IMG/VR virus record: IMGVR_UViG_2541047877_000006 | Length of the DNA stretch: 53,577 nt | Direction: 5' to 3' (one strand) | DNA from: a virus | Taxonomy: Duplodnaviria > Heunggongvirae > Uroviricota > Caudoviricetes | Part shown: piece by piece, positions 1-53,577 of the stretch | Position numbering within the stretch: position 1 is the first letter of the stretch | Layout of the letters: every line of letters starts with the position of its first letter | The notes under the pieces: generated by a model | What the model was told of the DNA's origin: nothing | What the model saw: the letters and a program-made list of their open reading frames with translations, nothing else | Database searches by the model: none | Translations under genes and position numbers: made by a program

Positions 1-231
1 TTATGTGTTATCTTTGGCTGACGTTAAACCAATCCGATCAAAGAACTGCATTACGTCCTGATAGCGGTACATAACGCCACGCCCGGTCCCAAGTACGTCA
101 ACCGGGTCGGGGAACGGAGTTCCGTTCCGTTCCCATTTTTTACGCCATAAGTAAAACGTTCCCCTGCTAATTCCCCCAAGCATCCGGCAGATGGCAGGGC
201 GACTAAGAAGGATTGTCCCGGTTTTATCCAT
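1..231 (-). CDS. AlpA-family excisionase-like HTH regulator (76 aa)
   Basis: HTH_17-like pattern LSRPAICRMLGGISRGTFYLW...FPDPV; at left window edge, integrase expected just outside. Confidence 0.6.
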   Translation of the reverse strand: MDKTGTILLSRPAICRMLGGISRGTFYLWRKKWERNGTPFPDPVDVLGTGRGVMYRYQDVMQFFDRIGLTSAKDNT

Positions 232-893
232 TATTTATCCCCCGTGTATTCAACGTGTCCGATACATCCATCAATAATAGCTTGCGCCATATTGCGATAA
301 TCGCACGAAAAATCATTGTCGTGGTTAAAGTCAATCTCTTTTGCCGCGTCTTCACCCATAACATTGACAGCAAGTGCAAGCGCGATTTCAGCAAGTGCCT
401 TTTCTTTCGGATCTATATGCAGCTTGAAAGAGCATGTTGTCCATGATAGCGGCCTCTCGCCACAAAAATCTTCCTTGCTTTCACATATAGCCCATTTATC
501 ACCAACATATTTAAACCTGACGACATCAAGAATAGTTCCACTTGTCAAACCTACGCAATCAAGCCACACATTAACAGGAGGCTTATCACCTACGACCCAT
601 TCCGTTTTTTCTTGTTGTGTTTCGCAGTCACGGCGTTCATCTTCGATTAATCCATCAATAATTTCACTTTCTTTATTCATGCCGTCATCATCCTTGTTAG
701 ATAAATTAGCGTATTTATCAAATTTCCAGCTTGCCGCCATAACTGAATAAGTGCCGCGAGTATCAGCGCGGACGCCAACTAAATAGCATGATCCAAAATT
801 GTATTCCGTGCGGCATGTTGTTACCTCAAACGATGGGTAAACATCAGGGTTAGTGCGATGACGAATTATGCCAATTACTCTTGATTCACTCAT
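231..893 (-). CDS. hypothetical protein (220 aa)
   Basis: Long ORF; ATG at 893 preceded by GAGG; no domain recognised. Confidence 0.45.
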   Translation of the reverse strand: MSESRVIGIIRHRTNPDVYPSFEVTTCRTEYNFGSCYLVGVRADTRGTYSVMAASWKFDKYANLSNKDDDGMNKESEIIDGLIEDERRDCETQQEKTEWVVGDKPPVNVWLDCVGLTSGTILDVVRFKYVGDKWAICESKEDFCGERPLSWTTCSFKLHIDPKEKALAEIALALAVNVMGEDAAKEIDFNHDNDFSCDYRNMAQAIIDGCIGHVEYTGDK

Positions 894-908
894 TTTGTTT
901 ATCCTCAA

Positions 909-1085
909 TTACGCCACTGTTACATTGTCAACCTTAATAAAATATTCAGGATGATTTTCTATTTCGTGCTTAAAGTGCGCGTGACACAATCGCCACTCAC
1001 GCGCCTGGTTGTGAAAGTAATAAACGTATTCGCCATCAACCTTATACAAAATGCCTGTAGGTTTAGCCATGTAATAACTAGCCAT
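909..1085 (-). CDS. small hypothetical protein (58 aa)
   Basis: ORF below track cutoff; start overlaps ninB stop (TAATG coupling). Confidence 0.3.
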   Translation of the reverse strand: MASYYMAKPTGILYKVDGEYVYYFHNQAREWRLCHAHFKHEIENHPEYFIKVDNVTVA

Positions 1086-1516
1086 TATTGCCCCCAGCGT
1101 TTTATAAATTCCTCGTTTAATTTCGTATCACCTGACCATTGAACATTATGTTCAGCACCGAACGAGTAGATCAGTTCGATTAATTCGCTAAATTCCGCTT
1201 TACTCATCCGGCTGGTTGATGTTCCCAGCACAACAAAGCCTGATTTGTCCAGGTTAGGGACAACGCCATATTTCTTAAGCCCGGCAGTGAATACCGCCTT
1301 CCAGTCTTCAGGTGACAGCTTTCTGCCGTACCAGTTAACCTGATCGCTAACGTCTGTCAGCAACGCCCAAAGCAACGCGTTTTGACTCAGTGAGCGGGTT
1401 TTCTCCTGGATGGTGATTATCAGCGGGCTTTTGCTATCAGGCTGTATCTCCCTTATCTGCCTGATAGCGTTTTCTTTTACGGCGTCATTTACTATCTCAA
1501 ATCTTATTTGCCTCAT
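1085..1516 (-). CDS. ninB: recombination protein NinB (Orf family)
   Basis: 143 aa; close to lambda NinB over whole length (ITIQEKTRSLSQNALLWA, VVPNLDKSGFVVLGTSTSRMS). Confidence 0.8.
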   Translation of the reverse strand: MRQIRFEIVNDAVKENAIRQIREIQPDSKSPLIITIQEKTRSLSQNALLWALLTDVSDQVNWYGRKLSPEDWKAVFTAGLKKYGVVPNLDKSGFVVLGTSTSRMSKAEFSELIELIYSFGAEHNVQWSGDTKLNEEFIKRWGQ

Positions 1517-1710
1517 GATACATCGTTACTATTTTTCCACTGTGCCCGCGCATACATGATCGCCTGCAAAGAAATTAGGCGCGAGCTTGTCATAAAAGCG
1601 CCTTTTAAATGTTTCATATCAACCACAACAGGCTTATCAGGATCGTCGCAGCGCATGTATTCCGCAATTGTGCTTAAGTCTTCCACGGTCAAATCTAACT
1701 CCCTATTCAT
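1513..1710 (-). CDS. hypothetical protein (65 aa)
   Basis: ORF with AAGGGG SD; ATGA overlap with ninB start. Confidence 0.4.
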   Translation of the reverse strand: MNRELDLTVEDLSTIAEYMRCDDPDKPVVVDMKHLKGAFMTSSRLISLQAIMYARAQWKNSNDVS

Positions 1711-1719
1711 AATCGCCCC

Positions 1720-1926
1720 TTACACAATACGCATTGTGTTTCGTAATTCCCCGCGCAGCGCCCGCAGCGCGTCACGCATTGGTACAAAAAACCGGTTAAA
1801 TTTTACGTGTTTATATTTCCGCATTAGTGGCGGTGTATAAACCATCGCGCCGCAAGAATTGCATGGGAAACGGAAATGTGATTCATCAATGAATGTTTCA
1901 ACTGAATAAAAGATTACACGTCTCAT
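1720..1926 (-). CDS. hypothetical protein (68 aa)
   Basis: ORF; start overlaps upstream stop (ATGA coupling). Confidence 0.4.
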   Translation of the reverse strand: MRRVIFYSVETFIDESHFRFPCNSCGAMVYTPPLMRKYKHVKFNRFFVPMRDALRALRGELRNTMRIV

Positions 1927-2450
1927 AATTCCAACCCAGTTTCACCATTAAGTTTTTCGATCTCAAATACTGGTTTATCCGGCAGCAGGCCGTTATTTTT
2001 CCGGTATTCATTCAGGCGGTTGTTAAATTCAAATACGATAGGACTCGAACAACCATAGAAGCGAGCTGATCTAAAAAAGTATTTCCCATCAAATTTATTA
2101 ACTGTTAATAAATTTTCACTGCCTAACATCTTTAAAACCCGACAAATTTTCCTCTGTTTTATTTCGAGTTTTAATTCTTTTTTAACATCCTCAGCAGAAA
2201 AATAATCGCTACTATTCAGAAATAAAGGCATGATTTTTTTTATTGCCATTTCGCGCACTGACTTCAAGCAATATGATAATCGCGGCCCTCCCATTTCCAC
2301 AGGAATAATAGCGCCGTCAGAAACCATATCACGCAAACTATTAACGATCTCGATTTCAGGACCTGGAATAGATTTAATAATTGTTGCTTCACCAGCAACA
2401 GTGGCATCCTGTAAAAATTTCGCTATTTGTGTTTTATAAATGGTTTTCAT
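1923..2450 (-). CDS. hypothetical protein (175 aa)
   Basis: ORF; ATG at 2450 with GAGG SD; no domain recognised. Confidence 0.45.
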   Translation of the reverse strand: MKTIYKTQIAKFLQDATVAGEATIIKSIPGPEIEIVNSLRDMVSDGAIIPVEMGGPRLSYCLKSVREMAIKKIMPLFLNSSDYFSAEDVKKELKLEIKQRKICRVLKMLGSENLLTVNKFDGKYFFRSARFYGCSSPIVFEFNNRLNEYRKNNGLLPDKPVFEIEKLNGETGLEL

Positions 2451-2528
2451 TGTTTCTAGCCTCGATTTAAGCGCGAAAACAGCCACCAGAAAGCGGTAAA
2501 CTTTCCGGTAAGCCGTTTCTCAAGTTAA

Positions 2529-3950
2529 TTAAAAAGATGCGTTATTCTGGTTGTTTCGTGGTGAGAATCGGCTTGCAGACGGACGTTGTTGCATTGACTG
2601 GATGCAAGCTGACGCCGCGCGGGCCTGGTCGCATGGTAAGATGTTGCCGTTGTCGTCAAACCGCTGGTAAACAGTCCCCGTTTTCCCGTGACGGTTTTTT
2701 GAAACGATGATCTCCATGTATTCGCGGGCAACTGATTGTTCGTTGTAGTAGCCGTCGCGGTAGACCATGATGATCCGGTCTGCGTCTTGTTCAAGATTAC
2801 CGGAATCACGCAGATCAGAATTGTTCGGGCGCTTGTTCGGTCGTTCTTCAACGCGGCGGGATAATTGCGCCAGCGCCGCCACTGGCACGCGCAACTCTTT
2901 CGCCATCATTTTCAATGACCACGACAATTGCCCTACGGCGAGATCATGACGTTCGGCCTTAGCCAGTTTCATTAAACCGATGTAGTCAATCATCACCATT
3001 CCAAGATTAGGATGGTCCTGTTTCATCCGTTCGACGGTGGCGCGTATTTCCTCAACCGTTAACTGCGATGCGTCAACAATCCACACATCGAGATCGGCAA
3101 GGGCGCTCATCCCCTGGGTAACGTGCGCCCATCCTTCGTCATCCAGTTTTACCGGATTACGTAGGCAATCCGTTGATAAATTCCCAGCGCCAGCGATAGC
3201 TCGTTCAGTCATCTGATCGAGCGACATTTCAAGCGTGAACAGCAAAACGCCGACCCGCTGACCTTCTCCGCCAGGGTATTGGCGTTCAGCCGCCGCGCGG
3301 GCAATTGCCAACGCCAACGCCGATTTACCAGACCCTGGGCGTCCGGCGATAAGCACCAGATCAGTAGCGTTAATGCCGCCTAACATTTCGTCGAGTGGGT
3401 CAATCCCTGTTTTGATGTTGTCAGAGTTCACGCCACACTCCATGCGTTTACTTAGCACTTCCGTGTATTCCTGGACAGCATCGCGCAACAGCACCGGGAT
3501 AATCTGATCTTTTGTTACCTTTAATTTTGAATACCGGGAATCAAAATCTTTCATCGTCTCTTTGACGACCTCAAGAGTCCCCGTTTCCAGTTTGTAGCGC
3601 ATATCGTCGATGAGTTCCAACATCTGCCGACGCTGGTGCTCTTCACGTAGTAGCTGTGCGTATCCCTTCAGGTTGGCAGCAGAAGGGCACGATCGCGCCG
3701 TTTGCATTAGCGGCACAAAGTTTTCATTACCAATCTCATCACCAACCAGTAACGCGTCGATGAGATTTCTGTTTCTGGCTTGCGCACGGATAATTTCAAA
3801 AGCCCGCTTATATAGCGGAATAGTGAATACTTCAGGATCTAGAGTAGCGAGAACGTCTTGCGCGTTAGGAGTAAGCCCACCTAACAGCAGGCCACCGATA
3901 ACCGCAGATTCTCTTTCTTGCCGCAATGAGTTTACTTGTTCGGTTATCAT
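2529..3950 (-). CDS. DnaB-like replicative DNA helicase
   Basis: 473 aa; Walker A GRPGSGKS and DnaB-type RecA-like core; GGAGG SD. Confidence 0.85.
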   Translation of the reverse strand: MITEQVNSLRQERESAVIGGLLLGGLTPNAQDVLATLDPEVFTIPLYKRAFEIIRAQARNRNLIDALLVGDEIGNENFVPLMQTARSCPSAANLKGYAQLLREEHQRRQMLELIDDMRYKLETGTLEVVKETMKDFDSRYSKLKVTKDQIIPVLLRDAVQEYTEVLSKRMECGVNSDNIKTGIDPLDEMLGGINATDLVLIAGRPGSGKSALALAIARAAAERQYPGGEGQRVGVLLFTLEMSLDQMTERAIAGAGNLSTDCLRNPVKLDDEGWAHVTQGMSALADLDVWIVDASQLTVEEIRATVERMKQDHPNLGMVMIDYIGLMKLAKAERHDLAVGQLSWSLKMMAKELRVPVAALAQLSRRVEERPNKRPNNSDLRDSGNLEQDADRIIMVYRDGYYNEQSVAREYMEIIVSKNRHGKTGTVYQRFDDNGNILPCDQARAASACIQSMQQRPSASRFSPRNNQNNASF

Positions 3951-3968
3951 TATGGCATCGCCTCCGGT

Positions 3969-5087
3969 TTACAAAATGGAATATTCAGGGTAATAAACAA
4001 AGCGCCCGATTTCTCCATGATCCGGGCTGTAAATAATCACCGCTGCCAGCCGCCGCGACCGCCAACCACCATTCGTTGAATAAGCGTCTTTGCCAGCTAA
4101 CGTGCCGTGATACTCAACAACGCCTAACGATGACTCAATCAGCCGTTGATGATGCCAGTGCCCGCAATGAGCGTAAACAGCCGCAGATTTACCGAAATCT
4201 TCCCGCCAGTCAGATACGCAGGCCGCCAACAAGTTTTCCGGTTTTTTGATAGTATGACCGTGATGATATGCAAGGAATGTTTTGCCGTACTGTGTGTGGT
4301 GGACGATAGCAGGGGACACGTCAACCGTCACGCGCGGTTCATCTTCATAAAAAGCCGCCAGCGCCGCACGTAGCCAGATCATCCCTGATTGGTCGTGATT
4401 ACCGGATAATGTCTGGATCTCGACATCCTTATGATTTAGTAACATCTTCCCGACCGCACGCCGGACCGACCGGATCGCCACGTAAACCAGTTTTGCGTAG
4501 CGTGAATCGCAATCCAGGACGTGATTGCTTGATGGCGTCACTGGTAACAGGCCGTCAGTGTGAAGCACATCACCGCCGAGAAGTAAAACAGCCTTTTCAG
4601 ACATTGGCGCAGCGCCTACCGCGTAGTCGAAGAAATCATTTAGCACGCGTTCAGCGATCCCGGTGTCGTAGCTTTCGCCGCATTCAGCTTTATGAGCAAG
4701 CGCCCCGATATGTAGATCGAATACCGGATAAAGGGCCAGGCTTTTTTGGAAATCAATTTCCGGCACTGGCACGGCCTCCGCGCGTGGCATATCTTCCGTG
4801 AAAGCATCGCAAGCCGCTTGCATTAGCCTTTCCATTTCATCGCGATCACGGGCTGTTTTAATCCAGCGCATAATCACATTGCCATCCTTATCGACGAGCA
4901 AAGACTCACCATTGATGCCAAAACCAGGCGCGCGACGCGTGGATATTAAACCGCGCTTTGCCAATCGTGCGCCCAGGCGTTCGACGTTGCGTTTTGCCAT
5001 TCCATATTCTTCGGCTATTTGCTTGTAAGTTTTCCCATTGTTGTATTCAGCGATTAATTGCTCGTCGCTGATCTTTCTTTGCGACAT
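3969..5087 (-). CDS. HTH domain fused to calcineurin-like metallophosphoesterase
   Basis: N-terminal HTH (KTYKQIAEEYGMAKRNVERL); C-terminal motifs DLHIG, GGDVLH, GNHD, GHWHH (Mre11/SbcD-like set). Confidence 0.6.
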   Translation of the reverse strand: MSQRKISDEQLIAEYNNGKTYKQIAEEYGMAKRNVERLGARLAKRGLISTRRAPGFGINGESLLVDKDGNVIMRWIKTARDRDEMERLMQAACDAFTEDMPRAEAVPVPEIDFQKSLALYPVFDLHIGALAHKAECGESYDTGIAERVLNDFFDYAVGAAPMSEKAVLLLGGDVLHTDGLLPVTPSSNHVLDCDSRYAKLVYVAIRSVRRAVGKMLLNHKDVEIQTLSGNHDQSGMIWLRAALAAFYEDEPRVTVDVSPAIVHHTQYGKTFLAYHHGHTIKKPENLLAACVSDWREDFGKSAAVYAHCGHWHHQRLIESSLGVVEYHGTLAGKDAYSTNGGWRSRRLAAVIIYSPDHGEIGRFVYYPEYSIL

Positions 5088-5264
5088 AATGTTATTTCCT
5101 CCGGTTCACGGAATGAGTATTTATTCATAAAAAAACTAATTTTTATTAACATAGGTTTCACGGTGGCAAAAAATGCCAGTAGGGTTAATCAACAACTTAT
5201 GCAAATTGAAATAACTACTTAATGAATAACTAATCGTATACATTGTGGTTTACATTTTGTATAT

Positions 5265-6197
5265 TCATTGGCAGCAAACAATCTCTTTATATGCTTCTTC
5301 TACCATGTCGAATACTTCCGGCCTGTAATAAAAAAATTCATTGCTACCATCAAATTTTACAGTAAAGTTAATTTTATAATTGCTGAAATATTTATGCATC
5401 GTGCTTTCTAATTCTTGAACTTTTCCTGTTGGTCCTTCCCACGTCTTCACGATATGCAAATCATGGATTCTAACACCTGCTTTATGCGCGCTATTTAATA
5501 CCATATTTCTTCGCCTGTTCTCACTAACGCTCACGCCAATTTTCATCATCGTTGGCACTTCCAGATCATCAACCATGATGTAAATTTTTCCATACTCATG
5601 ACTAAGGAAACCGCTTTTCGCGCATTTCGGGCAGCCTTGCCCCTTTTTAAGGTTACTGGGTATAGCAGACCACTCATGACCGCAGACATTACAGCGGCAT
5701 AATACTTTTGTTGCGTTATTAACAATTTCGCCTATAACTTCAACATCAGGATTAACCTTCGCAATAGTCGCGATCTGTTCTTCGTGTGTTAAGGTTCTGA
5801 TTTGTGCTAGTTTTAAAGATTTACACTTCGGGCAGCCGTACCCACTTTTAAGGTTGTAAGGACTAACAGACCACTCATGATCACAAACTTTGCAGCGGCA
5901 CGGGACTTTATCCCTGGCGTTATTAACTTCCCCCAATACTTCAATATTTGGGTTAACTTTGGCTATATCTGCAATATGTTCTTCGTGTGTTAATGTTTTT
6001 TTTAACCTTGCGCATTTAGGGCAACCGTTCCCGTGTTTAAGGTTGTTAGGAGTAGCAGACCACTCATGATCACAAACTTTGCAGCGGCATGATACTTTTG
6101 TTGTGCTGCAGGTTACTTCCTCCAACACTTCAATATTTGGGTTAACTTTCTCAATAGCTGCAATTTGCTCTTCATGCGTTAACTTGCGTCTACCCAT
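5265..6197 (-). CDS. triple zinc-ribbon repeat protein with C-terminal T5orf172 (GIY-YIG-like) domain
   Basis: Three ~45-aa repeats LTHEE.IA.I.KVNP.IEV...CRCKVC.HEWS...GCPKC; C-terminal KIYIMV...KIGVS...ENRRR. Confidence 0.6.
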   Translation of the reverse strand: MGRRKLTHEEQIAAIEKVNPNIEVLEEVTCSTTKVSCRCKVCDHEWSATPNNLKHGNGCPKCARLKKTLTHEEHIADIAKVNPNIEVLGEVNNARDKVPCRCKVCDHEWSVSPYNLKSGYGCPKCKSLKLAQIRTLTHEEQIATIAKVNPDVEVIGEIVNNATKVLCRCNVCGHEWSAIPSNLKKGQGCPKCAKSGFLSHEYGKIYIMVDDLEVPTMMKIGVSVSENRRRNMVLNSAHKAGVRIHDLHIVKTWEGPTGKVQELESTMHKYFSNYKINFTVKFDGSNEFFYYRPEVFDMVEEAYKEIVCCQ

Positions 6198-6349
6198 AAT
6201 TCAACACCTCACAAATTACACAAAAACACTTCATACGCGCTACAACGCAAAAATTCCACCGCGACACCCGTTTGCACAGGTTGCAGTGTCTTATTGCGTC
6301 AGAGGCGCTATCAGGTGGCTAATTTTTGATTTACAGAATGGTAGGTGGG

Positions 6350-6451
6350 TTATGGATTGACTAGAAGGAACAAACCGCCGAACAAGGCGACGTTAACAGC
6401 GATTGCCGCAGCGATGGCAAAGGCCAGGGCGAAAACGTGTTTACCGTCCAT
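6350..6451 (-). CDS. small hydrophobic peptide (33 aa)
   Basis: MDGKHVFALAFAIAAAIAVNVALFGGLFLLVNP; GAGAGG SD 8 nt upstream. Confidence 0.3.
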   Translation of the reverse strand: MDGKHVFALAFAIAAAIAVNVALFGGLFLLVNP

Positions 6452-6583
6452 TTTAAAATCCTCTCTAAAACGCTCTATAACGAGCTAAACCGCTAAAGAT
6501 ATGAATCGTAGCACCATGCGTGTTTTAGCTCGCTGGTGAGGTTGTTTTGTGGGTAATTTTGGATTTTTGCGGATCGTGGTTGG

Positions 6584-7630
6584 TCAAAGAGCGCCTGCGC
6601 GTGTGTCGCGTAGCGTTTTTGGTTTAAGCAGGAAATCAAGTGTCGCTGTGAAGCCATTGCCGAAGTAAAAATCTGAAGCCGTGTTTTTGAATGTTTCGAA
6701 GTAGGCGACAAAGCCGTTAATGCTTTTGTCTTTCAGGTAGTCAGTGAACGCATAGATCTTGCGTTCAAGATCCCGATCCAGTTCGGCAGGTGGTAACAGG
6801 CCGTCAAACGTGCTGTTAAATGCTTCCACCACGTCGGCAGCGTTTACAGTAGCTGATAGCTTGCGCCATTGCTCAGCGTCAGCCAGATACCCATCGAATT
6901 TAGTTACCCGGCAAATGTTGATAGGCTTAGGTGTTCCACCACGGCTGCGCCATTGCGTCAAAGCCCATTCGATTACTAATGTGATCTCATCCTCCGTGTA
7001 TGCCTTACGTGTTTTTGTTTCTGTCAGTAGTTCGATAAATGGCTTAGCATCACGACTCTTGCATCCAGCTTTGTCGTTGTAGAAGGCCAAGCAACGCAAT
7101 GCCGCTTCGTTTACGCCATCCTGATTGACCGTTTTTTGTCCATTTTCGCTAATACACGAAGTGTATATATCTTTTTCTCTTTCTTCTTCTACTTCTAATT
7201 CATGACCCTTTCCTGACCCGGTCATGACCCTATCATGACCTTTTGGTGTTGGATTGATTAACTTCTCTAATTTTAATTGCTCCTTCGCTGTGTTTATAGC
7301 AGCCCTATAAGCGCTCTTAGAAGTCATTGATTGGTCCAGCCTTTTTAATAACTTTAGGCAAGTTATGTGGCCTTGAGAACATTCGAACAAACCAATTTCG
7401 ATGAAGTATTTCATCATTTCTTCTATACGTTTTTCAGTAGATCCGACGTTTCGCGCAATGATTCTCGCGTCATGTCGTAGGTCAAAATTCAGATTGTGCT
7501 GATCTACGTCATAAGTTATTAGTTCGAGGCAATACCAATAAAGCCCGTACCCTTCCAGGCCATAATCTAACAAAACGTTTTGAAGTTTTTCATCGCGGTT
7601 CGCATCGCTGTCATGCTTAAACCACTTCAT
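6584..7630 (-). CDS. phage replisome organizer / replication initiation protein
   Basis: 348 aa; N-terminal MKWFKHDSDANRDEKL...GLEGYGLYWYCLE motif; same operon as helicase. Confidence 0.7.
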   Translation of the reverse strand: MKWFKHDSDANRDEKLQNVLLDYGLEGYGLYWYCLELITYDVDQHNLNFDLRHDARIIARNVGSTEKRIEEMMKYFIEIGLFECSQGHITCLKLLKRLDQSMTSKSAYRAAINTAKEQLKLEKLINPTPKGHDRVMTGSGKGHELEVEEEREKDIYTSCISENGQKTVNQDGVNEAALRCLAFYNDKAGCKSRDAKPFIELLTETKTRKAYTEDEITLVIEWALTQWRSRGGTPKPINICRVTKFDGYLADAEQWRKLSATVNAADVVEAFNSTFDGLLPPAELDRDLERKIYAFTDYLKDKSINGFVAYFETFKNTASDFYFGNGFTATLDFLLKPKTLRDTRAGAL

Positions 7631-7633
7631 AGA

Positions 7634-7891
7634 TCATCCCTCCGGCAACATCACTACATAGACATCACTGAATGCATCAAGACGACAAACAAATCCTTTA
7701 TCCATTAACGCGGCGAAGGCATCATGTACCGTATGAACAGGAAGTTCACACATTGCGGCTACTTCTTTGCGTGATGCATCATGTACCCGTCCTTTGTTAT
7801 CTGCCTTTTCAGCCAGAGCCATTAAGACAAGTTTTTGAATCGGGCTATTAAGTTTTACGTTCCATGCTTTACTAATCATGTTCATACTCAT
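7634..7891 (-). CDS. winged-helix/HTH DNA-binding protein in Cro position
   Basis: 85 aa from ATG 7891 (AGGAG SD); first gene of leftward operon, divergent from cI. Confidence 0.4.
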   Translation of the reverse strand: MSMNMISKAWNVKLNSPIQKLVLMALAEKADNKGRVHDASRKEVAAMCELPVHTVHDAFAALMDKGFVCRLDAFSDVYVVMLPEG

Positions 7892-8105
7892 CGCATTTTC
7901 TCCTATGGTTAGAGTGAACGCGCGGGCGGGCATCCCATTAGCATTAGATAGCAGTGACTGACCGCTCAACAGATCCCGCCGTTGCGTGATATTTGTTTTT
8001 CGCTTCGCAGCGACACCGGATTTTTAAAGAGCATAAGGTAAGTGCCTTTTTGTGCCTTCAGTTATCTTTTTCCTTGCGTCTTTGCAAGTATGGCCTTACC
8101 TTGTC

Positions 8106-8163
8106 TGCAAGTTTACAAAATGGAATTTTAAGATCAAGGCTTAAAATACACGTTTTGTGACTT
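8106..8163. promoter_or_regulatory. nested imperfect palindrome in cI upstream region (operator-like)
   Basis: TGCAAGTTTACAAAA...TTTTAAG atcaagg CTTAAAA...TTTTGTGACTTGCA; arms match 14/15. Confidence 0.4.
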
Positions 8164-8196
8164 GCATCAAACTTTTTGAGGTTATAGGGTAGCGAC

Positions 8197-8844
8197 ATGA
8201 AAACAAAATGGTATGACTTAGCAAAGCAGCTCATGCGGGCGCAGGGCATGAGCCAGGATTCACTCGCGGATCGTATGGGGATAACTAAAGGCGGCCTGTC
8301 ACACTGGCTGAACGGTCGCCGAGAGCCAAATCTTGAAGATATTGCGCGGATTATGCGCGAGCTTGGTCGTCGGCAGTTTACTGTTACACATGATGGCATG
8401 GTCATTGATGATTCTGTTTCTAATACACTTCAGGCCGTGCCGCCGCGTGATTTAGGTAGTTACCCGGTTATTGACTGGAAGGACACAGTAAACAATATGG
8501 ATGACGCAAGGCGTTCAGCATTACGACACGTTACGACTAGCGTTATTTGTTCAGATGACAGTTACTGGCTGGTTGCCAAAGGTGAATCAATGAACGCGCC
8601 GCAGGGGTTGAGCATCCCGGCGGGGACGATGATACTTGTGGACCCGCACGCGCCAGCTATTGACGGCAAACTGGTTATAGCCCAGCTTGAGGAAGGGCAG
8701 ATACCGACGTTTAAACAGTTGATTATTGATGGAGGTCAAAGGCTTTTACGTTCGCTCAATCCGCTGTATCCGCCAATCCCTATGAATCCAGAATCAAAAA
8801 TTATAGGCGTGGTGGTTGATGCGAAGATCGTAAACCTGCCATAA
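8197..8844 (+). CDS. cI: CI-like repressor (HTH-XRE plus S24 LexA-like peptidase)
   Basis: 215 aa; N-terminal HTH (MSQDSLADRMGITKGGLSHWLNGRREP); C-terminal GESM serine and lysine of S24 autopeptidases. Confidence 0.8.
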   Translation: MKTKWYDLAKQLMRAQGMSQDSLADRMGITKGGLSHWLNGRREPNLEDIARIMRELGRRQFTVTHDGMVIDDSVSNTLQAVPPRDLGSYPVIDWKDTVNNMDDARRSALRHVTTSVICSDDSYWLVAKGESMNAPQGLSIPAGTMILVDPHAPAIDGKLVIAQLEEGQIPTFKQLIIDGGQRLLRSLNPLYPPIPMNPESKIIGVVVDAKIVNLP

Positions 8845-8849
8845 ACATT

Positions 8850-8875
8850 AGCCGCCGAATGGCGGCTTTTCTTTG
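8850..8875 (+). terminator. rho-independent terminator after cI
   Basis: AGCCGCC gaat GGCGGCT hairpin followed by TTTCTTTG. Confidence 0.6.
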
Positions 8876-8956
8876 CCTGGGAAACACCAAAACGTAAACA
8901 GAAAACGTTATTTATTATTTAAATATCAATGGCATATAAAATATTTTAAAAAAGTA

Positions 8957-8996
8957 TACAAAATGGATTGACTCGATGTTTTACGGGGCGTATATT
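8957..8996 (+). promoter_or_regulatory. pL-like sigma70 promoter with upstream TACAAAATGG element
   Basis: -35 TTGACT (8968-8973), 17-nt spacer, -10 TATATT (8991-8996); TTGACTCG/CGAGTCAA inverted repeat brackets it. Confidence 0.55.
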
Positions 8997-9250
8997 GCGA
9001 GTCAAAGGAAGGGCGCAGGTAACAAAAGCAACTTCCTGGCACTTTAAAAATCAGGCTTAACACCTTGTCAACCGTGGAGTAACTCCCCGATGGGGGACCG
9101 AAAGCGGCACTGATAACAAGGCGCATGGGGTGTTTAAAGCGTTACATCCCCCACGAAACCGCACGCAAGGCGACGAGTCAGCTTGCTTGGAGTGAGCAAG
9201 GTCACGCCGGGAACGGCGATGATTGCGGGATTAGTTGAAAGATGTTAAGC

Positions 9251-9288
9251 CGCTCATTAACAATCTGGTCAGCCGCTGGAAGTGCGGC
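9251..9288 (+). promoter_or_regulatory. nutL-like site (boxA plus boxB hairpin)
   Basis: boxA CGCTCATTAACAA (cf. CGCTCTTTAACAA), 8-nt gap, boxB GCCGC-tggaagt-GCGGC stem-loop. Confidence 0.5.
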
Positions 9289-9344
9289 AATTAACGAAGA
9301 TGATTTTTTATTAAGTATCATCAAGGATATACGGAGATCAGATT

Positions 9345-9635
9345 ATGAGCGTTACAATTATATATGGTAAATGTGATAGCAAAATGAATGCCAGGGAACG
9401 CAGAAGGATAAAAAGAGAAAACGAAAGAAAATCATCACCTGCAATCAATAAAACAGACAATGTGGATAAAGCTATTCGATTTGCAAACGAGGAAAGATGC
9501 AAACCAAATAGCATTAAAGAACGTCGCAAAGGATCAGTAAAATGGTATACGGAAAATGAAAGCGGCAGCTACTACCACGCAACGCAACCACGCCATTTAG
9601 GGGAAAAACCCCTGGATAAAGTCCGCTACCATTAA
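9345..9635 (+). CDS. N-like antitermination protein
   Basis: Arginine-rich motif MNARERRRIKRENERK (from ATG 9384) like lambdoid N; directly downstream of nutL-like site. Confidence 0.5.
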   Translation: MSVTIIYGKCDSKMNARERRRIKRENERKSSPAINKTDNVDKAIRFANEERCKPNSIKERRKGSVKWYTENESGSYYHATQPRHLGEKPLDKVRYH

Positions 9636-9665
9636 TACAAAATGTAAACATCCGGAGATGACATT

Positions 9666-9788
9666 ATGGTTATTCAGGCGCTTCAATTCAAACTGGCAGT
9701 AGCGGAAATGCTTCACGATGCCGAAATGTGGAGCGCCGCGAATAAAGCCTTATACATAGTGTTAACAGCACGGGAGATTAAATGGTGA
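9666..9788 (+). CDS. small hypothetical protein (40 aa)
   Basis: GGAG SD; stop overlaps erf start (ATGGTGA). Confidence 0.25.
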   Translation: MVIQALQFKLAVAEMLHDAEMWSAANKALYIVLTAREIKW

Positions 9789-10426
9789 AAACAGAGTTAC
9801 ATAAAAAGCTATGGACGATTCAGCAAACGCTGAACGCGCCGAAAAATCAGCGTAATAATTTTGGTGGATATAATTACAGGTCGGCGGAGGATATTTTAGA
9901 GGCGGTTAAACCACTGCTTCAAAGTATTACGCTGACTGTAAGCGATGAAATTGTCCTGATCGGCAATCGCTATTATGTGAAAGCTACGGCGACGCTAAGC
10001 GACGGTGAAGACGAAATAGCGGTAACGGCTTACGCCAGGGAAGAAGAAAGCAAGAAGGGAATGGACGCAAGCCAGCTAACAGGTGCGACATCAAGTTACG
10101 CGCGAAAATATGCTTTGAACGGTTTATTCTGCATTGATGATGCGCGAGATCCTGATACTGACGCATACGCTAAGCAGACAGGCCAGCAGCCTCGCCAGCA
10201 GAAAAACCCACCAAAACAACAACCACAGCAGCAGAAAGCGCCGCCAAATCCTGATGAAGTATTAGCACGTTTCTGTGATGCAGCAGCGAAAGCGCAGGAC
10301 GCTAACAAGCTGCGTGAAATATTTGGCAAATGCTGGAAATTACTACCGGAAGGATCGGAACATCGAATCAAGGCAAAAGATGTTTATGACATCCGGGTAG
10401 CAGAGCTTAACGGGGAGATGGGTTAA
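9782..10426 (+). CDS. erf: Erf-family ssDNA-annealing recombinase
   Basis: 214 aa; ERF-like N-terminal core; Q/P-rich linker; adjacent to ssb. Confidence 0.8.
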   Translation: MVKTELHKKLWTIQQTLNAPKNQRNNFGGYNYRSAEDILEAVKPLLQSITLTVSDEIVLIGNRYYVKATATLSDGEDEIAVTAYAREEESKKGMDASQLTGATSSYARKYALNGLFCIDDARDPDTDAYAKQTGQQPRQQKNPPKQQPQQQKAPPNPDEVLARFCDAAAKAQDANKLREIFGKCWKLLPEGSEHRIKAKDVYDIRVAELNGEMG

Positions 10427-10830
10427 TGAGTTTAAATTCAATCACGCTGGGCGGGAATATCGGTAATGATATGGAGGTTCGCTACACACAAAACGGGAAA
10501 GCGATTGGTAGTTTTCCGTTAGCTGTAACGAATGGCTACGGCGATAATAAGCGGACAATGTGGGTCACTTGCCTGGTATTTGGTGAGCGTGCGGAAAAAT
10601 TAGCGCCACATATCCGCAAGGGTGGAAAAATAGTGGTAAGCGGTCGCCTGGATGTTCGGCAATATGACCGGAACGACGGCACGAAGGGAACGGCGGTAGA
10701 AGTGGCGGTTAACGAATTTGAATTCATGAACGTTAACCAACAAGGCCAGCAGCAGAAAGCGCCTCCGCAGCAGCAGAATAATAACGGGAATAATCCGCCG
10801 ATGGACTTTGATGACGATATCCCGTTTTGA
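10426..10830 (+). CDS. ssb: single-stranded DNA-binding protein
   Basis: OB-fold SSB pattern; Gln-rich linker; acidic C-terminal tail DFDDDIPF. Confidence 0.85.
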   Translation: MSLNSITLGGNIGNDMEVRYTQNGKAIGSFPLAVTNGYGDNKRTMWVTCLVFGERAEKLAPHIRKGGKIVVSGRLDVRQYDRNDGTKGTAVEVAVNEFEFMNVNQQGQQQKAPPQQQNNNGNNPPMDFDDDIPF

Positions 10831-10845
10831 TCCAATAGGTTAGCG

Positions 10846-11124
10846 ATGGTTGATTATCTAAAACCGCCACCACCGCCACGAACAAAAGAGCAAGTATTAA
10901 AAGAAGCCCGTGATCAAATCGATCGCGGGCTTTTTTTATGCGGCACGGCAGCGGAACGGATGGCAAAAAGATTTAGTGACCTGTACGCAAAACAAATATG
11001 GTTCGACAACTGGCAGGCAAGTTTTTATCCGCTGCAAAGAAAACCGGATATGCACTGGCCTGAATATGTCGATCCACGTATGCGCAAATATCGCGGGCGT
11101 ATGGGCCAGGTCATTAACGATTAA
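10846..11124 (+). CDS. hypothetical protein (92 aa)
   Basis: ORF in early operon; no domain recognised. Confidence 0.45.
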   Translation: MVDYLKPPPPPRTKEQVLKEARDQIDRGLFLCGTAAERMAKRFSDLYAKQIWFDNWQASFYPLQRKPDMHWPEYVDPRMRKYRGRMGQVIND

Positions 11125-11136
11125 TGAGGTGTTATC

Positions 11137-11361
11137 ATGATTGAAGAAAAAGAAGTAGACAAGGAAATTCCTGACGGTTGTGATGAGCTTATTTGTTTTG
11201 ACGGCGGCCTGTATGAGTTCGAAACGTCTGCAGGGTGGCACGATAAATGGCCTAAGCCTACTCGCCAGGAATTAAGCGACCGTAAATCATTCGGCGAAGA
11301 TGCCGAACGGCTGGCTAATAACAAATGGCTTGATAAGTTAATTGCGGAGGGTGGCAAATGA
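11137..11361 (+). CDS. hypothetical protein (74 aa)
   Basis: ORF; acidic; no domain recognised. Confidence 0.45.
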   Translation: MIEEKEVDKEIPDGCDELICFDGGLYEFETSAGWHDKWPKPTRQELSDRKSFGEDAERLANNKWLDKLIAEGGK

Positions 11362-11471
11362 GCTTTGCAAAAATTGCCGCATTGCTTGCGGCTTTATCTA
11401 TCGCCGTGCTGTATCTCAGTGTATCTCTTTATATCACGGTAGCGATCATTAAACTCATTACTAACATGTGA
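11358..11471 (+). CDS. small membrane peptide (37 aa)
   Basis: MSFAKIAALLAALSIAVLYLSVSLYITVAIIKLITNM; GGAGG SD; ATGA overlap with upstream stop. Confidence 0.4.
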   Translation: MSFAKIAALLAALSIAVLYLSVSLYITVAIIKLITNM

Positions 11472-11479
11472 GGCCAATC

Positions 11480-11599
11480 ATGAAAGTCGGTAAGGATATT
11501 GTGACTGTCGCGTTTTGCATTATTTGCTTCCTGTTTGTGGTTGTTTCTTGTGGCGCATTTGCTGCGTTGGTTAGCTTTATTTTTAGAGGGTTGCCGTGA
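11480..11599 (+). CDS. small membrane peptide (39 aa)
   Basis: MKVGKDIVTVAFCIICFLFVVVSCGAFAALVSFIFRGLP; GAGG SD. Confidence 0.4.
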   Translation: MKVGKDIVTVAFCIICFLFVVVSCGAFAALVSFIFRGLP

Positions 11600-11871
11600 T
11601 GAAAACATGGGATGCAAAGGCTGGTGATCTTGTTGTGTTGCCTGAATATCGTGATGACCCTGGCCTGGTTGTACTGAATAAGATATATAACGATCTCGAG
11701 CGCCCGCTAGTGGTTAAATACCTGGACGGAACAATCATAGAACCGCGCTACTTTGATGAGATTGAACTAAAGGCCCACAATGTTCGCGTTAAGCCGTTCC
11801 GTGCTTATGTTGAAAACCACTGGCGGAAATTGTTCGCCGGACTGAATGGGATGTTTGGCGTATGGCTATAA
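11599..11871 (+). CDS. hypothetical protein (90 aa)
   Basis: ORF; ATG 11599 overlaps upstream stop. Confidence 0.45.
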   Translation: MKTWDAKAGDLVVLPEYRDDPGLVVLNKIYNDLERPLVVKYLDGTIIEPRYFDEIELKAHNVRVKPFRAYVENHWRKLFAGLNGMFGVWL

Positions 11872-12053
11872 AATTAGTGAAAGTTAAAGACCTGAAAGGC
11901 GGCGAAAAGATCCGCACGTGGTATGGCTATAAATTTATTGTCGCTGCCTTTTCTTTCGGGTCAGGGGGTCAAGTAACATTATTTGATGAAGAAGACGACG
12001 AGGTGGGTAAATGGCATCTTGAACAATATGTTGAGGTGTTAAATGAAAATTAA
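11862..12053 (+). CDS. hypothetical protein (63 aa)
   Basis: ORF overlapping neighbours; no domain recognised. Confidence 0.4.
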   Translation: MAIKLVKVKDLKGGEKIRTWYGYKFIVAAFSFGSGGQVTLFDEEDDEVGKWHLEQYVEVLNEN

Positions 12054-12375
12054 ATTACATAAGGCCTATGATAGCGAAACAAATAAGCTATCACTATTTA
12101 TTGAGTTCGAACGCCGGATCGTGTGTGTACCGTGGGCGCGTCGCTTTAATGATGCAGCAGGGCGGCGACAGTTCGCGTTAGACATGTTGTTGCGCGGTTG
12201 CGGCCTTATGCGCCCGCTATCTGATTTAAAACGGATGATGCCGGGATCGTTCGGTCAGATTGATGAAATAGAAATAAGCCCGGAAGAACTGAAACGTGAG
12301 CGTGATTTATTCCTTTCAAGCGAAGGAAACCCGTTTAATTCAGAAACTGAAATGAAATGGCATCATCCACTATAA
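12043..12375 (+). CDS. hypothetical protein (110 aa)
   Basis: ORF; no domain recognised. Confidence 0.45.
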   Translation: MKIKLHKAYDSETNKLSLFIEFERRIVCVPWARRFNDAAGRRQFALDMLLRGCGLMRPLSDLKRMMPGSFGQIDEIEISPEELKRERDLFLSSEGNPFNSETEMKWHHPL

Positions 12376-12386
12376 GGGTAAATATT

Positions 12387-13007
12387 ATGAACAATATCAA
12401 AACGGCTTATTCACTCGGCAGCGAAGGCATGTTAATTACTCGCTACACAGAGGACGCGAGCTTTCACGAAGTGGTAACTAAGGATTATCACGAAGTTTTA
12501 AAAGATATGGAAGCAGGAGTGTATGACAGTGACTTAAATCTGGCGCTACAGATTGTTGATATTATGATGGATGCATCAATCCGCGATTACGTGTCTTTAA
12601 GCATGGAAGAAAAAACATCGGTAGCGCGTTATGTGTTCTGCCTCACTTTCGTAAGACGCATGGAGGAGGAATTCGGACGCGCACCAGTGCCGGAAGATGT
12701 TGATCCGCTCGCGTTCGGAAGTGCTGTTATTTTCCCGTTGAACAAGGATCGGCTTGGCAGTGTTTCACTGCATTCTATGCGCGCCCTGATGAAAAAGGTC
12801 TTTGAGGTTAAGATGTTGCAGAAATTTATTGAGGAAGGACACGAAGAAGTGAACGTTAAGGCGTTTATTCCGGTGCTTTACGGAAATTTTGTTGGCGATG
12901 ATATGCGCGCTAATGAATTAGGCGTACAGGCGGCTATAGCTACGCTTAACGAAGCAATGAAAAGTGCACAGCCTATTCATGAACAGGAAAAACGTGTACT
13001 GCATTAA
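12387..13007 (+). CDS. hypothetical protein (206 aa)
   Basis: ORF from internal ATG 12387; no domain recognised. Confidence 0.45.
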   Translation: MNNIKTAYSLGSEGMLITRYTEDASFHEVVTKDYHEVLKDMEAGVYDSDLNLALQIVDIMMDASIRDYVSLSMEEKTSVARYVFCLTFVRRMEEEFGRAPVPEDVDPLAFGSAVIFPLNKDRLGSVSLHSMRALMKKVFEVKMLQKFIEEGHEEVNVKAFIPVLYGNFVGDDMRANELGVQAAIATLNEAMKSAQPIHEQEKRVLH

Positions 13008-13106
13008 CAGCGTGATTGCGATCACATAAATATACATTTTGTATTGTGATTGCATATCCGTTTTGTAAGCCGAAATCAAAAGGTTTACGGTGCGGAGGAA
13101 AACAAG

Positions 13107-13325
13107 ATGGCCCGCGAATTAATGCTTTATTGTGTTGAGGGTGGCGTAGGTAGTAATGCCTATGTCGCCGGGAAAGGCTATCCAGCCGATGAAGTGCTTT
13201 CTAATATGCACTTCCGGGAAAATGAAAGCCGGGTGTCTGTGTGGAAACGGTGCATTGATGGTATTGAGGTTGTAAGTATCGAACGGTATTTAGGCACGTT
13301 TGATTACGGTGTTATTGAGGCTTAA
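13107..13325 (+). CDS. hypothetical protein (72 aa)
   Basis: ORF from ATG 13107 (MARELMLYCVEG). Confidence 0.4.
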   Translation: MARELMLYCVEGGVGSNAYVAGKGYPADEVLSNMHFRENESRVSVWKRCIDGIEVVSIERYLGTFDYGVIEA

Positions 13326-13423
13326 TTATGGACGACACATTGTTTTATATGTGCTGTTGCTGGGGTTTTATTGCCTTATGTCTGTTTATCAGGTGGTTTA
13401 TTGAATACCATATGAGGTGAGGC

Positions 13424-13618
13424 ATGGAACAGAAAACTGATTATAGAATACCTGATGGCCTAAAATTAGTTGGCATTGGTTTCGGGTGTAGATTTGTATC
13501 TGACGCAAAAGGAGCGATTTATTTAATACGTCTTATTGATGGCGTTCAACATATAAGGAGATTAGGAATTTACATCAAAGCATTCAGAAGAGGTTATTTA
13601 AAAACTCATGAAATTTAA
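13424..13618 (+). CDS. hypothetical protein (64 aa)
   Basis: ORF; no domain recognised. Confidence 0.4.
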   Translation: MEQKTDYRIPDGLKLVGIGFGCRFVSDAKGAIYLIRLIDGVQHIRRLGIYIKAFRRGYLKTHEI

Positions 13619-13811
13619 ACATTACATGGAATGGAAAATTCCAGAAGCAGCAACAAAGGCAGCGCCAGGAAATGTTTCTGGCGTTTATTTTTATATGGAT
13701 GGCAAATGGTATTTCGGCAGCAGGCCGGATCGCTACTATCAAGAAATATGCAAGCCTCACGTATGGGATATTAAAGAGCGCGTGAAAGGCGGGGTAATTG
13801 AGGACGTTTAA
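13608..13811 (+). CDS. hypothetical protein (67 aa)
   Basis: ORF overlapping upstream gene end. Confidence 0.4.
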   Translation: MKFKHYMEWKIPEAATKAAPGNVSGVYFYMDGKWYFGSRPDRYYQEICKPHVWDIKERVKGGVIEDV

Positions 13812-13812
13812 A

Positions 13813-14040
13813 ATGATGCGTGCAATTATTGACTTCATTATTGGATGGTTATTTTGTTCTTTTTTCGTATTCTCATGTATAGCTACGGTTTTTATTGGAA
13901 TTTTATGTGGTGTGTCGTTTGTTACATGGGAGCCACCAGAAATTCCATCACCTGATGATGCGCTTTATATATTAAGGGTTATTATTGCTGTTAGTGTATT
14001 TGTTGGGTTCTTTTTCGCTGATTCTACTGATGGTTTATAA
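13813..14040 (+). CDS. small membrane protein (75 aa)
   Basis: Two hydrophobic segments; GAGGA SD before ATG 13813. Confidence 0.4.
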   Translation: MMRAIIDFIIGWLFCSFFVFSCIATVFIGILCGVSFVTWEPPEIPSPDDALYILRVIIAVSVFVGFFFADSTDGL

Positions 14041-14041
14041 A

Positions 14042-14275
14042 ATGGCTTTATTTAACCTGTCAGAGCCGCAATTTAACGCCGTAAAGACTGCCGCCCGCGC
14101 CGCGCTTTCGGTCTGCAAAGCGGAAGTAGAAAAGAACGGCTACAGCGATAAAGCCACGCGGCTGATATTAGATAAGCATTATCGCAAGGTCGCCCCGCTA
14201 ATCAGTATTGAGCGTTTTGTGTGGTTGGTGGGGTATCTGAATAACCGCTGGGGAACAGATCAGGATTATTTCTAA
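14042..14275 (+). CDS. hypothetical protein (77 aa)
   Basis: ORF MALFNLSEPQFNAV...; no domain recognised. Confidence 0.4.
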   Translation: MALFNLSEPQFNAVKTAARAALSVCKAEVEKNGYSDKATRLILDKHYRKVAPLISIERFVWLVGYLNNRWGTDQDYF

Positions 14276-14284
14276 GGGGGAGTA

Positions 14285-14824
14285 ATGAAAAATGATTACG
14301 GCGGCAGCCATACGCCGAAAGAAATAAAGGACTTATGGCAAACGCCAAAACCCGTTTTTAGAGGAATGGATCGAGAATTCGAGTTCGTCGCGGATGTGGC
14401 GGCAAACAAGGCAAACGCATTAATACCGCGATATATAACCGAAGAAATGGACACGCTCCATTATCCGTGGGGAGCGGTGGCGATGCCTGGTGAGTATGTC
14501 TGGATGAATCCGCCATATTCTAATCCGGGGCCATTCGTTGATAAAGCGGCGCTTGAACACAGCCGAAATCATATCGGATGCGTAATGTTATTGCCCGCTG
14601 ACATTTCTGTTAGCTGGTTTATGAACGGCGTGGAGACGGCAAACGAATGCCGATTAATCACGCGCGGGCGGCTGGCGTTTATCAATGCTGCAACAGGGAA
14701 ACCAGTAAGCGGGAACAATAAGGGGAGCTTGTTCCTGATCTGGCATCCACGATGCAGACATGAATGTATTTTCACGCAGATAACACGTAAAGAGCTATAT
14801 GCAAGAGGTGCAGAAAATGAATAA
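14285..14824 (+). CDS. phage Dam-like DNA N6-adenine methyltransferase
   Basis: WQTP motif, catalytic NPPY (VWMNPPYSN), LLPADISVSWF; typical phage Dam-family layout. Confidence 0.8.
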   Translation: MKNDYGGSHTPKEIKDLWQTPKPVFRGMDREFEFVADVAANKANALIPRYITEEMDTLHYPWGAVAMPGEYVWMNPPYSNPGPFVDKAALEHSRNHIGCVMLLPADISVSWFMNGVETANECRLITRGRLAFINAATGKPVSGNNKGSLFLIWHPRCRHECIFTQITRKELYARGAENE

Positions 14825-15137
14825 AGCGGCTGAATTGCTGAGACTTGCGGCTGAAACTATCGAGGCAAGAGGGGAGCAAAACGGATACGATCGAAAAGAA
14901 GAAAAATCAGCGCCAAAAATAGCGGCTATTTTCAACGCTAAGATGAATGCGAATTTAACCCCACTTGATGTATGGGATCTAATGATTTGCCTCAAGGAAG
15001 CGCGTTTAGGGGCTATTCTCGCTAATGGAACTGATCCGCTCGACACTCTTATAGACCTTATTGCTTATAACGCGCTTAAGGCCGAACAGATATTAGCGTA
15101 TCGGGAGGAAGAGCTAAATGAAGATGGTGGCAATTGA
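14817..15137 (+). CDS. hypothetical protein (106 aa)
   Basis: ORF with GAGGTG SD; between the two methyltransferase-like genes. Confidence 0.45.
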   Translation: MNKAAELLRLAAETIEARGEQNGYDRKEEKSAPKIAAIFNAKMNANLTPLDVWDLMICLKEARLGAILANGTDPLDTLIDLIAYNALKAEQILAYREEELNEDGGN

Positions 15138-15621
15138 CAGGTTATTAGCCTGCGTTTATGTCGCCGTTTTCGTTATCATCAATCTTATTGTTAACCACTG
15201 TGGCACGTGGGTAATTCCGATCACCACGGTAGCCGCCGTGTGTGTCAATATGATGATTCGTGATTTTCTGTTATATGACGGCGGCCTTAAATGGTCGGCT
15301 ACAACATGCGCCGCCGCTGGCGCAATCACGGTGCTGATAAATTACGACGCCGGAATGGTGGCGATCGCGTCATTCGTCGCGGTTGTTTCCGGTGCGCTTA
15401 TTTCTGGCGGCGTTTACCGGGTTTTACCTGGTGATTTCGATTCTAAACGCTGGCCTGCAAATATAGCGTCCGCCATTGGCGATGCGTTAATTTTCCCAAC
15501 GCTATCGTTTATGGCATTCATGCCGGAAATATCAGCTATGCAATTCATCTCAAAAATGGCGGCGGTAACGGTGATCACTATCATCATGCGCCGCTACTTT
15601 ACGTTCGAGGGTAGGAAATGA
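15118..15621 (+). CDS. integral membrane protein, possibly YhhQ/VUT-family transporter-like
   Basis: 167 aa, about five hydrophobic helices; family assignment is from memory and tentative. Confidence 0.35.
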   Translation: MKMVAIDRLLACVYVAVFVIINLIVNHCGTWVIPITTVAAVCVNMMIRDFLLYDGGLKWSATTCAAAGAITVLINYDAGMVAIASFVAVVSGALISGGVYRVLPGDFDSKRWPANIASAIGDALIFPTLSFMAFMPEISAMQFISKMAAVTVITIIMRRYFTFEGRK

Positions 15622-16382
15622 GTGGGCTTAGAAATTGGGTGGTGTGGTCGCTGTACGACGGCAGCGGATACGCCGTTAAAGATTGGGCCGACGCTGGTTA
15701 TAAATGCTATTGCTTCAACTATGATGGCGCTAATCACGGCGATTATGAAGGCGTCAAAATCATTCATCCGAACATTGAGTATATCAACGTATGGATTGAC
15801 AGCCATTTCCTGGTAATGTTCTCCCCTGAATTGTCTGTTTATCCAGATCCTGACATTATCCTGGGCTTTCCTCCGTGCGACGATCTTGCGGTGTCCGGCG
15901 CTCGCTGGTTTGCTGATAAGCGGAAAAAAGATCCTTACTTCCAGCAGAAGGCGGCATACAACGCAAAACTGGTAGAAACGCTTGCTGATATGTACCACGT
16001 CCCGTGGATGGTGGAAAATCCGGTAGGTGCGCTGTCAACGTTATGGCGCAAACCTGATTTTATCTTCAACCCGTGCGCTTACGGTGGCTACCTGCCTGAA
16101 GACGACAAACACCCTGCTTTCCCTGAATACATAGCTGCCCGCGACGCATACACGAAGAAAACTTGTATCTGGTGCGGGAATGGATTTAAGCAGCCGCTAT
16201 TCCGGTCTGTACCTATGCCGGATGAATGGGAAGACAGCAAACAGCACGCGAAGTTAGGAGGAAAGTCGAAACGCACTAAGATGATCCGCTCACTAACGCC
16301 GCGCGGCTTTGCCCGTGCTGTATTCTTGGCTAACGACCGGGCCATCACTCGTACTACGCTTAACCGCATTTTACCGGACTAA
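15618..16382 (+). CDS. compact DNA cytosine-5 methyltransferase-like protein
   Basis: Motif-I-like LYDGSGY, motif-IV-like GFPPCDD (Cys nucleophile), motif-VI ENPVG; only 254 aa, atypical PCDD. Confidence 0.45.
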   Translation: MSGLRNWVVWSLYDGSGYAVKDWADAGYKCYCFNYDGANHGDYEGVKIIHPNIEYINVWIDSHFLVMFSPELSVYPDPDIILGFPPCDDLAVSGARWFADKRKKDPYFQQKAAYNAKLVETLADMYHVPWMVENPVGALSTLWRKPDFIFNPCAYGGYLPEDDKHPAFPEYIAARDAYTKKTCIWCGNGFKQPLFRSVPMPDEWEDSKQHAKLGGKSKRTKMIRSLTPRGFARAVFLANDRAITRTTLNRILPD

Positions 16383-16404
16383 AGTTTACAAAATGGCATC
16401 ATTG

Positions 16405-16420
16405 TGTGATGCGGATCACA
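16405..16420. promoter_or_regulatory. CRP-box-like palindrome
   Basis: TGTGATGCGGATCACA matches TGTGA-N6-TCACA; flanked by inverted TACAAAATGG copies. Confidence 0.4.
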
Positions 16421-16541
16421 TAATGGCGCTTTTTGTCTTGTTTGGGGGTATCCATTTTGTATACTTCAAGCAAACAAAATGCTCTTTAAAAATCCGGCAG
16501 CGCTGAAATGCGTAGAAATCACCTGAAAAGGAGAGAGCATT

Positions 16542-16718
16542 ATGTCTTTTGATGATTACCAATGGCATGACGACTATGAACGAGAAAGCGTCATGCGTGC
16601 AATGTGCAATGTATGCAGCACGAAGAAAGGAGGCTGTAACGAGTGCAACGAATGCTTAGAACATTGGCTAAGGGCCGGACACGCCGAAAGGCTGAACGAA
16701 ACAGAGAATCAAAAATAA
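16542..16718 (+). CDS. small Cys-rich protein (58 aa)
   Basis: AAGGAGAG SD; CNVC...CNECNEC cysteine cluster. Confidence 0.4.
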   Translation: MSFDDYQWHDDYERESVMRAMCNVCSTKKGGCNECNECLEHWLRAGHAERLNETENQK

Positions 16719-16732
16719 TCGGGGTGGTTTTT

Positions 16733-17338
16733 ATGCAAAACCCTAAAAAACCCATAAGACGCCGTTGCAAATGCTGCGGCGTTTTTTTTGAGCCTAAATA
16801 TCACAATCAAACGTGGTGCAGTGACGAATGTCTGGAAGAACTGAAGTTTGATCAGCTATGCCGCGACCGTGAGAAGGCTATGAAGGCTATGGAACGGAAG
16901 AAACGCCGTGATAGCCAGCGTGAAGAACGCAACCGGAAGCGTAAACAGTTAAATCCGCGTAGTTATTGGATCAAACAAGTTCAAAATGTATTTAACGCCT
17001 ATATTCGCGAACGTGACGCGCGGTTGCCCTGTATATCCTGCGGGACTTACTACGGTGAGCAATGCGGATGGGATGCGGGCCATTATAGGACGGTTGCCGC
17101 CGCCGGACACCTTCGCTTTAACGAGGATAATTGCCATAAACAATGCAGGCACTGCAACCAGACATTAGACGGAAATATAGGAGGATATCGCCCGGCACTG
17201 ATTCGAAAAATTGGCCTCGCCAGGGTGGTAGCACTGGAGAACAACAATGATACGCATAAATGGACGATCGCAGAATGTAAGGAGCTAATAAACATCTATC
17301 AGGCGAAATTGGACGCCTTAAGGAGAAAGGCAGCATGA
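16733..17338 (+). CDS. ninG: recombination protein NinG (Rap)
   Basis: RRRCKCC...WCSDEC, PRSYWIKQ, LPCISCG, WDAGHYR, LRFNE.N.HKQC as in lambda NinG. Confidence 0.85.
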   Translation: MQNPKKPIRRRCKCCGVFFEPKYHNQTWCSDECLEELKFDQLCRDREKAMKAMERKKRRDSQREERNRKRKQLNPRSYWIKQVQNVFNAYIRERDARLPCISCGTYYGEQCGWDAGHYRTVAAAGHLRFNEDNCHKQCRHCNQTLDGNIGGYRPALIRKIGLARVVALENNNDTHKWTIAECKELINIYQAKLDALRRKAA

Positions 17339-17736
17339 ACGAATATACATTTAGCCTACCTTACCCGCCATCGAACAATAAATATTACCGGCATTCGCGC
17401 GGTTTCCACTATATAAGCAAGGAAGGTAAGGAATACAGGGAGCAGGTAAAAGACATTATAAAACTGCTTAATCTGAAAATTAATCTTAAGTGTAGGCTAT
17501 CAATAACGGTGTATATTGCACCGCCAGATAACAGACGCCGCGATATTGACAATGTAGGGAAGGCATTATTTGACGCTATAACTTATTCCGGTTTTTGGGC
17601 TGATGATAGCCAGGTTGACGCAATGAAATTTGTCCGCTGCCGGAAGGTAAAAAGAGGGCGATTGTTTATCAAGGTACGCGAACGCGGCGACCTGTTACCG
17701 GATATTAACGAATACTTGACTAATATGTGGTGGTAA
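17335..17736 (+). CDS. rusA: RusA Holliday junction resolvase
   Basis: LPYPPSNNKYYRH...RRRDIDNVGKALFDAIT..GFWADDSQV matches RusA family. Confidence 0.9.
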   Translation: MNEYTFSLPYPPSNNKYYRHSRGFHYISKEGKEYREQVKDIIKLLNLKINLKCRLSITVYIAPPDNRRRDIDNVGKALFDAITYSGFWADDSQVDAMKFVRCRKVKRGRLFIKVRERGDLLPDINEYLTNMWW

Positions 17737-17738
17737 CA

Positions 17739-17921
17739 ATGAAAAACGAAATTAAAGATCTGCAAATAGATATTCAGCGCGACGAGCATGATTTGGAAAC
17801 TGTACGACAAATACAGGTTTTCCACATGCGAGAATTGCTTGCGCTTAAAGAGCTTGAAAGAAAGCTAGTGCAATCAATATCTGATCGCAAAAGACTGGTT
17901 GCACGTTACGGGGGTAAATAA
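17739..17921 (+). CDS. hypothetical coiled-coil protein (60 aa)
   Basis: ORF from ATG 17739; no domain recognised. Confidence 0.4.
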   Translation: MKNEIKDLQIDIQRDEHDLETVRQIQVFHMRELLALKELERKLVQSISDRKRLVARYGGK

Positions 17922-18643
17922 TGAATCTGGAATCTATTCTTAAATTCCACCTCCCAAAATCACCGCGTTTGTCAGATGAAAGCCGGGGCACGTCCCCAGA
18001 CTCGCTTAATACTACTGATGCACTAACCGCAGCAGGTATGGCGCAATCGCGCGTAGAGCTTGGTTATAGCGCTTTTTTAGGGAAGATGGAACTATCACAA
18101 GCCGAAAAACATAGGGCCGTAGTTTTGCTTACAGAGCGTTTAAGGGCTATGGCGAAAGATTACGAATACGTGATGGAGTTAAACGAGGATCAGCGCAATG
18201 GACTTATTATTCTTGTTGCCGTTTTCGCGTTTCGGGATTATTGCCAGAGTGCGGCGACCGAAAAAGTTTGCCCTAAGTGCGGCGGATATAAATTTACGTT
18301 TGACGACTACGGAGAAAAACACCTTTGCAAAAAATGCAAGGGGCATGGAAAAGTTCGCAATCATTGTAAACGATGCAAAGGGCGCGGCGAGATACCGGAT
18401 AAAGCAGCCAGTGAAGCAGCGGAAATGCCAGTGTTCAAAACGTGCCAGCATTGCGGCGGGCGCGGGTACTCGCGTTTCCCTGTAGATCTTGTCCGGCGTG
18501 CGGTTAATCAGCTTGTATTTCCGGTAAGCCGATCAACATGGTGGAAAAAATACCGGGTTTTCTATGAAGACGCCATTGCTGAATTGTTCAAGGAAGAGGC
18601 GCGGGCTGATAACGAAATTAAACGAGTTACGCGGGGTGAATGA
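17921..18643 (+). CDS. Q-like late antiterminator candidate with DnaJ-type zinc finger
   Basis: 240 aa; four CxxCxGxG repeats (CPKCGG, CKKCKGHG, CKRCKGRG, CQHCGGRG); follows ninG-rusA as Q does in lambdoids. Confidence 0.4.
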   Translation: MNLESILKFHLPKSPRLSDESRGTSPDSLNTTDALTAAGMAQSRVELGYSAFLGKMELSQAEKHRAVVLLTERLRAMAKDYEYVMELNEDQRNGLIILVAVFAFRDYCQSAATEKVCPKCGGYKFTFDDYGEKHLCKKCKGHGKVRNHCKRCKGRGEIPDKAASEAAEMPVFKTCQHCGGRGYSRFPVDLVRRAVNQLVFPVSRSTWWKKYRVFYEDAIAELFKEEARADNEIKRVTRGE

Positions 18644-18846
18644 TGGATAAACTGGAAATAAACGATCAGTTTGCCGTTATCTTGTTCGAAGATAAAACAG
18701 GCGGCGCATGGTGTAAGAAAGTCACTGGTGCTGAAGCACGCTTAATATTGGGTATGGCAAGCGCGTTAAATGATGGCGAATTGCCAGCCGTGCCAATTAA
18801 GCCAGTACATATTTACGGACGGAGTAACGACAATGAAAATACTTAA
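18640..18846 (+). CDS. hypothetical protein (68 aa)
   Basis: ORF; no domain recognised. Confidence 0.4.
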   Translation: MMDKLEINDQFAVILFEDKTGGAWCKKVTGAEARLILGMASALNDGELPAVPIKPVHIYGRSNDNENT

Positions 18847-19180
18847 CATTGGGTGGCTGTATTGCGAAAACTGCGACGACGATGGCATGGTCGTAAAAAC
18901 CGAAAAAGGTTGCGGCCTCATGCTGTATCAAGGTGATAAATTCGTTTGTCCTCGCTGCGGCGGCGGTGGTGAGATAGAAATTGTTAATGATATTGCTACA
19001 GCATATAAGCCATCTCGCATTGCCCTTGATGAAAAAATAAAAATTCATCCTTATTTATTACAGCAAATTATCGATCACGTATCGGCAGCCGCAATCTATA
19101 GCGGTAACAATTATCAGCGAGAAATGAACGTCAAACGTGCGATTGAGCAGTATTTCGAAGGTGACGACAATGAAGCCTAA
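18833..19180 (+). CDS. zinc-ribbon hypothetical protein (115 aa)
   Basis: CENC...CPRCGGGG cysteine pairs; GGAG SD. Confidence 0.4.
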   Translation: MKILNIGWLYCENCDDDGMVVKTEKGCGLMLYQGDKFVCPRCGGGGEIEIVNDIATAYKPSRIALDEKIKIHPYLLQQIIDHVSAAAIYSGNNYQREMNVKRAIEQYFEGDDNEA

Positions 19181-19439
19181 ATTAAAAGAGCATGAATTTA
19201 GGGATCTCATAAACGGAATAACCGATAAAGCTAGGATGTACTCAAATGCGCAACAGTTAAGGGCGGTTATAGTTACGGAATTAATGAAATACATTGAGCC
19301 ATGCGGACCAGGCGACGAAATGACTATGGATAAGGCCATCAAGCGCCGTTCGGCTGATTGGTCGGTTAGTAACACTGGATTAACCGGATACATTGAAGGC
19401 TATAACGACTGTTTACAGGATCATGGCAATGAAAAGTAA
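19170..19439 (+). CDS. hypothetical protein (89 aa)
   Basis: ORF; no domain recognised. Confidence 0.4.
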   Translation: MKPKLKEHEFRDLINGITDKARMYSNAQQLRAVIVTELMKYIEPCGPGDEMTMDKAIKRRSADWSVSNTGLTGYIEGYNDCLQDHGNEK

Positions 19440-19644
19440 CCGCAAGCGCCTTGTAAGGGCATACGATAAAGCATTAAAGGCTTTTGATGATCTGCGACAC
19501 AATAAGCGCCAGCGCCGCAAATGGGCGCGTATGCTTGTTTATGAGTGGCATTATTCTGATGCTTTCATGGAAAGTGCGCCGCTATTAACACAGGAACAAG
19601 CCGACGAAGTAGCTAACGATAACGTTTATTATATGATGTGGTGA
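19423..19644 (+). CDS. hypothetical basic protein (73 aa)
   Basis: ORF; start ambiguous (19423 or 19429). Confidence 0.35.
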   Translation: MAMKSNRKRLVRAYDKALKAFDDLRHNKRQRRKWARMLVYEWHYSDAFMESAPLLTQEQADEVANDNVYYMMW

Positions 19645-19648
19645 TAAT

Positions 19649-20014
19649 ATGCAAATAATCATTGATTATCTTTGCCATGCTGCAAATACGCTTTTTGGTT
19701 TTTATCAACAACCATTCCTCAAAGAATGGGACGAAATGCTTAATGACATCATTGATAAAGAGTTAATAGTTGAGGTTGGCGAGCTAACGATAAAATTTAA
19801 TTACGAAGGCAAAGAATATGATATATGGGTAGGTAACAGATGGTACGCATACGGGCATATTTATTCAATTGGCGGCAAATACATTAAACGTAGCCAGGAG
19901 TTCAGGCCGCGATTCCGCACAATGCGCCGCCTGCGTGACCTGCATATGAATATATTTGAAAATCAGGAAGCGTGTGAACTATTCAAAATCTACGGAGATA
20001 AATCATGGAACTAA
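19649..20014 (+). CDS. hypothetical protein (121 aa)
   Basis: ORF; no domain recognised. Confidence 0.45.
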   Translation: MQIIIDYLCHAANTLFGFYQQPFLKEWDEMLNDIIDKELIVEVGELTIKFNYEGKEYDIWVGNRWYAYGHIYSIGGKYIKRSQEFRPRFRTMRRLRDLHMNIFENQEACELFKIYGDKSWN

Positions 20015-20235
20015 AAATCTGGCAGGGTATCGACGTAGTTGATAATGAATTGTCTATGTTCGCCACTAACGGGAAACGCGTGGTGATCGCTACATGGACG
20101 CGCAACCATGATGATATAGCTTTTCGTCGCAAGGCTGCGGAGTGGCTTTTCTCTGATGAAGGCTACACGATGAATATCTCCCAGCTTGCCAGAATGAAGG
20201 ATGAAAAGCTGGTTGATAGTTACACAACTGCATAG
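20005..20235 (+). CDS. hypothetical protein (76 aa)
   Basis: ORF overlapping upstream stop. Confidence 0.4.
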   Translation: MELKIWQGIDVVDNELSMFATNGKRVVIATWTRNHDDIAFRRKAAEWLFSDEGYTMNISQLARMKDEKLVDSYTTA

Positions 20236-20245
20236 TGGGGCAAAT

Positions 20246-20479
20246 ATGTGTATCTATGAACACAAGCGGGATAAAACCCGCTTTTTTGTTCGTGCTGGCG
20301 TGGCTTACCAGTATCACGACTGCGGATATATCGAGGCGCTTGCTTACGATCTGGACTTCGAACAAGAAAAAGAATGGTTCGATTTCAAAATTTACCGGAA
20401 GCGTAAACCGACGCGCGACGAGCGACACGCTATCCGGGACTTTTTAATCAGCATAGACCGCTGGGAGACAGAGGAATGA
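20246..20479 (+). CDS. hypothetical protein (77 aa)
   Basis: ORF from ATG 20246 with GGGG SD. Confidence 0.4.
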   Translation: MCIYEHKRDKTRFFVRAGVAYQYHDCGYIEALAYDLDFEQEKEWFDFKIYRKRKPTRDERHAIRDFLISIDRWETEE

Positions 20480-20763
20480 GAGCGAAGAAAACAGCAGATC
20501 AGAAAGCGTTAGTTATCACTACAACTGATGTGTCGTTATTCACGAAGGGTGAAGAAATAGATCTTAAATTACTTTTCGGCATGTTTGAGCCACACGAAAA
20601 GCCGTGGTTCGTGCATGAAGACAAACAGGGAAATATGCGCGTAGTAGTGCCGGACAAAAACAGCGACATATTTTTTGCTATTCCAGACCCGTTACATGAC
20701 GGTGAATTGCTGGCGGTATTGTTGATCGCTGATGCTGTTACTTATAAAGGGAAAGAAATATGA
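20476..20763 (+). CDS. hypothetical protein (95 aa)
   Basis: ORF with 4-nt overlap to neighbour. Confidence 0.4.
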   Translation: MRAKKTADQKALVITTTDVSLFTKGEEIDLKLLFGMFEPHEKPWFVHEDKQGNMRVVVPDKNSDIFFAIPDPLHDGELLAVLLIADAVTYKGKEI

Positions 20764-20987
20764 AAGTTAAATTCTTGCACGATCACGGCTACCCATCATT
20801 AAAACGCGTGGTAGGGGAAACGGTAGACGTTGTTCATTCTGATGATGTGACCTGCGTCATTTTGGGTAAAGACCTTATCGCTCACGGTGCTGATGATTAC
20901 TACATTAACCCGGCGTGGTCATATACGTTTAGCCTGGGCGACTTCGTAGGCGATAAGGGGCGCGGCTTGCAAGTAGTCGAGGGTTAA
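20760..20987 (+). CDS. hypothetical protein (75 aa)
   Basis: ORF with 4-nt overlap to neighbour. Confidence 0.4.
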   Translation: MKVKFLHDHGYPSLKRVVGETVDVVHSDDVTCVILGKDLIAHGADDYYINPAWSYTFSLGDFVGDKGRGLQVVEG

Positions 20988-20991
20988 TATC

Positions 20992-21240
20992 ATGGACGTT
21001 TACGAAGATTTATACCTTCAAACAAATACCAGCACTTTTTATTTTTTGAAAAACGGCGTCGTATATCGCAGCGACAACGGGGTGATAATGAAAGAGTGTT
21101 TATTTAAGCGTAAAGACCTACTCGAAGATCTGGTTTTTGCCGGGATATTTCGTAAACGTCCGGCTAACCTGGAAGAAGAAATGTTGATTGAGGTTATTAA
21201 ACATGAAAATCAGGGTAAGTTATTTCCGGGCGAAAGATAA
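20992..21240 (+). CDS. hypothetical protein (82 aa)
   Basis: ORF; no domain recognised. Confidence 0.4.
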   Translation: MDVYEDLYLQTNTSTFYFLKNGVVYRSDNGVIMKECLFKRKDLLEDLVFAGIFRKRPANLEEEMLIEVIKHENQGKLFPGER

Positions 21241-21454
21241 GGCAACAGGAAAGCGGATGGCGATCCTGGTTAATGAAGCTAATTATATGTTTGTGCTTCA
21301 GCCGTGGTGCATAGCTGACTATAACGATGATTATCGCCGTCACGGTGCGCGGGGTGCTGTAGGGATGAAGGGATGGCAACCGCGTGACATGGAAAACTAT
21401 TGTGAATGGAAATTGATAGCAAAATATACGGTCGATTATAAAGGTGTTTTCTAA
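21203..21454 (+). CDS. hypothetical protein (83 aa)
   Basis: ORF from ATG 21203 with GAGG SD. Confidence 0.4.
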   Translation: MKIRVSYFRAKDKATGKRMAILVNEANYMFVLQPWCIADYNDDYRRHGARGAVGMKGWQPRDMENYCEWKLIAKYTVDYKGVF

Positions 21455-21660
21455 TGTACGTCAGATGCACTGAATCAAAATCATCATGCTTTGAGGTTGG
21501 CGGAATATATACCGTAGATCACCTGACTGGTGATGAACTTAACACCCAATACATTAAAGACGACCTCGGCGACGCGTGGCGCTATTGGGATTGCTACGCG
21601 CGTGGACACGTTACCAGTCAGTTTGGTACGGAACCGATCGCGCGTTTTGTTAAGTGGTGA
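21454..21660 (+). CDS. hypothetical protein (68 aa)
   Basis: ORF; start overlaps upstream stop. Confidence 0.4.
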   Translation: MYVRCTESKSSCFEVGGIYTVDHLTGDELNTQYIKDDLGDAWRYWDCYARGHVTSQFGTEPIARFVKW

Positions 21661-21774
21661 GGCGTTGGACAACCATAAATGTGATCTGTATCACAATGTA
21701 TACGAAATGGCATTGTTTCGACAGTGCCATTTTGTTATATATAAGCCACGGAAAGACGGAGGGGAGGCAAGAAG

Positions 21775-21915
21775 ATGAGCGCTAACGCTAAATATCCGGC
21801 ATGGGTTTTTGAGTTATACGCCCGCTACTTTGAATTGCTGGCACAAGGTGAAGAAGCATTAAGCATTGACGAGTACGCGGAGTGCTTAGGGTTTAAAGGA
21901 GACGAAGAAGCATAA
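21775..21915 (+). CDS. small hypothetical protein (46 aa)
   Basis: GGAGGGGAGG SD; followed by GGGGCCggatGGCCCC stem-loop. Confidence 0.3.
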   Translation: MSANAKYPAWVFELYARYFELLAQGEEALSIDEYAECLGFKGDEEA

Positions 21916-21958
21916 AACACGGGGCCGGATGGCCCCATCAAATCAGAAGGGTGTAATC

Positions 21959-22252
21959 ATGAAAAGCGCTAAATTTATTGCTTGCTGTTTTGTTGAAGTT
22001 CCCTATAACGATGCGTTCTATCACGCTACTTTTACCGATAAGAATGGGAATGATCACGTTATTGTCGGCAAGCGTGGTGACTGGCTTTATATAACTGATG
22101 ATGATTGCATTTTCACTAAAAATCAGTTGCAAAAACTGGTTATCGGTAAACAGGAACAGGAAGGCTATCAAATCATCCCGGTGGAAAGACTGAAAAGGGA
22201 GCAGAGAATTAAACGCGCTCAAGAGGAATTAAATAACATAAAGGGTATGTGA
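21959..22252 (+). CDS. hypothetical protein (97 aa)
   Basis: ORF from ATG 21959; no domain recognised. Confidence 0.4.
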   Translation: MKSAKFIACCFVEVPYNDAFYHATFTDKNGNDHVIVGKRGDWLYITDDDCIFTKNQLQKLVIGKQEQEGYQIIPVERLKREQRIKRAQEELNNIKGM

Positions 22253-22253
22253 T

Positions 22254-22508
22254 ATGAAAACAATCAGACTATGGCGCGGCAATAGCCGACTTGATGGTGA
22301 GTACATCCGCGTGATTGAAGATGTTAATCGTGGTCGGTTTTATGAATTGGCATACAGCGAAAAAAGGGAGAAAGAATATCTGAACGAATCGACCCCTATG
22401 TGGCGTAAAGTGGCTGGCCTTGCCTCAATTCTGCGCCACGGGTTTTATGCAGATCATAACACGCTAATTGATGCCGAACTGGTGACAACTCTTTACGAAG
22501 GAGAATAA
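22254..22508 (+). CDS. hypothetical protein (84 aa)
   Basis: ORF; no domain recognised. Confidence 0.4.
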   Translation: MKTIRLWRGNSRLDGEYIRVIEDVNRGRFYELAYSEKREKEYLNESTPMWRKVAGLASILRHGFYADHNTLIDAELVTTLYEGE

Positions 22509-22511
22509 ACA

Positions 22512-22835
22512 ATGAGTAAATTTATCAGCGTTAAGGTTTTCCGTGGCAATTTTCCAGAAGATAAAGAAATTGGACAATTCGCAGGTGAACGTGGCGTATG
22601 TTTCCGTGTAGCTACTGAAGACGATGCGCACGTTAAATGCTTTCACGTATCTGAACCGCCTTTTAATGCAGACCATCTTGAAGACCTGAATAGAATTAAA
22701 AGCCTTATTTTTGCCTATCTGGCGTTCCCTGGCATAGCTGATGCTGATGTTGAATTGGTTGGGGCCGAACTGGTGGCAGAATACAAAATGACTGAAGGCG
22801 AAAACGGAGGGGTGGAAATTGAGCGCATCAAATAA
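22512..22835 (+). CDS. hypothetical protein (107 aa)
   Basis: ORF; no domain recognised. Confidence 0.4.
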   Translation: MSKFISVKVFRGNFPEDKEIGQFAGERGVCFRVATEDDAHVKCFHVSEPPFNADHLEDLNRIKSLIFAYLAFPGIADADVELVGAELVAEYKMTEGENGGVEIERIK

Positions 22836-23070
22836 GCTGTATAAAGTCAGGTGTAAAGGCGAATACCCTGGCTTTACGGTTGGTTGCGAATATCTGGGCC
22901 ACATTGGGTACGGCCCTTTCGGTGAGTTGGGAATGAATACGATTGACGACGACGGCGACAGCAGGACGCTTGATCTTGATAGCGATGATTTCGAATACAT
23001 CCCGCCAGTCACTTACCGCGTCGTCGATGATTTCCTGGCTGAACATGAAGACGAGGATGATGATGATTGA
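22819..23070 (+). CDS. hypothetical acidic protein (83 aa)
   Basis: ORF, probably TTG start with GGAGG SD; C-terminal EHEDEDDDD. Confidence 0.35.
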   Translation: MSASNKLYKVRCKGEYPGFTVGCEYLGHIGYGPFGELGMNTIDDDGDSRTLDLDSDDFEYIPPVTYRVVDDFLAEHEDEDDDD

Positions 23071-23257
23071 ATGCCTTATCGCTGTGATTGTTTTGCTTTA
23101 TATCGCTGGCGCGATCCTGATGTCATGTTTTATTAAGTTTAGCGGCGCTGAACCTGGTGGCCTTGAGATTCCTTTTTGGCCTGTGACTGTGTTTATCGCT
23201 TTCTTCGACGCTACGGCAGAGCAGATCAATCGAGCTATTAAGGAGCGCAAGAAATGA
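23057..23257 (+). CDS. small membrane protein (66 aa)
   Basis: MMMIECLIAVIVLLYIAGAILMSCFIKF...; two hydrophobic segments. Confidence 0.4.
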   Translation: MMMIECLIAVIVLLYIAGAILMSCFIKFSGAEPGGLEIPFWPVTVFIAFFDATAEQINRAIKERKK

Positions 23258-23433
23258 TTGAAGATGGGGTGTACGCAACAGTAGTAGACGGGCTGTTTTA
23301 CCGCGTAGAAGGTGATGATATTCGCATCCGCGTTGGCGGTGGTGAGTGGGTAGCGCCAATCATTAAGACGACGCGAGAAACAATTAAAATATTTCTTGAT
23401 GCTGGTGAACTGGTGAGGGTTAGCGACCTATGA
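23254..23433 (+). CDS. hypothetical protein (59 aa)
   Basis: AAGGAG SD; paralog of next ORF (MIEDGVY vs MNEIEDGIY). Confidence 0.4.
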   Translation: MIEDGVYATVVDGLFYRVEGDDIRIRVGGGEWVAPIIKTTRETIKIFLDAGELVRVSDL

Positions 23434-23606
23434 ACGAGATCGAAGATGGTATCTATTTACATAAGGTATTTAACATCGTCTATTTGGTTAGAGGTGAATC
23501 GGTGATGATAAGACCTGATGATGATCCTTATTGGGAATTAAGCGACATGGATCGGTGGCATATGCAAACATTGCTTGATAATGGCCTGATATATAGAAAG
23601 CCGTAA
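23430..23606 (+). CDS. hypothetical protein (58 aa)
   Basis: ATGA-coupled to previous ORF; paralogous N-terminus. Confidence 0.4.
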   Translation: MNEIEDGIYLHKVFNIVYLVRGESVMIRPDDDPYWELSDMDRWHMQTLLDNGLIYRKP

Positions 23607-23622
23607 AGCCGTATTTGTTGGG
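23602..23622 (+). repeat. direct repeat copy 1 (TAAAGCCGTATTTGT core)
   Basis: About 20-bp near-identical copy at 23852-23872; the two bracket ORF 23629-23856. Confidence 0.5.
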
Positions 23623-23628
23623 GGGAAT

Positions 23629-23856
23629 ATGGAAGAAATGGTTTTACTGTCATCAATATGGCATCGGTTCGGAACTGAAAAAGGATACTCACCTGCTTGC
23701 TGGCTGGATAGTAAAAGCGGAAAGGAGTATCAAAACGAGTGCGAATTTAGAAGGGAGTGGCGAGGTGGTAAGGAAGTGCAAGGATATTTTGCACCAAAAC
23801 ACGTTGCCGCCAAATACAAAGAATGGCTTGTGCGTTTGCTTGGCCCTTATCGTTAA
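23629..23856 (+). CDS. hypothetical protein (75 aa)
   Basis: GGGGGG SD; flanked by direct repeats. Confidence 0.4.
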   Translation: MEEMVLLSSIWHRFGTEKGYSPACWLDSKSGKEYQNECEFRREWRGGKEVQGYFAPKHVAAKYKEWLVRLLGPYR

Positions 23857-23872
23857 AGCCGTATTTGTAGGG
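23852..23872 (+). repeat. direct repeat copy 2 (TAAAGCCGTATTTGT core)
   Basis: Matches 23602-23622; overlaps -35 of candidate late promoter. Confidence 0.5.
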
Positions 23873-23893
23873 CGTAAACAAACAGATTAAAAT
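23865..23893 (+). promoter_or_regulatory. candidate late (pR-prime-like) promoter
   Basis: -35 TTGTAG, 17-nt spacer, -10 TAAAAT; about 30 nt upstream of terminator preceding lysis genes. Confidence 0.35.
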
Positions 23894-23921
23894 ATTCTCT
23901 AACAATGCGAAACTGTAACTA

Positions 23922-23943
23922 CCCGGCCCAGCGCCGGGTTTTT
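23922..23943 (+). terminator. rho-independent terminator (tR-prime-like) upstream of holin
   Basis: CCCGGC ccagc GCCGGG hairpin followed by TTTTT. Confidence 0.65.
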
Positions 23944-23963
23944 GCTTTGTTGGAGGTAAATCT

Positions 23964-24164
23964 ATGTTCGACAAAATACGGGCGGCGTGCGCTTATGTAA
24001 CAGGGACCGTAACCGCTTTTTTTGGTGCGATAACCATTAATGACGTTGCCGTCTTTGTGGGTATCTTATCAACCATTGGCACATTTGCCGTTAACTATTA
24101 CTTCAAATCACAGGAGAACAAGCGAGCGCAAGAGGAACACGACGCACGAATGGGGAATAAGTAA
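23964..24164 (+). CDS. class II holin (pinholin S21-like)
   Basis: 66 aa, two TM segments, charged C-terminus; GGAGG SD; precedes SAR endolysin. Confidence 0.8.
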
Positions 24165-24165
24165 C

Positions 24166-24657
24166 ATGATTAGCCAATCGCTAAAGAATAAAATTATTGC
24201 TGCGGCGGCTGGTGGGGCTATCGCTATTGCGGCTGTGATGGTTAAACCATTGGAAGGCGTGGAATATGATCCTTATCGTGATGTTGTCGGTGTATGGACT
24301 GTTTGCCACGGTCACACCGGAAAGGACATCATGCTTGGTAAGACTTACACGCAATTTGAATGCGATGCTTTGTTGAACAAAGATCTACACAAAACCGCAA
24401 AAGCGATTGACCCATATATCAAAGTCGAAATATCAGATTTTACCCGCGCAGCACTTTATTCATTCGCCTATAACGTAGGCGCAACCAACTTCAAAACATC
24501 AACCTTATTAAAGCTACTTAATGACGGCAAGAAATCGGAAGCGTGCGCACAGCTTAAACGCTGGGTATACGCTGGCGGTAAGAAGTGGCAAGGCCTGGTT
24601 AACCGCCGTGATATTGAATATGCCGTTTGCGAATGGGGTGAAACATGGACAAGGTGA
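24166..24657 (+). CDS. SAR endolysin (GH24 lysozyme)
   Basis: N-terminal signal-anchor-release segment [17 protein letters not shown]; catalytic [23 protein letters not shown]. Confidence 0.9.
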
Positions 24658-25115
24658 AGACGTTAATCATCGCCGTTGTTGTTTGCATTATTGCCGGGCT
24701 TACCGCCGTAACGTGTTATTACCAGGGTGAGGCGGCAAGGTTACAGGAAGAAGTCACGGTGACGAAAGGCGCACTAAAAACAGCAAGTAACACTATCCAG
24801 CAGATGAAGGAGCGAAACGCCGAACTGTCAAAACTTGATAAGAGGTATCACGATGAGATTAAAGCTATCAGATCTGACATTGCCGATCTTCGCGCTGGCA
24901 TTGATAGCGGTGCTATCAGGTTGCACGTCAACGCCGAGCCAGTGTACGTGCACGACGCCACCGGAACCGCCAGCAGCATTAATGGAGCCACCTGTAGACT
25001 TACTGCCAGTGCTCAATCAAATTATCTATCCCTCAGAGAACAACTAAAAGAGAAAGACGCGAAGATCACCGGATTACAGGACTACATCAAAACGCAGTGC
25101 ATACGCAAAGAATAA
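24645..25115 (+). CDS. Rz: i-spanin Rz
   Basis: N-terminal TM, coiled-coil periplasmic domain; embedded Rz1 in +1 frame. Confidence 0.8.
24853..25047 (+). CDS. Rz1: o-spanin Rz1 lipoprotein
   Basis: Embedded in Rz; lipobox LSGC; Pro-rich mature part. Confidence 0.7.
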   Translation: MRLKLSDLTLPIFALALIAVLSGCTSTPSQCTCTTPPEPPAALMEPPVDLLPVLNQIIYPSENN

Positions 25116-25383
25116 CAGCGCGCGGACGTGTCGCCGTTTCCGCCAGCCAGCCATAACCGGGCCAATCCTTCCCGCGAGCGACAGCGGAAATTCAAAAACA
25201 CGTAATACCGGATCAACAGTCCCATTAACAGGTCGGGCGCTACCTGGGTAGAAGAAAGCGCCATTCACCAATTTTATAAAATTCTGGAAACGGTACTGAT
25301 GAAGCGCCGTTCTCAGTGTTTTATGTCATTCCTGCCGCTGTATAAACAGGAAGTAAAAGCAAACCAGACAGGAGATTATTCTG

Positions 25384-25956
25384 ATGGCTAAGGCTAAAGG
25401 CATTAAGTTGCCTCAATTCAAAGTCCCGCTCTTTGAGCATACAACCGTTTTCTTTTGCCCGACCCGCGAGATGTTCTATGAATTTTGCGAAAAGGCCGGA
25501 ATACCAATCGAACCTGATTTCGAACTAGCTGGCGGTCTGACGTTAACCTGTACTGGTGAGACCGGCGGTAATTTCTACGTGATCGCAGTATTCAACAATG
25601 AGACTGGAACGCTGGTCCATGAATGCGCTCACACTACATTCCACGTTTTAAGTGATGTAGGCGTCGTGGCGACCACTGATCCTACTCATCCTGCGAATGA
25701 GACTTACGCTTACATGGTTGGACGTATCTTTGACGCATTCTTCCCAATCCTGGCTGAATCAAACGAAGCACAGATCACAGCGATGCAGGCGGCTGAAGTC
25801 GTTGAGCAGGCGTTAGAAAAGGCAGAGCAGGCGACTGATGCAGCAGAACAGGCAGAGGAGCCGAAAGAAGAGAAAAAACCAGCTAAGAAAGGCAAACGTA
25901 AGCCGAAAGCAAAAGAGGCGCTTGTACCGCGCGTTATGAGCTTTAAGAGAGGGTAA
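25384..25956 (+). CDS. hypothetical HExxH-motif protein with Lys-rich tail
   Basis: 190 aa; LVHECAHTTFH possible zinc-binding motif; KKPAKKGKRKPKAK tail. Confidence 0.45.
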   Translation: MAKAKGIKLPQFKVPLFEHTTVFFCPTREMFYEFCEKAGIPIEPDFELAGGLTLTCTGETGGNFYVIAVFNNETGTLVHECAHTTFHVLSDVGVVATTDPTHPANETYAYMVGRIFDAFFPILAESNEAQITAMQAAEVVEQALEKAEQATDAAEQAEEPKEEKKPAKKGKRKPKAKEALVPRVMSFKRG

Positions 25957-25958
25957 TT

Positions 25959-26027
25959 ATGTTTACTTTTCTGTTAGGCGTATTTGTTGGCATAGCTGCC
26001 GCTGTGATCTTGATATACGGACATTGA
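25959..26027 (+). CDS. micropeptide 1 of tandem array (22 aa, single TM)
   Basis: MFTFLLGVFVGIAAAVILIYGH; GAGGG SD 5 nt upstream. Confidence 0.45.
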   Translation: MFTFLLGVFVGIAAAVILIYGH

Positions 26028-26031
26028 TATT

Positions 26032-26136
26032 ATGGATGCTTACATCATCGCCGGATTAATCGGCGTTTCTGTGTTTCTTGTGGGTTCTATTATAGTTGCG
26101 CTGATAAACGTATATATCAAGTATTTGGTGGGGTGA
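26032..26136 (+). CDS. micropeptide 2 of tandem array (34 aa, single TM)
   Basis: MDAYIIAGLIGVSVFLVGSIIVALINVYIKYLVG; starts 5 nt after previous stop. Confidence 0.45.
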   Translation: MDAYIIAGLIGVSVFLVGSIIVALINVYIKYLVG

Positions 26137-26141
26137 AAAAT

Positions 26142-26216
26142 ATGATTGACCCGCTAATTATCCTTTCTGCCTGCGTCGCTGTATGGCTGGCGATCATGAT
26201 ATTCATTGAAAGCTGA
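26142..26216 (+). CDS. micropeptide 3 of tandem array (24 aa, single TM)
   Basis: MIDPLIILSACVAVWLAIMIFIES; GGGGTGA SD. Confidence 0.45.
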   Translation: MIDPLIILSACVAVWLAIMIFIES

Positions 26217-26227
26217 AGGTATCCACA

Positions 26228-26308
26228 ATGAACGCATACGAAATGCTATTGCTGGTGGCTGTTATTACAGTTATTGCCGTAGATGTTTATCGGGAGTTTA
26301 AAAAATGA
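26228..26308 (+). CDS. micropeptide 4 of tandem array (26 aa, single TM)
   Basis: MNAYEMLLLVAVITVIAVDVYREFKK; GAAGG SD. Confidence 0.45.
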   Translation: MNAYEMLLLVAVITVIAVDVYREFKK

Positions 26309-26373
26309 AATGGCTTGATTTCTTTTTCCTGATCGTTGCGATTGTTCTCACTATGACCGCGCTTGCTCAATAG
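26305..26373 (+). CDS. micropeptide 5 of tandem array (22 aa, single TM)
   Basis: MKWLDFFFLIVAIVLTMTALAQ; ATGA overlap with ORF 4; GGGAG SD. Confidence 0.45.
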   Translation: MKWLDFFFLIVAIVLTMTALAQ

Positions 26374-26381
26374 GTGAAAGC

Positions 26382-36187: not shown

Positions 36188-36886
36188 ATGATCCATGTTC
36201 GTACAGGACAATTTGCTGCCGTGGTGAACGGTAAGCGCTATGAGTTTAATCCTTGCTTTGCTGCGATGGCTAAAATCGGCAACGATAGTGAGCTTGTCGA
36301 ATATTTCGCACTTATCCACGGCGGCAAATATCCATCACGATTGCCAGCAGATCCAGACCTACGCAATCGCATTCTGGCGCGGTGTTATGGTGAAATAGTT
36401 CAGACATCAATGCACATCCTGAAATGTTGCTCAGACGACGAAATAGGCCCGTTATTGGGCGAATGCTGGTTTACTCCTTCGGGTAAGTTAAAGTTAAAGC
36501 CCGGATTAATGCCGATCGAGGATATCATCACGCTTGCGCAGCACTGCATGTACCACGGTCTTATTGGTGATGGCCCGGAAGAAGAGTCCGGGGAAATTCC
36601 GGAAGGGGAATATAAGCCGACTTTTAACGTCCTTGAATTCGTCTATTCTGCCGTTGCTCACCTGGGCTTGTCAGAATCGGAAGCATGGAATATGACAATG
36701 ACCGGATATAGGGCCGCTGTACGCGCTAAAACGCCGCCAGACGAAAGAAACGAGAAAAGCAAGCCAAACATTCACATAAATAAACGTGCTTATGACGAGC
36801 AAATGGAGGCCGCTAAAAAGGCACTAGAAAGAATGAAAAATCGTGAGCAAGAAAAGCCCGGTAGATCCGGGCGTTTTGCTAATTGA
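36188..36886 (+). CDS. tail assembly chaperone (G/GT-like position)
   Basis: 232 aa; AAGGTG SD; between major tail and tape measure genes. Confidence 0.5.
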   Translation: MIHVRTGQFAAVVNGKRYEFNPCFAAMAKIGNDSELVEYFALIHGGKYPSRLPADPDLRNRILARCYGEIVQTSMHILKCCSDDEIGPLLGECWFTPSGKLKLKPGLMPIEDIITLAQHCMYHGLIGDGPEEESGEIPEGEYKPTFNVLEFVYSAVAHLGLSESEAWNMTMTGYRAAVRAKTPPDERNEKSKPNIHINKRAYDEQMEAAKKALERMKNREQEKPGRSGRFAN

Positions 36887-37253
36887 AATCTTTAATTGCT
36901 GTACCTGGTGAACTGTGTGTGATTGTATTGTATACAGACTTTGCCTTACTGCGATCTTTCCATTCTTTTAGGATGCAGTTATCAAACTTTGCGATAACCC
37001 TTGAAGGGGATAATTCTTCAACATCCATGTAAGTAAATCCTATCGTGCTGGTTACTGAATACCATACGTGATAACTATAATTACCGTCATGCTCGATTCT
37101 TTGTGGTTCCCCCATTATTTTATTCACTTGCTCACAAGTCATTCCAACTTGCAAATTTTTATCAGCTAACTTAACGAAATCAGTTGATCTTGCGCACCCT
37201 GTAAGAGCTAAAGCCATAACACCAATGAGAACCGCTTTGATTATTTTTTTCAT
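36879..37253 (-). CDS. BamE/SmpA-OmlA-like lipoprotein (124 aa)
   Basis: Signal peptide with lipobox LTGC; QVGMTCEQVNKIMGEP matches BamE motif; opposite strand to tail operon. Confidence 0.55.
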   Translation of the reverse strand: MKKIIKAVLIGVMALALTGCARSTDFVKLADKNLQVGMTCEQVNKIMGEPQRIEHDGNYSYHVWYSVTSTIGFTYMDVEELSPSRVIAKFDNCILKEWKDRSKAKSVYNTITHSSPGTAIKDFN

Positions 37254-37263
37254 GATTTACCCC

Positions 37264-37923
37264 TTAATTCCAGTTGCAAGCGTTTTTCACTTTGTCGATG
37301 TGGTTATAAAGACCATCAATGTTAAACACTGCTTTCTCAATGTCGCCAGCTTCCGGCACTACTTCAATGATGAATTGTTTTTCGTTAACCAGTTTTTTAA
37401 TCATTGGGATGGCTTTTTTGCCGTCCCATAATCCAAGAGCTTTATAATTAGTTGACCGCCACCACTCAGTAGCTACAGCTTTGTGAACGCCGATCCGGTA
37501 GTTAATATAAGTAGTGTCCCCGGCGTCAGTTACATGGTGTGACCATGCTACGAACATTTTTGTTTTATTACCCTGGCAAGCGATTGTTAATACCGGTTTA
37601 TTCTTATCCTGTGCCTTCAGTGTCGGGAAAGCATCAAGACTTCCGCTGAATTGTTCTGCTTTCACAAAAAGGAATACGTTTTTTGCGTCCTGCATATCAT
37701 CTTTTCTTTCAACTACAAGCCACTGTTTACCAGCATTTTCTTTTTCTAACTGTGCATCGTATGCGGCTTGTTTTGCTTGTTGTTCTGCAAGCCATTTAGC
37801 ATTTTTCTCTGCTAATGCTTGTTGCTCTTGATTGGTCACTATAGGCGCTTTTTCATTATCCTCATTGCAACCAACCAGACCCAATACCGCCGCAATCATT
37901 GCCACTTTTGCTAACCGTTTCAT
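37264..37923 (-). CDS. lipoprotein of unknown function (219 aa)
   Basis: Signal peptide with lipobox LVGC; Q/A/K-rich region then globular domain; own promoter. Confidence 0.5.
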   Translation of the reverse strand: MKRLAKVAMIAAVLGLVGCNEDNEKAPIVTNQEQQALAEKNAKWLAEQQAKQAAYDAQLEKENAGKQWLVVERKDDMQDAKNVFLFVKAEQFSGSLDAFPTLKAQDKNKPVLTIACQGNKTKMFVAWSHHVTDAGDTTYINYRIGVHKAVATEWWRSTNYKALGLWDGKKAIPMIKKLVNEKQFIIEVVPEAGDIEKAVFNIDGLYNHIDKVKNACNWN

Positions 37924-37969
37924 AACCCACCACGCTAACTTGATTTACTGACCATTCCCTTTAGCTTCC

Positions 37970-38011
37970 TTATACAAAATGGAGTCGTTGAAGTAAAGCC
38001 ATTTTGTATAA
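37970..38011. promoter_or_regulatory. 42-bp palindrome with back-to-back divergent promoters
   Basis: TTATACAAAATGG-16 nt-CCATTTTGTATAA; minus strand -35 TTTACT and -10 TATAAG, plus strand -10 TATAAA. Confidence 0.5.
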
Positions 38012-38050
38012 AATAGATACACAGATCACATTTTTGCATGAGGTTAAATC

Positions 38051-40393
38051 ATGGCTACCAGTGTAGGTACAATTTATTACGAAGTTGATGCGAAAACTGG
38101 TCAACTTCTCGTTGCACAACGACAGGCAGACCAGGCCTTTGATCGTATAGAGCGCGGCGCAAAACAGGCTGACCGCCAGGTAAACACCCTGAAAACATCC
38201 ATCAAGGCACTGACCAGGGTTATCCATCTGCTAATTGCTGCGGAGGCTGTGCGCCAATTTATGGATATGGCGGAGCAAGCAAAAATGCTTCGCGTAAAAA
38301 TCAAAATGCTTACGGGCGATGCGGAGTCCGCCGGACGGGTTTTCGACGGCCTGAAAGCAATATCCAGGGAGACGGGGCAGAGCCTGAAAGATACTGGCGA
38401 ATTATGGCAAGGCCTGGCTATCTCACTAAAAAACACCTCCGCTACGGAAGGGCAATTGCTTAACCTGGTTGGCACTATTCAGAAAATGGGTGCATTAGGC
38501 GGCGCGTCAGCGGAACAGATGTCTAACTCAATGCGTCAATTCCGTCAGTCTATCGACGGCGGTGTTCTTCGTGCCGAAGAATTTAACAGCCTGCTTGAAA
38601 ATACGCCGACCATCGTACAAACAATGGCCCGCCATATGGGATTATCAATGGGCCAGTTCCGCGCCGAAATGCTGGACGGCAAGATCACGGCTGAAAGGAT
38701 GGTTAACGCAATACAGGCGGCTACGCAGGAAACAAACGATAAGTTTGCTCAGTTGCCGCGCACATCCGGCATGGCTATCAATGAGCTTAAAGTAGAAATT
38801 ATGGGCCTTGTTGAGCAGTTGGATGATCTTTTTGGCGTGTCAGATGGCGTTGTTTCAGCTATCGACTTGATCACGAAAGGCGTTAAAGGGCTTGGCGATG
38901 GCGCTAAATTCGCTAAAACCTGCTTCGACACACTCAAAACGGCTGGTAGCGAATTTATCGACATGTTTGATGATGTGGCTGTTAAGGCTGGAGAGGTGGC
39001 AGAGAAGATCATCGCAATGGTGACGCCAATCAAGGCGCTAATGGATGGCTATAAATGGATGAAGGAGGTAGTAGGAGAGCAAACCGACGAATATAACAGC
39101 AACTACGAGAAGAAATACGGGAAGACCGTTGGCAAGGTCATGCAACTACAGGATGATCTGACCGCAGCAATCCAGGCTACAGAAGAAGCAAGGAAAAATG
39201 AACAGAATGCTGCCAATGACGGAGCGATTACCGGATTCGACAAGCCAGTAGACAAGCCGAAAAAACAGAAAAAAGAGAAGAAATCGGAAGCTGATCGGCT
39301 TGGTGACAAAGGTATAAGCGTTTCTGATCAGTACAACAAAGACGCCGCCGCCATGCGCAAAGCGTTGGAGAACGGCAAGGCCATTGATGCTGCATTTGCC
39401 CAGGGTAAAATCACGCTCCTTGAGTACCGCGCCGCGCAAAAAGGGATCGGCAAGGAACTGAAAGAAGAATTAGCACAAATTCCGGTAGATGAATTGCGTG
39501 ATAAATGGTCACAAATAGTAAGCCCGATGGATCAGCTAAAAGGCGAAGTTGACCCCATCCAGCAGGCGCAAAATGAATGGGCCATCCGTAAGCAAATGCT
39601 TATAGACCTGGGCGCTACTGAAGCGCAACAGAAACAGGAATTGTTAGCCTATGAGCAACAGATCCGCGATCTGAAATGGGAACAATGGCAGGCGCAAAGC
39701 GACACAAACGGCCTTATCGGTGATTGTGTTAATGGCCTTAAAGGCGGAATGAGTAATGCGCTTGTTGGCCTGTTAAACGGCACTCAATCATTGAGTGATG
39801 TTTTTGCTAACTTAGGAAGCAATATACTCGGCAATATCGGTAACAGACTCTCAGACATAGCTGCAAACTGGATAGCAGATCAGATCATGATGGAGACACA
39901 AAGCAAGGCCACGCAAACAAGTACAACAGCAAGCGCGGTAGCAGCTCAGGGAAGCATTGCTGCGGCGGCGGCCCCAGCAGCGGCGGCAACTGCGGCGTCA
40001 ACTGGCGGTAGCTGGGCGGCGGCTGGTTCGGCGGCGCTCACTGCGATCATGTCGCTGGCTACGTCAATTTTCGGCGGCGGTCGCTTTAATGGTGGTAGCG
40101 TCATTGGTGGTAATATGTACCGCGTAGGGGAACACAACAGGCCGGAGCTATTCCAGACATCTAACGGCAATCAATATATGATCCCTGGCGAGAACGGCAG
40201 AGTTATTCCGGGCCGTGATATTGGCGGCGGTGGCGGTATTAGTATGCCTGTCAGTATCAGCATTCAGACCACGAACGGATTCAGCGACGAAGACAGCCGC
40301 AGACTTGAATTAACAATGGAACGTGTAGCCATGAAAATGATAACAAGGGAATCTCAAAGACCAGGCGGAATGTTGCAACCTCGCCGCAAATAA
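38051..40393 (+). CDS. tail tape measure protein
   Basis: 780 aa; coiled-coil and Ala/Gly-rich repeats; between chaperone and M-like gene. Confidence 0.85.
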   Translation: MATSVGTIYYEVDAKTGQLLVAQRQADQAFDRIERGAKQADRQVNTLKTSIKALTRVIHLLIAAEAVRQFMDMAEQAKMLRVKIKMLTGDAESAGRVFDGLKAISRETGQSLKDTGELWQGLAISLKNTSATEGQLLNLVGTIQKMGALGGASAEQMSNSMRQFRQSIDGGVLRAEEFNSLLENTPTIVQTMARHMGLSMGQFRAEMLDGKITAERMVNAIQAATQETNDKFAQLPRTSGMAINELKVEIMGLVEQLDDLFGVSDGVVSAIDLITKGVKGLGDGAKFAKTCFDTLKTAGSEFIDMFDDVAVKAGEVAEKIIAMVTPIKALMDGYKWMKEVVGEQTDEYNSNYEKKYGKTVGKVMQLQDDLTAAIQATEEARKNEQNAANDGAITGFDKPVDKPKKQKKEKKSEADRLGDKGISVSDQYNKDAAAMRKALENGKAIDAAFAQGKITLLEYRAAQKGIGKELKEELAQIPVDELRDKWSQIVSPMDQLKGEVDPIQQAQNEWAIRKQMLIDLGATEAQQKQELLAYEQQIRDLKWEQWQAQSDTNGLIGDCVNGLKGGMSNALVGLLNGTQSLSDVFANLGSNILGNIGNRLSDIAANWIADQIMMETQSKATQTSTTASAVAAQGSIAAAAAPAAAATAASTGGSWAAAGSAALTAIMSLATSIFGGGRFNGGSVIGGNMYRVGEHNRPELFQTSNGNQYMIPGENGRVIPGRDIGGGGGISMPVSISIQTTNGFSDEDSRRLELTMERVAMKMITRESQRPGGMLQPRRK

Positions 40394-40398
40394 ACTAA

Positions 40399-40426
40399 AC
40401 CCCGGTGCAATGCCGGGGTTATTTTT
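40399..40426 (+). terminator. rho-independent terminator after tape measure gene
   Basis: ACCCCGG tgcaatg CCGGGGT hairpin followed by TATTTTT. Confidence 0.65.
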
Positions 40427-40479
40427 CGTATTTATAAACGACCATTCCGCGCGATATATCCCCTTTCGAATATCTCGAC

Positions 40480-40734
40480 TCACTTATGAGTGCCTTTCAC
40501 GCCACATAACTTGTTATAGGCATGGTGCTCAACAATTAACCAAACCTTCAAATCTTCGCTAAACAGCCTCCAATCAAGATTGATATCCATTTTGTATCCG
40601 TAACCGTCGCGTAACTTTTTGGGGTAAACTTCTTTTCTCAGAAAGGCTTTAAGTAATTCCTTACCTTTCTTGATGATCCGGTCCTGTGCGTTTTTCTGTG
40701 CTTTCAGATTTCTGTCAATCGCTACCAGTTTCAT
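40480..40734 (-). CDS. small basic protein (84 aa), second gene of minus-strand cassette
   Basis: MKLVAIDRNLKAQKNAQDRIIKKGK...; 14 nt downstream of 51-aa partner. Confidence 0.45.
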   Translation of the reverse strand: MKLVAIDRNLKAQKNAQDRIIKKGKELLKAFLRKEVYPKKLRDGYGYKMDINLDWRLFSEDLKVWLIVEHHAYNKLCGVKGTHK

Positions 40735-40751
40735 AACTCACCCCATCATCC

Positions 40752-40907
40752 TTAGTTAAGTGCCTTCAGGAAGAAGTCCCGGTATTCATCTTCTTTCGCA
40801 TTCATCATGAATTGACCGTATTTGAATGCGTCGTCGAAACCCTTAACGATTGCTATTTCCACTTGTTCGAATGCGTTATTTAGCATTACTACTACATAGC
40901 GTTTCAT
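40752..40907 (-). CDS. small protein (51 aa), first gene of minus-strand cassette
   Basis: MKRYVVVMLNNAFEQVEIAIVKGFDDAFKYGQFMMNAKEDEYRDFFLKALN; AGGAGG SD. Confidence 0.4.
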   Translation of the reverse strand: MKRYVVVMLNNAFEQVEIAIVKGFDDAFKYGQFMMNAKEDEYRDFFLKALN

Positions 40908-40947
40908 TTTGGGCCTCCTTCGTTGGTACTACTTTCTTCTTGCTTTC

Positions 40948-40987
40948 TATATACATCTTGTTGCGTGCTATGTGAAGCCATTTTGTA
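40948..40987 (-). promoter_or_regulatory. sigma70-like promoter for minus-strand cassette, with TACAAAATGG element
   Basis: Minus strand: GTTTACAAAATGG then -35 TTCACA, 17-nt spacer, -10 TATATA. Confidence 0.45.
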
Positions 40988-41017
40988 AACTAGCTATAAT
41001 CATTGTGACAATGATCT

Positions 41018-41042
41018 TATTTTTCGCGTAGAAGCGCGTAAA
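41018..41042 (+). repeat. 25-bp conserved element copy B
   Basis: TATTTTTCGCGTAGAAGCGCGTAAA; 23/25 identical to 28727-28751; next to palindrome CATTGTGACAATG. Confidence 0.5.
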
Positions 41043-41076
41043 GATATATACAAAATGTAACTTGTGGGGGGGTTTT

Positions 41077-41430
41077 ATGCCGGAAGTGTTCAGATGGACG
41101 CCGCAAAGAAGCTACAGCGTGACCAGGAAGCCAGACGTATCTGTTGTTAAGCTGGGCGATGGTTATGAGCAAAGACAGGTAAAAGGTATCAATCCATTGC
41201 TTGATAGCTACACCCTGGTGTTTAAAGGCAGTAGCGCCGGATGTGGTGATGGTGGAAACGTAGCAATCCAGGCGGAAGCATTCTTGAGGGCGCGCGGCGC
41301 GGTCGAGGCTTTTTACTGGTCGCCGTCAATGGATAACGTGCAAAGGCTTTTTGTCTGTCGGCAATGGAGCATGACTAAAGACGGGCCTTTGTACACGCTA
41401 AACGCAACGTTTGAGCAAGTTGTTGGCTAA
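41077..41430 (+). CDS. M: minor tail protein M
   Basis: FRW...V.FGDGY.QR...G.N....Y...F and C-terminal FEQVV as in lambda gpM. Confidence 0.85.
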   Translation: MPEVFRWTPQRSYSVTRKPDVSVVKLGDGYEQRQVKGINPLLDSYTLVFKGSSAGCGDGGNVAIQAEAFLRARGAVEAFYWSPSMDNVQRLFVCRQWSMTKDGPLYTLNATFEQVVG

Positions 41431-41627
41431 TGGGGGTTGTTATGTACGGGACTTGTGTAGTTGACAAAACTTACGCTTTTACATTGTTTGACGACTATGA
41501 GATCAACGACCTTACTGTAAAAGCTGACAACGGCGATATATGGTATCTTCACGACGTTGGTGATGGGTACGTTGGGTGTAGATCCCGGGAAGGGAAGGAG
41601 GTTTTATTTTTGGTTGATGGCGTATAA
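41430..41627 (+). CDS. hypothetical protein (65 aa)
   Basis: ORF between M-like and L-like genes; followed by terminator. Confidence 0.4.
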   Translation: MGVVMYGTCVVDKTYAFTLFDDYEINDLTVKADNGDIWYLHDVGDGYVGCRSREGKEVLFLVDGV

Positions 41628-41633
41628 ACACGA

Positions 41634-41658
41634 CCCCGCGCGAAGCGGGGTTATTTTT
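41634..41658. terminator. rho-independent terminator, possibly bidirectional
   Basis: CCCCGC gcgaa GCGGGG hairpin with T-run after and A-run before; between convergent genes. Confidence 0.6.
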
Positions 41659-41783
41659 ATTCTATTTCCATTAATGCTATATTTTCTGCTATCGTTTTCC
41701 AGTCCAGATCTACAGCATGAACGCCAAATACTATCAACCACATTATTATTAGCGCCAAAACTTCTATTTTTATAATCAGTCAC

Positions 41784-42032
41784 CTATAAGTTATCACGCA
41801 GATAATTAACGCCCTTATCAGTGACGAATGAATGGTTAACCTGGTTTTCATCCGTCATGATGATGAATAACTTTTCATGTAGGTATTTCGCTTTCGGGTA
41901 CAGCGTTAAACAGACCTGGTACAGTATCCCGCGCTCAATCAGCAAATCAATAAATTCGTGTTCATGATAACCGATGAGGCGGGCGGCCTGTTTCAACGTG
42001 TACACATAATCACCGTGATTGCGCCGCCCCAT
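41784..42032 (-). CDS. HTH-like DNA-binding protein (82 aa), third gene of cassette
   Basis: YTLKQAARLIGYHEHEFIDLLIERGIL resembles HTH; AAGG SD; 9 nt after gene B stop. Confidence 0.45.
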   Translation of the reverse strand: MGRRNHGDYVYTLKQAARLIGYHEHEFIDLLIERGILYQVCLTLYPKAKYLHEKLFIIMTDENQVNHSFVTDKGVNYLRDNL

Positions 42033-42041
42033 GTTGCCGCC

Positions 42042-42389
42042 TTATTTATCGAATGCTAAAAGGTTATCGATACAGAAATCTTTCGCCGCTTTTTCGTATT
42101 CGCGTTTTGCTTCTGGATCGTCAGCCGGGAAACCTTTTGCGTGTATTTCACCAGGGCAAGACTGGTCCATAGAATCTGCATAATAAGCAGTGAAGCTACC
42201 ATTAATATCTTTCGGGTTCATATCTTCCACCTCATCAACTATATGTACCGGATTAGCAGCATATTTCACTGGATGGCCTAAACTACATTCAAGAATCCTG
42301 CCTTCTTCCAGGGCTACTTCTTCGCTATCAAATAATCCGAAACACTCCTTGCTACCACTTAACCACACATCAAGACTGTATTTTTTCAT
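42042..42389 (-). CDS. acidic protein (115 aa), second gene of cassette
   Basis: ATG 42389 with GAGG SD; acidic; overlaps first gene by 20 nt. Confidence 0.45.
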   Translation of the reverse strand: MKKYSLDVWLSGSKECFGLFDSEEVALEEGRILECSLGHPVKYAANPVHIVDEVEDMNPKDINGSFTAYYADSMDQSCPGEIHAKGFPADDPEAKREYEKAAKDFCIDNLLAFDK

Positions 42390-42558
42390 TTTTGTTAGCC
42401 TCATATTTGACAGGTTCGATCTGGTATCCCAAAAGGCGGTCATCCTCAGCAAGTAAAAGCGCGTCAACCAATGCTTCACCCTCGTCGTCATACAGGGCGA
42501 TAACCTTTTCCCTACCGTCTGTCATGAATACCGTCAACTTCCATAGCTTTTCAGTCAT
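42370..42558 (-). CDS. small acidic protein (62 aa), first gene of cassette
   Basis: MTEKLWKLTVFMTDGREKVIALYDDEGEALVDALLLAEDDRLLGYQIEPVKYEANKNEKIQS; GGAGGTG SD. Confidence 0.45.
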   Translation of the reverse strand: MTEKLWKLTVFMTDGREKVIALYDDEGEALVDALLLAEDDRLLGYQIEPVKYEANKNEKIQS

Positions 42559-42604
42559 AACGCACCTCCGCGCCATTTTGTTAACTATGCTTCCGTTTGA
42601 GTAA

Positions 42605-42643
42605 AATATACATATTGTAAAAACCGCGATCAATCCATTTTGG
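42605..42643 (-). promoter_or_regulatory. sigma70-like promoter for three-gene cassette
   Basis: Minus strand: CCAAAATGGA then -35 TTGATC, 17-nt spacer, -10 TATATT; same layout as pL-like promoter. Confidence 0.5.
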
Positions 42644-42687
42644 TATGATTTAGCGTGACGCAGATCACAGAATGACAAGGTGAGAAA

Positions 42688-43392
42688 ATGCGCAATATTC
42701 CGAGAGAAATGATTATTGATTCCGTCGATGCCGGAGTCGGCGCGGTAATTGACTTGTTTGAATTAGACCTCACGCCCCTGGGTGGCGAGGTTATCCGCTT
42801 CCATTCCGGCGTGAATGGCTATTACGGCCCGGTTATCTGGAAGGGGGTGGCTTACAACAGCTACCCTATCGAGGCCACTGGCTTCGAAATGAAAAACGAG
42901 GGTGTCTATTCACGCCCGCAAATGGTTGTAGCCAACATTGGCGGCCTAATCACCGGGATGAATAACGATTTCAACGACCTGCGAGGAATGAAAGTTACAC
43001 GCCGCCAGGTGGAAGTAAAATACCTGGACGCCATCAACTTCCCCAACGGCAACCCGGATGCAGATCCGTCTATCGAGGCGGTGTCTTTTTACGTCGTTGA
43101 GGCGATGAGCGAAGAAACAGCCGACCAGGTGCAATATGAGCTGTCAACGCCAATTGATGCTGACAAGGCGGTTATCCCAGGGCGCACAATCCTTGCTGAC
43201 GTTTGCCAATGGCAATATCGCGGCGACGGTTGCGGATACAGTGGCGGCCCTGTAGCTACTGATAAAGACGAATCGACCAGCGATCCAAAGCTGGATAAAT
43301 GCAGCCACCGCCTGAGCGGTTGCCGTTTACGTTTCCCGCGCCCGAATCCGTTACCAATTTCATGTTTCCCAGGATCGAGCAAGGTGGGTTGA
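42688..43392 (+). CDS. L: minor tail protein L
   Basis: LDLTPLGGE, YPIEATGFE, RRQVEVKYLDAINFPNGN, C-terminal Cys cluster as in lambda gpL. Confidence 0.85.
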   Translation: MRNIPREMIIDSVDAGVGAVIDLFELDLTPLGGEVIRFHSGVNGYYGPVIWKGVAYNSYPIEATGFEMKNEGVYSRPQMVVANIGGLITGMNNDFNDLRGMKVTRRQVEVKYLDAINFPNGNPDADPSIEAVSFYVVEAMSEETADQVQYELSTPIDADKAVIPGRTILADVCQWQYRGDGCGYSGGPVATDKDESTSDPKLDKCSHRLSGCRLRFPRPNPLPISCFPGSSKVG

Positions 43393-43394
43393 TT

Positions 43395-44126
43395 ATGGCA
43401 CTTGAAGATAAAATGATTCGCTATGCAGCAGCCCACCCGCGCGAGGAAGTGTGCGGGCTGGTGATAGATAACGATTATTTTTACCCGTGCGCTAACGTGT
43501 CTGAAACGCCGCACAACAGCTTTAAAATCTCGCCTGACGATTATATCAAAGCTGACGAATTGGGCGTTATAACAGCCGTTTTCCACTCTCACGTTGAAGA
43601 TATTCCGGTATTGTCGGCACGGGATCGACAACAGCAGGTTATTTCCGGCCTGCCGTGGTTTTTATGTTCCGGTGGCATGGTGAGGAAATTCCGCCCGGTG
43701 GCGCACCTGTTAGGCCGTAAATTTGAACACGGGAAAACAGATTGCTACTCGCTTTTTCGTGACGCCTATCACCTTTGCGGCGTGGATCTGCCTGACTTTG
43801 AACGCCACGATGGGTGGTGGCTGCGTGGGGAAAACCTGTACATAAAAAACCTGCCATTGAACGGGTTTTTCATGGTTGATGCGCAAAGCATTCAGCCTGG
43901 TGACGTGATTATTCGCCAGCCGTTCAAGGGTGCTGACCCATGTCACGCGATGATTTACCTGGGCGATAACACTGTTTTGCATCATGACAATGCCGGACTG
44001 CTAAGCCGCCGCGAGCAAATGCGGCCCGCGTATGTTCGACAAACGCATTCAATATGGAGATCTGACAAATGCTCAAATTTAGATTTACGGGCAATCTTCG
44101 AAGATATTACGGCAAAGTGTGTTTAA
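43395..44126 (+). CDS. K: tail assembly protein K (NlpC/P60 and JAB/MPN)
   Basis: EVCGLVID, FHSHVEDIP, LPWFLCSGG, FEHGKTDCYSLFRDAYHLCGVDLPDF as in lambda gpK. Confidence 0.85.
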   Translation: MALEDKMIRYAAAHPREEVCGLVIDNDYFYPCANVSETPHNSFKISPDDYIKADELGVITAVFHSHVEDIPVLSARDRQQQVISGLPWFLCSGGMVRKFRPVAHLLGRKFEHGKTDCYSLFRDAYHLCGVDLPDFERHDGWWLRGENLYIKNLPLNGFFMVDAQSIQPGDVIIRQPFKGADPCHAMIYLGDNTVLHHDNAGLLSRREQMRPAYVRQTHSIWRSDKCSNLDLRAIFEDITAKCV

Positions 44127-44599
44127 ACGTTGATACGCCAGCACAAGGACTTAGCCTATTGACCGCGCAGAATCAGGAGTTCAAGAAGGCTTTTTTAAAT
44201 ACACCTTTGCGGTTACGGATTGCCGGGAAAGATTATAACGAAAAGACGGCCCCGGCAGCGGTTAATAGTAAATACCCTGACGGAACTACCGTCATTATTG
44301 CGCCAGTAGTTGAAGGCGGTATTGCTGGGATTGGTGTTGTAGGCTGGATCCTGATTGGTGTTTCGGTGGTTAGCGTTGCGTTCTCAATCTTTATGTCCCG
44401 CAACATGAAGATAAAAACATCGGCAGAAAGCGCACAAGATAACACCATAACGAACAACACCTACACCAGCATTGAAAACAAGGTGGGCCAGGGTAGACCA
44501 GTGCCAATACTATTAGGTGAAATGAAAATAGGTTCAAACGTCGGATCGTTAGGCATAGACACAAGCAACAATAGAGACGCCTTAGACGTTGTAAGTTAA
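44069..44599 (+). CDS. I: tail assembly protein I
   Basis: 176 aa; central hydrophobic segment; position between K and J. Confidence 0.75.
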   Translation: MLKFRFTGNLRRYYGKVCLNVDTPAQGLSLLTAQNQEFKKAFLNTPLRLRIAGKDYNEKTAPAAVNSKYPDGTTVIIAPVVEGGIAGIGVVGWILIGVSVVSVAFSIFMSRNMKIKTSAESAQDNTITNNTYTSIENKVGQGRPVPILLGEMKIGSNVGSLGIDTSNNRDALDVVS

Positions 44600-44612
44600 C
44601 AGGAGAAAAACC

Positions 44613-53577: not shown

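Follow-up and report, generated by a model that had tools for sequence, protein, structure and literature searches.

The gene at positions 3969..5087 on the minus strand of the window (the whole analysed stretch of 53,577 nucleotides of phage DNA) encodes a 372-aa protein in which a putative N-terminal helix-turn-helix (HTH) domain is joined to a metallophosphoesterase (MPE) domain with an intact active site. It is orthologous to ST16 of coliphage T1 and belongs to PHROG 704, that is, to an already annotated, very common, but experimentally uncharacterised phage family, and the only uncommon trait of this copy is its place in the replication operon of a phage of the mEp group. We suggest, with moderate confidence, that the product is an HTH-tethered, Mn/Fe-dependent phosphodiesterase that would act on nucleic acid in phage DNA metabolism.

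The open reading frame starts with ATG, and a GGAGG ribosome-binding site can be read from the sequence 10 nt 5' of the start codon (5098..5102, minus strand). The possibility that this is a spurious ORF was considered and rejected, as was a hidden RNA gene on either strand, with no Rfam or tRNA match detected. The window corresponds to the complete, or nearly complete, genome of a temperate coliphage from the mEp021 or "mEpimmI" group, and its bases 1-12000 show ~88% nucleotide identity to phages mEp515, mEp010, mEp554, and others. The MPE gene is not mentioned in the paper on the mEpimmI phage group (PMC11893012).

The match to PHROG 704 ("DNA repair exonuclease") spans residues 4-368 of the protein and positions 2-387 of the 390 in the profile, with an E-value of 1.2e-137. 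Its sequence identity amounts to 96.5% with a protein of MagusPhagus that carries the annotation 'DNA repair exonuclease', 61% with a relative from the Webervirus SmellyBerry, and 55% with T1 ST16. Altogether, a homolog was detected in 2044 phage records, in 1959 of these near full length, and the phages that carry it infect Escherichia, Klebsiella, Salmonella, Vibrio, Rhodobacter, Synechococcus, and other hosts; among sequence clusters at 50% identity, 4268 match at E<=1e-3 and 915 at E<=1e-30. The ST16-type gene is persistent in Drexlerviridae and Guernseyvirinae, and in a paper from 2026, it was reported in 508 of the 522 Drexlerviridae genomes, upstream of the lysis cassette (PMC13164509). 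The first-pass annotation of this DNA had presented the protein as possibly unusual, a description that cannot be maintained given these 2044 records, the PHROG, and the T1 orthologue: few accessory genes of DNA metabolism are more common in enterobacterial siphoviruses. The labels 'DNA repair exonuclease' and 'calcineurin-like phosphoesterase' attached to PHROG 704 and ST16 are annotation names only; the literature that we found on family members consists of genome descriptions, with no functional study or assay of any of them.

The catalytic domain itself had no match in direct searches of Pfam (E<=10), NCBIfam, PADLOC, and PDB sequences, and the Pfam Metallophos profiles (PF00149/PF12850), in particular, did not match even at E<=10; the informative searches for this protein were those against PHROGs and those with the family profile only. 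Several relatives, namely, P0157 (22.5), P0198 (24.0), and P0182 (25.1), exceed the 21.5-bit Metallophos cut-off, and therefore membership of the protein in the MPE superfamily is transitive. When the homolog search was repeated from an alignment of seven distant relatives, the close set was recovered once more.

The catalytic domain occupies residues 113-368 (3984..4751, minus strand) and passes the motif test for the MPE superfamily, with all five motifs (DxH, GD, GNH[DE], H, and GxH) present. Each of the four strings quoted in the first-pass annotation was found in the translation, namely, DLHIG at residues 124-128 (motif I, 4704..4718), GGDVLH at 171-176 (motif II, 4560..4577), GNHD at 229-232 (motif III, 4392..4403), and GHWHH at 309-313 (motif V, 4149..4163), along with a fifth, HHGH, at 275-278 (motif IV, 4254..4265), all on the minus strand. 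In an alignment of 140 representatives with 29-57% identity to the query, the catalytic residues are invariant or conserved in at least 95% of the sequences: D124, H126, G172, D173, N230, H231, H276, and H312 are invariant, whereas H176 is conserved at 96%, H310 and D232 at 95% each, and G277 at 97%. Judging from the sequence, these residues include all the metal ligands and catalytic positions of a binuclear metallophosphoesterase of the Mn/Fe type and, with this complete set conserved, the enzyme is almost certainly active.

The family is further characterized by a conserved, Asp-rich loop that follows motif II (residues 178-196; 4500..4556, minus strand), in which D178, T184, L191, D192, D194, and R196 are conserved at 93-99%; loop residues 179-194 were modelled by AlphaFold2 (AF2) at pLDDT below 50. 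The catalytic domains of family members are mildly acidic, with a median net charge of -6. An acidic MPE domain with an Asp-rich loop is not what would be expected of a DNA-binding surface.

The AF2 model, built from a 32-sequence alignment (pLDDT 77.9), contains an MPE beta-sandwich that spans residues 114-365 and passes the fold test for the superfamily, preceded by three N-terminal helices (residues 8-16, 21-28, and 32-44; pLDDT 83-87). The segment that includes these helices (residues 8-44; 4956..5066, minus strand) appears to resemble GerE and sigma-70 region 4, and its assignment as an HTH is moderately supported. In the protein itself, it yields only weak Pfam matches, with E-values of about 0.02, below the Pfam thresholds; the family profile matches the GerE HTH (1fse) with an E-value of 0.005, and the relative P0157 scores above the Pfam gathering cut-offs for both HTH_28 and HTH_23. 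With a charge of +6 and a pI of 10.2, the segment is basic; 99% of 142 relatives are extended at the N-terminus by 40 aa or more, with an HTH wherever the extension could be typed. Between the two domains lies a linker module (residues 59-112; 4752..4913, minus strand), predicted with lower confidence (pLDDT 55-65) to consist of a beta-hairpin (60-77) and a long helix (79-98), in which G69 and W75 are conserved across the family at 93% and 95%, respectively. A Foldseek search against the PDB produced generic MPE matches, with no resolution at the subfamily level, and a fold search of BFVD retrieved uncharacterised phage proteins only. The fusion of an HTH with an MPE domain carrying the full set of catalytic motifs, which had been proposed from the bare translation, is borne out by sequence, conservation, and the AF2 prediction of a three-helix HTH followed by the MPE beta-sandwich.

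The MPE gene lies in an operon with the order small HTH protein, initiator with a putative internal origin, homing-endonuclease-like gene, MPE, and DnaB, all co-oriented. As the first-pass annotation had noticed, it is located immediately upstream of the helicase gene, at a distance of 18 nt: the downstream neighbour (2529..3950, minus strand) encodes a P22 gp12-like replicative helicase of the DnaB type, with a DnaB_C domain (Pfam, E 6e-76) and a DnaB N-terminal domain, and is 55% identical to the helicases of the P22 group. The accompanying claim, that a helicase loader or initiator would be expected in this position, fails on the upstream part of the module. The initiator is encoded at 6584..7630 (minus strand) and combines an N-terminal Lin1244_N domain with an O-like C-terminal domain (Pfam, PHROG), the last 87 residues of which (262-348) share 35% identity with the end of P22 gp18. 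Within the initiator gene, at 7200-7240, there are ori-like iterons, four copies of TCMTGACC with 11-bp spacing beside a pyrimidine/AT-rich tract, the sole copies in the window. The small HTH protein is encoded at 7634..7969 (minus strand) and matches PHROG 4617, 'replication initiation protein', with an E-value of 9e-23. In P22, ST104, BTP1, and their relatives, gene 12 and the O-like gene 18 are immediate neighbours, and no loader gene separates the two. Thus, with an initiator present upstream and a module of the P22 type, which includes no loader, there is no vacant loader position.

The replication module is, then, complete without the MPE gene. This gene and, upstream of it, the homing-endonuclease-like zinc-finger/T5orf172 gene (5265..6197, minus strand; three DUF4379/CapR zinc-finger repeats and a T5orf172/MUG113 domain, identified with Pfam and PHROG) are insertions that separate the initiator from the helicase, so that the alternative description of the MPE gene as an accessory insertion was roughly right as far as its position is concerned. 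A role as a helicase loader or as a non-catalytic replication organizer, with the MPE fold serving as a scaffold as it does in the inactive B-subunits of eukaryotic polymerases, appears very improbable. The catalytic residues are invariant, the opposite of the situation in the inactivated B-subunits; the initiator-helicase modules of the P22 type, with their abutting genes, work without a loader; searches for the loader families (DnaC/IstB AAA+, lambda P, and DnaD/DnaB-2) in Pfam (E<=10), NCBIfam (E<=1), and PHROGs yielded no match; and in the 11 other lineages examined, the orthologue is not located beside the replicative helicase. On the grounds of similarity, gene order, and linkage, the loader reading was rejected: the MPE protein is neither a helicase loader nor an initiator.

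The MPE gene is found upstream of DnaB in all members of the mEp group examined, namely, the window, MagusPhagus, mEp021, and three E. coli prophage contigs. Within this group, the MPE slot is mosaic. Prophage L014 and the window share 94% identity in DnaB, 97% in NinB, and 90% in the repressor, but only 59% in MPE, and dS between the two is 1.72 for MPE versus 0.46 for DnaB. The mobile endonuclease genes around MPE differ as well. The T5orf172-type gene has a GC content of 40%, the spacer 28%, and both MPE and DnaB 51%; this gene is missing at the corresponding position in MagusPhagus, and mEp021 and the prophages contain an HNH gene between MPE and DnaB. HNH genes of this same family, at 35-61% identity, stand directly downstream of the orthologue in T1, in the Rogunavirus AHP42, and in a Vibrio phage. 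Together, the mosaic slot and the recurrent HNH neighbour suggest homing-driven exchange of MPE alleles between virulent T1-like phages and temperate ones. The gene itself is under strong purifying selection, with dN/dS of 0.05-0.09 within the mEp group, in the same range as DnaB.

We surveyed the gene neighbourhoods in 12 hand-picked annotated contexts representing different phage lineages, a comparison that had been put forward as a check on the link with replication. The orthologue adjoins the replicative helicase in the mEp group only, so that the adjacency seen in the window does not extend to the family: the linkage is absent from the T1, Rogunavirus, Webervirus, Jerseyvirus, Kagunavirus, Vibrio, Rhodobacter, Ruegeria, Sulfitobacter, Synechococcus, and Enterobacter phages, the gene downstream of MPE in Enterobacter phage Mulvp2 not being DnaB. 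In T1, Rogunavirus, and Webervirus, genes for a helicase and a Dam methylase precede the orthologue, which is located upstream of the lysis cassette, whereas the gene in the window is located between the initiator and DnaB of a temperate phage. Genes for a polynucleotide kinase and a dNMP kinase sometimes follow the orthologue in these three lineages, as in SmellyBerry, and most often do so in those Drexlerviridae that have no SH3 gene (PMC13164509). The orthologues in Jerseyvirus and Kagunavirus reside in an opposite-strand island among the tail genes; this Guernseyvirinae island is small and shared with a superinfection-immunity or Ant gene. In the Vibrio, Rhodobacter, and Sulfitobacter phages, the orthologue lies near the lysis genes; in the Rhodobacter and Synechococcus phages, it also adjoins DNA methylase genes, and the annotation of the matching ORF in Ruegeria phage V16 reads "DNA methylase".

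In the model that we favour, the basic HTH, similar to GerE and sigma region 4, would tether a phosphodiesterase core of the SbcD/Mre11/DP1 kind to DNA, and the enzyme would cut or trim nucleic acid, the possible substrates being ends, flaps, hairpins, or blocked 3' termini. In the window phage, the MPE gene would be transcribed early, together with the replication genes, and its product would be a conserved accessory enzyme; the slot of the gene is one in which homing endonuclease genes accumulate, too. Several features connect the family with DNA, namely, the conserved basic HTH, the co-orientation of the gene with the replication genes, and the helicase, Dam methylase, polynucleotide kinase, and dNMP kinase genes in its vicinity in Drexlerviridae. 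The window also encodes a P22-like recombination set (Erf, SSB, Abc2, NinB, NinG, and RusA), an observation that goes against the model: because this set is present, no missing nuclease step is evident. By analogy with Bxb1 gp47 or PolD DP1, the protein might be, more specifically, a replisome-coupled replication or recombination nuclease, or else it might account for the as yet unassigned T1 function in host DNA degradation, a pair of roles that we regard as doubtful.

A nuclease of this kind could also have a different target. As an agent of host takeover or counter-defence, it would degrade or nick the host chromosome, supplying nucleotides to the dNMP kinase or silencing host defence genes, as reported for Gp48 of mycobacteriophage A10ZJ24, an MPE phosphodiesterase that damages the integrity of the host genome (PMC12287305). 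Such a function, a special case of the nuclease model, seems unlikely for the window phage, which is temperate and in which the MPE gene is apparently co-transcribed with the replication genes, although the polynucleotide kinase and dNMP kinase genes that follow the orthologue in Drexlerviridae without an SH3 gene (PMC13164509) would fit it, as would the island among the tail genes of Guernseyvirinae, a typical accessory position. The family is related to Gp48 at the superfamily level only (hhalign probability of 9.7% for the Bxb1 homolog), and the MPE protein matches no PADLOC or anti-defence family. A role of the protein as a component of a defence system was considered separately and rejected.

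Another candidate activity is that of a phosphodiesterase acting on small molecules or RNA ends, that is, on cyclic or linear (oligo)nucleotides or, in conjunction with the polynucleotide kinase, on 2',3'-cyclic phosphate ends of RNA, with the HTH involved in regulation or localization rather than in substrate binding. The ranking of structural matches described below may be compatible with a small-molecule phosphodiesterase as well. Nevertheless, we consider this activity quite unlikely: the near-universal N-terminal extension of the family is hard to reconcile with a small-molecule enzyme, adjacency to the polynucleotide kinase is limited to some Drexlerviridae, and comparisons with PADLOC, PHROG, and Pfam revealed no likeness to anti-CBASS, Pycsar, or Thoeris enzymes.

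For the window itself, the consequences are small, its MPE gene being an ordinary, annotated member of a very large phage family. The family, on the other hand, is a reasonable target for experiments, given its persistence in T1-like phages, its presence in more than 2000 sequenced phages, and the strong purifying selection; its alleles appear to move between temperate phages and virulent ones, a traffic in which homing endonucleases probably assist. A convenient setting for the study of its function is offered by the mEp phages in E. coli K-12, a temperate and genetically tractable system with the MPE gene in the replication operon. Should a replisome-coupled or host-DNA-degrading activity be confirmed, this would be the first function assigned to a gene that about 97% of Drexlerviridae and thousands of other phages carry, and the conserved, disordered, Asp-rich loop could turn out to be a new element of substrate or partner recognition.

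Among the characterized members of the superfamily, structure comparison ranked SbcD of S. aureus highest (score 14.1), followed by the MJ0936 phosphodiesterase (13.6), the PolD DP1 exonuclease (13.0), the B-subunit of Pol delta (12.7), LpxH (12.6), and E. coli SbcD together with several Mre11 structures (12.1-12.4), with the PPP-type protein phosphatases far behind (8.1-8.9). Lambdoid phages carry phosphatases of the NinI type in their nin regions, and the lambda protein phosphatase, a member of the PPP family, is likewise phage-encoded and belongs to the same superfamily as the MPE protein, so that a Ser/Thr/Tyr protein phosphatase activity has to be considered; it is most improbable. The PPP motif set GDxHG, GDxVDRG, and GNHE does not fit the MPE protein, and this reading was rejected.

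The first-pass annotation had placed the motifs closer to those of Mre11/SbcD-type nucleases than to those of the PP-lambda type. GDxxH and GNHD are motif variants typical of Mre11, and both variants occur in the MPE protein, as GGDVLH and GNHD. With respect to fold class, the proposal stands, as can be seen from the scores of 12.1-14.1 for the SbcD and Mre11 structures against those of the PPP enzymes, but it does not extend to identity with Mre11/SbcD. Those nucleases possess a capping domain, whereas the MPE protein ends right after the core, with no room for one, and they act with a Rad50/SbcC partner, whereas the MPE gene has no such gene next to it and its product carries the N-terminal HTH instead; an SbcC-like neighbour was found in none of the 12 genomic contexts examined. 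SbcD/Mre11 of T. maritima is the only PDB MPE reached by the family profile, with non-significant E-values of 0.18-0.8 and over motifs I-II only. The Mre11/SbcD label is, therefore, too strong, MJ0936, LpxH, and DP1 scoring almost equally.

Other known MPEs differ from the protein in their accessory parts. PolD DP1 and the polymerase B-subunits contain an OB fold and work with a partner polymerase, whereas the MPE protein contains an HTH and a hairpin, and its gene is flanked by those for DnaB and the homing-endonuclease-like protein, with no polymerase gene on either side; furthermore, the B-subunits are catalytically dead, whereas every catalytic residue is retained here. The MPEs of Cluster A mycobacteriophages, Bxb1 gp47, which is an RDF, and A10ZJ24 Gp48, which disrupts the integrity of the host genome (PMC12287305), are about 255 aa long and lack an HTH. 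The hhalign comparison with Bxb1 gp47 covers 39 aligned columns that include motifs IV-V only, and at the low probability given above, membership of this protein in the same family was rejected; with Bxb1 gp47 outside the family, its precedent is, therefore, one of analogy only. Among known systems, T1 ST16, with the rest of PHROG 704, is the closest to the MPE protein: the family, the end-to-end architecture, and the motifs are common to both, and the genomic location differs.

The slot occupied by the HTH-metallophosphoesterase (MPE) gene (3969-5087, minus strand) is mosaic between the window and a related E. coli prophage, L014. When region 6001-9066 of L014 is compared with 2529-5087 of the window, DnaB is 94% identical, and NinB and the repressor are 97% and 90% identical, respectively; the MPE allele is just 59% identical (dS 1.72 vs 0.46), and the initiators of the two phages differ as well (30% identity).

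In coliphage T1 (42028-42510 in L017), Rogunavirus AHP42, mEp021, E. coli prophages and a Vibrio phage, the next gene 3' of the MPE orthologue codes for an HNH homing endonuclease, of a single family in all of them (35-61% identity); such genes occupy 7118-7645 in L014 and 5203-5694, 6080-6583 and 7208-7717 in three other MPE-bearing loci (L009, L008 and L004, respectively). The window carries no HNH gene immediately downstream of its MPE gene. The recurrence of this downstream neighbor in the compared sequences suggests that homing is targeted to the 3' end of the MPE gene or to a position close to it.

On the upstream side, separated from the MPE gene by a spacer (5088-5264), lies a gene (5265-6197, minus strand) that combines a T5orf172/MUG113 nuclease-like domain with DUF4379/CapR zinc fingers, the latter encoded by three tandem repeats of about 200 nt. 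The GC content is 40% in this gene and 28% in the spacer, compared to 51% in the flanking MPE and DnaB genes. MagusPhagus has no such gene at this site, and mEp021 has a larger version. The gene looks like a mobile, homing endonuclease-type insertion.

Two further sequence similarities involve the gene junctions. A 22-nt direct repeat occurs at 3967-3988 and 8111-8132, with 20 of the 22 positions identical (minus-strand sequence, CTKAAWWTTCCATTTTGTAAAC; 0.01 chance matches expected). One copy extends across the stop codon of the MPE gene and the spacer between MPE and DnaB, and the other is located next to the gene for the cI-like repressor, within the early regulatory region; the repeat might serve in regulation or recombination. 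The translation-initiation regions of DnaB (3948-3978) and MPE (5085-5115) are 74% identical over 31 nt, with the common plus-strand pattern CAT..TCCTCCGGTT.AC..AATG, a likeness that may be due to chance or may reflect a module junction serving cassette exchange.

Within the MPE protein, a family-specific loop (residues 178-196; 4500-4556) has a pLDDT below 50 in the AlphaFold2 model, despite 93-99% conservation of D178, T184, L191, D192, D194 and R196 in distant relatives; this loop may be a lid or a partner-binding element.

Elsewhere, in the regions 9782-11124, 1085-1516 and 14285-18643, the window encodes P22-like recombination and late-control proteins, namely, Erf, SSB, Abc2 (anti-RecBCD), NinB, NinG/Rap, RusA and a Q-like antiterminator, and two DNA methyltransferases (14285-14824 and 15618-16382). 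No tRNA genes were found in the whole window, and no Rfam family reached the gathering score on either strand.

The initiator gene (6584-7630, minus strand) contains four TCMTGACC iterons with 11-bp spacing (7200-7240), the only copies in the window, adjoined by a pyrimidine/AT-rich tract (7166-7199). These iterons probably mark the phage replication origin, and such a location of the candidate origin would parallel lambda and P22, in which the origin is likewise embedded in the initiator gene.

Follow-up and report, generated by a model that had tools for sequence, protein, structure and literature searches.

Netter et al. (2021) showed that DNA binding by the CapR finger module depends on its Cys residues, and traced this module to the N-termini of ICP1 proteins carrying a C-terminal T5orf172 domain (PMC8096241). 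Barth et al. (2023) subsequently defined the T5orf172 homing endonuclease genes (HEGs), 87% of which encode one or more fingers of the CapR/DUF723/DUF4379 type; these fingers are often repeated and the repeats recombine, and for the T5orf172 HEGs, the founding ICP1 members included, homing 'has not been experimentally verified' (PMC10448857). The only member of the T5orf172 family for which an endonuclease activity has been shown is Odn, and its E180A substitution abolishes cleavage both in vitro and in vivo (PMC8263062).

Here, a stretch of 53,577 nt from the virus record IMGVR_UViG_2541047877_000006 (hereafter the window) was analysed, in which a 933-nt ORF on the minus strand (5265..6197, a complete CDS including the stop codon in the ORF list) encodes a zinc-finger/T5orf172 protein of 310 aa. 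Judging from its sequence, the window belongs to a temperate, non-lambdoid coliphage or prophage of the mEp021 group (mEpimmI), and its nearest record is phage MagusPhagus, with ~91–93% identity on both flanks of the gene. An identical protein (P0002), already present in the public databases, is encoded at the same position in several E. coli chromosomes or prophages, which makes it most likely that the window represents such a prophage. The architecture of a T5orf172-type phage HEG with CapR/DUF723/DUF4379 fingers is already published, and the 310-aa gene is, with good probability, a free-standing T5orf172 HEG (GIY-YIG superfamily) that occupies a hypervariable slot between genes in the early replication operon of its temperate mEp021-group phage.

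Compared with the ICP1 T5orf172 HEGs (gp174, gp165, gp121, gp53 and gp130; PMC8096241, PMC10448857), the 310-aa gene shares the N-terminal repeated CapR/DUF723/DUF4379 fingers and the C-terminal T5orf172 domain, the predicted 'beads on a string' organization with a repeat number shifting by intragenic recombination, the varying presence between close relatives, and the location next to essential genes. The ICP1 genes are hosted by a lytic vibriophage, whereas the 310-aa gene is hosted by a temperate coliphage or prophage, and the sequence similarity to gp121 is weak (hhalign E 0.059).

The finger repeats and the nuclease domain

Three tandem repeats occupy the N-terminus of the 310-aa product, each with the motif CRC(K/N)VC...GCPKC, in agreement with the original prediction of three CRCKVC...GCPKC-type repeats; the repeat length of ~45 aa given there was too short, as the units begin at aa 6, 69 and 136 with periods of 63 and 67 aa, each composed of a 57-aa core and a 6–10-aa linker. 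Pairwise identities between the units are 62–66% over the whole unit and 68–74% over the 57-aa core, and at the DNA level repeats are spaced 201 and 189 nt within the gene (families D1 and D2). Pfam searches matched DUF4379 ('probable treble-clef zinc finger') three times (4e-21) and the CapR homology domain three times (1e-15). By these matches, the unit definition and the modelled secondary structure, unit 1 (aa 6–62; helix, three strands, CxCxxC...CxxC) was assigned to 6012..6182, unit 2 (aa 69–125, delimited by the DNA repeats as well) to 5823..5993 and unit 3 (aa 136–192) to 5622..5792, all on the minus strand. Every finger contains five Cys in the pattern C-x-C-x2-C, 16 residues, C-x2-C, and none of the 15 Cys varies among 42 three-finger homologs; this spacing (CxCxxC...CxxC) differs from the CxxC...CxC described in the CapR papers.

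Finger unit 3 is joined via a short conserved linker, AKxGFLSH, to the T5orf172/MUG113 (GIY-YIG superfamily) nuclease domain (aa 200–310; 5268..5600, minus strand), and the GIY-YIG-like T5orf172 domain that had been predicted was thereby recovered. Over aa 204–298 the match to MUG113 (23.3 bits) exceeds the gathering cut-off of 22.3, while that to T5orf172 (19.3 bits) falls just below the cut-off of 20; the orthologous alleles of phages mEp013 and mEp021 exceed the T5orf172 cut-off with 25.3 and 22.3 bits, respectively. In addition, PF10544 is precomputed for many homologs of the protein, and among the PHROGs phrog_681 'endonuclease' was matched at 1.5e-57. Structure models were built from homolog alignments, of which the model of the C-terminal 115 residues is confident (pLDDT 91, pTM 0.82) and displays a GIY-YIG fold. 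The full-length model (pLDDT 90, pTM 0.49) depicts well-defined domains with an undefined mutual orientation, i.e. modelled 'beads on a string', each finger unit in it being a helix followed by three short strands with two cysteine knuckles. When the PDB was searched by sequence with the family profile, the only matches were DUF4379 proteins from trypanosome mitoribosomes, with no nuclease among them; a Foldseek search with the full-length model had the same outcome, and neither search yielded a solved structure of a CapR-type phage finger.

Residues Y206, K219, G221, R229, E264, H268 and E287 are invariant in the 42 three-finger homologs, with the codons of R229 and E264 located at 5511-5513 and 5406-5408, respectively. 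In ICP1 Odn (gp88, origin-directed; PMC8263062), which also carries a C-terminal T5orf172 domain, the K-x-G, Arg and Glu-x3-His motifs align with those of the 310-aa protein, E264 being placed opposite Odn E180 (hmmsearch 17 bits; hhalign E 3e-4), and the comparison found the first-helix His/Tyr typical of other GIY-YIG enzymes to be absent. The nuclease domains of the mEp013, window and mEp021 alleles are ~80–85% identical, and a dN/dS of 0.22–0.25 was determined between the three. Thus, from the invariant catalytic and Cys residues, the alignment with Odn and the dN/dS, the protein looks like an apparently intact nuclease under purifying selection. The DNA-binding parts differ, in that Odn is an anti-satellite weapon with a RepA_N domain acquired from its satellite target, whereas the 310-aa protein has a zinc-finger array. 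The PLE CapR repressor, on the other hand, possesses a homologous zinc-finger DNA-binding module (Pfam CapR, found in three stretches here) but no longer has a nuclease domain and represses transcription (PMC8096241), and a domesticated repressor of this type, with fingers and without nuclease, is not what the 310-aa gene encodes, given its conserved and apparently intact T5orf172 domain.

The I-TevI catalytic domain (1ln0), in which E75 is the catalytic Glu equivalent to Odn E180, served as a more distant reference than Odn; the I-TevI sequence was checked at 100% against T-even records before comparison. Endonucleases of the I-TevI type consist of an N-terminal GIY-YIG domain, a long linker and a C-terminal HTH/NUMOD DNA-binding domain. 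Unlike I-TevI and the free-standing GIY-YIG endonucleases Seg of T4, the 310-aa protein has its nuclease at the C-terminus, a zinc-finger array rather than HTH/NUMOD, and a short linker. By hhalign and hmmsearch the family's C-terminal profile gave no significant alignment with the I-TevI catalytic domain (probability 0.1%), and the two nuclease domains share the fold only. With its domain order reversed, the protein does not have the I-TevI-type architecture; this reversal had been pointed out from the sequence, but it is not unusual, being the norm for T5orf172 HEGs (PMC8096241, PMC10448857).

A variable slot in the replication module

On the minus strand the replication module is ordered as a MarR-like HTH protein, the replication initiator (Lin1244_N/O-like, 6584..7630), a conserved hydrophobic ORF of 33 aa (6350..6451), the 310-aa gene, an HTH-metallophosphoesterase (phrog_704 'DNA repair exonuclease', 3969..5087) and the DnaB helicase (2529..3950). 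Iteron-like repeats are found at 7200-7240, in the initiator gene. The gene therefore lies in the replication module, as described in the original prediction, but not directly beside the helicase, from which it is separated by the metallophosphoesterase, and on the initiator side the 33-aa ORF intervenes. Among promoter-like sites only wrong-strand matches at chance level were detected (5 versus 4.4 expected), with none on the gene's strand, and presumably the 310-aa gene shares a transcript with the replication genes in the lytic early operon. No intron or other structured RNA was found by Rfam in 3500..8500 at E<=1, so that the gene is free-standing; folded as RNA, the downstream spacer, inspected for a terminator, does not stand out (z = −1.8).

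A nuclease joined to a DNA-recognition module and carried by prophages in a variable slot could also be an anti-phage defence nuclease guarding the lysogen, an alternative that had been voiced from the sequence and to which we give very little credit. PADLOC returned only the marginal candidate models PDC-S57 (E 0.007, 14 bits) and PDC-S54 (E 0.024, 12 bits), and with best matches of 12–14 bits in PADLOC-DB the gene does not belong to a known anti-phage defence system. Furthermore, the gene shares its strand with rep, exo and dnaB and apparently forms part of the lytic early operon; as no promoter-like site was detected on that strand, the lysogen is not expected to express it. Relatives in strictly lytic phages sit among fragments of housekeeping genes.

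In a five-way alignment, MagusPhagus presents a clean empty site, in which homology ends at the stop codon of the gene and 37 nt upstream of its ATG. The 37 nt form a cassette leader (6198..6234, minus strand, as read from the sequence), with the RBS GAGGTG 7 nt upstream of the ATG, and homology to the empty-site phage restarts at 6235. At the exonuclease side the junction motif GTTTACATTTTGTATATTCATT (5248..5269) overlaps the stop codon and has GTTTACAGAATGTATATTTATT as its empty-site counterpart. The empty site is nearly identical in four independent cases, MagusPhagus and three HEG-less E. coli prophages, reading GTTTACAGAA(T/C)GTATATTTATTTTCCGTAAAACGCGCTACAACGC, and no homolog of the 310-aa gene was found in the 50 kb examined of the 54.4 kb of MagusPhagus. 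Between the gene and the exonuclease gene, alignment delimited an AT-rich segment of 145 bp (5103..5247) that belongs to the slot or backbone and not to the gene. This segment is missing from mEp013, mEp021 and MagusPhagus, has no match in phage records, and occurs in four E. coli genomes, in one of which (E. coli M15) the slot is taken by an unrelated DUF559 gene; it was thus ruled out as a part of the mobile unit. The flanking intergenic DNA that had been ascribed to the gene is therefore not its own, as beyond ~6235 the backbone is common to the gene-less MagusPhagus and 5103..5247 also accompanies the DUF559 gene. Blastn block identities of the flanks revealed no sharp change or co-conversion tract at the gene itself, and the nearest recombination breakpoint they indicate is inside the rep gene, ~660 bp away.

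Orthologous genes with a conserved nuclease domain are inserted at identical junctions in mEp013 (one finger, 178 aa), the window (three fingers, 310 aa) and mEp021 (six fingers, 495 aa). The two phage alleles, mEp013_12 and mEp021_12 (AXN54131.1, 'putative zinc-ribbon domain-containing protein'), are not discussed as HEGs in the mEpimmI genome paper, in which 'homing', 'HNH' and 'zinc' are unmentioned. An allelic series of one to six fingers at a single site distinguishes the mEp-phages from the ICP1 HEGs. In mEp515 the 310-aa gene is absent and an unrelated Bro-N/ANT gene is found in the slot.

A survey of 5426 complete E. coli genomes, 35 of which have this phage backbone, demonstrated how variable the slot is. 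The 310-aa gene occupies it in 12 of the 35 and is missing in the other 23, where the slot is empty (about 7) or holds Bro/Ant/KilAC genes (8), Rha-family genes (4), a DUF559 protein with a Vsr-like endonuclease domain (1, separately confirmed), or other or partial occupants (3). The proposed check in related phages thus returned a variable presence, with MagusPhagus empty and the gene in 12/35 backbones, and not universal conservation. The location of this gene in the replication module, with the initiator on one side and the exo-helicase genes on the other, would suit a core replication accessory factor, e.g. a zinc-finger primase or loader-like protein; yet the gene is absent from MagusPhagus, mEp515 and 23/35 related prophages, its place can be taken by unrelated genes, and no primase or loader domain was found, so that this reading has next to no probability and is counted as refuted by presence and absence. 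Not being conserved in all members, the gene is not a core replication gene of the mEp021 group. A HEG of the HNH_3+AP2 type is located at the helicase/exonuclease junction of mEp515 and mEp021, the window being without it; given the variable slot occupants and this neighbouring HEG, the replication module amounts to a small 'HEG island'.

Beyond this site, 1550 homologs were retrieved at E<=1e-5, having two to seven fingers with a mode of three among the best 120, and named by NCBI 'GIY-YIG nuclease family protein' or 'zinc-ribbon domain-containing protein'; tblastn located relatives in 931 phage records. No paralog of the 310-aa gene exists elsewhere in the window. Phage mEp013 has a second family member, with five fingers, in its tail-gene region. 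In the lytic, rV5-like Vequintavirus navn one member is found among nrdD fragments beside an HNH HEG, and another between two phoH-like ORFs. The family hence occupies several different sites, namely the replication module, the tail region, nrdD fragments and the space between phoH-like ORFs.

Finger arrays and the recurrent 10-mer

By comparing 360 finger units, we found that the finger scaffold is strongly conserved, while the variability is concentrated in a loop preceding the second strand and at positions 38–52 between the two zinc knuckles, a pattern as would be expected of specificity-determining residues. Conservation of the finger next to the nuclease does not exceed that of the remaining ones. 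Between alleles the units have no positional orthology except for a recent duplication in mEp021 (R5/R6, 89% identical), and therefore the arrays evolve by duplication, deletion and shuffling. Alleles with one, three and six fingers at one insertion site are awkward for a simple model in which the array reads one fixed site. With a low probability, the array could be a modular, rapidly re-programmable DNA reader, in which each 57-aa unit would read a sub-site via its hypervariable residues 38–52, and gain or loss of units (one to seven seen; one, three and six at this site) would retarget or broaden cleavage.

The 10-mer TACAAAATGG has 26 matches in the window (<=1 mismatch; 11 exact) versus 5.7 ± 2.3 expected. 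Some copies are palindromic pairs spaced by N16 and others are merely start-codon contexts. Loose variants of it had been noticed in the flanks of the gene, and two one-mismatch copies do exist there (5252-5261 and 6332-6341); both are in backbone DNA, however, and are part of a genome-wide motif whose enrichment is matched in MagusPhagus, which lacks the gene (22 versus 5.3 expected). The 10-mer is a feature of the phage backbone, and it is probably an operator or promoter element.

That the fingers bind this 10-mer, the link suggested at the outset, is unsupported, as the motif is just as enriched in MagusPhagus without the gene. The same observation weakens the reading of the protein as mainly a sequence-specific DNA-binding regulator, comparable to the CapR repressor or to I-TevI in its autorepression, whose array would repress or tune a phage promoter, possibly via TACAAAATGG, and whose nuclease would be vestigial. 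CapR-type fingers do bind promoter DNA and repress transcription (PMC8096241), and the motif is strongly over-represented with some copies in N16-spaced palindromes; nevertheless, purifying selection acts on the GIY-YIG core, which is invariant throughout, the catalytic R229 and E264 included, and the gene is dispensable in most relatives, which leaves a regulatory role highly improbable.

Proposed homing and its implications

The free-standing HEG reading is favoured because of the profile matches, the GIY-YIG fold, the kept catalytic residues, the clean empty site and the presence in 12/35 backbones, and the original prediction of a free-standing, homing-endonuclease-like gene rather than a core replication protein held in every test, on the same grounds; its profile-search check on PF10544 and the repeat family likewise came out positive, with T5orf172/MUG113, three DUF4379 and three CapR matches. 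We infer the expression timing, DNA binding, cleavage, target site and homing of the protein from this pattern. The gene would be transcribed along with the replication genes when the phage grows lytically or is induced, and its product would read DNA via three independently folded CapR/DUF4379-type finger units, arranged as 'beads on a string', while the C-terminal T5orf172 domain (predicted catalytic R229 and E264) would cut nearby. Most likely, it would target a related phage or prophage that resides in the same cell and has the allele without the gene, cutting at or close to the conserved empty site GTTTACAGAATGTATATTTATTTTCCGTAAAACGCGCTACAACGC. The break could then be repaired by recombination with the genome that carries the gene, whereby the gene, probably together with flanking replication-module DNA, would be copied into the cut genome, and recombination between the repeats may lead to finger gain or loss and so retune target recognition.

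Alternatively, the gene could be a HEG-derived domesticated weapon that no longer homes and cuts a competitor, such as a satellite, a superinfecting or co-induced relative or a plasmid, like ICP1 Odn on the PLE origin. T5orf172 nucleases can be so repurposed (PMC8263062), the slot adjoins a replication initiator with iteron-like repeats (7200-7240), the nuclease domain is under purifying selection, and the other slot occupants Bro/Ant and Rha are conflict or regulatory genes. The fingers, however, are unlike the replication-initiator DNA-binding domain carried by Odn, and the presence or absence at precise junctions, together with insertions in or between essential genes elsewhere, is the classic HEG pattern; we thus regard loss of homing as unlikely, and since cutting gene-less relatives would be homing anyway, the two readings overlap mechanistically.

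As a free-standing T5orf172 HEG, the gene extends this class from lytic vibriophages to prevalent temperate gut coliphages, and what is new here is the temperate gut coliphage or prophage host, a context not discussed in PMC8096241 and PMC10448857, and the series of one-, three- and six-finger alleles at a single site. The assignment also puts right misleading labels of such genes, e.g. 'HypA/HybF zinc finger protein' and 'hypothetical protein'. One site that is empty, filled with one-, three- or six-finger alleles, or taken by unrelated genes constitutes a natural experiment, and an easily handled E. coli system in which gene-plus and gene-minus phages are already isolated could show homing and relate finger number to target specificity. 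If the modular reader holds true, these arrays would represent a natural gene drive on the replication modules of temperate gut coliphages and prophages, and possibly a new scaffold for programmable nucleases.

Conserved neighbours of the variable slot and the replication initiator

The slot that holds the T5orf172 gene, a putative homing endonuclease gene (HEG), is flanked by conserved genes. On one side, a 372-aa protein is encoded on the minus strand (3969-5087), matching phrog_704 'DNA repair exonuclease' at 1e-137 and made up of an HTH at the N-terminus and a metallophosphoesterase-like body; no above-threshold Pfam match was obtained for it, and the gene is conserved and adjoins DnaB in all relatives. 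A 33-aa, strongly hydrophobic ORF (MDGKHVFALAFAIAAAIAVNVALFGGLFLLVNP, 6350-6451, minus strand) with its own RBS was found in every relative examined and, in the prophage loci, has a gene call; it lies with the rep gene on one side and the variable slot on the other. Inside the replication-initiator gene, three 19-nt direct repeats with an 11-bp spacing (7200-7240) look like origin iterons of the kind in lambda O. These repeats consist of TCATGACCCTTTCCTGACC and its variants and are in part palindromic.

A recurrent element of the phage backbone

The 10-mer TACAAAATGG is ∼4.5-fold over-represented across the window (26 hits versus 5.7 expected), e.g. at 37973-38008, 21701-21736, 16387-16461 and 8106-8166, and an equal enrichment was determined in the closest relative, MagusPhagus. 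Two palindromic pairs were found with identical spacing, TACAAAATGG-N16-CCATTTTGTA. The element is likely a phage operator or promoter element. In the window, tt or ta often directly precedes its copies, and one copy is contained in a 27-nt inverted repeat a short distance upstream of the gene for the cI-like repressor (8197..8844).

Other occupants and possible remnants in the slot

In E. coli M15, the same slot encodes a 351-aa protein unrelated to the HEG product (L019 2166-3221) with a C-terminal DUF559/PvuRts1I-like (Vsr-type endonuclease) domain, which may be a different kind of mobile nuclease and a rival for the slot. The window has a 145-bp AT-rich segment (5103-5247) between the stop codon of the HEG and the exonuclease gene. 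It is absent from mEp013, mEp021, mEp515 and MagusPhagus but was detected in four complete E. coli genomes, one of them with a DUF559 gene alongside; this segment may be the leftover of a former slot occupant. Imperfect 17-nt inverted repeats (5115-5131 and 5219-5235) mark its ends, and its exonuclease-proximal end, GGTTCACGGAATGAGTATTTATTCAT, is similar to the junction motif, like a second, diverged copy.

Endonuclease genes at other sites

T5orf172 family members also occur in the nrdD and phoH-like regions of the lytic Escherichia phage navn (L013 231-4599 and 5633-7765), where the annotated nrdD comprises four fragments, among which an HNH/I-HmuI-like gene and one family member are interspersed, and another member lies between two phoH-like ORFs. 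At the helicase/exonuclease junction, mEp515 (L002 2981-3535) and mEp021 (L004 4481-4984) carry an HNH_3+AP2 homing endonuclease gene, and in the window this junction is empty, with a gene gap of only 18 nt (3951-3968). This junction represents a further HEG slot, the second in this replication module.

Follow-up and report, generated by a model that had tools for sequence, protein, structure and literature searches.

Two inverted operator-type sites form a probable leftward operator region of the CI-like repressor in a coliphage of the mEpimmI group

Phage lambda offers the closest described parallel to the locus considered here. Its operator OR2 lies at −42 of PRM, the position from which CI bound to OR2 activates this promoter, and overlaps the first 3 nt of the PR −35 element; the cI mRNA transcribed from PRM is leaderless. 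In phage P1 (C1 operators) and mycobacteriophage L5 (gp71 stoperators), one repressor motif is found at many places in the genome, often in pairs. Phages of the mEpimmI group, which are reported to be as frequent as lambdoid phages among human faecal isolates, have N/nut-dependent early operons, in which the repressor gene has nutL upstream of it and the N-like gp17 has nutR1, and nutR2 comes after a methyltransferase gene (PMC11893012). Supplied from a plasmid, Rep021, the repressor homologue of mEp021, prevents infection with six phages of this group, i.e. it confers immunity, and the operators and early promoters of the mEpimmI repressor are not described in that study (PMC11893012).

The DNA analysed here (the window; IMG/VR record IMGVR_UViG_2541047877_000006, 53,577 nucleotides) belongs to a temperate coliphage of the mEpimmI group with approximately 90% identity to mEp515 and mEp021; its region 6500–9500 is 90–93% identical to mEp515, MagusPhagus, mEp010 and mEp021. 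A first-pass annotation had drawn attention to a 58-bp nested palindrome at 8106–8163, in the gap between a gene in the position of cro and the cI-like gene, here called rep. Comparison with related sequences leads us to consider it likely that this palindrome is the leftward operator region of the repressor Rep, composed of two inverted 17-bp pseudo-dyad sites. The features of the gap and its two flanking genes are:

7634–7891, minus strand: first gene of the leftward operon, coding for an 85-aa protein with a replication-initiator N-terminal domain (phrog_4617, E = 3.9e-23)
8083–8089, plus strand: third copy of TGCAAGT, less conserved
8106–8166, no strand: whole imperfect palindrome centred at 8136, with outer arms TGCAAGT/ACTTGCA, middle arms TTACAAAATG/CGTTTTGTGA and inner arms TTTTAAG/CTTAAAA
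8111–8127, plus strand: left operator-type site OL1, GTTTACAAAATGGAATT, second-best match to the position weight matrix (PWM) in the window (24.7 bits)
8114–8123: word within the left arm, TACAAAATGG
8126–8146, no strand: inner arms and loop, variable except for the loop sequence TCAAG, which is the complement of the PL −35
8146–8162, minus strand: right, degenerate operator-type site OL2, AGTCACAAAACGTGTAT, sequence invariant across variants
8151–8159, minus strand: word within the right arm, CACAAAACG
8197–8844, plus strand: rep, CI-like repressor of 215 aa with HTH_3 and Peptidase_S24 domains (Pfam)

The closest solved structure to Rep is that of lambda CI (3BDN, E = 1.4e-20), and the match covers both domains. 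The 215-aa form is supported by the homologues from many genera, all of which begin at the upstream M(K/N)xKW; the mEp021 GenBank record (position 11218, against 8197 here) starts the repressor at an internal Met, giving 198 aa. A search with Rep peptides against GTDB genome contigs gave no confirmed relative. The first codons of rep (8199–8215; MKTKW, ATGAAAACAAAATGG) form an operator-like word, GAAAACAAAATGGTATG, of 12.1 bits, which is also present in mEp021 and in the 55%-identical relative L050 described below; it may reflect coding constraint or, possibly, an autoregulatory site at +11. On the other side of the gap, the gene in the position of cro proved not to be Cro-like, as its product has the initiator domain listed above and no Pfam match, HTH_3 included. 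It is followed by a gene for a 348-aa replication protein of the Lin1244_N type with an O-like C-terminal part (6584–7630, minus strand), and the replication initiator appears to be split into the 85-aa N-terminal DNA-binding part and this 348-aa protein. A Cro-like partner was found neither adjoining rep nor among ten small early or accessory ORFs (Pfam, no HTH match). Further along the leftward early operon, 5265–6197 (minus strand) encodes a 310-aa protein that combines three treble-clef zinc ribbons in tandem (DUF4379) with a CapR homology domain and a MUG113 (GIY-YIG-like) region; an operator-type site at 5248–5264 lies just past the stop codon of this gene.

The gap of about 300 bp reported in the first pass is present (7892–8196) and is accounted for by the leader of the leftward early transcript, which carries nutL (PMC11893012) and continues into the replication operon. 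The palindrome also exists, but its right end had been set too early: the right outer arm ACTTGCA runs to 8166, 3 nt beyond 8163. A repeat search returned two arms of 27 nt (8106–8132 and 8140–8166) that are 70% complementary when read ungapped and are separated by 7 nt; the gapped reading, TGCAAGTTTACAAAATG...CGTTTTGTGACTTGCA, gives a better match with two one-base gaps. The single copy of the recurrent element claimed to lie inside the palindrome is found at 8114–8124 (TACAAAATGGA). The inner arms are likewise in place (TTTTAAG at 8126–8132, CTTAAAA at 8140–8146), but they are not a conserved part of the structure, since they vary among relatives. As to the outer arms, TGCAAGT occurs three times within 85 bp (8083–8089, 8106–8112 and 8160–8166) out of seven times in the window; two of these copies are the outer arms, and only their AAGT part is common to other operator copies.

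To describe conservation, 28 distinct versions of the rep upstream region were aligned from 44 close IMG/VR loci (Rep 90–100% identical) and mEp021; a second alignment comprised 20 versions of 8100–8172, including the relative with 55% Rep identity. Both arm cores are invariant or almost so in the 20–28 distinct variants, whereas the inner arms, the flanks and most of the loop vary. In each arm, it is the outer two thirds whose sequence is conserved; in the alignment of 8100–8172, the strings TGCAAGTTTACA(A/G/T)AATG and C(G/A)TTTTGTGACTTG are invariant or almost so. OL1, whose core is invariant or almost so in 20 variants, overlaps the spacer and the −10 of the predicted leftward promoter PL and is centred at 8119, or −78 relative to the rep ATG. 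OL2 is centred at 8154, 43 bp before this ATG, so that the two centres are 35 bp apart. It is a weak site as judged by the window-derived PWM (less than 8 bits; 8.9 bits in mEp021), and it may be conserved for another reason, namely an overlapping CRP-like site or the rep −35. At the position of a third operator, over the rep −10, the window contains no match. The inner arms were also considered as operator half-sites of the P22 type (TTAAG) and rejected, since they are not conserved among homoimmune phages.

The 58-bp nested palindrome of the first-pass annotation is not, as such, the functional unit: there are two separate 17-bp operator-type sites, and the inner arms are lineage-specific. 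The nested appearance stems from the AAGT flank outside each site and from AT-rich inner words that are complementary by chance in this lineage. Its remark that the region does not resemble three tandem 17-bp operators is borne out by two inverted sites centred at 8119 and 8154, a distance of 35 bp compared with 23–24 bp in lambda. Its suggestion of a candidate operator set is very probably correct, given a dyadic motif that is conserved, over-represented and travels with rep homologues, and which we infer to be bound by Rep.

The motif in the left arm is widely distributed. A 17-bp matrix built from fifteen copies has the consensus GTWTACAAAATGGAWWC with partial two-fold symmetry (TAC ... G(T/G)A, GTA ... 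TAC). The element TACAAAATGGA occurs 16 times in the window with at most one mismatch (1.4 expected). Words related to the motif are the most over-represented 8- to 11-mers of the window, and ACAAAATG, CATTTTGTA, ATACAAAATG and CATTTTGTATA are its commonest 8-, 9-, 10- and 11-mers, respectively. The PWM scan found 22 sites of at least 12 bits, compared with 2.5 expected in Markov-shuffled sequence; 11 of the 22 are located where a crude ORF map leaves the window uncovered, which is 9.4% of its length (p = 1.3e-6). In mEp021, 13 of 17 sites of at least 12 bits are intergenic by reading of the annotation, and the copies are syntenic. Besides nut boxA, the motif is the only sequence common to both regions flanking rep. 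Sites are often paired, either 24–25 bp apart (13030/13054, 21698/21723, 37970/37995) or 34–37 bp apart, and their orientation is mixed within each direction of transcription (six plus and four minus in the rightward early region). A full-text literature search for the motif words matched only primers and Gateway sites, and to our knowledge the motif does not fit TyrR, LexA, DnaA or IHF sites.

Dispersed copies lie at 1042, 3967, 5248, 9633, 13030/13054, 14033, 16384/16448, 21698/21723, 22779, 37970/37995, 40583, 40974/41046, 42569/42606 and 51418/51452/51481. Most of them are intergenic, and most have syntenic counterparts in mEp021; in the tail-gene region, several flank embedded accessory genes that run leftward. 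One leftward two-gene unit (41784–42491, minus strand) has as its second product a protein with an antirepressor KilAC (ANT) domain (E = 1.1e-6). It is preceded by operator-type sites at 42569–42585 and 42606–42622, and two strong sites likewise precede the ANT gene of L050, an arrangement that suggests an antirepressor under repressor control. A CI-type repressor with twenty-odd dispersed sites is unusual.

More distant Rep homologues provide the link between motif and repressor. The Rep of L050 is 55% identical, and its recognition helix, TKGGLSHW, is the same. Both arms can be recognised in this locus (GTTTACGAATTGGTAAA, AGCGCCATTTTGTGACT); their centres, 35 bp from each other, are placed at −78 and −43 relative to the ATG, exactly as in the window. 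In four loci with 38–51% Rep identity, namely Enterobacter L052, Serratia L054, Tatumella L056 and the IMG/VR contig L048, a compact cro–rep intergenic region is filled by three 17-mers of the type GTATAC-N5-GTATAC. The first of these operators is centred near −75 and the middle one at −42/−43, and the third covers the −10 (TATAAT, TATGAT or TATTAT) 6 nt before the ATG. The half-site GTATAC and the −42/−43 position of the middle operator are shared with the window, as is the unusual right half of this operator, GTGTCT or GTGACT (relatives' ATATACATTTTGTGTCT compared with ATACACGTTTTGTGACT in the right arm of the window). The differences are that in these relatives the intergenic region measures about 105 bp, a Cro-like HTH_3 gene is present and the third operator lies over the rep −10, whereas the clade of the window has lost the third site and has nutL and about 200 bp inserted. 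A homologue from Vibrio, whose recognition helix differs, has three copies of a shifted version of the motif, TATTACAnAATGGAWAT. L050, L052 and the locus L053 carry further copies of the motif immediately after rep. The replication modules of these loci differ, with a prophage remnant in L052, a helicase in L053 and L054, and a lambda-O-type gene in L056. Because the motif is found in loci with different replication modules or in prophage remnants, it follows the repressor gene and not the neighbours of this gene. From these comparisons we conclude that the motif represents the operator of the Rep repressor family, that the palindrome arms represent homologues of the first and second operators of the relatives' three-operator arrays, and that the third operator would have been lost in the mEpimmI clade and L050.

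The strongest competing explanation is that the motif is bound mainly by another DNA-binding protein of the phage, such as an unrecognised Cro analogue, the initiator-domain protein encoded immediately to the left or a regulator of accessory (moron) genes; the palindrome would then serve as the control site of that protein. Conservation within the motif peaks in its central 11 bp, with an A-tract included; lambda-type operators are contacted at their outer positions, and the central, A-tract-rich core could point to a different binding mode or to a different protein. The dispersal of sites over the genome, the tail-gene region included, and the location of the palindrome directly upstream of the replication operon are also in line with such a protein. 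However, the motif travels with rep homologues across loci in which the replication module is another one or absent, and the sites of the relatives occupy the classical operator positions between cro and cI. A Cro protein, where present, would share the sites of CI and would mostly be a second binder, not a replacement for Rep. We therefore regard recognition mainly by another protein as unlikely.

Promoters are predicted around both arms. The relevant features, from left to right, are:

8001–8012, minus strand: probable nutL boxB hairpin, CGCTGCGAAGCG, inferred by comparison with nutR2, CGCTGAAATGCG
8021–8033, minus strand: nutL boxA, TGCTCTTTAAAAA, in the PL leader
8110–8115, minus strand: predicted PL −10, TAAACT, separated from the −35 by 16 nt and unchanged in every variant, L050 included
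8132–8137, minus strand: predicted PL −35, TTGATC (TTGACC or TTGAAC in relatives), with CTTGA invariant
8156–8171, no strand: CRP-consensus-like site, TGTGACTTGCATCAAA, 9 of 10 core positions, overlapping OL2 and the predicted rep −35
8162–8167, plus strand: predicted −35 of the rep promoter, TTGCAT (TTGCAT/TTGAAT, with the same spacing in L050)
8183–8188, plus strand: predicted −10 of the rep promoter, TATAGG, 15-nt spacer, 8 nt to the ATG
8850–8867: rep terminator, upstream of PR
8954–8970, plus strand: PR operator-type site, GTATACAAAATGGATTG, 23 bits, its last 3 nt being the first 3 nt of the −35
8968–8996, plus strand: predicted rightward early promoter PR, TTGACT-17-TATATT, a strong match (10/12) in the promoter scan, upstream of nutR1 and the N-like gene
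8979–8995, plus strand: possible weak second PR operator, TTTTACGGGGCGTATAT, which overlaps the −10 and lies 25 bp from the first site

The predicted start of PL lies near 8102–8104 and is directed leftwards, in agreement with nutL (PMC11893012). The −35 hexamer sits in the loop of the palindrome, and the arrangement TTGAYC-16-TAAACT is conserved (TTGAAC in L050). PL is absent from the promoter-scan list because it scores 8/12 to the sigma-70 consensus, with a threshold of 9/12. An alternative PL, TTGATG-16-TATTTT, was rejected, as its spacer becomes 14 nt in mEp021. The boxA word of nutL recurs at nutR2 (about 16480) and a similar word is found at nutR1 (9039–9055), both on the plus strand. 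For rep, L050 repeats TATAGG, 8 nt and the ATG despite a different intervening sequence. This spacing of the −10 (8 nt here and in L050; 6 nt in other relatives) indicates that the rep mRNA is probably leaderless or nearly so. TAAAAT (8142–8147) was rejected as a rep −10, since it is not conserved. At PR, AAAAAGTATACAAAATG in the first operator-type site is invariant in 35 variants; in the possible second site, (T/C)AC-N5-GTATA is kept in the variants, and the PWM scan does not find this site. An 8-bp inverted repeat bracketing the PR core, TTGACTCG/CGAGTCAA (8968–8975 and 8998–9005), is probably incidental, as it varies among relatives.

Based on this arrangement, we propose the following hypothetical switch, in which (i) a Rep dimer on the strong left site (8111–8127) would cover the spacer and the −10 of PL; (ii) PL being blocked, transcription of nutL and the replication operon would be off in lysogens; (iii) a second Rep dimer would bind the weak right site (8146–8162), 43 bp upstream of the rep start and abutting the rep −35; (iv) this right-site dimer would probably act cooperatively with the left one and would stimulate, or at least tune, transcription of rep; and (v) Rep on 8954–8970, over the PR −35, would repress the rightward early operon.

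The CRP-like site at the right arm adds a further element. Its TGTGAC and TCAA are conserved in the 20-version alignment, and its centre lies approximately 60.5–61.5 bp upstream of the predicted PL start and 47.5 bp from the G before the −10. In class I CRP-dependent promoters, CRP is located near −61.5, comparable to the position of TGTGA-N6-TCA.A before the predicted PL start. TGTGAT-N4-ATCACA palindromes are found at 13011–13026, 16405–16420 and 21680–21695; two are perfect (none expected) and one has a single mismatch, which gives three with at most one mismatch compared with 0.16 expected. The mEp021 record annotates the equivalent of the 16405 palindrome as a predicted terminator (TERM_4). 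All four CRP-like centres lie 46.5–47.5 bp upstream of the G in the string CCATTTTG followed by TAnnnT of an operator copy. Early promoters could thus be both CRP-assisted and Rep-controlled, as far as the predicted starts hold; alternatively, a phage protein could be what binds the CRP-like palindromes. A wider scheme would have Rep govern about 20 genome-wide operators, with PL and three early promoters (near 13078, 16472 and 21747) sharing a module of fixed geometry in which a CRP-consensus site and an operator over the −10 are 44 bp apart; we put it forward tentatively and consider it doubtful. If such a Rep regulon exists, it would include the promoter of the antirepressor operon and promoters of accessory genes inside the tail region. 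If both proposals hold, the lysis–lysogeny circuit would be tied directly to cAMP–CRP, with Rep and CRP opposed at the right arm.

The same promoters raise the question of whether the palindrome could be a by-product of two divergent core promoters and a CRP site that lacks an operator function of its own, the recurrent word being an element common to a class of phage promoters. At PL and several other sites, the opposite strand of the motif does read CCATTTTG followed by the −10-like TAnnnT, and the fixed distance of the CRP-consensus palindromes in four places is compatible with this idea. The TG, however, is one position off the extended −10 rule, and the right-arm hexamer TGACTT is no −10. 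Moreover, the copies at 9633, 5248, 16384 and 40583 drive no gene or point antisense, and the motif at PR lies upstream of the −35 in the opposite orientation. The motif of the relatives is clearly dyad-symmetric (GTATAC-N5-GTATAC), which is typical of a site bound by a dimer. By analogy with PR, we also asked whether the motif could serve promoters as an upstream UP or −35 element, a reading that fails at most copies. A promoter element as the origin of the palindrome is consequently quite improbable.

An RNA or DNA hairpin, be it a terminator, an attenuator, a processing site or a cruciform, is suggested by the strong predicted single-strand fold of the palindrome (plus strand, −24.1 kcal/mol with z = −5.65; minus strand, −17.4 kcal/mol with z = −3.3). 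The alignment argues against it. Covariation on the predicted hairpin is 0.071 compared with 0.067 in shuffles, and 84 of 500 shuffles reach at least the observed value; pairs of the inner stem are broken in 7–16 of the 20 variants, and twelve pairs never vary. The inner arms vary without compensatory change, so that a hairpin role is unsupported. There is no T-run past the stem and no terminator was called at the palindrome; both predicted divergent starts lie outside it, which would leave it untranscribed. Rfam gave no match in 8100–8170, and at a permissive threshold the two sub-threshold matches are both outside the palindrome. One sub-threshold match, at 8842–8966 (Aggregatibacter sRNA 82, 30.6 bits against a gathering threshold of 51.4, E = 0.032), is probably driven by the rep terminator hairpin that it spans. 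We consider a hairpin function highly improbable.

Taken alone, the palindrome exceeds chance only modestly. Its gapped self-complement score is 15; dinucleotide shuffling of the 303-bp intergenic region yields 10.2 ± 2.0, with 3% of the shuffles reaching the observed value, and an ungapped test on the intergenic region did not single it out. Its significance stems from conservation and from the motif contained in the arms, not from self-complementarity. A chance origin in an AT-rich intergenic region, with which these statistics would still agree, is the least probable explanation of all, as the arm cores are conserved at identical positions down to 55% Rep identity and the motif that they contain is strongly over-represented.

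In summary, the reading of the palindrome as the leftward operator region of Rep assigns candidate coordinates to the operators, PL, PR and the rep promoter. It also points to a CI-like repressor family in several enterobacterial genera with a common GTATAC-N5-GTATAC operator and a lambda-like −42/−43 geometry. If anything here exceeds a routine switch, it could be the dispersed sites and the CRP-like modules. The region is probably an operator region of a known kind, that of a CI-type switch, which PMC11893012 does not describe for the mEpimmI group. Its architecture would be set apart by two operators 35 bp apart and by an unusually wide dispersal of the repressor motif.

With lambda OR and OL, the locus shares a repressor homologous to CI, with HTH and S24-like domains (3BDN), and 17-bp pseudo-dyads in which one half is consensus-like and the other weaker. 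As in lambda, one site lies over a predicted lytic promoter core and another 42–43 bp before the start of the repressor gene, and the site at PR overlaps the TTG of the −35 TTGACT in the manner of OR2. The rep mRNA is probably leaderless, like that of lambda cI, and the early operons are N/nut-dependent (PMC11893012). In contrast to lambda, there are two sites here instead of three, and their centres are 35 bp apart instead of 23–24 bp. Transcription of rep diverges from that of PL and not of PR, and the gene sits between these two promoters in rightward orientation; it has no adjacent Cro, and the replication genes belong to the leftward operon. The operators are unrelated in sequence to those of lambda, and about 20 more sites are scattered over the genome. 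In this last respect the phage resembles the P1 C1 and L5 gp71 systems, with which it shares many copies of the motif beyond the immunity region, often paired. The repressors of those systems are, however, unrelated to Rep, the sites here are partly dyad-symmetric, and stoperators are oriented with transcription, whereas the orientation here is mixed.

Follow-up and report, generated by a model that had tools for sequence, protein, structure and literature searches.

The closest described relative of the antitermination unit treated here is that of phage mEp021. Gp17 of this phage is an experimentally characterised early antiterminator of the lambda N kind which, according to PMC11893012 (with reference to Valencia-Toxqui et al. 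2023, Arch Virol 168:92), acts via three sites: nutR1, which lies upstream of gp17, nutR2 and nutL. The mEpimmI group of phages was isolated as Nus-dependent, and the residues R17, R19, R20 and R24 of Gp17 are described as conserved (PMC11893012). In human faecal samples, phages of the mEpimmI group reportedly equal lambdoid phages in prevalence.

The window, i.e. the whole analysed stretch of 53,577 nt, very probably represents a temperate coliphage of this mEpimmI (mEp021-like) group, and the locus studied its early rightward control unit, with processive antitermination of the lambda N type. The region is 88-92% identical to the phages mEp010, mEp515, mEp021, mEp044, mEp554 and mEp013; to phage MagusPhagus the identity is 98%. 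The unit which an earlier note had proposed for this DNA is therefore already published in a close relative. The proposal was correct as a rediscovery, so that its value is one of confirmation, and the promoter, nutR1, nutL, nutR2, gp17 and the Q gene can be annotated with confidence. No substantive difference to the mEp021 system was found, and the window is a further member of the group. The sequence elements and their pattern of conservation, the covariation of boxB, the orthology of Gp17 and the gene layout are established in this analysis (Table 1); judged from the ortholog, the unit should show the same antitermination behaviour as that of mEp021.

Table 1. Features of the early control region and of the two early arms in the window.
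Feature	Position	Strand	Details
nutL	8000..8033	-	boxA TGCTCTTTAAAAA 8033-8021, 7-nt gap, boxB UCGCU-GCGA-AGCGA 8013-8000
CI-like repressor gene	8197-8844		upstream of the terminator 8850-8877
Intrinsic terminator after the repressor gene (mEp021 TERM_1/t1)	8850..8877	+	hairpin 8850-8867, then T-run
13-mer GTATACAAAATGG, copy abutting the -35 box	8954..8966	+	invariant in all relatives; candidate regulator/operator site
Early rightward sigma-70 promoter TTGACT-17-TATATT	8968..8996	+	-35 8968-8973, -10 8991-8996
8-bp inverted repeat	8968-8975 and 8999-9006	.	left arm TTGACTCG, right arm CGAGTCAA; arms not co-conserved
Predicted hairpin GGAAGG...CUUCC at the 5' end of the leader	9006..9037	+	in long-leader forms; arms retained across long-leader variants
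Upstream boxA-like copy, boxA' (GCACTTTAAAAATCA)	9039..9053	+	11/12 positions of the window's own nutL/nutR2 boxA
Optional structured leader module, 198 nt	9054..9251	+	closed by a 17-pair terminal helix, ~9055-9073 with 9235-9251
37-codon ORF (gp16 in the mEp021 annotation)	9125..9238	+	probably not coding
nutR1 boxA CGCTCATTAACAA	9251..9263	+	sequence comparison; 8-nt gap to boxB
nutR1 boxB GCCGC-UGGAAGU-GCGGC	9272..9288	+	hairpin; covariation across 10 distinct hairpins
gp17 ortholog, N-like antiterminator, 96 aa	9345..9635	+	PHROG 271; 93% identity to mEp021 Gp17
Kil-like 40-aa ORF, next gene of the operon	9666..9788	+	profile matches
Terminator-like hairpin in the rightward operon (position of mEp021 TERM_2/t2)	11376..11392	+	predicted; presumed read-through target
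Terminator-like hairpin (position of mEp021 TERM_3)	13661..13685	+	predicted
nutR2	16480..16513	+	boxA TGCTCTTTAAAAA 16480-16492, 7-nt gap, boxB GCGC-UGAAAU-GCGU 16500-16513
Q-type late antiterminator gene, distal end of the rightward arm	17921..18643	+	PF03589, E = 2e-29

The antiterminator Gp17

The ORF behind the leader is preceded by GGAG at 9333-9336, and its product is 93% identical to mEp021 Gp17 over 96 aa. The earlier note had pointed to an arginine-rich motif like that of lambdoid N proteins. This motif (MNARERRRIKRENERK) comprises residues 14-28, contains R17, R19, R20, R21 and R24, is identical to that of mEp021 and belongs to a protein orthologous to a known antiterminator. The ORF matches PHROG 271 ('anti-termination protein N-like') with E = 1.3e-13; the Pfam profile N_peptide (PF25694) is hit with E = 0.019 and 15.9 bits, which is below the cut-off of 27.9 bits.

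The motif of Gp17 aligns with lambda MDAQTRRRERRAEKQ at the motif level only, and BLASTP revealed no pairwise similarity to lambda N beyond it (E = 16-26). A PDB sequence search with Gp17 returned spurious matches only, and no distant relatives could be identified in the scan of genome contigs. The protein search yielded only 31 clusters, each at least 60% identical, and the family is thus too narrow for a distant comparison. By extension from the mEp021 group, Gp17-dependent read-through of terminators as well as Nus dependence are predicted for the window.

Terminator and promoter

The terminator that had been proposed behind the cI gene is indeed found there as a hairpin with a T-run, and in the relatives its stem is invariant while its loop varies. 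The strong promoter (TTGACT, 17 nt, TATATT) is likewise present as described. With 10 of 12 consensus positions matched, it is the best candidate within 7500-10500, a score to be read against the background that consensus matches by themselves are not above chance (7 found vs 5.5 expected). Among 38 distinct sequences of relatives TTGAC is invariant and GTATAtT nearly so, whereas the spacer is variable, as one would expect if the promoter is real. Transcription would start near 9003.

The promoter was also said to be bracketed by an 8-bp inverted repeat. The repeat exists, but its arms do not co-vary in the relatives (TTGACTCT/CGAATCAA, TTGACACC/CGTATCAA, TTGACATG/CAAATCAA); it is therefore not a conserved dyad, was rejected as an operator and is probably incidental.

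The nut sites

Three units of boxA and boxB are located at the heads of early transcription units and are co-oriented with them, at the positions described for mEp021 (PMC11893012). The one proposed earlier, consisting of a boxA, a gap of 8 nt and a boxB stem-loop, lies exactly where it had been placed, and its boxB pairing is kept in the relatives. It is the only boxA+boxB upstream of gp17 in all relatives, those with a short leader (see below) included, and so it probably corresponds to the published nutR1, an assignment made by position and by presence in all relatives.

Ten distinct boxB hairpins, taken from the relatives and from the other two nut sites, were compared. The pairs were counted by script, because MAFFT, applied to all nut sites together, misaligned the stems. 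Pairing is kept through changes on both sides of the stem: C-G is found throughout at pair 1, seven hairpins have G-C and three A-T at pair 2, nine have C-G and one T-A at pair 3, and five pair types occur at pair 4. One variant, present at two loci, carries a single A-C mismatch. The loops are of the types U-GAAA-U/A, U-GGAAG-U or U-GCGA-A, and the nutR1 loop of the window (UGGAAGU) is unlike the GAAA loop of nutR2 and of the divergent relatives. Selection on the boxB hairpin as an RNA structure, with covarying stems around a conserved loop, is well supported, and the published nut sites thereby gain independent support from the comparative data.

Of the checks suggested in the earlier note, the structure prediction gave folding energies of single boxB hairpins that are not informative (z = -0.6 for nutR1, not significant). 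In a direct comparison, the loops resemble lambda nutL (CGCTCTTAAAAA-TTAA-GCCCUGAAGAAGGGC).

It could be argued that the likeness to boxA and boxB next to an arginine-rich ORF is coincidental, the ORF encoding an unrelated basic protein and the hairpin being an ordinary element of RNA stability or processing. The non-significant folding energy would fit such an explanation, as would the missing BLASTP similarity of Gp17 to lambda N and the frequency of boxA-like 13-mers with up to three mismatches, which is that expected by chance in the window (26 found vs 21 expected). Nevertheless, we regard a coincidence as hardly credible, given that the ortholog of the ORF has been characterised by experiment as an antiterminator and that the ORF matches the N-like PHROG profile, that three co-oriented boxA+boxB units head the early transcription units, and that boxB covaries strongly around a conserved loop.

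Two forms of the leader

The leader upstream of gp17, for which a length of about 350 nt had been given, measures about 342 nt in the window. It occurs in two forms among the relatives. In about 80% of them, the window included, a structured module is inserted between two boxA-like copies, namely boxA' and the proximal boxA of nutR1. The relatives comprise 42 long and 11 short leaders; three further loci (L054, L112, L113) have the short form and L114-L116 the long one. The module is absent from all 14 short-leader relatives examined. The long form is common to the window, mEp021, mEp010 and mEp515, and mEp013, mEp044 and mEp554 naturally have the short one; in PMC11893012, which deals with the mEpimmI group, neither two leader forms nor a structured module are mentioned.

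The module folds with -77.4 kcal/mol (z = -3.9), and none of 200 shuffled sequences folds as well. Its divergence of 0.021 is about 7-fold less than the 0.15 found at third codon positions of gp17, and boxA' shows zero divergence in 35 distinct long-leader sequences. One helix of the module contains three compensatory pairs, besides which there are G-U/G-C and U-A/U-G switches; the covariation thus concerns one helix in one lineage.

We also looked for further copies and for known RNA families. A distant blastn search against phages found the module in four records only, all of the mEp group. Among E. coli genomes there are 31 single copies, every match covering at least 99% of the 213-nt query, and an 18-mer search of metagenomes gave 11 true copies that are at least 99% identical. 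The other 35 metagenome matches to 18-mers are chance matches of 18-21 nt, one of which carries an unrelated Pseudomonas sRNA, and an exact 30-mer of the module had no match in the genome-contig collection. As no more diverse copies were found, the power of the covariation analysis could not be raised. Rfam 15 gave no match at the gathering threshold for the whole window and none at E <= 10 for 8960-9350, and ARAGORN found no tRNA or tmRNA.

The mEp021 and MagusPhagus annotations contain a small ORF, gp16 (37 aa), within the module, and the conserved segment might accordingly encode a protein instead of a structured RNA. Its frame of 37 codons is kept in 14 distinct sequences with the exception of L049, which has lost the stop codon. 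The substitutions, however, do not look like those of a coding gene. The divergence at codon positions 1, 2 and 3 is 0.046, 0.015 and 0.032, i.e. the third position is not relaxed, and the 71 nt of the module outside of the ORF are still more conserved (0.006). Nine codon variants are non-synonymous and five synonymous; five of the non-synonymous ones are exactly the RNA-compensatory changes, all of which are non-synonymous. Moreover, the ORF lacks a credible ribosome-binding site, neither Pfam nor PHROG gives a match, and the whole segment is missing from the short-leader relatives. A protein-coding role of gp16 is therefore disfavoured and in our opinion very unlikely. A leader encoding a conserved small protein had been named beforehand as an observation that would speak against the antitermination unit; what was found is an ORF with neither codon periodicity nor a profile match.

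The low divergence of the module could have another cause than constraint. A recent acquisition, spread by homologous recombination via the conserved promoter and nut flanks, would leave few differences, and the fold would then be incidental. In line with this there are only two main alleles, all copies being at least 94% identical (31 E. coli genomes, 4 phage records and 11 metagenome contigs), and the stretch of low divergence begins and ends where the insertion/deletion does. Against this stand the folding far better than that of shuffled sequence, the compensatory changes by which the two alleles differ, the placement of the other variable sites in predicted loops or G-U switches, and the retention of the module in phages whose flanks are down to about 82% identical. 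We consider recombination without constraint rather improbable, yet it is the alternative to be taken most seriously.

We infer that the module serves the leader as an accessory non-coding RNA, either acting in cis or being processed. Beyond that it is possible, and proposed here tentatively, that the module together with the invariant boxA' represents a class of structured leader RNAs in phages that has not been described before, situated within a duplicated boxA. The module might make the assembly of Gp17 and Nus factors at nutR1 conditional (e.g. boxA' lying beside boxB only when the module is folded), serve as an RNase III-type processing switch of gp17 expression, or be released as an accessory ncRNA very early in infection. 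Should it prove functional, N-type antitermination would gain a further layer at the level of RNA.

The duplicated boxA also allows a different assignment of the nut site in long leaders. There, boxA' would be the working NusB/NusE site which the terminal helix of the module brings beside boxB, and the proximal boxA a decaying remnant. The invariance of boxA' is in agreement with this, and the 17-pair closing helix places both copies side by side. Furthermore, the proximal boxA is strictly the canonical GCTCTTTAA(C/T)AA in the short leaders but degenerate and variable in the long ones (CGCTCATTAACAA, CATTCTTTAACAA, TTCTCTTTAACAA, CGCTCATTAAAAA). On the other hand, boxA' has a U-to-A change inside the GCUCUUU core, while the proximal copy retains 11 of 12 consensus positions and its canonical distance of 8 nt to boxB. 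We therefore think it unlikely that boxA' has taken over, and the proximal boxA and boxB are treated as nutR1 in the following.

Operon layout and proposed mechanism

According to Pfam, the rightward arm comprises Gp17, the Kil-like ORF, ERF, SSB, Dam, NinG, RusA and Q, and the leftward arm the replication initiator, DnaB and NinB. The order of repressor, terminator, promoter, leader, gp17, kil-like ORF, erf and ssb is the same as in mEp021, with nutL upstream of the repressor gene and nutR2 downstream of the methyltransferase gene. The layout outlined in the earlier note, with an operon that continues into erf, ssb, the methylases, ninG, rusA and Q and with replication genes and ninB opposite, can thus be maintained. 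In the literature this arm is named 'right' (nutR1/nutR2) and not pL-like.

Directly upstream of nutR2 a conserved promoter-like element and a dyad were observed, with a transcription start predicted near 16472. The stretch 16405-16420 and the GTWTACAAAATGG sites may be bound by CRP or a repressor. The rightward arm may therefore fall into more than one transcription unit, and these elements suggest that the expression of Q may have its own regulated entry point.

From these elements the following course can be proposed. In the absence of the CI-like repressor, host RNA polymerase would initiate at the early rightward promoter and transcribe the leader, from which the nutR1 RNA with boxA and boxB would emerge. 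Translation of the same transcript would yield Gp17, whose arginine-rich motif is expected to bind the boxB loop. With boxA bound by NusB/NusE, a complex including NusA and NusG would remain on the polymerase and render it resistant to terminators, presumably including the two terminator-like hairpins downstream of gp17 (Table 1). Read-through would then allow transcription of the recombination genes, the methylases, NinG/RusA and the Q gene. Gp17 would act in the same manner at two further sites, nutL for the replication operon of the leftward arm and nutR2, which precedes NinG, RusA and Q.

Comparison with other antitermination systems

With lambda the unit shares the first product of the early operon, a protein that is small and basic and contains an arginine-rich motif, and the build of the nut site, in which boxA (GCTCTT(T)AAAAA) is followed after a short spacer by a hairpin of 4-5 bp with a purine-rich G-A-A loop. 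As in lambda, nut lies directly downstream of a repressor-controlled promoter, a Q-type late antiterminator is encoded downstream, and Nus dependence is known from the literature for the mEpimmI group. Pairwise homology between Gp17 and lambda N, on the other hand, was not detectable, and the motif of Gp17 starts at residue 14 and not at the N-terminus. Lambda has two nut sites, the window three, and where lambda has a GAAAA/GAAGA pentaloop, the boxB loops here show GAAA, GGAAG or GCGA closed by U-U or U-A pairs. Unlike in lambda, the operon carrying the N-like gene also carries nin-type genes and Q, whereas the replication genes and ninB are found on the other arm. Finally, a 198-nt structured insert lies upstream of nutR1 in the window.

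The boxA of nutR1 in the short leaders is identical to TGCTCTTTAACAA, the boxA consensus of the E. coli rrn operons. By structural analogy the long leader resembles rrn as well, since a boxA stands directly before a long-range helix closing a structured RNA, like the boxA before the RNase III stem of 16S rRNA. Unlike rrn, a phage N-like protein and boxB would be required here, and the enclosed RNA has 198 nt.

A structured RNA directly downstream of an early phage promoter is also known from HK022, where the put sequence of about 70 nt with two stem-loops replaces N. Between put and the module no Rfam or sequence match was found. In contrast to put, the module is 198 nt long and multi-branched, it coexists with an N-like protein, and it is dispensable in some of the relatives.

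Antitermination unit of the mEp021 type

The earlier note had read the stretch behind the repressor gene as an N-type antitermination unit. The elements were located by reading 8000-10400 together with an ORF listing, and each detail proved accurate, from terminator, promoter and inverted repeat to boxA, gap, boxB and ORF. Six mEp phages (mEp010, 515, 021, 044, 554 and 013) share 88-92% identity with the region and phage MagusPhagus 98%; among 5,426 complete E. coli genomes, 35 contain prophages that match it with up to 99.9% identity. The 96-aa ORF shares 93% identity with gp17 of mEp021, the arginine-rich motif being identical. It contains R17, R19, R20, R21 and R24; R17, R19, R20 and R24 of Gp17 are invariant across 48 genomes (PMC11893012). 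Gp17 was experimentally shown by Valencia-Toxqui et al. 2023 (as given in PMC11893012) to be the N-lambda-like early antitermination protein of mEp021, which belongs to a phage group isolated as Nus-dependent, and it targets three nut sites, of which nutR1 precedes gp17, nutR2 follows the methyltransferase gp32 and nutL lies upstream of the repressor (PMC11893012). Given the orthology and these statements, the earlier note rediscovered a system that had already been published. The N-type reading is supported by the identity to gp17, the covarying boxB and the three nut sites, and the unit was already known.

Features of the early control region, its two operon arms and the recurrent 13-mer
Feature	Position	Strand	Remarks
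CI/LexA-type repressor gene	8197-8844		HTH_3 + Peptidase_S24
Terminator hairpin + T-run	8850-8867
Promoter TTGACT-17-TATATT	8968-8996		10/12 consensus positions; top match of region
8-bp inverted repeat	8968-8975, 8999-9006		TTGACTCG/CGAGTCAA
nutR1 boxA	9251-9263		CGCTCATTAACAA; 8-nt gap to boxB
nutR1 boxB	9272-9288		GCCGC-UGGAAGU-GCGGC
Ribosome-binding site	9333-9336		GGAG
Gp17 ORF, 96 aa	9345-9635		Rightward arm; residues 14-28 MNARERRRIKRENERK
Kil-like ORF	9666		Rightward arm
ERF	9782		Rightward arm
SSB	10426		Rightward arm
Dam	14285		Rightward arm
nutR2	boxA 16480-16492, boxB 16500-16513	plus	Rightward arm; boxB GCGC-UGAAAU-GCGU
NinG	16643		Rightward arm
RusA	17335		Rightward arm
Q antiterminator	17921		Rightward arm
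Lysis + terminase genes			Rightward arm, after Q
nutL	boxA 8033-8021, boxB 8013-8000	minus	boxB UCGCU-GCGA-AGCGA
Replication-initiator-like HTH protein	7969-7634		Leftward arm
Lin1244_N replication protein			Leftward arm
DnaB	3950-2529		Leftward arm
NinB	1516-1085		Leftward arm
Exact 13-mer copies	3967(+), 8111(+), 8954(+), 16384(+), 16452(-), 40978(-)
One-mismatch 13-mer copies	14033, 21698, 37970(+)/37999(-), 40587, 42573, 51452

Gp17 matches PHROG 271 'anti-termination protein N-like' (E = 1.3e-13), and its match to Pfam N_peptide lies below the cut-off. No significant similarity to lambda N was found by BLASTP, and a PDB sequence search gave no match. The family is very small, comprising only 31 clusters (90% identity level) among 5.8 billion sequences, all with 60% or more identity to the query. 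Gp17 works like N and the profile groups it with N-like proteins; a direct homology to lambda N could not be demonstrated.

Nut sites

Besides nutR1, the boxA search revealed two identical 13-mers, TGCTCTTTAAAAA, which belong to nutL and nutR2. The boxA-boxB pair in front of gp17 is the only one there in every relative, short leaders included, and therefore corresponds to the published nutR1, reported in all 48 genomes (PMC11893012). Relatives drawn from IMG/VR, E. coli genomes and the assemblies with the most divergent Gp17 homologs contain ten distinct boxB hairpins. The closing pair is C-G in all ten; pair 2 is G-C in seven and A-T in three, pair 3 is C-G in nine and T-A in one, and pair 4 occurs as five different pair types. 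For nutR1 the stem is GCCGC/GCGGC in the window and GCUAC/GUAGC, UGCAC/GUGCA, GCAC/GUGC and UCGC/GCGA in the relatives' loci L003, L054, L112 and L113, respectively. The loop is U-GAAA-U/A in nutR2 and the divergent nutR1 versions, U-GGAAG-U in the majority of nutR1 and U-GCGA-A in nutL. Single-sequence folding energies were uninformative; the covariation is good evidence for a selected hairpin and argues for the boxB-like stem-loop proposed earlier. The suggested comparison with lambda nutL (J02459), CGCTCTTAAAAA-TTAA-GCCCUGAAGAAGGGC, revealed the same architecture.

A terminator-like hairpin at 11372-11393, GCCGC-AUUGCUU-GCGGC (mEp021 TERM_2), has exactly the 5-bp stem of nutR1 boxB. This may be coincidence, or the hairpin may act as a decoy or competition site for Gp17.

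Operon layout

Pfam confirms the claimed layout, with erf, ssb, methylase, ninG, rusA and Q rightward and the replication genes and ninB leftward. Two terminator-like hairpins on the plus strand, 11376-11392 and 13661-13685, match the positions of TERM_2 and TERM_3 in the mEp021 record. Directly 3' of gp17, the 40-aa ORF 9666-9788 has its own PHROG 34942 (E = 4e-32) and weakly resembles lambda Kil (PHROG 2055 E = 1.4e-3; Pfam E = 2e-4, below cut-off), which adds to the likeness between the beginning of this arm and the lambda pL operon. The E. coli E21845/O/A prophage (L004, 1914-2381) exemplifies mosaic insertions in the rightward operon, with an inserted HNH endonuclease gene that separates the kil-like ORF from erf. 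A strong intrinsic terminator (20264-20283, AAGCGGGATAAAACCCGCTT then TTTTTT), some 1.6 kb beyond the Q gene, is a candidate for Q-dependent read-through in the late operon. The leftward operon also encodes, at 5265-6197 (minus), a 310-aa protein that combines three treble-clef zinc-finger/CapR-type repeats with a C-terminal domain of the T5orf172/MUG113 (GIY-YIG-like) kind; its size differs among relatives, the mEp021 homolog measuring 1,488 nt.

Promoters and a recurrent 13-mer

Among 38 distinct sequences of relatives, TTGAC of the gp17 promoter is invariant, GTATAtT nearly so and the 17-nt spacer variable; the 18 nt 5' of the -35, AAAAAAGTATACAAAATG, are invariant too. The inverted repeat bracketing this promoter is present as the earlier note described it, but its arms vary independently among relatives and it is therefore no conserved dyad.

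An asymmetric 13-mer, GTWTACAAAATGG, occurs 23 times with at most two mismatches in the window (3.8 +/- 2.1 expected; 0 of 100 shuffles reached 23), mostly at gene boundaries. The copy at 8954, unchanged in all relatives, directly adjoins the -35 of the gp17 promoter. The reverse complement of the 13-mer, CCATTTTGTAWACT, includes a -10-like TAWACT, and at about 8-9 of the 13 best sites this putative promoter has the same orientation as the downstream gene. The 13-mer may serve this phage group as a common promoter or regulator element, perhaps an operator.

Directly upstream of nutR2, 16366-16482 has a conserved architecture: the inverted copies 16384(+) and 16452(-) belong to a 31-nt inverted repeat, the arms of a dyad TGTGA-N6-TCACA (16405-16420) are conserved around a freely variable centre in 33 distinct relatives' sequences, and a promoter-like TTGTTT-16-TATACT (16438-16465) lies some 14 nt ahead of boxA. 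Centred near -60, the dyad fits the CRP consensus; a weak terminator hairpin is an equally good reading. In either case transcription may enter the NinG-RusA-Q segment at a regulated point of its own and not only by read-through from the gp17 promoter. The same geometry is seen in a candidate leftward early promoter, TTGATC-16-TAAACT (8110-8137, minus), which overlaps a 13-mer copy about 70 nt upstream of nutL boxA and scores under the consensus-scan threshold.

A structured module in the long leader

The gp17 leader exists in two forms. From 13-mer to boxB the long form measures 365-368 nt (window, mEp021, 42 of 53 aligned loci, plus L114-L116) and the short form 152-153 nt (the other 11, plus L054, L112 and L113); leader alignments show that they differ by a segment of about 213 nt (window ~9039-9252). 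Short leaders have nutR1 at a distance of about 45 nt from the inferred start, as in lambda, and a canonical boxA, GCTCTTTAA(C/T)AA. Long leaders carry an invariant boxA-like copy, boxA' (GCACTTTAAAAATCA, 9039-9053), followed by a 198-nt module (9054-9251), and their proximal boxA is degenerate and variable.

The module is closed on itself by a predicted 17-pair helix and folds with -77.4 kcal/mol (z = -3.9; 0 of 200 shuffles as good). Over 35 distinct long sequences its mean pairwise divergence is 0.021, compared with 0.15 for gp17 third codon positions, 0.06-0.09 for flanking non-coding DNA and 0.000 for boxA'; this low value could reflect recent spread by recombination. One hairpin changes from CUUGCU...AGCAAG to AUCACU...AGUGGU, giving three compensatory pairs, a covariation that represents one event in one lineage. 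The module has only two main alleles. The remaining changes are located in predicted loops or switch between G-U and G-C or between U-A and U-G. That the leader encodes a conserved small protein instead, as the earlier note had considered, is not borne out: gp16, a 37-codon ORF annotated in mEp021 (9125-9238), displays no third-position relaxation, and the compensatory changes are all non-synonymous in it. The part outside gp16 is the most conserved (0.006). Fold, low divergence and compensatory pairs are evidence, with real caveats, that the module may be a structured, constrained non-coding element.

The proposed Rfam scan gave no match for the module even at E <= 10, and there is no mention of it in PMC11893012. 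Each copy found, in 31 E. coli genomes (one each), four phage records and 11 metagenome contigs, sits in the same leader context. As a lead, the module is genuine, if modest. We favour the guess that it would act in cis and modulate nutR1 use or gp17 expression. Folding might bring boxA' next to boxB, or the leader might undergo RNase III-type processing, which is known for the lambda N leader.

Follow-up and report, generated by a model that had tools for sequence, protein, structure and literature searches.

The window, that is, the whole stretch of 53,577 nucleotides analysed here, is an mEpimmI (mEp021-like) prophage of the mEp021-type temperate coliphages. The mEpimmI phages are described as Nus-dependent, non-lambdoid temperate coliphages that encode a CI-like repressor, an N-like antiterminator (Gp17) and a Q-like protein, that carry three nut sites, which is unusual, and that are reportedly as common as lambdoid phages in human gut E. 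coli (PMC11893012). Repressors about 96% identical, together with cross-immunity, are common to all of them. The region is 84-92% identical to that of Escherichia phages MagusPhagus, mEp554, mEp013, mEp010, mEp515, mEp044 and mEp021, and among 5426 complete E. coli genomes, 35 were found to carry a related prophage. An Rfam scan of the whole window gave no match at gathering thresholds.

The stretch of interest, 81 bp from the left to the right copy of a recurrent 13-mer, lies in a 159-bp gap between the stop codon of the ORF at 15618-16382 and the ATG of the ORF at 16542. The initial annotation had described the gene upstream as cytosine-methylase-like; the annotation of relatives bears this out, but Pfam does not do so here, as a search with this ORF returned no match at E<=0.01. 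Of the downstream genes, the first is annotated in mEp021 as putative NinF, and those further on, named earlier as ninG, rusA and Q-like, are confirmed by Pfam matches to NinG (E=1e-66), RusA (E=1e-16) and Q antiterminator (E=2e-29). The records for mEp554, mEp010 and MagusPhagus carry, in addition, a CDS for a 37-aa ORF whose ATG lies in the left 13-mer. As a gene this ORF was rejected, since truncations or frameshifts disrupt it in 12 of the 38 distinct relatives, mEp021 included.

For comparison we took the locus from related phages, prophages and viral contigs, 56 sequences in all, which reduce to 38-39 distinct ones. The position of the cassette and its internal spacing are fixed in all 56 related loci, with almost no indels; both its conservation and its geometry are solid. 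Its parts, and the related features elsewhere in the window, are listed in Table 1.

Table 1. Positions and make-up of the cassette between the methylase and ninF genes, its neighbouring genes, and similar modules at other places in the window.
Feature	Position	Strand	Description
pL-type module	8110..8171	-	box TTTGATGCAAGTCACA, 9/10 (8156-8171), 18 nt, TTGATC, 16 nt ending CCATTTTG, TAAACT
Module C	13011..13071	+	box CGTGATTGCGATCACA, 17 nt, TTGTGA, 16 nt ending CCGTTTTG, TAAGCC; before ORF at 13101
Upstream gene	15618..16382	+	DNA cytosine methyltransferase by relatives' annotation; last gene before the cassette
Left 13-mer copy	16384-16396	+	GTTTACAAAATGG
Imperfect palindrome	16396..16429	+	34 nt; 15-bp arms 16396-16410 and 16415-16429; 4-nt centre
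CRP-consensus box	16405-16420	.	TGTGATGCGGATCACA; 10/10 core matches; centre between 16412 and 16413
T5 tract	16430..16434	+	directly after the hairpin; terminator tail
-35-like hexamer	16438..16443	+	TTGTTT; 17 nt downstream of the box
Right inverted 13-mer copy	16452-16464	-	CCATTTTGTATAC; one mismatch to the 13-mer
-10-like hexamer	16460..16465	+	TATACT; 16-nt spacer from TTGTTT; invariant in relatives
nutR2 boxA	16480-16497	+	TGCTCTTTAAAAATCCGG; 18-mer identical to nutL boxA (minus strand, 8016-8033)
nutR2 boxB	16499..16514	+	predicted hairpin AGCGC-UGAAAU-GCGU; 4-bp stem, 6-nt A-rich loop; conserved
Cys-rich ORF	16542..16718	+	58 aa; first downstream gene; putative NinF in mEp021 annotation
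Strong intrinsic terminator	16756..16789	+	GC stem and T8; -17.2 kcal/mol; 5' end of ninG
Module B	21680..21741	+	box TGTGATCTGTATCACA, 17 nt, TTGTTT, 16 nt ending CCATTTTG, TTATAT(A); before ORF at 21776

The box and the two 13-mer copies were all found where the initial annotation had placed them, and the box, which it had called a perfect match to both CRP half-sites, indeed agrees with TGTGA-N6-TCACA at every core position. Such boxes are over-represented in the window: at no more than one mismatch there are 6, where 1.54 are expected (0 of 100 shuffles). Exact TGTGA-N6-TCACA occurs at 16405 and 21680, and the tighter core GTGAT-N4-ATCAC occurs exactly three times (13012, 16406 and 21681), against about 0.06 expected from base composition. 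A full-text literature search for the 10-mer cores returned unrelated primers and nothing else.

Conservation at the locus is sharply patterned. The box core keeps nine or ten of its ten positions in 38 of 39 distinct relatives, and in the remaining one it is shifted by a 1-nt deletion. Variation in the core is confined to its first T (T in 14 distinct relatives, C in 24), a position that in CRP sites is the least constrained of the core. The four bases at the centre of the palindrome vary freely while the arms are fixed, and the parts of the arms beyond the CRP core, GGCGTCATTG and TAATGGCGC, are likewise invariant; a CRP site by itself leaves the invariance of these outer arms unaccounted for. 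Across 31 distinct sequences, the pairs of the hairpin show no compensatory (double) change at all. At pair 18-33, 20 of the 31 have C mismatched with A, and two pairs stay paired by way of one-sided changes. Because the arms are invariant, the centre is free and compensatory changes are absent, the alignment suggests that the arms are selected as DNA sequence and not for RNA pairing alone. On this evidence the palindrome resembles a site at which a protein binds DNA ahead of a promoter.

The same palindrome has the look of a terminator. Its plus-strand RNA folds at -22.6 kcal/mol (z = -4.9), better than the minus strand (-14.8 kcal/mol) because two of the pairs are G-U, and a scan for terminator-like structures picks it up. 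In the GenBank record of mEp021 (MH706966) the homologous palindrome is TERM_4, with a score of 79, in a TransTermHP-type annotation. Among the terminators of these phages, t1, t2 and t5 are demonstrated, and t3 and t4 are predicted only (PMC11893012). The palindrome is the homologue of predicted terminator t4 of mEp021, termination here being likewise predicted.

The palindrome might then be an intrinsic terminator alone, ending or attenuating the early-right transcript after the methylase gene, with the CRP match incidental. The 15-bp arms and T5 tail directly after a stop codon agree with this, as do the folding energy and z-score, the better fold of the plus strand, the match in the terminator scan and the TERM_4 and t4 predictions. 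Against a terminator and nothing else, the arms are kept as sequence, with the loop and the downstream spacer free to change; compensatory changes are missing and the C-A mismatch at pair 18-33 is common; and the T-tract, which most relatives keep as TTTTT or TTTTC, has decayed in several, mEp021 among them, to TATTC or CATTC. The box also recurs at 13011 and 21680 with identical promoter spacing and with neither hairpin extension nor T-tract. A terminator role is compatible with the cassette described below; the exclusive version is disfavoured, and we hold it to be unlikely. Even if a role for CRP should prove wrong, the locus would still present a predicted terminator, t4, that overlaps a strongly constrained DNA palindrome.

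What follows the palindrome is, from its sequence, likely to be a weak sigma70-type promoter, TTGTTT-16-TATACT. The start predicted from the -10 hexamer is at about 16472. The two hexamers together have 8 of 12 consensus matches, and because the -35 element contributes only 3 of its 6, the pair falls below the threshold of a simple promoter scan. In relatives, TTGT of the -35 element is invariant and the next 7 nt are variable; the block TCCATTTTGTATACT is then nearly invariant, one distinct sequence having CCG for CCA. Heavy variation is found in the 5-7 nt that separate TTGT, TCCATTTTGTATACT and boxA, and in the bases after the T-tract. The centre of the box stands at about -59.5 to -60.5 from the predicted start, compared with the canonical -61.5, or the further class I positions such as -71.5 and -82.5; the departure from -61.5 arises from a spacer that has 16 nt, not 18.

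Several other assignments for these elements were tried and rejected. An extended -10 element would need its TG one base further from the hexamer than the TG of CCATTTTG, which directly adjoins it. A leftward promoter under class II CRP activation would have the box centre at about -37.5, not -41.5. Hand checks against consensus sequences gave only partial, unconvincing resemblance for sigma54 (wrong GG/GC spacing), sigma32 (too short a spacer), IHF, Fis and OmpR/CpxR half-sites.

The putative promoter leads straight into a nut site. Placement of nutR2 downstream of the C-MTase gene has been published (PMC11893012), and at that location we find both of the elements that mark an N-type nut site, a boxA and a predicted boxB hairpin. 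BoxA begins 14 nt past the -10 hexamer, about 8 nt past the predicted start, and the nut site is invariant or nearly so in relatives. About 290 nt past nutR2 is the strong terminator in ninG, and the records of mEp554, mEp010, mEp013 and mEp515 each have an ARNold terminator at the corresponding position. With this terminator in the way, an activator alone would not suffice for the expression of ninG, rusA and Q, which would call for antitermination by the N-like Gp17 as well.

The arrangement of box and promoter recurs in the window. Past each of the three exact boxes come 17 nt, then a TTGnnn hexamer, then 16 nt that end in CC(A/G)TTTTG, and lastly a TAnnnT-like hexamer. Module C is kept in 16 unique relatives with 8-10 of 10 core matches. 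Module B, whose 17-nt gap holds a plus-strand copy of the 13-mer, was compared in 24 relatives: the left half of its box is conserved, the right half reads TCACA or TCGCA/CCGCA, and about half of the relatives have the degenerate right half-site (TCGCA or CCGCA, with 7-9 of 10 core matches). In the relatives of both modules the centre of the box is variable and the spacing is fixed. Neither module B nor module C has a hairpin extension or a T-tract, and their folding z-scores are +0.2 and -1.8, respectively. The pL-type module reads toward nutL and is conserved in mEp021. The strongest early promoter, pR (TTGACT-17-TATATT, 8968-8996), has no CRP box, and directly next to its -35 element is an oppositely oriented 13-mer copy. 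Intergenic gaps of any size are few, and the cassette, module B and module C each lie in one, followed within 25-70 nt by a Shine-Dalgarno sequence and ATG. The possibility that module B is the late promoter pR' was considered and set aside, as the demonstrated t5-type terminator is 2.2 kb further on, just before the holin gene.

A dimeric regulator encoded by the phage, rather than host CRP, could be the protein that binds the palindrome as its operator. The window offers candidates in a Cro-like MarR/HTH protein (~7634-7969) and a homologue of the CI-like Rep021 (8197-8844). A single immunity group with nearly identical repressors should have invariant operators, as the arms are, and conservation does extend past the 16-bp CRP core, to 11-15 bp per arm; the 9/10 box at 8156-8171, moreover, is in the control region of pL and the repressor gene. 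Set against this, pR, which a repressor of the lytic cycle must control, is without the palindrome, and operators for CI or Cro would be sought over the cores of both pL and pR, whereas the pL box is upstream of the -35 element and pR has none. The sequence itself is exact TGTGA-N6-TCACA with the G that is diagnostic for CRP, where a site of FNR type would read TTGAT, and its variation is limited to the first T of the left half-site. Its place before the -35 element, at the spacing found in lacP1, is that of an activator and not of an operator that overlaps the core promoter. On balance we regard a phage-encoded regulator as doubtful and host CRP as the likelier candidate.

The 13-mer proved to be recurrent, as had been claimed, with 16 matches in the window at no more than two mismatches, where 2.45 +/- 1.7 are expected and none of 100 shuffles reaches 16. 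It is the best sequence common to the pL and pR regions (copies at 8111 and 8954) and is associated with promoters: 10 of the 16 copies point to a gene start within about 130 nt. Three copies are oppositely oriented within rightward promoter regions. By hand inspection the 13-mer is asymmetric, CA...TG alone being symmetric, and the flanks differ among copies. Nothing on the 13-mer turned up in the literature searched.

At the locus itself, the TTTACAAAATGG part of the left copy is unchanged in 38 unique relatives, and in the predicted RNA fold the A-tract of this copy pairs with the U-tract of the terminator. Read on the minus strand, the left copy forms a promoter-like ATCACA-16-TAAACT with the same 8+8 nt spacing as the other modules. 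The right copy, on the plus strand, reads CCATTTTG plus TATAC, and so comprises the last 8 nt of the putative promoter's spacer and the first five bases of its -10 hexamer. The initial annotation had presented the two copies as an inverted pair bracketing the palindrome. Their positions agree with that description, but the right copy is probably not a separate flanking site, because it is located at the spacer end and -10 of the putative promoter. The conserved CCATTTTG corresponds to no known sigma70 element and may have a second role as the binding site of a phage regulator.

If the inverted 13-mers were instead the functional unit and the palindrome incidental, they might serve a looping or occluding phage protein, or form a divergent pair of -10 elements with a leftward antisense transcript. 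The strong over-representation of the 13-mer, its standing as the best sequence shared by pL and pR, and the further inverted pairs in control regions (8111/8149 and 37970/37999) are in keeping with such a unit, and the left copy, with ATCACA at 8+8 nt spacing, retains its TAAAnT in most relatives. A 13-mer that lacks two-fold symmetry is a poor fit, however, as is a spacing between paired copies that is as inconsistent as 16, 25 and 55 nt, the last in the stretch studied here. No gene lies leftward of the left copy, the predicted RNA fold has no pairing between the copies at 16384 and 16452, and the box-to-promoter geometry common to three loci would be left unexplained. We consider this explanation improbable. 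An origin of the stretch as a MITE-like mobile element of small size or as a scar left by recombination, in either case with terminal inverted repeats, we find scarcely credible. Although its ends are inverted 13-bp sequences with one mismatch and 55 bp between them, and further copies of the end sequence are dispersed over the genome, the stretch shows the same position and invariant internal spacing in all 56 related loci, with no presence/absence difference among relatives, it has no flanking direct duplication of a target site, most other 13-mer copies are single and unpaired, and a contig scan for the paired pattern found no recognisable or further relatives. The 39 matches returned by that scan were in taxonomically unrelated genomes, all but one of them MAGs of unrelated phyla, and are probably due to chance.

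In our proposal, mEp021-type phages carry a conserved cassette for internal control, made up of the t4 palindrome with its CRP box, an internal promoter and nutR2, and the 81-bp stretch forms its upstream part. We give this reading about an even chance of being correct as a whole. Promoter activity, CRP binding and terminator activity are here predicted from the sequence. A dimeric activator, most likely host cAMP-CRP, would bind the box in a class I geometry like that of lacP1 and would stimulate the weak internal promoter. At nutR2 the N-like Gp17 complex would load onto transcripts from that promoter, and until it had done so these would not get past the terminator in ninG and on to rusA and Q. 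At the t4 hairpin, early transcription from pR would be partly stopped, or insulated. An internal promoter just before nutR2 would offer a reason for the third nut site. One consideration weighs against the need for such a promoter: nutR2 could work without one of its own, and transcripts from pR could reload Gp17 there. Further points against the reading are the poor promoter match, the box centre at about -59.5, the CCATTTTG that could instead be the site of a phage regulator, the degenerate right half-site in many relatives of module B, the lack of a box at pR, and the invariant outer arms of the palindrome.

The initial annotation did not mention the terminator-like structure, the putative promoter or nutR2. 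Its suggestion that cAMP-CRP, or a similar dimer, controls the Cys-rich ORF (putative ninF), ninG, rusA and Q genes is one we retain as plausible, and the sugar status of the host may bear on the genes that lead up to Q. If so, the CRP box at lacP1 spacing would wire expression of Q, and hence lysis, to host carbon status, and the conserved boxes at two more promoter-like modules and at pL would extend that wiring. A GATC is conserved in every box, and could add sensitivity to Dam methylation, that is, to replication state. A more general proposal is that the mEpimmI delayed-early programme runs partly from internal activator-dependent promoters with the core TTGnnn-N8-CCATTTTG-TAWACT, three or four of them with a CRP box at lacP1 spacing, and that the one before ninF is dedicated to nutR2. 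We offer this tentatively, as a possibility appreciably less secure than the cassette. Were it true, the route to Q would be a coincidence gate that requires both cAMP-CRP from the host and Gp17 from the phage.

In kind, a CRP-type activator site before a sigma70 promoter is well known; the putative one here overlaps a predicted terminator, and its promoter would feed a nut site. The closest comparison for the box and promoter is lacP1, whose sequence, as used here, is identical over all 129 nt to the DNA that precedes lacZ in K-12 strains. In class I activation, alpha-CTD sits between CRP and sigma region 4. The gap between CRP site and -35 element is 17 nt in lacP1 and the same in the cassette, in module B and in module C, so the geometry relative to the -35 element is identical. 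The consensus site and the 17-nt gap both agree with a class I CRP promoter, and the gap is invariant in relatives of the cassette. Like that of lacP1, the putative core promoter of the phage is sub-consensus. By hand count against the 22-bp CRP consensus, lacP1 and the phage box each score 14 of 22, with the phage better in the core (10/10). The phage differs from lacP1 in its spacer (16 nt, compared with 18), which puts the box centre at about -59.5 from the predicted start, in its weaker -35 element (TTGTTT), in having the conserved CCATTTTG in the spacer, and in embedding the box in a longer terminator-like palindrome.

A second comparison is with coliphage T1, in which cAMP-CRP directly regulates several promoters (pir, dam and recE) and CRP links the lysis decision to sugar uptake (PMC6737242). 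As in T1, several promoters of one phage have CRP-like boxes here. In T1, however, CRP represses and there is no nut or antitermination circuit, whereas the geometry in the present phage is of the activator type. In sequence, the one link to T1 that we saw is in the methylase gene, of which 83 bp match T1-like phages at the DNA level (81-83% identity).

The t4/nutR2 locus of mEp021 is the same locus with homologous sequence: its palindrome is TERM_4, and the boxA and boxB to the right of it are nutR2. The account of that locus in PMC11893012 describes no promoter, CRP-like box or recurrent 13-mer there. In plan, the cassette resembles pL-nutL and pR-nutR of lambda, where a promoter is followed by boxA and boxB and then by terminators that are passed only by N-modified polymerase, and the window's own pL-nutL and pR-nutR1 follow this lambda plan. 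Lambda has two nut sites, each served by a promoter of the immunity region. The mEpimmI prophage, unlike lambda, has a third nut site at a distance of 7.5 kb downstream, preceded by a terminator-like hairpin and by a putative internal promoter that would depend on an activator.

In the prophage of E. coli STEC308 (NZ_CP091020), an HNH endonuclease gene replaces the methylase gene 5' of the cassette (the control region preceding the nin/Q genes), and homology restarts about 35 nt upstream of the left 13-mer, the first copy of the recurrent element in the cassette. This arrangement indicates that the cassette moves together with the downstream nin/Q module. A 37-aa ORF crosses the cassette and is carried as a CDS in the records of mEp554, mEp010 and MagusPhagus. 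It was rejected as a gene, and probably is not one, because it is frameshifted or truncated in 12 of 38 distinct relatives, mEp021 among them.

Each CRP-like box, in modules A, B and C (box plus promoter-like sequence at 16405, 21680 and 13011, respectively), contains one conserved GATC overlapping a half-site. GATCACA occurs in all 30 module A variants, counting only those with A at box position 11, and is kept in 15 of 16 for module C; TGTGATCT is kept in 13 of 14 for module B. The phage encodes an N6-adenine methyltransferase. Dam-sensitive binding at these boxes, where binding is itself putative, is conceivable.

Features of the control regions and neighboring genes, in window coordinates
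Feature	Position	Strand	Remark
GATC of module A box	16414-16417		reads GATCACA
GATC of module B box	21683-21686		reads TGTGATCT
GATC of module C box	13020-13023		reads GATCACA
N6-adenine methyltransferase gene	14285-14824		phage-encoded
37-aa ORF	16393-16506		start ATG within left 13-mer
Intrinsic terminator	16756-16789		strong; GC stem + T8; inside 5' end of ninG
nutL boxA	8016-8033	minus	18-mer
nutR1 boxA-like sequence	9039-9055	plus	GCACTTTAAAAATCAGG
Near-consensus promoter	8968-8996		TTGACT-17-TATATT
CTTGC-N6-GCAAG	8074-8089		pL/repressor-gene control region
Imperfect palindrome, 61 bp	8106-8166		pL/repressor-gene control region
TagO-like moron	37264-37923	minus	
Tape-measure gene	38051		

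The near-consensus promoter is presumably pR. Its core is flanked by an 8-bp inverted repeat, TTGACTCG...CGAGTCAA, and a 13-mer copy (8954-8966) adjoins its -35 hexamer in the position of an UP element. The CTTGC-N6-GCAAG sequence and the 61-bp palindrome, which PMC11893012 does not describe, are candidate operators of the CI-like repressor.

Further copies of the 13-mer occur in the window. A perfect inverted pair, TTATACAAAATGG ... CCATTTTGTATAA, with 16 nt between copies (37970-38011), sits in the divergent gap between the TagO-like moron and the tape-measure gene, with a CRP half-site, GATCACA, nearby at 38024. The copy at 40978 is followed directly, over 40991-41015, by TATAAT and a 17-bp palindrome, ATCATTGTGACAATGAT, with a tail gene downstream at 41062; judged by sequence, this palindrome looks like a Fur box. 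Module C has a second, degenerate copy, ACATTTTGTATTG (13034-13046), in tandem with its main copy and 24 nt upstream of it, overlapping the -35 hexamer (13044-13049).

The ninG terminator lies about 290 nt 3' of nutR2 and is likely a target of antitermination by Gp17, the N-like protein. The boxA-like sequence of nutR1 lies 36 nt 3' of the predicted pR start. The 18-mer boxA is identical in nutL and nutR2, an identity that agrees with the published description of these two sites as the most similar nut pair (PMC11893012).

Follow-up and report, generated by a model that had tools for sequence, protein, structure and literature searches.

A lambda-family Q antiterminator gene and a candidate late-control module located 5.2 kb apart in an mEp021-like coliphage

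The window, a 53,577-nucleotide stretch of viral DNA, belongs to an mEp021-like (mEpimmI) coliphage. Genes for NinG (16643-17338) and RusA (17335-17736) and a 64-aa ORF precede the plus-strand ORF 17921-18643 in the ORF list, in agreement with a preliminary description of the sequence, which had singled out this ORF as the Q-position candidate after ninG-rusA. Beyond it lie 21 small plus-strand ORFs, a short module of promoter-like, pause-like and terminator elements, and the lysis genes (Table 1). Phages of the mEpimmI group require Nus factors and carry an N-like protein, Gp17, and, upstream of the Q region, a nutR2 site placed just 3' of the methyltransferase gene; the 2025 paper on the group does not discuss a late promoter (PMC11893012). 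A boxA-like sequence at the corresponding place in the window serves here as context, as the origin of termination-resistant early transcription across Q and the ORF block.

Table 1. Features from the nutR2-type site to the lysis genes, in window coordinates.
Feature	Position	Strand	Basis or remark
boxA-like TGCTCTTTAA, nutR2-type site	16480..16489	+	sequence; upstream of ninF/ninG/rusA/Q
Q antiterminator gene, 240 aa, Q-lambda family	17921..18643	+	profile, sequence, fold
33-residue insertion in Q arm, aa 115-147	18263..18361	+	gap when aligned to lambda Q
Zinc ribbon equivalent to that of lambda Q	18365..18457	+	pairwise alignment
21 small ORFs, 46-136 aa, packed or overlapping	18640..23856	+	ORF list
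15-nt direct repeat TAAAGCCGTATTTGT, copy 1	23604..23618	+	2 copies, 0.02 expected
15-nt direct repeat TAAAGCCGTATTTGT, copy 2	23854..23868	+	overlaps -35-like hexamer
-35-like hexamer TTGTAG, 3/6 consensus	23865..23870	+	sequence; not conserved
Conserved promoter spacer AAACAAACAGAT	23876..23887	+	putative Q-binding element by position
-10 hexamer TAAAAT, 5/6	23888..23893	+	identical in all 26 distinct clade variants
AACAAT, -10-like sigma70-dependent pause element (putative)	23901..23906	+	7 nt (ATTCTCT) after -10; invariant in relatives
Intrinsic terminator, tR' equivalent	23921..23943	+	14 nt after AACAAT; terminator scan
RBS GGAGG	23952-23956	+	precedes holin ATG at 23964
Class II holin, first late gene	23964-24164	+	PF16080 4.5e-16; phrog_20
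Endolysin	24167-24657	+	PF00959 3.6e-43; start set by analogy with mEp021 gp47
Rz spanin	24645-25115	+	PF03245 1.1e-24
Rz1-like lipoprotein ORF inside Rz	24835-25047	+	ORF list

The product of ORF 17921-18643 is clearly a lambda-family Q antiterminator. In the Pfam profile search PF03589 matched it in two stretches, scoring 102 bits where the cutoff is 26.7, and phrog_127, 'anti-termination protein Q-like', covered residues 1-238 (8.4e-78). A phmmer search gave a full-length match to lambda Q (7UBM_Q; E 3.6e-39), with query residues 1-114 and 148-238 aligned. When the AF2 model (pLDDT 82.8) was compared with the PDB by Foldseek, the top eight hits were all Q-lambda chains (target-normalised TM 0.63-0.77; E 2e-14 to 3e-7), and there was no significant match to any other fold, the next hit having E > 1. 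The model thus has the Q-lambda fold, in which an arm is attached to a four-helix body with an HTH. Residues 1-44, the segment that forms the torus at the RNA exit channel, are identical to lambda Q at 26 of 44 positions (59%), and identity over the body and arm is 30-36% in the pairwise alignment; G39 and T206 of lambda Q are kept, and V6 is replaced by I. The Q21 and Q82 families (PF06530 and PF06323, respectively; PMC9388147) were absent from the Pfam matches of this product at E <= 0.1, and no other antiterminator family was seen by Pfam in the neighbouring genes scanned.

Membership of the Q family had previously been doubted on account of four CxxCxGxG repeats, read as the signature of the DnaJ cysteine-rich domain. 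Four motifs are indeed present, of which CKKCKGHG (aa 136), CKRCKGRG (aa 149) and CQHCGGRG (aa 175) are exact and CPKCGGYK (aa 117) is a CxxCxGxK variant. Such motifs are native to the zinc-ribbon 'arm' of the Q-lambda family: C149, C152, C175 and C178 align with the lambda zinc ligands C118, C121, C144 and C147, and the 33-residue insertion adds a CxxC...CxxC pair (C117, C120, C136, C139), which forms a second Cys4 ribbon of a kind common in the family. All eight cysteines are invariant among 37 homologues, which differ in the length of the loop separating the first two CxxC motifs. A zinc-finger chaperone of the DnaJ type, or another non-Q protein with a superficial resemblance to Q, would account for the four CxxCxG motifs and for a PF00684 match at E 6e-06, but that match (26.8 bits) lies below its cutoff of 32.7, no J-domain was matched at E <= 0.1 in Pfam, and the protein shares full-length homology and its fold with lambda Q, where two CxxCxGxG motifs occur as well. 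The PF03589 score, the phmmer match to lambda Q, the fold search and the cysteine alignment together refute a non-Q identity, to which we attach virtually no probability.

The 21 ORFs between Q and the holin, as many as the preliminary description had estimated, begin with one that overlaps the Q stop (ATGA). Nineteen of them match PHROG families of unknown function at E <= 1e-26, mostly over their full length; ORF 18770-19180 has a weak PHROG match (1.3e-05), and ORFs 20992-21240 and 21929-22252 have none. Block content is variable, with 8-28 ORFs from 41 families across 47 distinct relatives, 3 families being universal and 15 occurring in <20% of genomes. The two copies of the direct repeat flank an extra ORF, 23629-23856, found in only 9 of these 47. 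In all relatives the ORF after Q overlaps the Q stop, leaving no room for a late-control module beside Q.

The promoter-like pair named in the preliminary description, TTGTAG, 17 nt and TAAAAT, lies ahead of the terminator as stated. The two hexamers alone are within chance expectation, the promoter scan of the window did not list the site, and the module has no extended -10 TG. The predicted transcription start at 23900/23901 puts AACAAT at about +1 to +6, as AACGAT is in lambda, and the -10-to-pause spacing equals that of lambda, P22, HK225, SfV, SEN34, SE1Spa (TAACAGT) and Eho59 (TAACACT), with which the module shares the order -10, 6-7 nt, AAC(A/G)NT and terminator. The terminator consists of a 7-bp stem (ACCCGGC/GCCGGGT, 23921-23939) with a 5-nt loop and a T5 run (23939-23943), and folds as RNA at -21 kcal/mol (z -2.2); mEp021 carries the annotation TERM_5 for it, and a terminator is likewise annotated in mEp010, mEp013 and mEp044. 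A leader RNA ending there would be about 40-45 nt long. In lambda, the Q-binding element is located between -35 and -10, the interval that holds the conserved spacer here.

We searched for a composite of a -10, 5-7 nt, AAYRNT and a terminator within 110 nt. The distinct Q-to-module intervals, 244 kb in total, contained only 2 other matches, so that the module is far beyond chance. Of 52 relatives, 50 have its 28-nt core unchanged or almost unchanged, and the contigs of the other two end before it. Conservation jumps at the spacer, where column identity is 0.977 compared with 0.79 and 0.65 upstream, and across the non-coding segment 23876-23963 it stands at 0.95-0.98, equal to holin codon positions 1 and 2 and above position 3 (0.90). 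Within this close clade the module is almost invariant, and there is consequently no covariation signal tying Q variants to spacer variants. The sister clade, whose Q is 48% identical, has the same architecture in a different sequence (TATAAT-TCCCTC-AATAAT, 17 nt, terminator, holin) about 3 kb past Q, with TAAACAA of the spacer shared at nearly the same position.

The position of the module relative to Q is displaced. The canonical Q cassette comprises the Q gene and an adjacent unit of pR', pause element and terminator (PMC9388147), and in 66 of 73 other Q-lambda-family loci, with Q <43% identical, the composite starts 26-65 bp past the Q stop. In the window no promoter unit lies immediately 3' of Q; the -10, the pause element 7 nt beyond it and the terminator instead stand before the late genes, 5,244 bp past the Q stop. 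Among the 47 distinct relatives the module starts 1,927-6,725 bp past Q and always directly upstream of the holin.

One place beside Q did resemble a late promoter. A -10-like hexamer and an exact lambda-type AACGAT begin 5 nt past the Q stop (TAAACT-N7-AACGAT, 18648-18666), a pattern that chance would produce about 7 times per strand of the window and hence a coincidence of roughly 1% here. Were this the late promoter, the 21 ORFs would be Q-dependent late genes, as the stx genes are, and 23921-23943 would be a terminator overridden by Q. We consider this highly improbable: the motif lies inside coding sequence (MDKLEINDQ), reads TAAGCT (3/6) in most relatives and is absent where the first ORF differs, including in the viable phages mEp021 and mEp044; in the window it has no -35 and no following terminator, and the holin-proximal module is present in all relatives.

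The module departs from canonical late promoters at the -35. This position reads TTGTGG, TTGTAG or TCGCGC in relatives (TCGCGC in 12 of 50) and AGCGCT in the sister clade, scoring 2-3/6 and 1/6, respectively, the level of random background. Canonical late promoters of the Q-lambda family, by comparison, reach 4-5/6 in 52 of 56 cases; in the window no sigma70 -35 better than 3/6 is recognisable 16-18 bp before the -10. The case for promoter function is therefore built on the -10, on the pause element and on the comparison between phages, and with a background-level -35 and no extended -10 TG, constitutive strength is uncertain.

The chance-level -35 would be accommodated if the module had no promoter of its own and acted on polymerase arriving from the early operon across Q and the 21 ORFs. 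Q might then load onto elongation complexes that still contain sigma70 and pause at TAAAAT/AACAAT far from a promoter, or the site might simply end early transcription for all but antiterminated polymerase. The module does lie at the 3' end of a gap-free plus-strand gene array that begins upstream of Q, and canonical late promoters, unlike the sites in this clade and its sister clade, have good -35 hexamers. Nonetheless, little sigma70 should be retained several kilobases away from a promoter, the promoter-to-pause spacing is exactly that of the 66 of 73 canonical loci, and the invariant -10 is better than canonical ones (5-6/6 in the clade and sister clade versus mostly 3-4). Such a -10 and such a spacing fit a promoter requirement and would be unnecessary for a pure pause site. 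Precedent for promoter-distal engagement comes from 82 Q, which can engage polymerase paused at a promoter-distal sigma70-dependent pause in vitro, but NusA antagonised such engagement in that study (PMC4914094). On balance, this explanation appears unlikely.

Considering these observations together, we propose that the Q of 17921-18643 probably acts at the displaced module at about 23865-23943, just upstream of the holin, rather than beside its own gene. Lambda-type Q works through a Q-binding element, a sigma-dependent pause element, NusA and a nozzle (PMC9388147). By analogy, sigma70 RNA polymerase would start at about 23900/23901 from the TAAAAT promoter and pause early as sigma region 2 rebinds the -10-like AACAAT; without Q, it would stop at the hairpin and release the short leader RNA. 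Q would be produced by the early operon, 5.2 kb upstream, diffuse to the module in trans, bind the conserved spacer DNA and load onto the paused polymerase with NusA, its N-terminus forming the nozzle. The modified polymerase would then read past the hairpin and the terminators beyond it, so that the lysis, packaging and structural genes are transcribed. We infer that the 21 small ORFs are part of the early operon and precede the switch; they and Q would presumably be transcribed from the early right promoter by polymerase modified by the N-like Gp17. Since such polymerase arriving from upstream could pass the terminator alone, the part proposed for Q in read-through is tentative.

The preliminary description had posed a choice between a very large Q-to-lysis interval and late control at 23865-23943 through a different factor. 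The two halves are not real alternatives, as both are partly true: Q lies 5.3 kb from the lysis cassette, and control is best placed at 23865-23943. Nothing supports the different factor, and the simplest reading is the same Q acting in trans on a displaced site. A non-Q factor, such as an activator replacing the -35 contact or the N-like Gp17, would suit the missing -35 and the non-adjacent Q gene. Such control is very unlikely, however, because the Q-lambda-family signature of a pause element at +1 to +6 and a close terminator has no part to play in simple activation, the module sequence shows no evident boxA/boxB-like nut site, every relative and the sister clade keep Q alongside the module, and the scanned neighbouring genes offer no other antiterminator family.

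Compared with the lambda reference (the Q/pR'/qut/tR' cassette; PF03589; PDB 4MO1, 7UBJ-7UBN), the system shares a full-length homologous Q with a conserved nozzle-forming N-terminus, HTH body and Cys4 zinc-ribbon arm, a Q gene placed after ninG/rusA, a target in which the -10, a pause element at about +1 to +6 (AACAAT versus AACGAT) and an intrinsic terminator precede the holin, and reliance of the phage group on host Nus factors. It differs in the distance from Q to the promoter (5.2 kb, and 1.9-6.7 kb in relatives, versus about 80 bp), in the variable array of small early-side genes between them, in its unrecognisable -35 (TTGACT in lambda), in the length of its leader RNA (about 40-45 nt versus 194 nt), and in the extra 33-residue Cys4 insertion in the Q arm. 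As the DNA-binding parts of the two proteins are only 30-36% identical, the Q-binding sequence probably differs from that of lambda.

The short leader has a precedent in P22, where gene 23 encodes a Q of the same family and the locus carries annotated PR'/qut/tR' (P-late and t-late), with transcription starting at locus position 1902 and the terminator occupying 1932-1960, from +31. The P22 promoter, by contrast, has a consensus-like TTGACT -35 and starts about 45 bp past gene 23, and the P22 Q has 207 aa and two CxxC motifs. Outside the clade, the nearest relatives of this Q (36-42% identity) are long-form, four-CxxC proteins such as those of Salmonella phage SE1Spa (Gp23), Erwinia phage Eho59 (gp73) and many Enterobacterales prophages ('antitermination protein Q'). 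These share the eight invariant cysteines and use a TAACA(G/C/A)T pause element rather than AACGAT, but they have a much longer loop between CxxC motifs one and two, and their module starts 42-65 bp past Q, not kilobases away.

A multi-kilobase accessory insertion between Q and the lysis cassette is also found in Stx-converting lambdoid phages (Q, pR', tR', tRNA and stx, S). There, the insertion is downstream of pR'/tR', and the inserted genes are Q-dependent late genes (cf. PMC7547250). In the window the insertion is instead upstream of the module, which places the inserted genes on the early side.

The 240-aa product of the open reading frame (ORF) that follows NinG, RusA and a 64-aa ORF, and whose place after ninG-rusA was given correctly in the preliminary description, is a Q antiterminator of the lambda family. 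The doubt expressed there about its membership is resolved by the agreement of profile, homology and predicted fold: it scored 102 bits against PF03589 (Q-lambda family; cutoff 26.7), the lambda Q of PDB 7UBM aligned with it over the whole length (E 3.6e-39), and an AlphaFold model built from 37 homologues (pLDDT 82.8) had significant PDB matches to Q-lambda chains only. Using family accessions taken from PMC9388147, the Pfam profile search gave no match to the Q21 or Q82 families. The four cysteine motifs were confirmed (CPKCGGYK at residue 117, CKKCKGHG at 136, CKRCKGRG at 149 and CQHCGGRG at 175), and this "DnaJ signature" is native to the Q-lambda family, with lambda Q's own CRDCHGTG and CGRCKGVG aligning to motifs 3 and 4; a DnaJ assignment was rejected, as the domain score of 26.8 fell below the threshold of 32.7 and the homology to Q is full-length. 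Motifs 1 and 2 are part of an insertion, 33 residues long (aa 115-147), that sits at the base of the "arm" formed by the zinc ribbon. The 37 homologues, which come from Escherichia, Citrobacter, Pantoea, Serratia, Pectobacterium and Xenorhabdus, keep all eight cysteines without exception, so the protein represents a long form that is common in the family. Identity to lambda Q is 59% in the N-terminal 44 residues, which in lambda Q form the RNA-exit-channel torus (PMC9388147), and 30-36% in the DNA-binding body and arm, a pattern that fits a conserved RNA polymerase/NusA mechanism and a diverged DNA site. As an unremarkable member of a family that is well studied, the protein is not in itself new.

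There is no space for a late promoter beside Q, because all relatives have a next ORF that overlaps the stop codon of Q. A motif 5 nt past the stop, inside this next ORF, contains the exact lambda pause hexamer. We rejected it as a Q-proximal promoter: it is coding sequence, is weaker in most relatives, is missing in mEp021 and mEp044, and is not followed by a terminator. Since it is not conserved across relatives, we judged it coincidental or a relic. A CII-type site (TTGCN6TTGC), corresponding to antisense control of the lambda PaQ or P22 a23 type, was sought within Q and not found, and the count of this motif over the whole window is at chance level. Separately, an antisense hairpin in the Q gene lies roughly at the position of the P22 anti-23 (a23) terminator.

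Coordinates of the features in the window
Feature	Position	Strand	Details
boxA-like site plus hairpin	16478-16520	+	small hairpin with GAAA-type loop after the boxA-like site
boxA-like site	16480-16489	+	TGCTCTTTAA
Q	17921-18643	+	240 aa
Antisense hairpin	17983-17999	-	GC-rich; 62-78 nt into Q gene; T-tail weak
Small-ORF block	18640-23856	+	21 ORFs
Q-proximal motif	18648-18666	+	TAAACT, 7 nt, AACGAT
ORF with internal hairpin	20201-20479		mid-block
Terminator-like hairpin	20264-20283	+	AAGCGGGATAAAACCCGCTT then TTTTTGTT
Universal block ORF	20992-21240	+	82 aa
Tandem ORF 1	23254-23433	+	59 aa
Tandem ORF 2	23430-23606	+	58 aa
Direct repeat	23604-23618, 23854-23868		TAAAGCCGTATTTGT
Repeat-flanked ORF	23629-23856	+
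Candidate late-control module	23865-23943
-35-like hexamer	23865		TTGTAG
Conserved non-coding segment	23876-23963
-10 hexamer	23888		TAAAAT
Terminator	23921-23943
Holin start	23964		ATG
Rz	24645-25115
Rz1-like ORF	24835-25047	+	signal peptide ends LSGC
Second module-like match	25277		TAAAAT-N6-AACGGT
Mini-ORF run	25959-26610	+	eight ORFs, 22-34 aa

Directly before the holin, the promoter-like hexamers with their 17-nt spacer, the terminator and the holin start codon were found as previously described. By comparison with late promoters that are either annotated or recognisable, this segment has the layout of a Q-lambda-family late promoter, and its second hexamer, AACAAT, is the counterpart of the +1 to +6 pause element that depends on sigma70. 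After AACAAT come 14 nt, the terminator and a ribosome-binding site. The annotated terminator of P22 begins at +31, so the short leader of the module has a precedent.

Elements of annotated or recognisable Q-lambda-family late promoters beside the putative elements of the window
Phage	-10	Spacer	Pause element
Window	TAAAAT	ATTCTCT	AACAAT
Lambda / P22	TAAATT	TGACTC	AACGAT
HK225	TAATTT	TATCCC	AACGAT
SfV	TAAGAT	TTTTCC	AACGAT
SE1Spa	TATCAT	AACCC	TAACAGT
Eho59	TATAGT	CCTA	TAACACT

We defined a composite of TAnnnT, 5-7 nt and AAYRNT with a terminator at most 110 nt away. Among Q-lambda-family loci whose Q is less than 43% identical, it was present in 66 of the 73, at 26-65 bp from the Q stop (median 58). 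This distance is 5,244 bp in the window and 1,927-6,725 bp (median 5,389) in 47 distinct relatives. The composite is specific, with 2 other matches in 244 kb of distinct intervals. Mean column identity in the close clade is 0.95-0.98 over the non-coding segment, equalling holin codon positions 1 and 2 (0.97 and 0.98) and exceeding position 3 (0.90), and falls off sharply right upstream of it. The 240-aa and 242-aa Q variants occur in mixed combinations with two -35/spacer variants of the module. When species-representative genomes were scanned with GATTAAAATATN{4,5}AACAATGC for a module beside Q, no Q lay near any match; the 21 matches were dismissed as chance, since they fall in MAG contigs that are unrelated and share nothing homologous outside the seed. 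A second module-like match after Rz lacks a convincing terminator downstream.

The same arrangement of Q, small ORFs, module and holin was observed in a sister phage clade (Logan contigs L060-L063; genomes of about 52-53 kb), whose 257-aa Q is 48% identical. The gene order (NinG, RusA, 61-aa ORF, Q, 11-13 small ORFs, holin) is the same, and the module, about 3 kb after Q (2,984-3,157 bp), reads TATAAT, TCCCTC, AATAAT, 17 nt, terminator. That the architecture is kept with a different sequence argues for function and not for shared ancestry of neutral sequence. The accessory block of this clade also holds a HAD/PNKP-like phosphatase gene.

The -35 hexamer cited in the preliminary description is not conserved: it is TTGTAG or TTGTGG in most relatives, and the position reads TCGCGC in 12 of 50 relatives and AGCGCT in the sister clade. 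The best -35 scores, 2-3 of 6, equal random background (canonical Q-lambda-family promoters, 4-5 of 6 in 52/56), whereas the -10 follows the opposite trend, at 5-6 of 6 versus mostly 3-4 in canonical promoters. With a background-level -35 and no extended -10 at the module, the putative promoter may be weak or may need an additional factor. We consider it improbable that late expression in the mEpimmI clade (the window and its mEp021-like relatives) and its sister depends, in place of a constitutive pR', on Q-dependent initiation or promoter-distal Q loading, the late-control site having lost its sigma70 -35 and shifted to the distal end of the early operon. Q, alone or with another factor, might then be required for initiation besides antitermination. 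Alternatively, it might load at a promoter-distal pause on sigma70-containing read-through polymerases, which would make this a natural instance of an engagement so far seen only in vitro. A minority reading takes as substrate the polymerases that come in from the early operon, promoter-distal engagement having been shown in vitro with phage 82 Q (PMC4914094). The -10, which is invariant and spaced from the pause element exactly as in canonical loci, favours a real promoter.

Most likely, Q produced from the early operon acts in trans at this promoter-like module in the manner of lambda Q at pR'. There it would bind the conserved spacer and load onto polymerase paused at AACAAT, which could then pass the terminator and transcribe the genes for lysis and morphogenesis. 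The preliminary description had posed a very large Q-to-lysis interval and late control before the holin by a different factor as alternatives; the interval is indeed large, and late control is best placed before the holin, while the different factor is unsupported, since the module carries a Q-type signature and no nut-like element. A boxA-like site followed by a small hairpin lies elsewhere, downstream of the methyltransferase gene, where nutR2 was placed by PMC11893012.

Seven deposited phages (mEp021, mEp010, mEp013, mEp044, mEp515, mEp554 and MagusPhagus) match region 17000-25200 at 86-89% identity, and among 5,426 complete genomes of E. coli, 32 carry the module with holin. A 2023 Arch Virol paper is said to have dealt with Gp17 and terminators t1-t5. 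The seven belong to the mEpimmI phages, which are Nus-dependent, non-lambdoid temperate coliphages with an N-like antiterminator, Gp17, and three nut sites (PMC11893012). That 2025 paper names a "Q-lambda-like" protein and an "experimentally demonstrated t5" and describes no late promoter; of the late-control elements, it and the GenBank records annotate the terminator only.

As far as we found, the novelty is that throughout the clade a variable early-side block stands between the Q gene and its putative promoter, pause and terminator site, together with a predicted late promoter that has no -35 and a predicted leader of about 40-45 nt; the whole is a variant of a known system, its functional steps being predictions. 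Textbooks and the structural literature present the Q cassette as the Q gene plus an adjacent pR'-pause-terminator unit. In the present coliphage group, common in the human gut, its two halves evidently sit 2-7 kb apart yet stay associated over evolutionary time, and annotation pipelines that look for pR' beside Q would miss the late promoter of mEpimmI phages. A -35-less promoter with a strong -10 and a very short leader also offers a natural test of the promoter context needed for Q-lambda-type loading.

The 21 ORFs of the block, the first of which overlaps the Q stop codon, fill the interval as previously reported; from their position upstream of the late switch, we infer that they are early genes. 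In Stx phages the accessory insertion lies downstream of pR' and is hence Q-dependent, whereas this block precedes the switch. PHROG families of unknown function were matched by 19 of the 21 (E <= 1e-26); one ORF gave only a weak match and two gave none. In 47 relatives the block ranges from 8 to 28 ORFs, drawn from 41 families, of which 3 are universal and 15 rare. An exact 15-nt direct repeat (0.02 expected) flanks an ORF present in only 9 of the 47, which looks like a recombinational insertion at a short junction sequence; the -35-like hexamer comes from this junction too. With this variable content and the repeat-bracketed extra ORF, the block is an actively exchanging accessory region, and its 8-28 small genes on the early side make a sensible hunting ground for host-takeover or anti-defence functions.

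Further observations concern single block ORFs. One of the only three families in all 47 relatives, an 82-aa ORF, had no PHROG match; its mEp021 homologue, gp41, was called a "virion structural protein" by mass spectrometry, yet maps to the early side relative to the putative late promoter, and the gene is described as mislocated and as distantly similar to a translational repressor that binds RNA (PMC11893012). Two adjacent ORFs matching phrog_15318 (E ~1e-32) form a tandem duplication directly 5' of the module. A good intrinsic-terminator-like hairpin mid-block, also predicted in mEp554, would halt unmodified polymerase ahead of the late module.

Downstream, an Rz1-like lipoprotein ORF lies out of frame within Rz, the usual embedded spanin pair. 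The "gap" between the post-Rz 190-aa ORF and the small terminase gene is filled by back-to-back mini-ORFs, each with a single hydrophobic helix; the homologous stretch of mEp021 is unannotated.

Follow-up and report, generated by a model that had tools for sequence, protein, structure and literature searches.

The moron gene 15 of the siphophage HK97, reportedly described by Juhala et al. in 2000 and by Cumby et al. in 2012, is an extra gene located exactly between the tail assembly chaperone and tape-measure genes of the tail operon, with its own promoter and terminator, a deviant G+C content, and an envelope-located product. That product, gp15, is one small inner-membrane protein that resembles YebO, and its ability to exclude other phages has been demonstrated (PMC3594210). 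A second group of comparable systems consists of outer-membrane lipoproteins that phages encode in the structural gene region, including Llp of T5, Cor of phi80, HK022, and N15, and Lpp021 and Lpp010 of the mEpimmI coliphages. Lpp021 (gp81 of mEp021) has 72 amino acid residues and is encoded after the J gene; Llp and Cor are similarly small. The mEpimmI exclusion lipoproteins that have been validated are all of this type, being small and encoded after the J gene (PMC11893012).

The window analyzed here, the entire stretch of 53,577 nucleotides, is a prophage that belongs to the mEp021-like “mEpimmI” group of coliphages, whose host is E. coli (for the group assignment and the slot context, see PMC11893012). 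It carries two genes in the same slot as HK97 gene 15, with the genes for the tail tube, the DUF6246 protein, and the tape measure as neighbors. In contrast to HK97, these genes lie opposite in strand to the tail genes, code for two predicted outer-membrane lipoproteins of other folds, and have a predicted promoter that is placed inside an operator-like inverted repeat. The left flank of the slot is the plus-strand gene at positions 36179 to 36886, a DUF6246 family protein gene by its PGAP name (PF19759, E = 2.2e-54), which occupies the position of a putative tail assembly chaperone; the right flank is the plus-strand tape-measure gene at 38051 to 40393 (PF20155, E = 1.1e-49). Both flanks are conserved, with 81 to 86% identity to mEp021, mEp044, and MagusPhagus, and no match to these phages was found in the cargo region between them. 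The similarity stops near position 36861 and picks up again near position 37944. [quoted passage not shown]

On the left, the recombination boundary is marked by a conserved G+C-rich hairpin, GCCCGGTAGATCCGGGC, found by the terminator scan at positions 36856 to 36872. At the sequence level, its minus strand reads as an intrinsic terminator directly past the second cassette gene, followed by the T-run TTTTCTTGCT, and its plus strand as a weaker one; the calculated RNA folds have free energies of -15.5 and -19.6 kcal/mol, respectively (z about -4.5). The annotations of mEp021 and mEp044 list the same hairpin as a terminator. The G+C content is 37 to 42% across the cassette (positions 36800 to 38000) versus 47 to 52% on either side. 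The identical cassette occurs in E. coli chromosomes: 17 of 5426 complete genomes contain a match, which in 14 cases covers 80% or more of the query. With extra DNA between flanks that are filled differently in relatives, a predicted terminator of its own, and a deviant base composition, the cassette can be considered an ordinary moron, a usual phage add-on; what recurs genome-wide is its control element.

The first gene of the cassette (positions 37264 to 37923, minus strand) codes for a 219-residue protein that starts with MKRLAKVAMIAAVLGLVGC, continues with NED, and has the lipobox LVGC ending at Cys19; its Shine-Dalgarno sequence, as read from the DNA, is GGTGGG at 37926 to 37931 on the minus strand. 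The second gene (36879 to 37253, minus strand) follows after a gap of 10 nucleotides, is preceded by the Shine-Dalgarno sequence AGGGG before position 37253, and codes for a 124-residue protein that starts with MKKIIKAVLIGVMALALTGC, continues with ARS, and has the lipobox LTGC ending at Cys20. Both N termini show the charged n-region and hydrophobic core of a signal peptide closed by a canonical lipobox (the pattern [LVI][ASTVI][GAS]C), and both lipoboxes are nearly invariant in the respective alignments, the exception being LAGC in one relative of the 124-residue protein. The earlier identification of both products as lipoproteins, with these very lipoboxes, is consistent with these signal-peptide regions, as a prediction. 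In E. coli, an Asp residue after the lipobox Cys decides against sorting to the outer membrane by the Lol system. Since the residue in question is Ala or Asn and not Asp, both proteins can be predicted to reach the outer membrane and to be tethered at its inner face, toward the periplasm and away from the cell surface. Judged by their matches to phrog_1848 (E = 4.5e-58) and phrog_18614 (E = 8.9e-64), by the concentration of differences from relatives at third codon positions (19 to 22 of about 30), and by the presence of the cassette in E. coli chromosomes, both open reading frames are real genes. A spanin or other lysis role was considered and rejected: the sole match, to phrog_812 (E = 0.089), is at the level of the signal peptide, and the lysis cassette of this phage is located elsewhere.

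The 219-residue protein has known relatives. Its residues 55 to 218 match the VasI/TagO domain (PF11319, E = 1.2e-15) with 58.1 bits, versus a gathering score of 26.5. It resembles VasI/TagO proteins, such as VCA0118 of V. cholerae, in sharing a homologous C-terminal domain of about 155 residues, in its total length of about 220 residues, and in being targeted to the periplasm. It differs from them in its N terminus, composed of the lipobox and a long helix, in its location in a prophage instead of a type VI secretion system (T6SS) locus, and in its score with the equivalog model TIGR03360, which was 47.4 bits against a cutoff of 124.2. Many of the relatives that were inspected have an ordinary signal peptide followed by a Cys-containing motif, unlike this protein. 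All its close relatives are found in the same phage slot, and the nearest ones beyond this branch of phages are 30 to 42% identical to it. The structure prediction that had been proposed earlier showed a long helix (residues 31 to 63) followed by the IalB-like beta fold of the VasI/TagO domain, with the conserved Cys residues C116 and C216. Searching with a profile built from the family alignment brought no new members, so the structure models were built on 9 or 10 close sequences and are of moderate confidence (pLDDT 70). Searches of PDB sequences with both cassette proteins, both alignments, and two alternative cargo proteins yielded nothing significant.

The VasI/TagO domain raises the possibility of a T6SS-related cassette, in which this lipoprotein, perhaps together with the BLIP/BamE-fold one, would modulate the T6SS of the host or shield the cell from the periplasm-acting effectors of its competitors, as an immunity-like factor or a barrier. 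This appears quite unlikely, given how far the protein falls below the equivalog cutoff and that its gene is surrounded by phage tail genes and is not part of any T6SS gene cluster. Most of the distant VasI relatives come from contigs of 1 to 3 kb that offer little genomic context; for the one relative with 10 kb of context, none of the neighbors matched T6SS Pfam families. The proteins that take the same slot in related phages are unrelated and have no T6SS link. Finally, a recent review lists TagO/VasI without a known function, and no immunity role is known (PMC13584744).

The 124-residue protein had been predicted to be BamE-like, and this resemblance could be substantiated at the level of the fold: its structure model, with two helices and a beta sheet, has the alpha-beta architecture of the small lipoproteins BamE, OsmE, and BLIP (the SmpA_OmlA fold). 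Unlike them, this protein is phage-borne, belongs to a narrow family of 10 clusters, and has only 14 to 20% sequence identity to those proteins. In Pfam, its score with PF04355 (SmpA_OmlA) is 18.9 bits, below the gathering score of 23.2, and covers residues 33 to 51 only.

A survey of 44 related loci, with 37 distinct slot contents, showed that this slot holds at least 7 types of cargo. Nearly all of them are targeted to the envelope by a signal peptide, a lipobox, or transmembrane segments, and the same signal peptide is often common to unrelated mature domains. The two lipoprotein genes had been viewed as a pair, which does not extend to their function: in relatives, each of them is found without the other. 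For that reason, an obligate two-protein system was rejected. No cargo protein matched the PADLOC defense models or exclusion proteins of known function, the PHROG search gave no match with an exclusion annotation, and Pfam recognized nothing in the alternative cargo. The cassette proteins had also been said to be larger than the known exclusion lipoproteins and unrelated to them, which proved correct with respect to the 72-residue Lpp021/gp81, the validated member used for the comparison, to which no similarity was found. The proposed function in superinfection exclusion or receptor masking can be suggested by analogy only.

These proteins might instead act as lysogenic-conversion factors that, similarly to Bor and Lom, serve adhesion, invasion, or serum or stress resistance and not the control of phage entry. 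This is improbable: the similarities involved are at the fold level only, with 8 to 20% identity, the predicted orientation of both proteins is toward the periplasm and not the surface, and the extreme turnover of cargo in the slot better suits a conflict system. In addition, the pair of operator-like sites described below suggests that the genes are not expressed constitutively in lysogens. Envelope-level exclusion or protection, by analogy with the systems mentioned above, would be the most likely role of the cassette.

Between the cassette and the tape-measure gene lies an inverted repeat with the left arm TTATACAAAATGG at positions 37970 to 37982 (plus strand) and the right arm CCATTTTGTATAA, which reads TTATACAAAATGG on the minus strand, at 37999 to 38011. 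The 13-bp arms are 100% complementary, but the 16-nucleotide spacer between them is not palindromic, so the “42-bp perfect palindrome” of the original prediction is a 42-bp element with perfect arms. It is the sole perfect inverted repeat of at least 13 bp (with spacers of 3 to 60 nucleotides) in the whole window; sequences simulated with a first-order Markov model contained 0.05 such repeats on average, and 4.5% of them contained one. The repeat is present in 36 of the 37 distinct slots, with the spacer constantly at 16 nucleotides, whatever the cargo. Judged by this distribution, the inverted repeat is part of the phage backbone and not of the cargo, and its earlier interpretation as a promoter belonging to the cassette had to be abandoned.

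A promoter search in fixed register found a candidate leftward sigma-70-like promoter, TTTACT-17-TATAAG, with 9 of 12 matches. Its predicted -35 element (TTTACT, positions 37992 to 37997, minus strand) is within the spacer, its predicted -10 element (TATAAG, 37969 to 37974, minus strand) reaches into the left arm at its outer end, and transcription would start near position 37962. In relatives, the -10 element is mostly TATAAA and the -35 element is TTTACT or TTCACT. This -10 element did not appear in a generic promoter scan because it has no T at position 6. The right arm abuts the leftward -35 element and is centered at about -42 relative to the leftward start, and the left arm is centered at about -15; relative to a possible rightward start, the left arm would be centered at about -42. 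The right arm also contains TATAAA/TAAAAT, a possible -10 element for a rightward promoter; both -10 candidates are without the conserved final T. With GTCGTT as the -35 element and a best match of 7 of 12, a promoter directed toward the tape-measure gene scores poorly. Of the two back-to-back promoters suggested earlier, the leftward one is supported as a candidate and the rightward one is a poor candidate.

Both arms of the repeat are copies of one motif, AGTWTACAAAATGG; no other 9-mer in this genome is as overrepresented as the core of this motif (16 copies versus 0.86 expected). Of the 15 motif copies in a closely related annotated prophage, 12 are intergenic, with the intergenic share of the sequence being 11% (P about 1e-9), and copies are found at syntenic positions in mEp021. 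The roughly 16 copies occur singly, on both strands, mostly at sites where no hairpin could form. In the leftward early region, there is a copy at position 8110 with an inverted degenerate partner at 8150 to 8160, and the copy at 8953 abuts the -35 element of the early rightward promoter TTGACT-17-TATATT; this copy is invariant across 31 distinct sequences. Three promoters, at 8954, 38011, and 40990, share one register, in which the -10 hexamer begins 37 nucleotides from the motif start. Copies of the TACAAAATG motif are also found upstream of gp81 of mEp021, a validated exclusion gene.

Alternatively, the inverted repeat could work at the RNA level, by forming a hairpin in the late tail mRNA that affects processing, stability, or tape-measure translation, instead of being a promoter or operator in the DNA. 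The RNA is foldable (-13.4 kcal/mol, z = -4.6), and the repeat, besides being so widely kept, is located about 40 nucleotides upstream of the tape-measure start codon. However, the arms do not covary: their innermost pair, G or T on the left versus C or A on the right, changes without compensation, with a mismatch in roughly every second slot. The hairpin is not followed by a T-run, no Rfam family matched the region, and the single motif copies elsewhere, mostly incapable of forming a hairpin, speak for a site in DNA. Such an RNA element seems very improbable.

Most sites do not fit a plain -35 element or a start-codon context, and both of these readings of the motif were discarded. To our knowledge, the consensus sites of IHF, Fis, DnaA, OmpR, PhoP, CpxR, TyrR, and LexA offer no convincing fit, and a full-text literature search for the motif string retrieved only unrelated papers. 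The phage repressor (positions 8197 to 8844) is a homolog of lambda CI (E = 1.4e-20), and copies of the motif recur at the early promoters beside its gene, as lambda operators do. A small protein is encoded nearby, at 7634 to 7969, and its counterpart carries a MarR-like annotation. The motif copies can be considered operator-like sites. Similarly to OR1 and OR2 of lambda, two copies of a repeated site of 13 to 17 bp flank or overlap the -35 and -10 elements. Unlike OR1 and OR2, however, the predicted operator is only partly dyad symmetric (TACA-AAA-TG[G/T]A), with the centers 27 bp apart. The many further copies in short intergenic gaps across the genome resemble the stoperators of mycobacteriophage L5; stoperators are uniformly oriented relative to transcription, whereas the sites described here are not. 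A test for the co-occurrence of the motif with the repressor had no power, because repressor relatives with at least 90% identity are confined to the same phage group.

These observations can be combined into a model of a two-gene moron that occupies a hot spot of recombination in mEp021-like phages, probably controlled by a phage regulator and, by analogy, protecting the envelope; taken as a whole, this explanation has about an even chance of being correct. Both genes would be transcribed leftward as one mRNA, from the TTTACT-17-TATAAG promoter to the hairpin at the left boundary, with the repeat arms serving as operator-like sites centered near -42 and -15. The layout of the arms is like that at the early rightward promoter of the phage, so the cassette is probably under the control of a phage regulator, for which the lambda-CI-like repressor or its antagonist would be the most plausible candidate. 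By analogy, the lipoproteins could be expected to act in the periplasm and protect the cell envelope, most likely by stopping a later phage during the passage of its tail tip and tape-measure protein through the periplasm. Expression of the cassette in lysogens is doubtful, since its promoter resembles a repressor-controlled early promoter; a repressor bound to both arms would keep the cassette silent in lysogens, at odds with the classic picture of a moron.

A far-reaching extension of this model, which we consider unlikely, is that the dispersed AGTWTACAAAATGG sites, roughly 16 to 28 in number, put the early promoters and every reverse-oriented cargo cassette of the tail operon (the lipoprotein pair, a ParE-like module, a KilAC antirepressor-like cassette, and the Lpp locus) under the control of the CI-like repressor or its antagonist, with the cargo being an envelope-targeted library and the VasI-domain lipoprotein a periplasmic barrier. 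If so, the dispersed sites would be an E. coli counterpart of the mycobacteriophage stoperators, the slot would be an immunity-regulated and rapidly exchanging library of envelope proteins with a common signal-peptide adaptor, and the VasI-domain lipoprotein would be a periplasmic barrier against incoming tails or T6SS needles.

On its own, the cassette adds little, because it is a textbook moron in a textbook slot. We know of no description of the operators of mEpimmI phages to date, and the dispersed motif provides a map of this group's regulatory circuit that can be tested. VasI/TagO-domain proteins, annotated as T6SS accessories, emerge as recurrent cargo of temperate phages, and a phage phenotype could offer the first functional handle on this family. 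Phages of this group are common in the human gut, and their slot between the DUF6246 gene and the tape-measure gene is a natural library of envelope-targeted proteins and a compact place to seek new mechanisms of exclusion or protection.

The window represents a prophage of the “mEpimmI” coliphages, an mEp021-like group that is non-lambdoid and depends on Nus (PMC11893012). Its similarity to isolated relatives breaks off at ∼36861 and restarts at ∼37944, so that a cassette is delimited by an upstream inverted repeat and by a hairpin rich in G+C (36856-36872) that resembles a terminator on either strand; G+C content is 37-42% within the cassette and 47-52% outside. The two minus-strand lipoprotein genes of the original prediction are borne out: the 124-aa (36879..37253, start MKKIIKAVLIGVMALALTGC) and 219-aa (37264..37923, start MKRLAKVAMIAAVLGLVGC) ORFs, 10 nt apart, are each preceded by a Shine-Dalgarno sequence and begin with canonical lipoprotein signal peptides. 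Strong PHROG matches of their products (phrog_18614, 8.9e-64; phrog_1848, 4.5e-58), differences from relatives mostly at third codon positions, and the identical cassette in E. coli chromosomes identify them as genuine genes; 17 of 5426 complete genomes gave a match, which covered 80% or more of the query in 14 of them. The cassette has the build of a moron, an independent accessory transcription unit, and occupies the very slot of HK97 gene 15, for which that term was coined (PMC3594210).

The 219-aa protein carries a VasI/TagO domain (PF11319, E=1.2e-15, exceeding the gathering score; PGAP name TagO). TagO/VasI is listed as of unknown function in a 2026 review (PMC13584744). A T6SS-related role for the cassette is unlikely, as this protein scores far below the cut-off of TIGR03360, the equivalog model for T6SS (47.4 versus 124.2 bits). 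Its close family is narrow, with 12 clusters that all come from the same phage slot or an adjacent one. An exhaustive HMMER search for the domain recovered 1077 cluster representatives at E<=1e-3, with only 30-42% identity to relatives beyond the phage branch; just 22 of 142 VasI relatives have a lipobox-like motif, most having ordinary signal peptides or N-terminal anchors. In the AlphaFold model (pLDDT 70), a long helix leads into a beta-rich domain, and the mature domain contains two Cys residues, invariant in the family alignment, that would fit a periplasmic disulfide. VasI-domain cargo genes are also found in P2-like, Pasteurella, Brucella, and Labrenzia phages (25-35% identity). In the P2-like prophage Escherichia phage 500465-2 (L126, 3358-4588), the cargo end carries a zinc-ribbon protein and, following it, a 297-aa VasI-domain protein; in some distant relatives (P0031), a zinc ribbon and a transmembrane segment are fused to the VasI domain in a single protein.

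The two genes were originally taken for a pair, a view that had to be abandoned because each is partnered differently in relatives. The VasI-like gene is alone in the slot of prophage L005 and accompanies a gene for a 106-aa cytoplasmic protein in several related prophages, while the 124-aa homologue is combined with an unrelated 129-aa periplasmic protein in loci L007 and L008. A survey of 44 loci, representing 37 distinct slots, revealed as cargo the VasI-like lipoprotein, gp63-type periplasmic proteins of 137/138 aa, periplasmic proteins of 116-129 aa and of 165 aa, a pair of membrane proteins (35 aa and 100 aa), a 245-aa lipoprotein, and the 124/127-aa lipoprotein in various combinations, every type on the strand opposite the tape-measure gene. 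The same signal peptides occur on unrelated mature domains: MKRLAKV... is the N terminus of the first cargo gene product, and MKN[I/V]IKAALIGVMA... starts both the 124-aa and 245-aa lipoproteins, so that cargo exchange seems to take place within or just past the part encoding the signal peptide. In mEp021 (∼3860-3950), MagusPhagus, and mEp044, the first cargo gene is set apart from the inverted repeat by ∼130 extra bases; within them is a short minus-strand ORF (start MKNYYRP), conserved and unannotated, that has a good Shine-Dalgarno sequence and is absent from the window.

The inverted repeat, originally described as a 42-bp perfect palindrome, does have perfect 13-bp arms (37970-37982 and 37999-38011), but the 16-nt spacer between them is non-palindromic. 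The window has only this one repeat of the kind; sequences simulated from a first-order Markov model average 0.05. Its presence in 36 of the 37 distinct slots, irrespective of cargo, assigns it to the phage backbone. Across slots, the spacer keeps its length of 16 nt and the arm cores do not vary, and the innermost pair varies without compensatory changes, which argues for DNA sites. A role of the repeat as an RNA hairpin, although the RNA could fold (-13.4 kcal/mol), is for that reason very unlikely.

Each arm of this presumed pair of DNA sites is a copy of a dispersed motif with the core TACAAAATG, the most frequent and most over-represented 9-mer of the window (16 sites versus 0.86 expected, among them those at 1045, 3970, 5253, 8114, 8957, 9636, 13035, 16387, 16453, 37973, 38000, 40979, 41049, and 51455). 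The consensus, AGT(A/T)TACAAAATGG(A/C), also written AGTWTACAAAATGG, has partial dyad symmetry, and motif positions are syntenic in mEp021. In a PGAP-annotated prophage identical to the window across the region of the finding, 12 of 15 copies fall in intergenic DNA, which makes up 11% of the sequence (P ∼1e-9). A regulatory role would fit several features: a motif pair at every divergent junction of the tail operon, one copy with a degenerate inverted partner in the region that separates the repressor gene from the leftward early genes, copies upstream of the validated exclusion lipoprotein gene gp81 in mEp021, a repressor homologous to lambda CI, and a second, imperfect palindrome. The latter (21697-21740), with the same 16-nt spacer (TGTATACGAAATGG-16 nt-CCATTTTGTTATA), precedes a 46-aa ORF at 21775; the sequence flanking this palindrome (TGTGATCTGTATCACA) is the reverse complement of that found to the right of the tape-measure palindrome, and related prophage L004 has a cleaner counterpart at 21271.

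In three predicted promoters, the -10 hexamer begins 37 nt from the motif start, a common register: TTGACT-17-TATATT (8968-8996), by position the early rightward promoter; TTTACT-17-TATAAG, leftward into the lipoprotein genes; and TTCACA-17-TATATA, leftward into a ParE-like cassette (40480..40907). The first follows the repressor gene and the terminator of that gene, and a nut-like hairpin is located ∼40 nt beyond the start predicted for this promoter (PMC11893012). Of the two back-to-back promoters originally proposed within the palindrome, the leftward one has the shared register; the rightward one, toward the tape-measure gene, has a possible geometry (-10 TATAAA or TAAAAT) but a poor -35. 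The upstream motif site, as a 17-mer, is centered at ∼-42 and the second copy in the palindrome at ∼-15, over the -10. We read the arms as operators of a phage regulator, in which case the leftward cargo promoter would share the design of the early promoter. Two operators covering the -35 and -10 point to a cassette that is repressed in the lysogen and expressed early once the prophage is induced; Llp of phage T5 is expressed comparably early. Activation by a CI-like protein at -42 could also occur. A second kind of operator may be present at the early rightward promoter, where a unique inverted repeat (TTGACTCG-22 nt-CGAGTCAA, 8968-9005) stretches from the -35 to +1. Three related A-rich hairpin-like sequences, GC[AT]CTTTAAAAATC[AC]GG, flank the repressor gene (8016-8032, minus; 8121-8144 and 9037-9060, plus); they are probably the nutL and nutR1 described for mEp021 with, in addition, a third copy on the plus strand, upstream of the repressor gene.

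Other reverse cassettes follow the tape-measure gene. The next one (40480-40907, minus, and 40908-41061) carries genes for a 51-aa protein and a ParE-like toxin (PF24732, 9e-12); its predicted promoter adjoins a motif copy, and there is a bidirectional terminator at 40398-40420. A third (41784-42560, minus) encodes a KilAC-domain antirepressor-like protein (PF03374, 1.1e-6) with two or three small ORFs, with degenerate motif copies upstream at 42572 and 42609. Directly after the J tail-fiber gene, an IS4-family transposase (Nterm_IS4 and DDE_Tnp_1; 49669-51015, plus) occupies the position of gp80 and the exclusion lipoprotein gp81 of mEp021, in whose place the window has a 100-aa minus-strand ORF (51061..51363) with an internal signal peptide. 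At the portal position of L004 (28739-30109, window 28753..30144), the PGAP name “anti-CBASS protein Acb1 family protein” is likely misleading, given the Pfam match to Phage_portal_3 (7.8e-19).

Added to the established anatomy, protein families and folds, cargo turnover, and motif statistics, the proposed mechanism would have the cassette co-transcribed from ∼37962 to the hairpin at 36856-36872 and regulated through the two palindrome arms, with both lipoproteins sorted to the outer membrane. Envelope-level exclusion or protection, taken together with that anatomy, ranks first by analogy and has about an even chance of being correct: nearly all cargo of the slot is envelope-targeted and is replaced rapidly, HK97 has the gene of an exclusion protein at this position, and there are precedents in Llp, Cor, and the mEpimmI Lpp, phage outer-membrane lipoproteins that do exclude phages. 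A role in host interaction or envelope fitness is quite unlikely. The cassette joins known kinds of elements, a classic-slot moron, a VasI-domain protein, and a BamE-fold lipoprotein. Term searches of the mEpimmI paper (PMC11893012) turned up neither the cargo slot nor the shared signal peptides nor the dispersed motif; these are modest new details.

Follow-up and report, generated by a model that had tools for sequence, protein, structure and literature searches.

A PF24732 (ParE_like) protein and its 51-residue candidate partner in an accessory operon between the tape-measure and M genes of mEpimmI phages

The described systems closest to the locus analysed here are type II toxin-antitoxin pairs with a toxin of the RelE/ParE superfamily, namely HigB-HigA, DinJ-YafQ, RelBE, YefM-YoeB and ParDE. 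We have analysed a phage sequence of 53,577 nucleotides (IMG/VR record IMGVR_UViG_2541047877_000006; the whole stretch is called the window below), in which two minus-strand genes between the tape-measure gene and gene M encode a protein of 51 aa (A) followed by a protein of 84 aa (T). Unlike the toxins of the five systems mentioned, T has no sequence-level match to their families, and A, with only 51 aa, contains no DNA-binding domain of the RHH, HTH, AbrB or Phd type and matches no antitoxin family. Furthermore, T is kept without its partner in some genomes, which distinguishes the locus from the type II systems of this superfamily. In PaaR2-PaaA2-ParE2 of E. coli O157:H7 (PDB 5czf), a third gene encodes the regulator PaaR2, and the antitoxin is a disordered, helical protein of 63 aa. 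In contrast, no regulator gene adjoins A or T, A has strand-like segments, and the sequences of the two systems show no similarity.

The second point of comparison is the phage moron, defined as an insert with deviant GC content and its own promoter and terminator (PMC3594210). Expression from the prophage is typical of morons located in the tail region, which in many cases confer protection from other phages (PMC3594210; PMC10884400). Two of them, HK97 gp15 and Tab of Pseudomonas prophages, are likewise independent low-GC units among tail genes, with their own promoter and terminator. They differ from the present locus in that their proteins are unrelated to A and T, and in that the A/T cassette has, at its promoter, a motif distributed throughout the phage, including the phage's own regulatory regions.

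Gene layout and control region

The window belongs to the mEp021 (mEpimmI) group of temperate siphophages of E. coli, which are reported to be common in the human gut (PMC11893012). Over 801 bases at the cassette it matched the phages mEp021, mEp554, mEp010, mEp044, mEp013, mEp515 and MagusPhagus, and it was 99.8-99.9% identical to prophages of complete E. coli genomes, such as that of M1/5. The published description of the mEpimmI group does not discuss this locus, of which the features are the following (positions in the window):

38051-40393, plus strand: tape-measure gene, left flank
40398-40420, both directions: bidirectional hairpin terminator common to the tape-measure gene (plus strand) and the cassette (minus strand)
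40480-40734, minus strand: T, basic protein of 84 aa, pI 9.9; PF24732 'ParE_like', predicted RelE/ParE-superfamily fold
40752-40907, minus strand: A, acidic protein of 51 aa, pI 5.1; orphan family phrog_29810, candidate partner or antitoxin of T
40914-40920, minus strand: Shine-Dalgarno sequence AAGGAGG of the A gene, as read in the sequence and kept in relatives
40948-40976, minus strand: putative promoter, with -35 TTCACA at 40971-40976, a 17-nt spacer and -10 TATATA at 40948-40953
40978-40987, minus strand: TACAAAATGG element, a copy of a phage-wide motif, centred at about -41.5 and lying 1 nt upstream of the -35 hexamer
40999-41015, no strand: ATCATTGTCACAATGAT, a perfect 17-bp palindrome upstream of the TACAAAATGG motif
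41049-41058, plus strand: TACAAAATGT, an inverted copy of the motif with one mismatch, found in the motif count, just upstream of the M start
41077-41430, plus strand: gene of minor tail protein M, right flank (Pfam Phage_min_tail, 1.4e-27)

Both minus-strand reading frames were found where the original prediction had placed them, and the strong Shine-Dalgarno sequence that it had noted ahead of the 51-aa gene is present, conserved in relatives, and ends 6 nt ahead of the first ATG. The gap between A and T, which had been given as 14 nt, measured 17 nt. In the window the operon takes its minimal form, only 83 nt separating the stop codon of T from that of the tape-measure gene. A 57-aa open reading frame with a GTG start (40310-40483) was taken as non-coding; it runs across the terminator and overlaps the last part of the tape-measure gene. 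The median pairwise dN/dS was 0.04 for A (24 distinct homologous sequences) and 0.07 for T (35 sequences), and we regard both as genuine genes under strong purifying selection. No paralogue of A or T was found elsewhere in the window, the similarly sized first gene of a neighbouring cassette being unrelated. An Rfam scan of the cassette returned no RNA family, and there is thus no sign of an RNA antitoxin. With a GC content of 39%, against 50-53% in the flanking tail genes, the terminator at 40398-40420 and conserved predicted promoter blocks, the insert has the features by which morons are defined.

The promoter hexamers proposed in the original prediction are present. Among related phages, a comparison of 43 distinct upstream sequences showed conservation of both hexamer blocks (-35 and -10) and of the 5' leader, with a variable spacer. 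A scan with the sigma-70 consensus did not call the cassette promoter because its -10 hexamer lacks the final T. An autoregulatory operator was considered for the 17-bp palindrome (40999-41015) and rejected, since relatives do not conserve the palindrome.

The TACAAAATGG element proved to be real and phage-wide. The window contains 26 copies with at most one mismatch (11 exact and 15 with one mismatch) for 5.7 expected, a number that was reached in none of 100 shuffles. Few intergenic control regions are without a copy, and inverted pairs with 16-61 nt between the copies are frequent; examples are the sites at 3970, 8114, 8957, 16387/16452, 21701/21727, 37973/37999, 40978/41049, 42573 and 51455. 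A gene for a CI-like repressor (8197-8844) is flanked by such copies. Probably, the element either binds a phage regulator or belongs to a phage-specific promoter. As its copies extend across the control regions of the phage, the cassette appears to be connected to the regulatory circuit of the phage itself. In the paper on the mEpimmI group, the operators of the repressor are undefined and the element is not described. A separate observation concerns a CRP-like palindrome, TGTGAT-N4-ATCACA, which occurs three times in the window (0.17 expected), at 13011-13026, 16405-16420 and 21680-21695, each copy adjoining a TACAAAATGG pair.

The proteins T and A and their relatives

T matched the Pfam family PF24732 (ParE_like toxin domain) over residues 19-75 with an E-value of 9e-12 and a score of 45.3 bits, the gathering cutoff of this family being 24.4 bits. 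The same family, and nothing else, was matched by all of the 22 aligned relatives of T, and the RefSeq homologue WP_000779577.1 is annotated as 'ParE family toxin-like protein'. The statement in the original prediction that neither product is recognisable thus stands for the 51-aa protein and falls for the 84-aa protein. T is covered by the annotation of RefSeq and Pfam; the novelty lies in its partner, in the alleles that lack this partner and in the solo distribution of the family. At the sequence level the T family is narrow, since only 10 of 1.84 billion representatives were hit in an exhaustive HMM search. The PDB, searched with the sequence and the profile of T, gave nothing useful and hence no sequence-level tie to solved toxins; NCBIfam and PADLOC gave no hits for T or A.

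The fold of T was predicted with AlphaFold. A model built from close homologues alone reached a pLDDT of 63, gave nothing significant in a Foldseek search of the PDB and was dropped. With distant members included in the alignment, the pLDDT was 86.6 and the pTM 0.74. In this model T has a RelE/ParE-superfamily fold, consisting of an N-terminal strand and helix followed by an antiparallel sheet, and its top structural neighbours are all active toxins. Even members with no more than 26% identity have the invariant K40, L41, R56 and H70, and Y/F73 and N74 are nearly invariant in the family, whose members share a length of 69-95 aa and an invariant K-L...R...H pattern. These residues were matched only by eye to R65, H83 and Y84 of YoeB; an alignment of the T family with YoeB by hhalign was not significant, and we therefore claim no equivalence of catalytic residues.

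The only match of A was to the uncharacterised family phrog_29810. Its homologues form 57 clusters, all at least 76% identical and from E. coli phages, and are confined to phages of the mEpimmI type. Neither A nor its profile matched Pfam, NCBIfam, PADLOC or the PDB, and no antitoxin or DNA-binding signature was found. The usual two-domain antitoxin would not fit into the 51 aa of A, which carries conserved hydrophobic segments that look like strands.

Outside the mEpimmI branch, the PF24732 members that we examined stand alone; only in this branch is there a 51-aa partner. Solo members are found directly upstream of genes for T7-type RNA polymerases, beside a homologue of T7 gp0.4, and in the Kosakonia phage Kc237. 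A tblastn search found PF24732 relatives in 70 phage records; the best matches listed all belong to Rak2-like jumbo phages of about 350 kb. In the Pantoea agglomerans plasmid pFC61912-B_E, which has a backbone of the ICEclc/SPI-7 type, a solo gene (L130, 2501-2749) stands right after the pair ParB-DUF2857; its product has the best Pfam score among the members examined (73.5 bits). In ICEclc, the counterpart of ParB-DUF2857 is the activator pair BisD/BisC (PMC7423338). The loci with solo genes comprise, besides L130, L103/L104, L102, L005 and L100; protein P0101 gave no match in the plasmid collection. None of the neighbours of the solo genes examined resembles A or any antitoxin. Judged from these genomic contexts, PF24732 seems to be restricted to mobile elements (temperate and virulent phages, ICEs) and mostly devoid of antitoxins.

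Linkage of A to T and cargo of the operon

Of 50 loci from phages or E. coli, 48 have A immediately ahead of T, and so do 23 of 24 loci from metagenomes (71/74 altogether). All of the 42 IMG/VR contigs that carry A also carry T, and A was never found without T. The converse does not hold: in three alleles (L023, L026 and L117) an intact T stands directly behind the same promoter region, separated from it by a short leader. L026 is part of the chromosome of E. coli UMNK88 (identical over the region compared), to which L098 also belongs and of which the genome is complete. In a blastn search for A, 34 of 5426 genomes were positive and UMNK88 was not among them, so that this isolate has no A elsewhere.

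The T proteins encoded without A show no private residues when compared with the A-linked T proteins. The three T genes concerned differ from each other by 7-24 synonymous and 2 nonsynonymous codons, and T is therefore under purifying selection also without A. A gene termed c1 (56-58 aa, pI 9.8) is present about 120 nt downstream of T in each of these alleles, and its product might substitute for A. The leader, promoter and Shine-Dalgarno sequence of the A-less alleles differ from those of the A-containing allele, so that T might be made there at a much lower level. In E. coli MFDS1019527 (L099, 1201-1355), A has a 1-nt deletion at codon 5 (MKRYE*) and T is intact; this could be a natural knockout or a sequencing or assembly error. 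Moreover, T proteins of three lineages, with 67-100% identity to one another, occur with one and the same A sequence; a recombination breakpoint falls within the first ~15 codons of T, and no co-variation between A and T was detected.

In layout, the two genes look like a type II toxin-antitoxin pair, being adjacent and co-oriented, with a gap of 17 nt, one promoter region and one terminator. A recognisable antitoxin or DNA-binding partner, as expected of such a pair, was not found, A having no database match; and intact T genes are kept without A in three alleles, all of them with c1 downstream. An intact T is kept by related phages that lack A, and a classical addiction pair is therefore improbable. 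The original prediction had likened the locus to a toxin-antitoxin operon. This comparison is borne out as far as it concerns a T of toxin fold with a dedicated small partner; it is not supported for an obligate unit, given the A-less alleles, the lack of an antitoxin signature in A and the solo relatives.

The operon was also described in the original prediction as a cassette of two genes, for which a comparison of the tape-measure/M junction among related prophages was proposed. Related phages do differ in their cargo at this junction. In most of them the operon runs on past T with variable small genes, termed c4, c0, c1, c2 (acidic) and c5 (a membrane protein), and it is therefore not a discrete two-gene cassette, the two-gene arrangement being the minimal version found in the window. 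One phage has an HNH endonuclease gene downstream of T (L054, 2941-3249), and mEp021 (L001) has at this place two zinc-ribbon repeat proteins of 157-158 aa (mEp021_65/66). From this comparison, the site downstream of T appears as an insertion hot spot for cargo.

Possible functions of the pair

We favour, with a probability of roughly 45%, the view that T is a mobile-element effector of the RelE/ParE fold, accompanied by a dispensable, antitoxin-like A in a moron under phage-specific control. The cassette would be the conserved, promoter-proximal part of a horizontally acquired accessory operon of the mEpimmI group, transcribed from its own promoter against the late operon and stopping at the terminator common with the tape-measure gene. 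T would be the key product and would arrest growth or translation, more probably as an mRNA nuclease acting at the ribosome, like RelE, HigB, YafQ and YoeB, than as a poison of gyrase. A, translated just ahead of T from their common mRNA, would bind T and temper it in the manner of an antitoxin. We infer the toxicity of T, its target, its binding to A and the time at which both are expressed. A would be an add-on rather than a requirement: because T is carried and selected without it, the pair is toxin-antitoxin-like in its layout and not an obligate addiction module. Tight linkage of A to T and the classical gene order, which match a true type II pair, remain as arguments against this reading.

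The two genes could instead form a classical type II toxin-antitoxin or abortive-infection module, with A as an essential, labile antitoxin and T as a RelE/ParE toxin, which would stabilise the prophage or kill infected cells upon decay of A. This is the reading to which the fold and family of T, the order of a small acidic gene and a basic toxin gene 17 nt apart between a single promoter and terminator, and the position of A upstream of T in about 95% of loci, never alone, would lead. Fragments of T of 47-61 aa in some genomes (for example P0033-P0040 and P0099) are also what the decay of a toxin would give. Yet three diverged alleles keep an intact and selected T without A, one of them in a viable sequenced isolate that has no other copy of A, and MFDS1019527, unless its frameshift is a sequencing error, combines a disrupted A with an intact T. 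Since, in addition, A bears no signature of an antitoxin or of DNA binding, co-variation of A with T is absent, the PF24732 relatives are solo and PADLOC was blank, we think this reading somewhat doubtful. An unlikely reading is that T is no toxin at all, its RelE/ParE fold being reused in a small regulator or accessory factor that binds nucleic acid or protein, with A and the downstream genes as independent functions that share a promoter. T is tolerated alone, and the operon of the relatives is a variable string of unrelated genes (c4, c0, c1, c2, c5, HNH, zinc-ribbon). Among the PF24732 members examined, the one with the highest score is encoded in the regulatory operon of an ICE-type element, together with ParB-DUF2857 (activator of the BisDC type), and others are found among early genes of virulent phages with no partner. 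However, residues typical of catalytic or binding sites (K40, R56, H70, Y/F73, N74) are conserved throughout the family and the top structural neighbours are all active toxins, while the occurrence of A exclusively with T argues that the two are functionally linked.

The genes could also make up an anti-defence operon, the other function to which the locus had been likened, in which A, T or both would block an immune system of the host in the course of infection. Small proteins, one acidic and one basic, encoded in a variable accessory locus would suit such a role, and virulent phages, whose anti-defence genes cluster in the early regions, carry relatives of T in these regions. We consider it quite improbable, as no similarity to known anti-defence proteins or defence components was found in Pfam or PADLOC, and because an own promoter, an orientation opposite to the late operon and a low GC content are typical of prophage-expressed genes, whereas anti-defence genes act on entry. 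A role in tail assembly, or as structural accessory proteins, is suggested by nothing other than the position between the tape-measure and M genes and is scarcely credible. The genes lie on the opposite strand, with their own promoter and terminator and a low GC content; T has a toxin-type fold; relatives are found in non-tail contexts; and the mEpimmI paper, which includes mass spectrometry of virions, makes no mention of mEp021 gp65-gp68. Homology to a tail structural component had been named at the outset as a reason to abandon the idea of a toxin-antitoxin or anti-defence operon, and no link to tail structure was found.

If T is an active effector of the RelE/ParE type that is carried without an antitoxin, toxin folds would serve phages and ICEs as stand-alone tools for the control of the host, beyond addiction and abortive-infection pairs, and A would represent a new, very small class of inhibitors. 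Somewhat speculatively, PF24732 may be a mobile-element-specific branch of RelE/ParE proteins with no dedicated antitoxin, whose members would arrest the host when the element is activated (lytic growth of virulent and temperate phages, transfer competence of ICEs); A, which lacks a DNA-binding domain, would then represent a novel inhibitor of minimal size, added by mEpimmI phages to tune the effector. If the locus is an ordinary toxin-antitoxin module, it would be one more prophage module with an unclassified antitoxin, of modest value and mainly a matter of annotation.

Other minus-strand inserts are present among the tail genes of the window. Just before the tape-measure gene, a gene for a protein of 219 aa (37264-37923) matches VasI and is annotated in RefSeq as type VI secretion system-associated protein TagO; with 41% GC and a promoter region bearing TACAAAATGG, it is another moron-like insert of the tail region. 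Between the gene after M and gene L, a second minus-strand cassette (41784-42556) encodes proteins of 62, 115 and 82 aa, the last of which is KilAC/antirepressor-like. It has a promoter-like site at 42605-42633, a copy of the motif at 42573 and a bidirectional terminator at 41632-41652, and its content varies among relatives.
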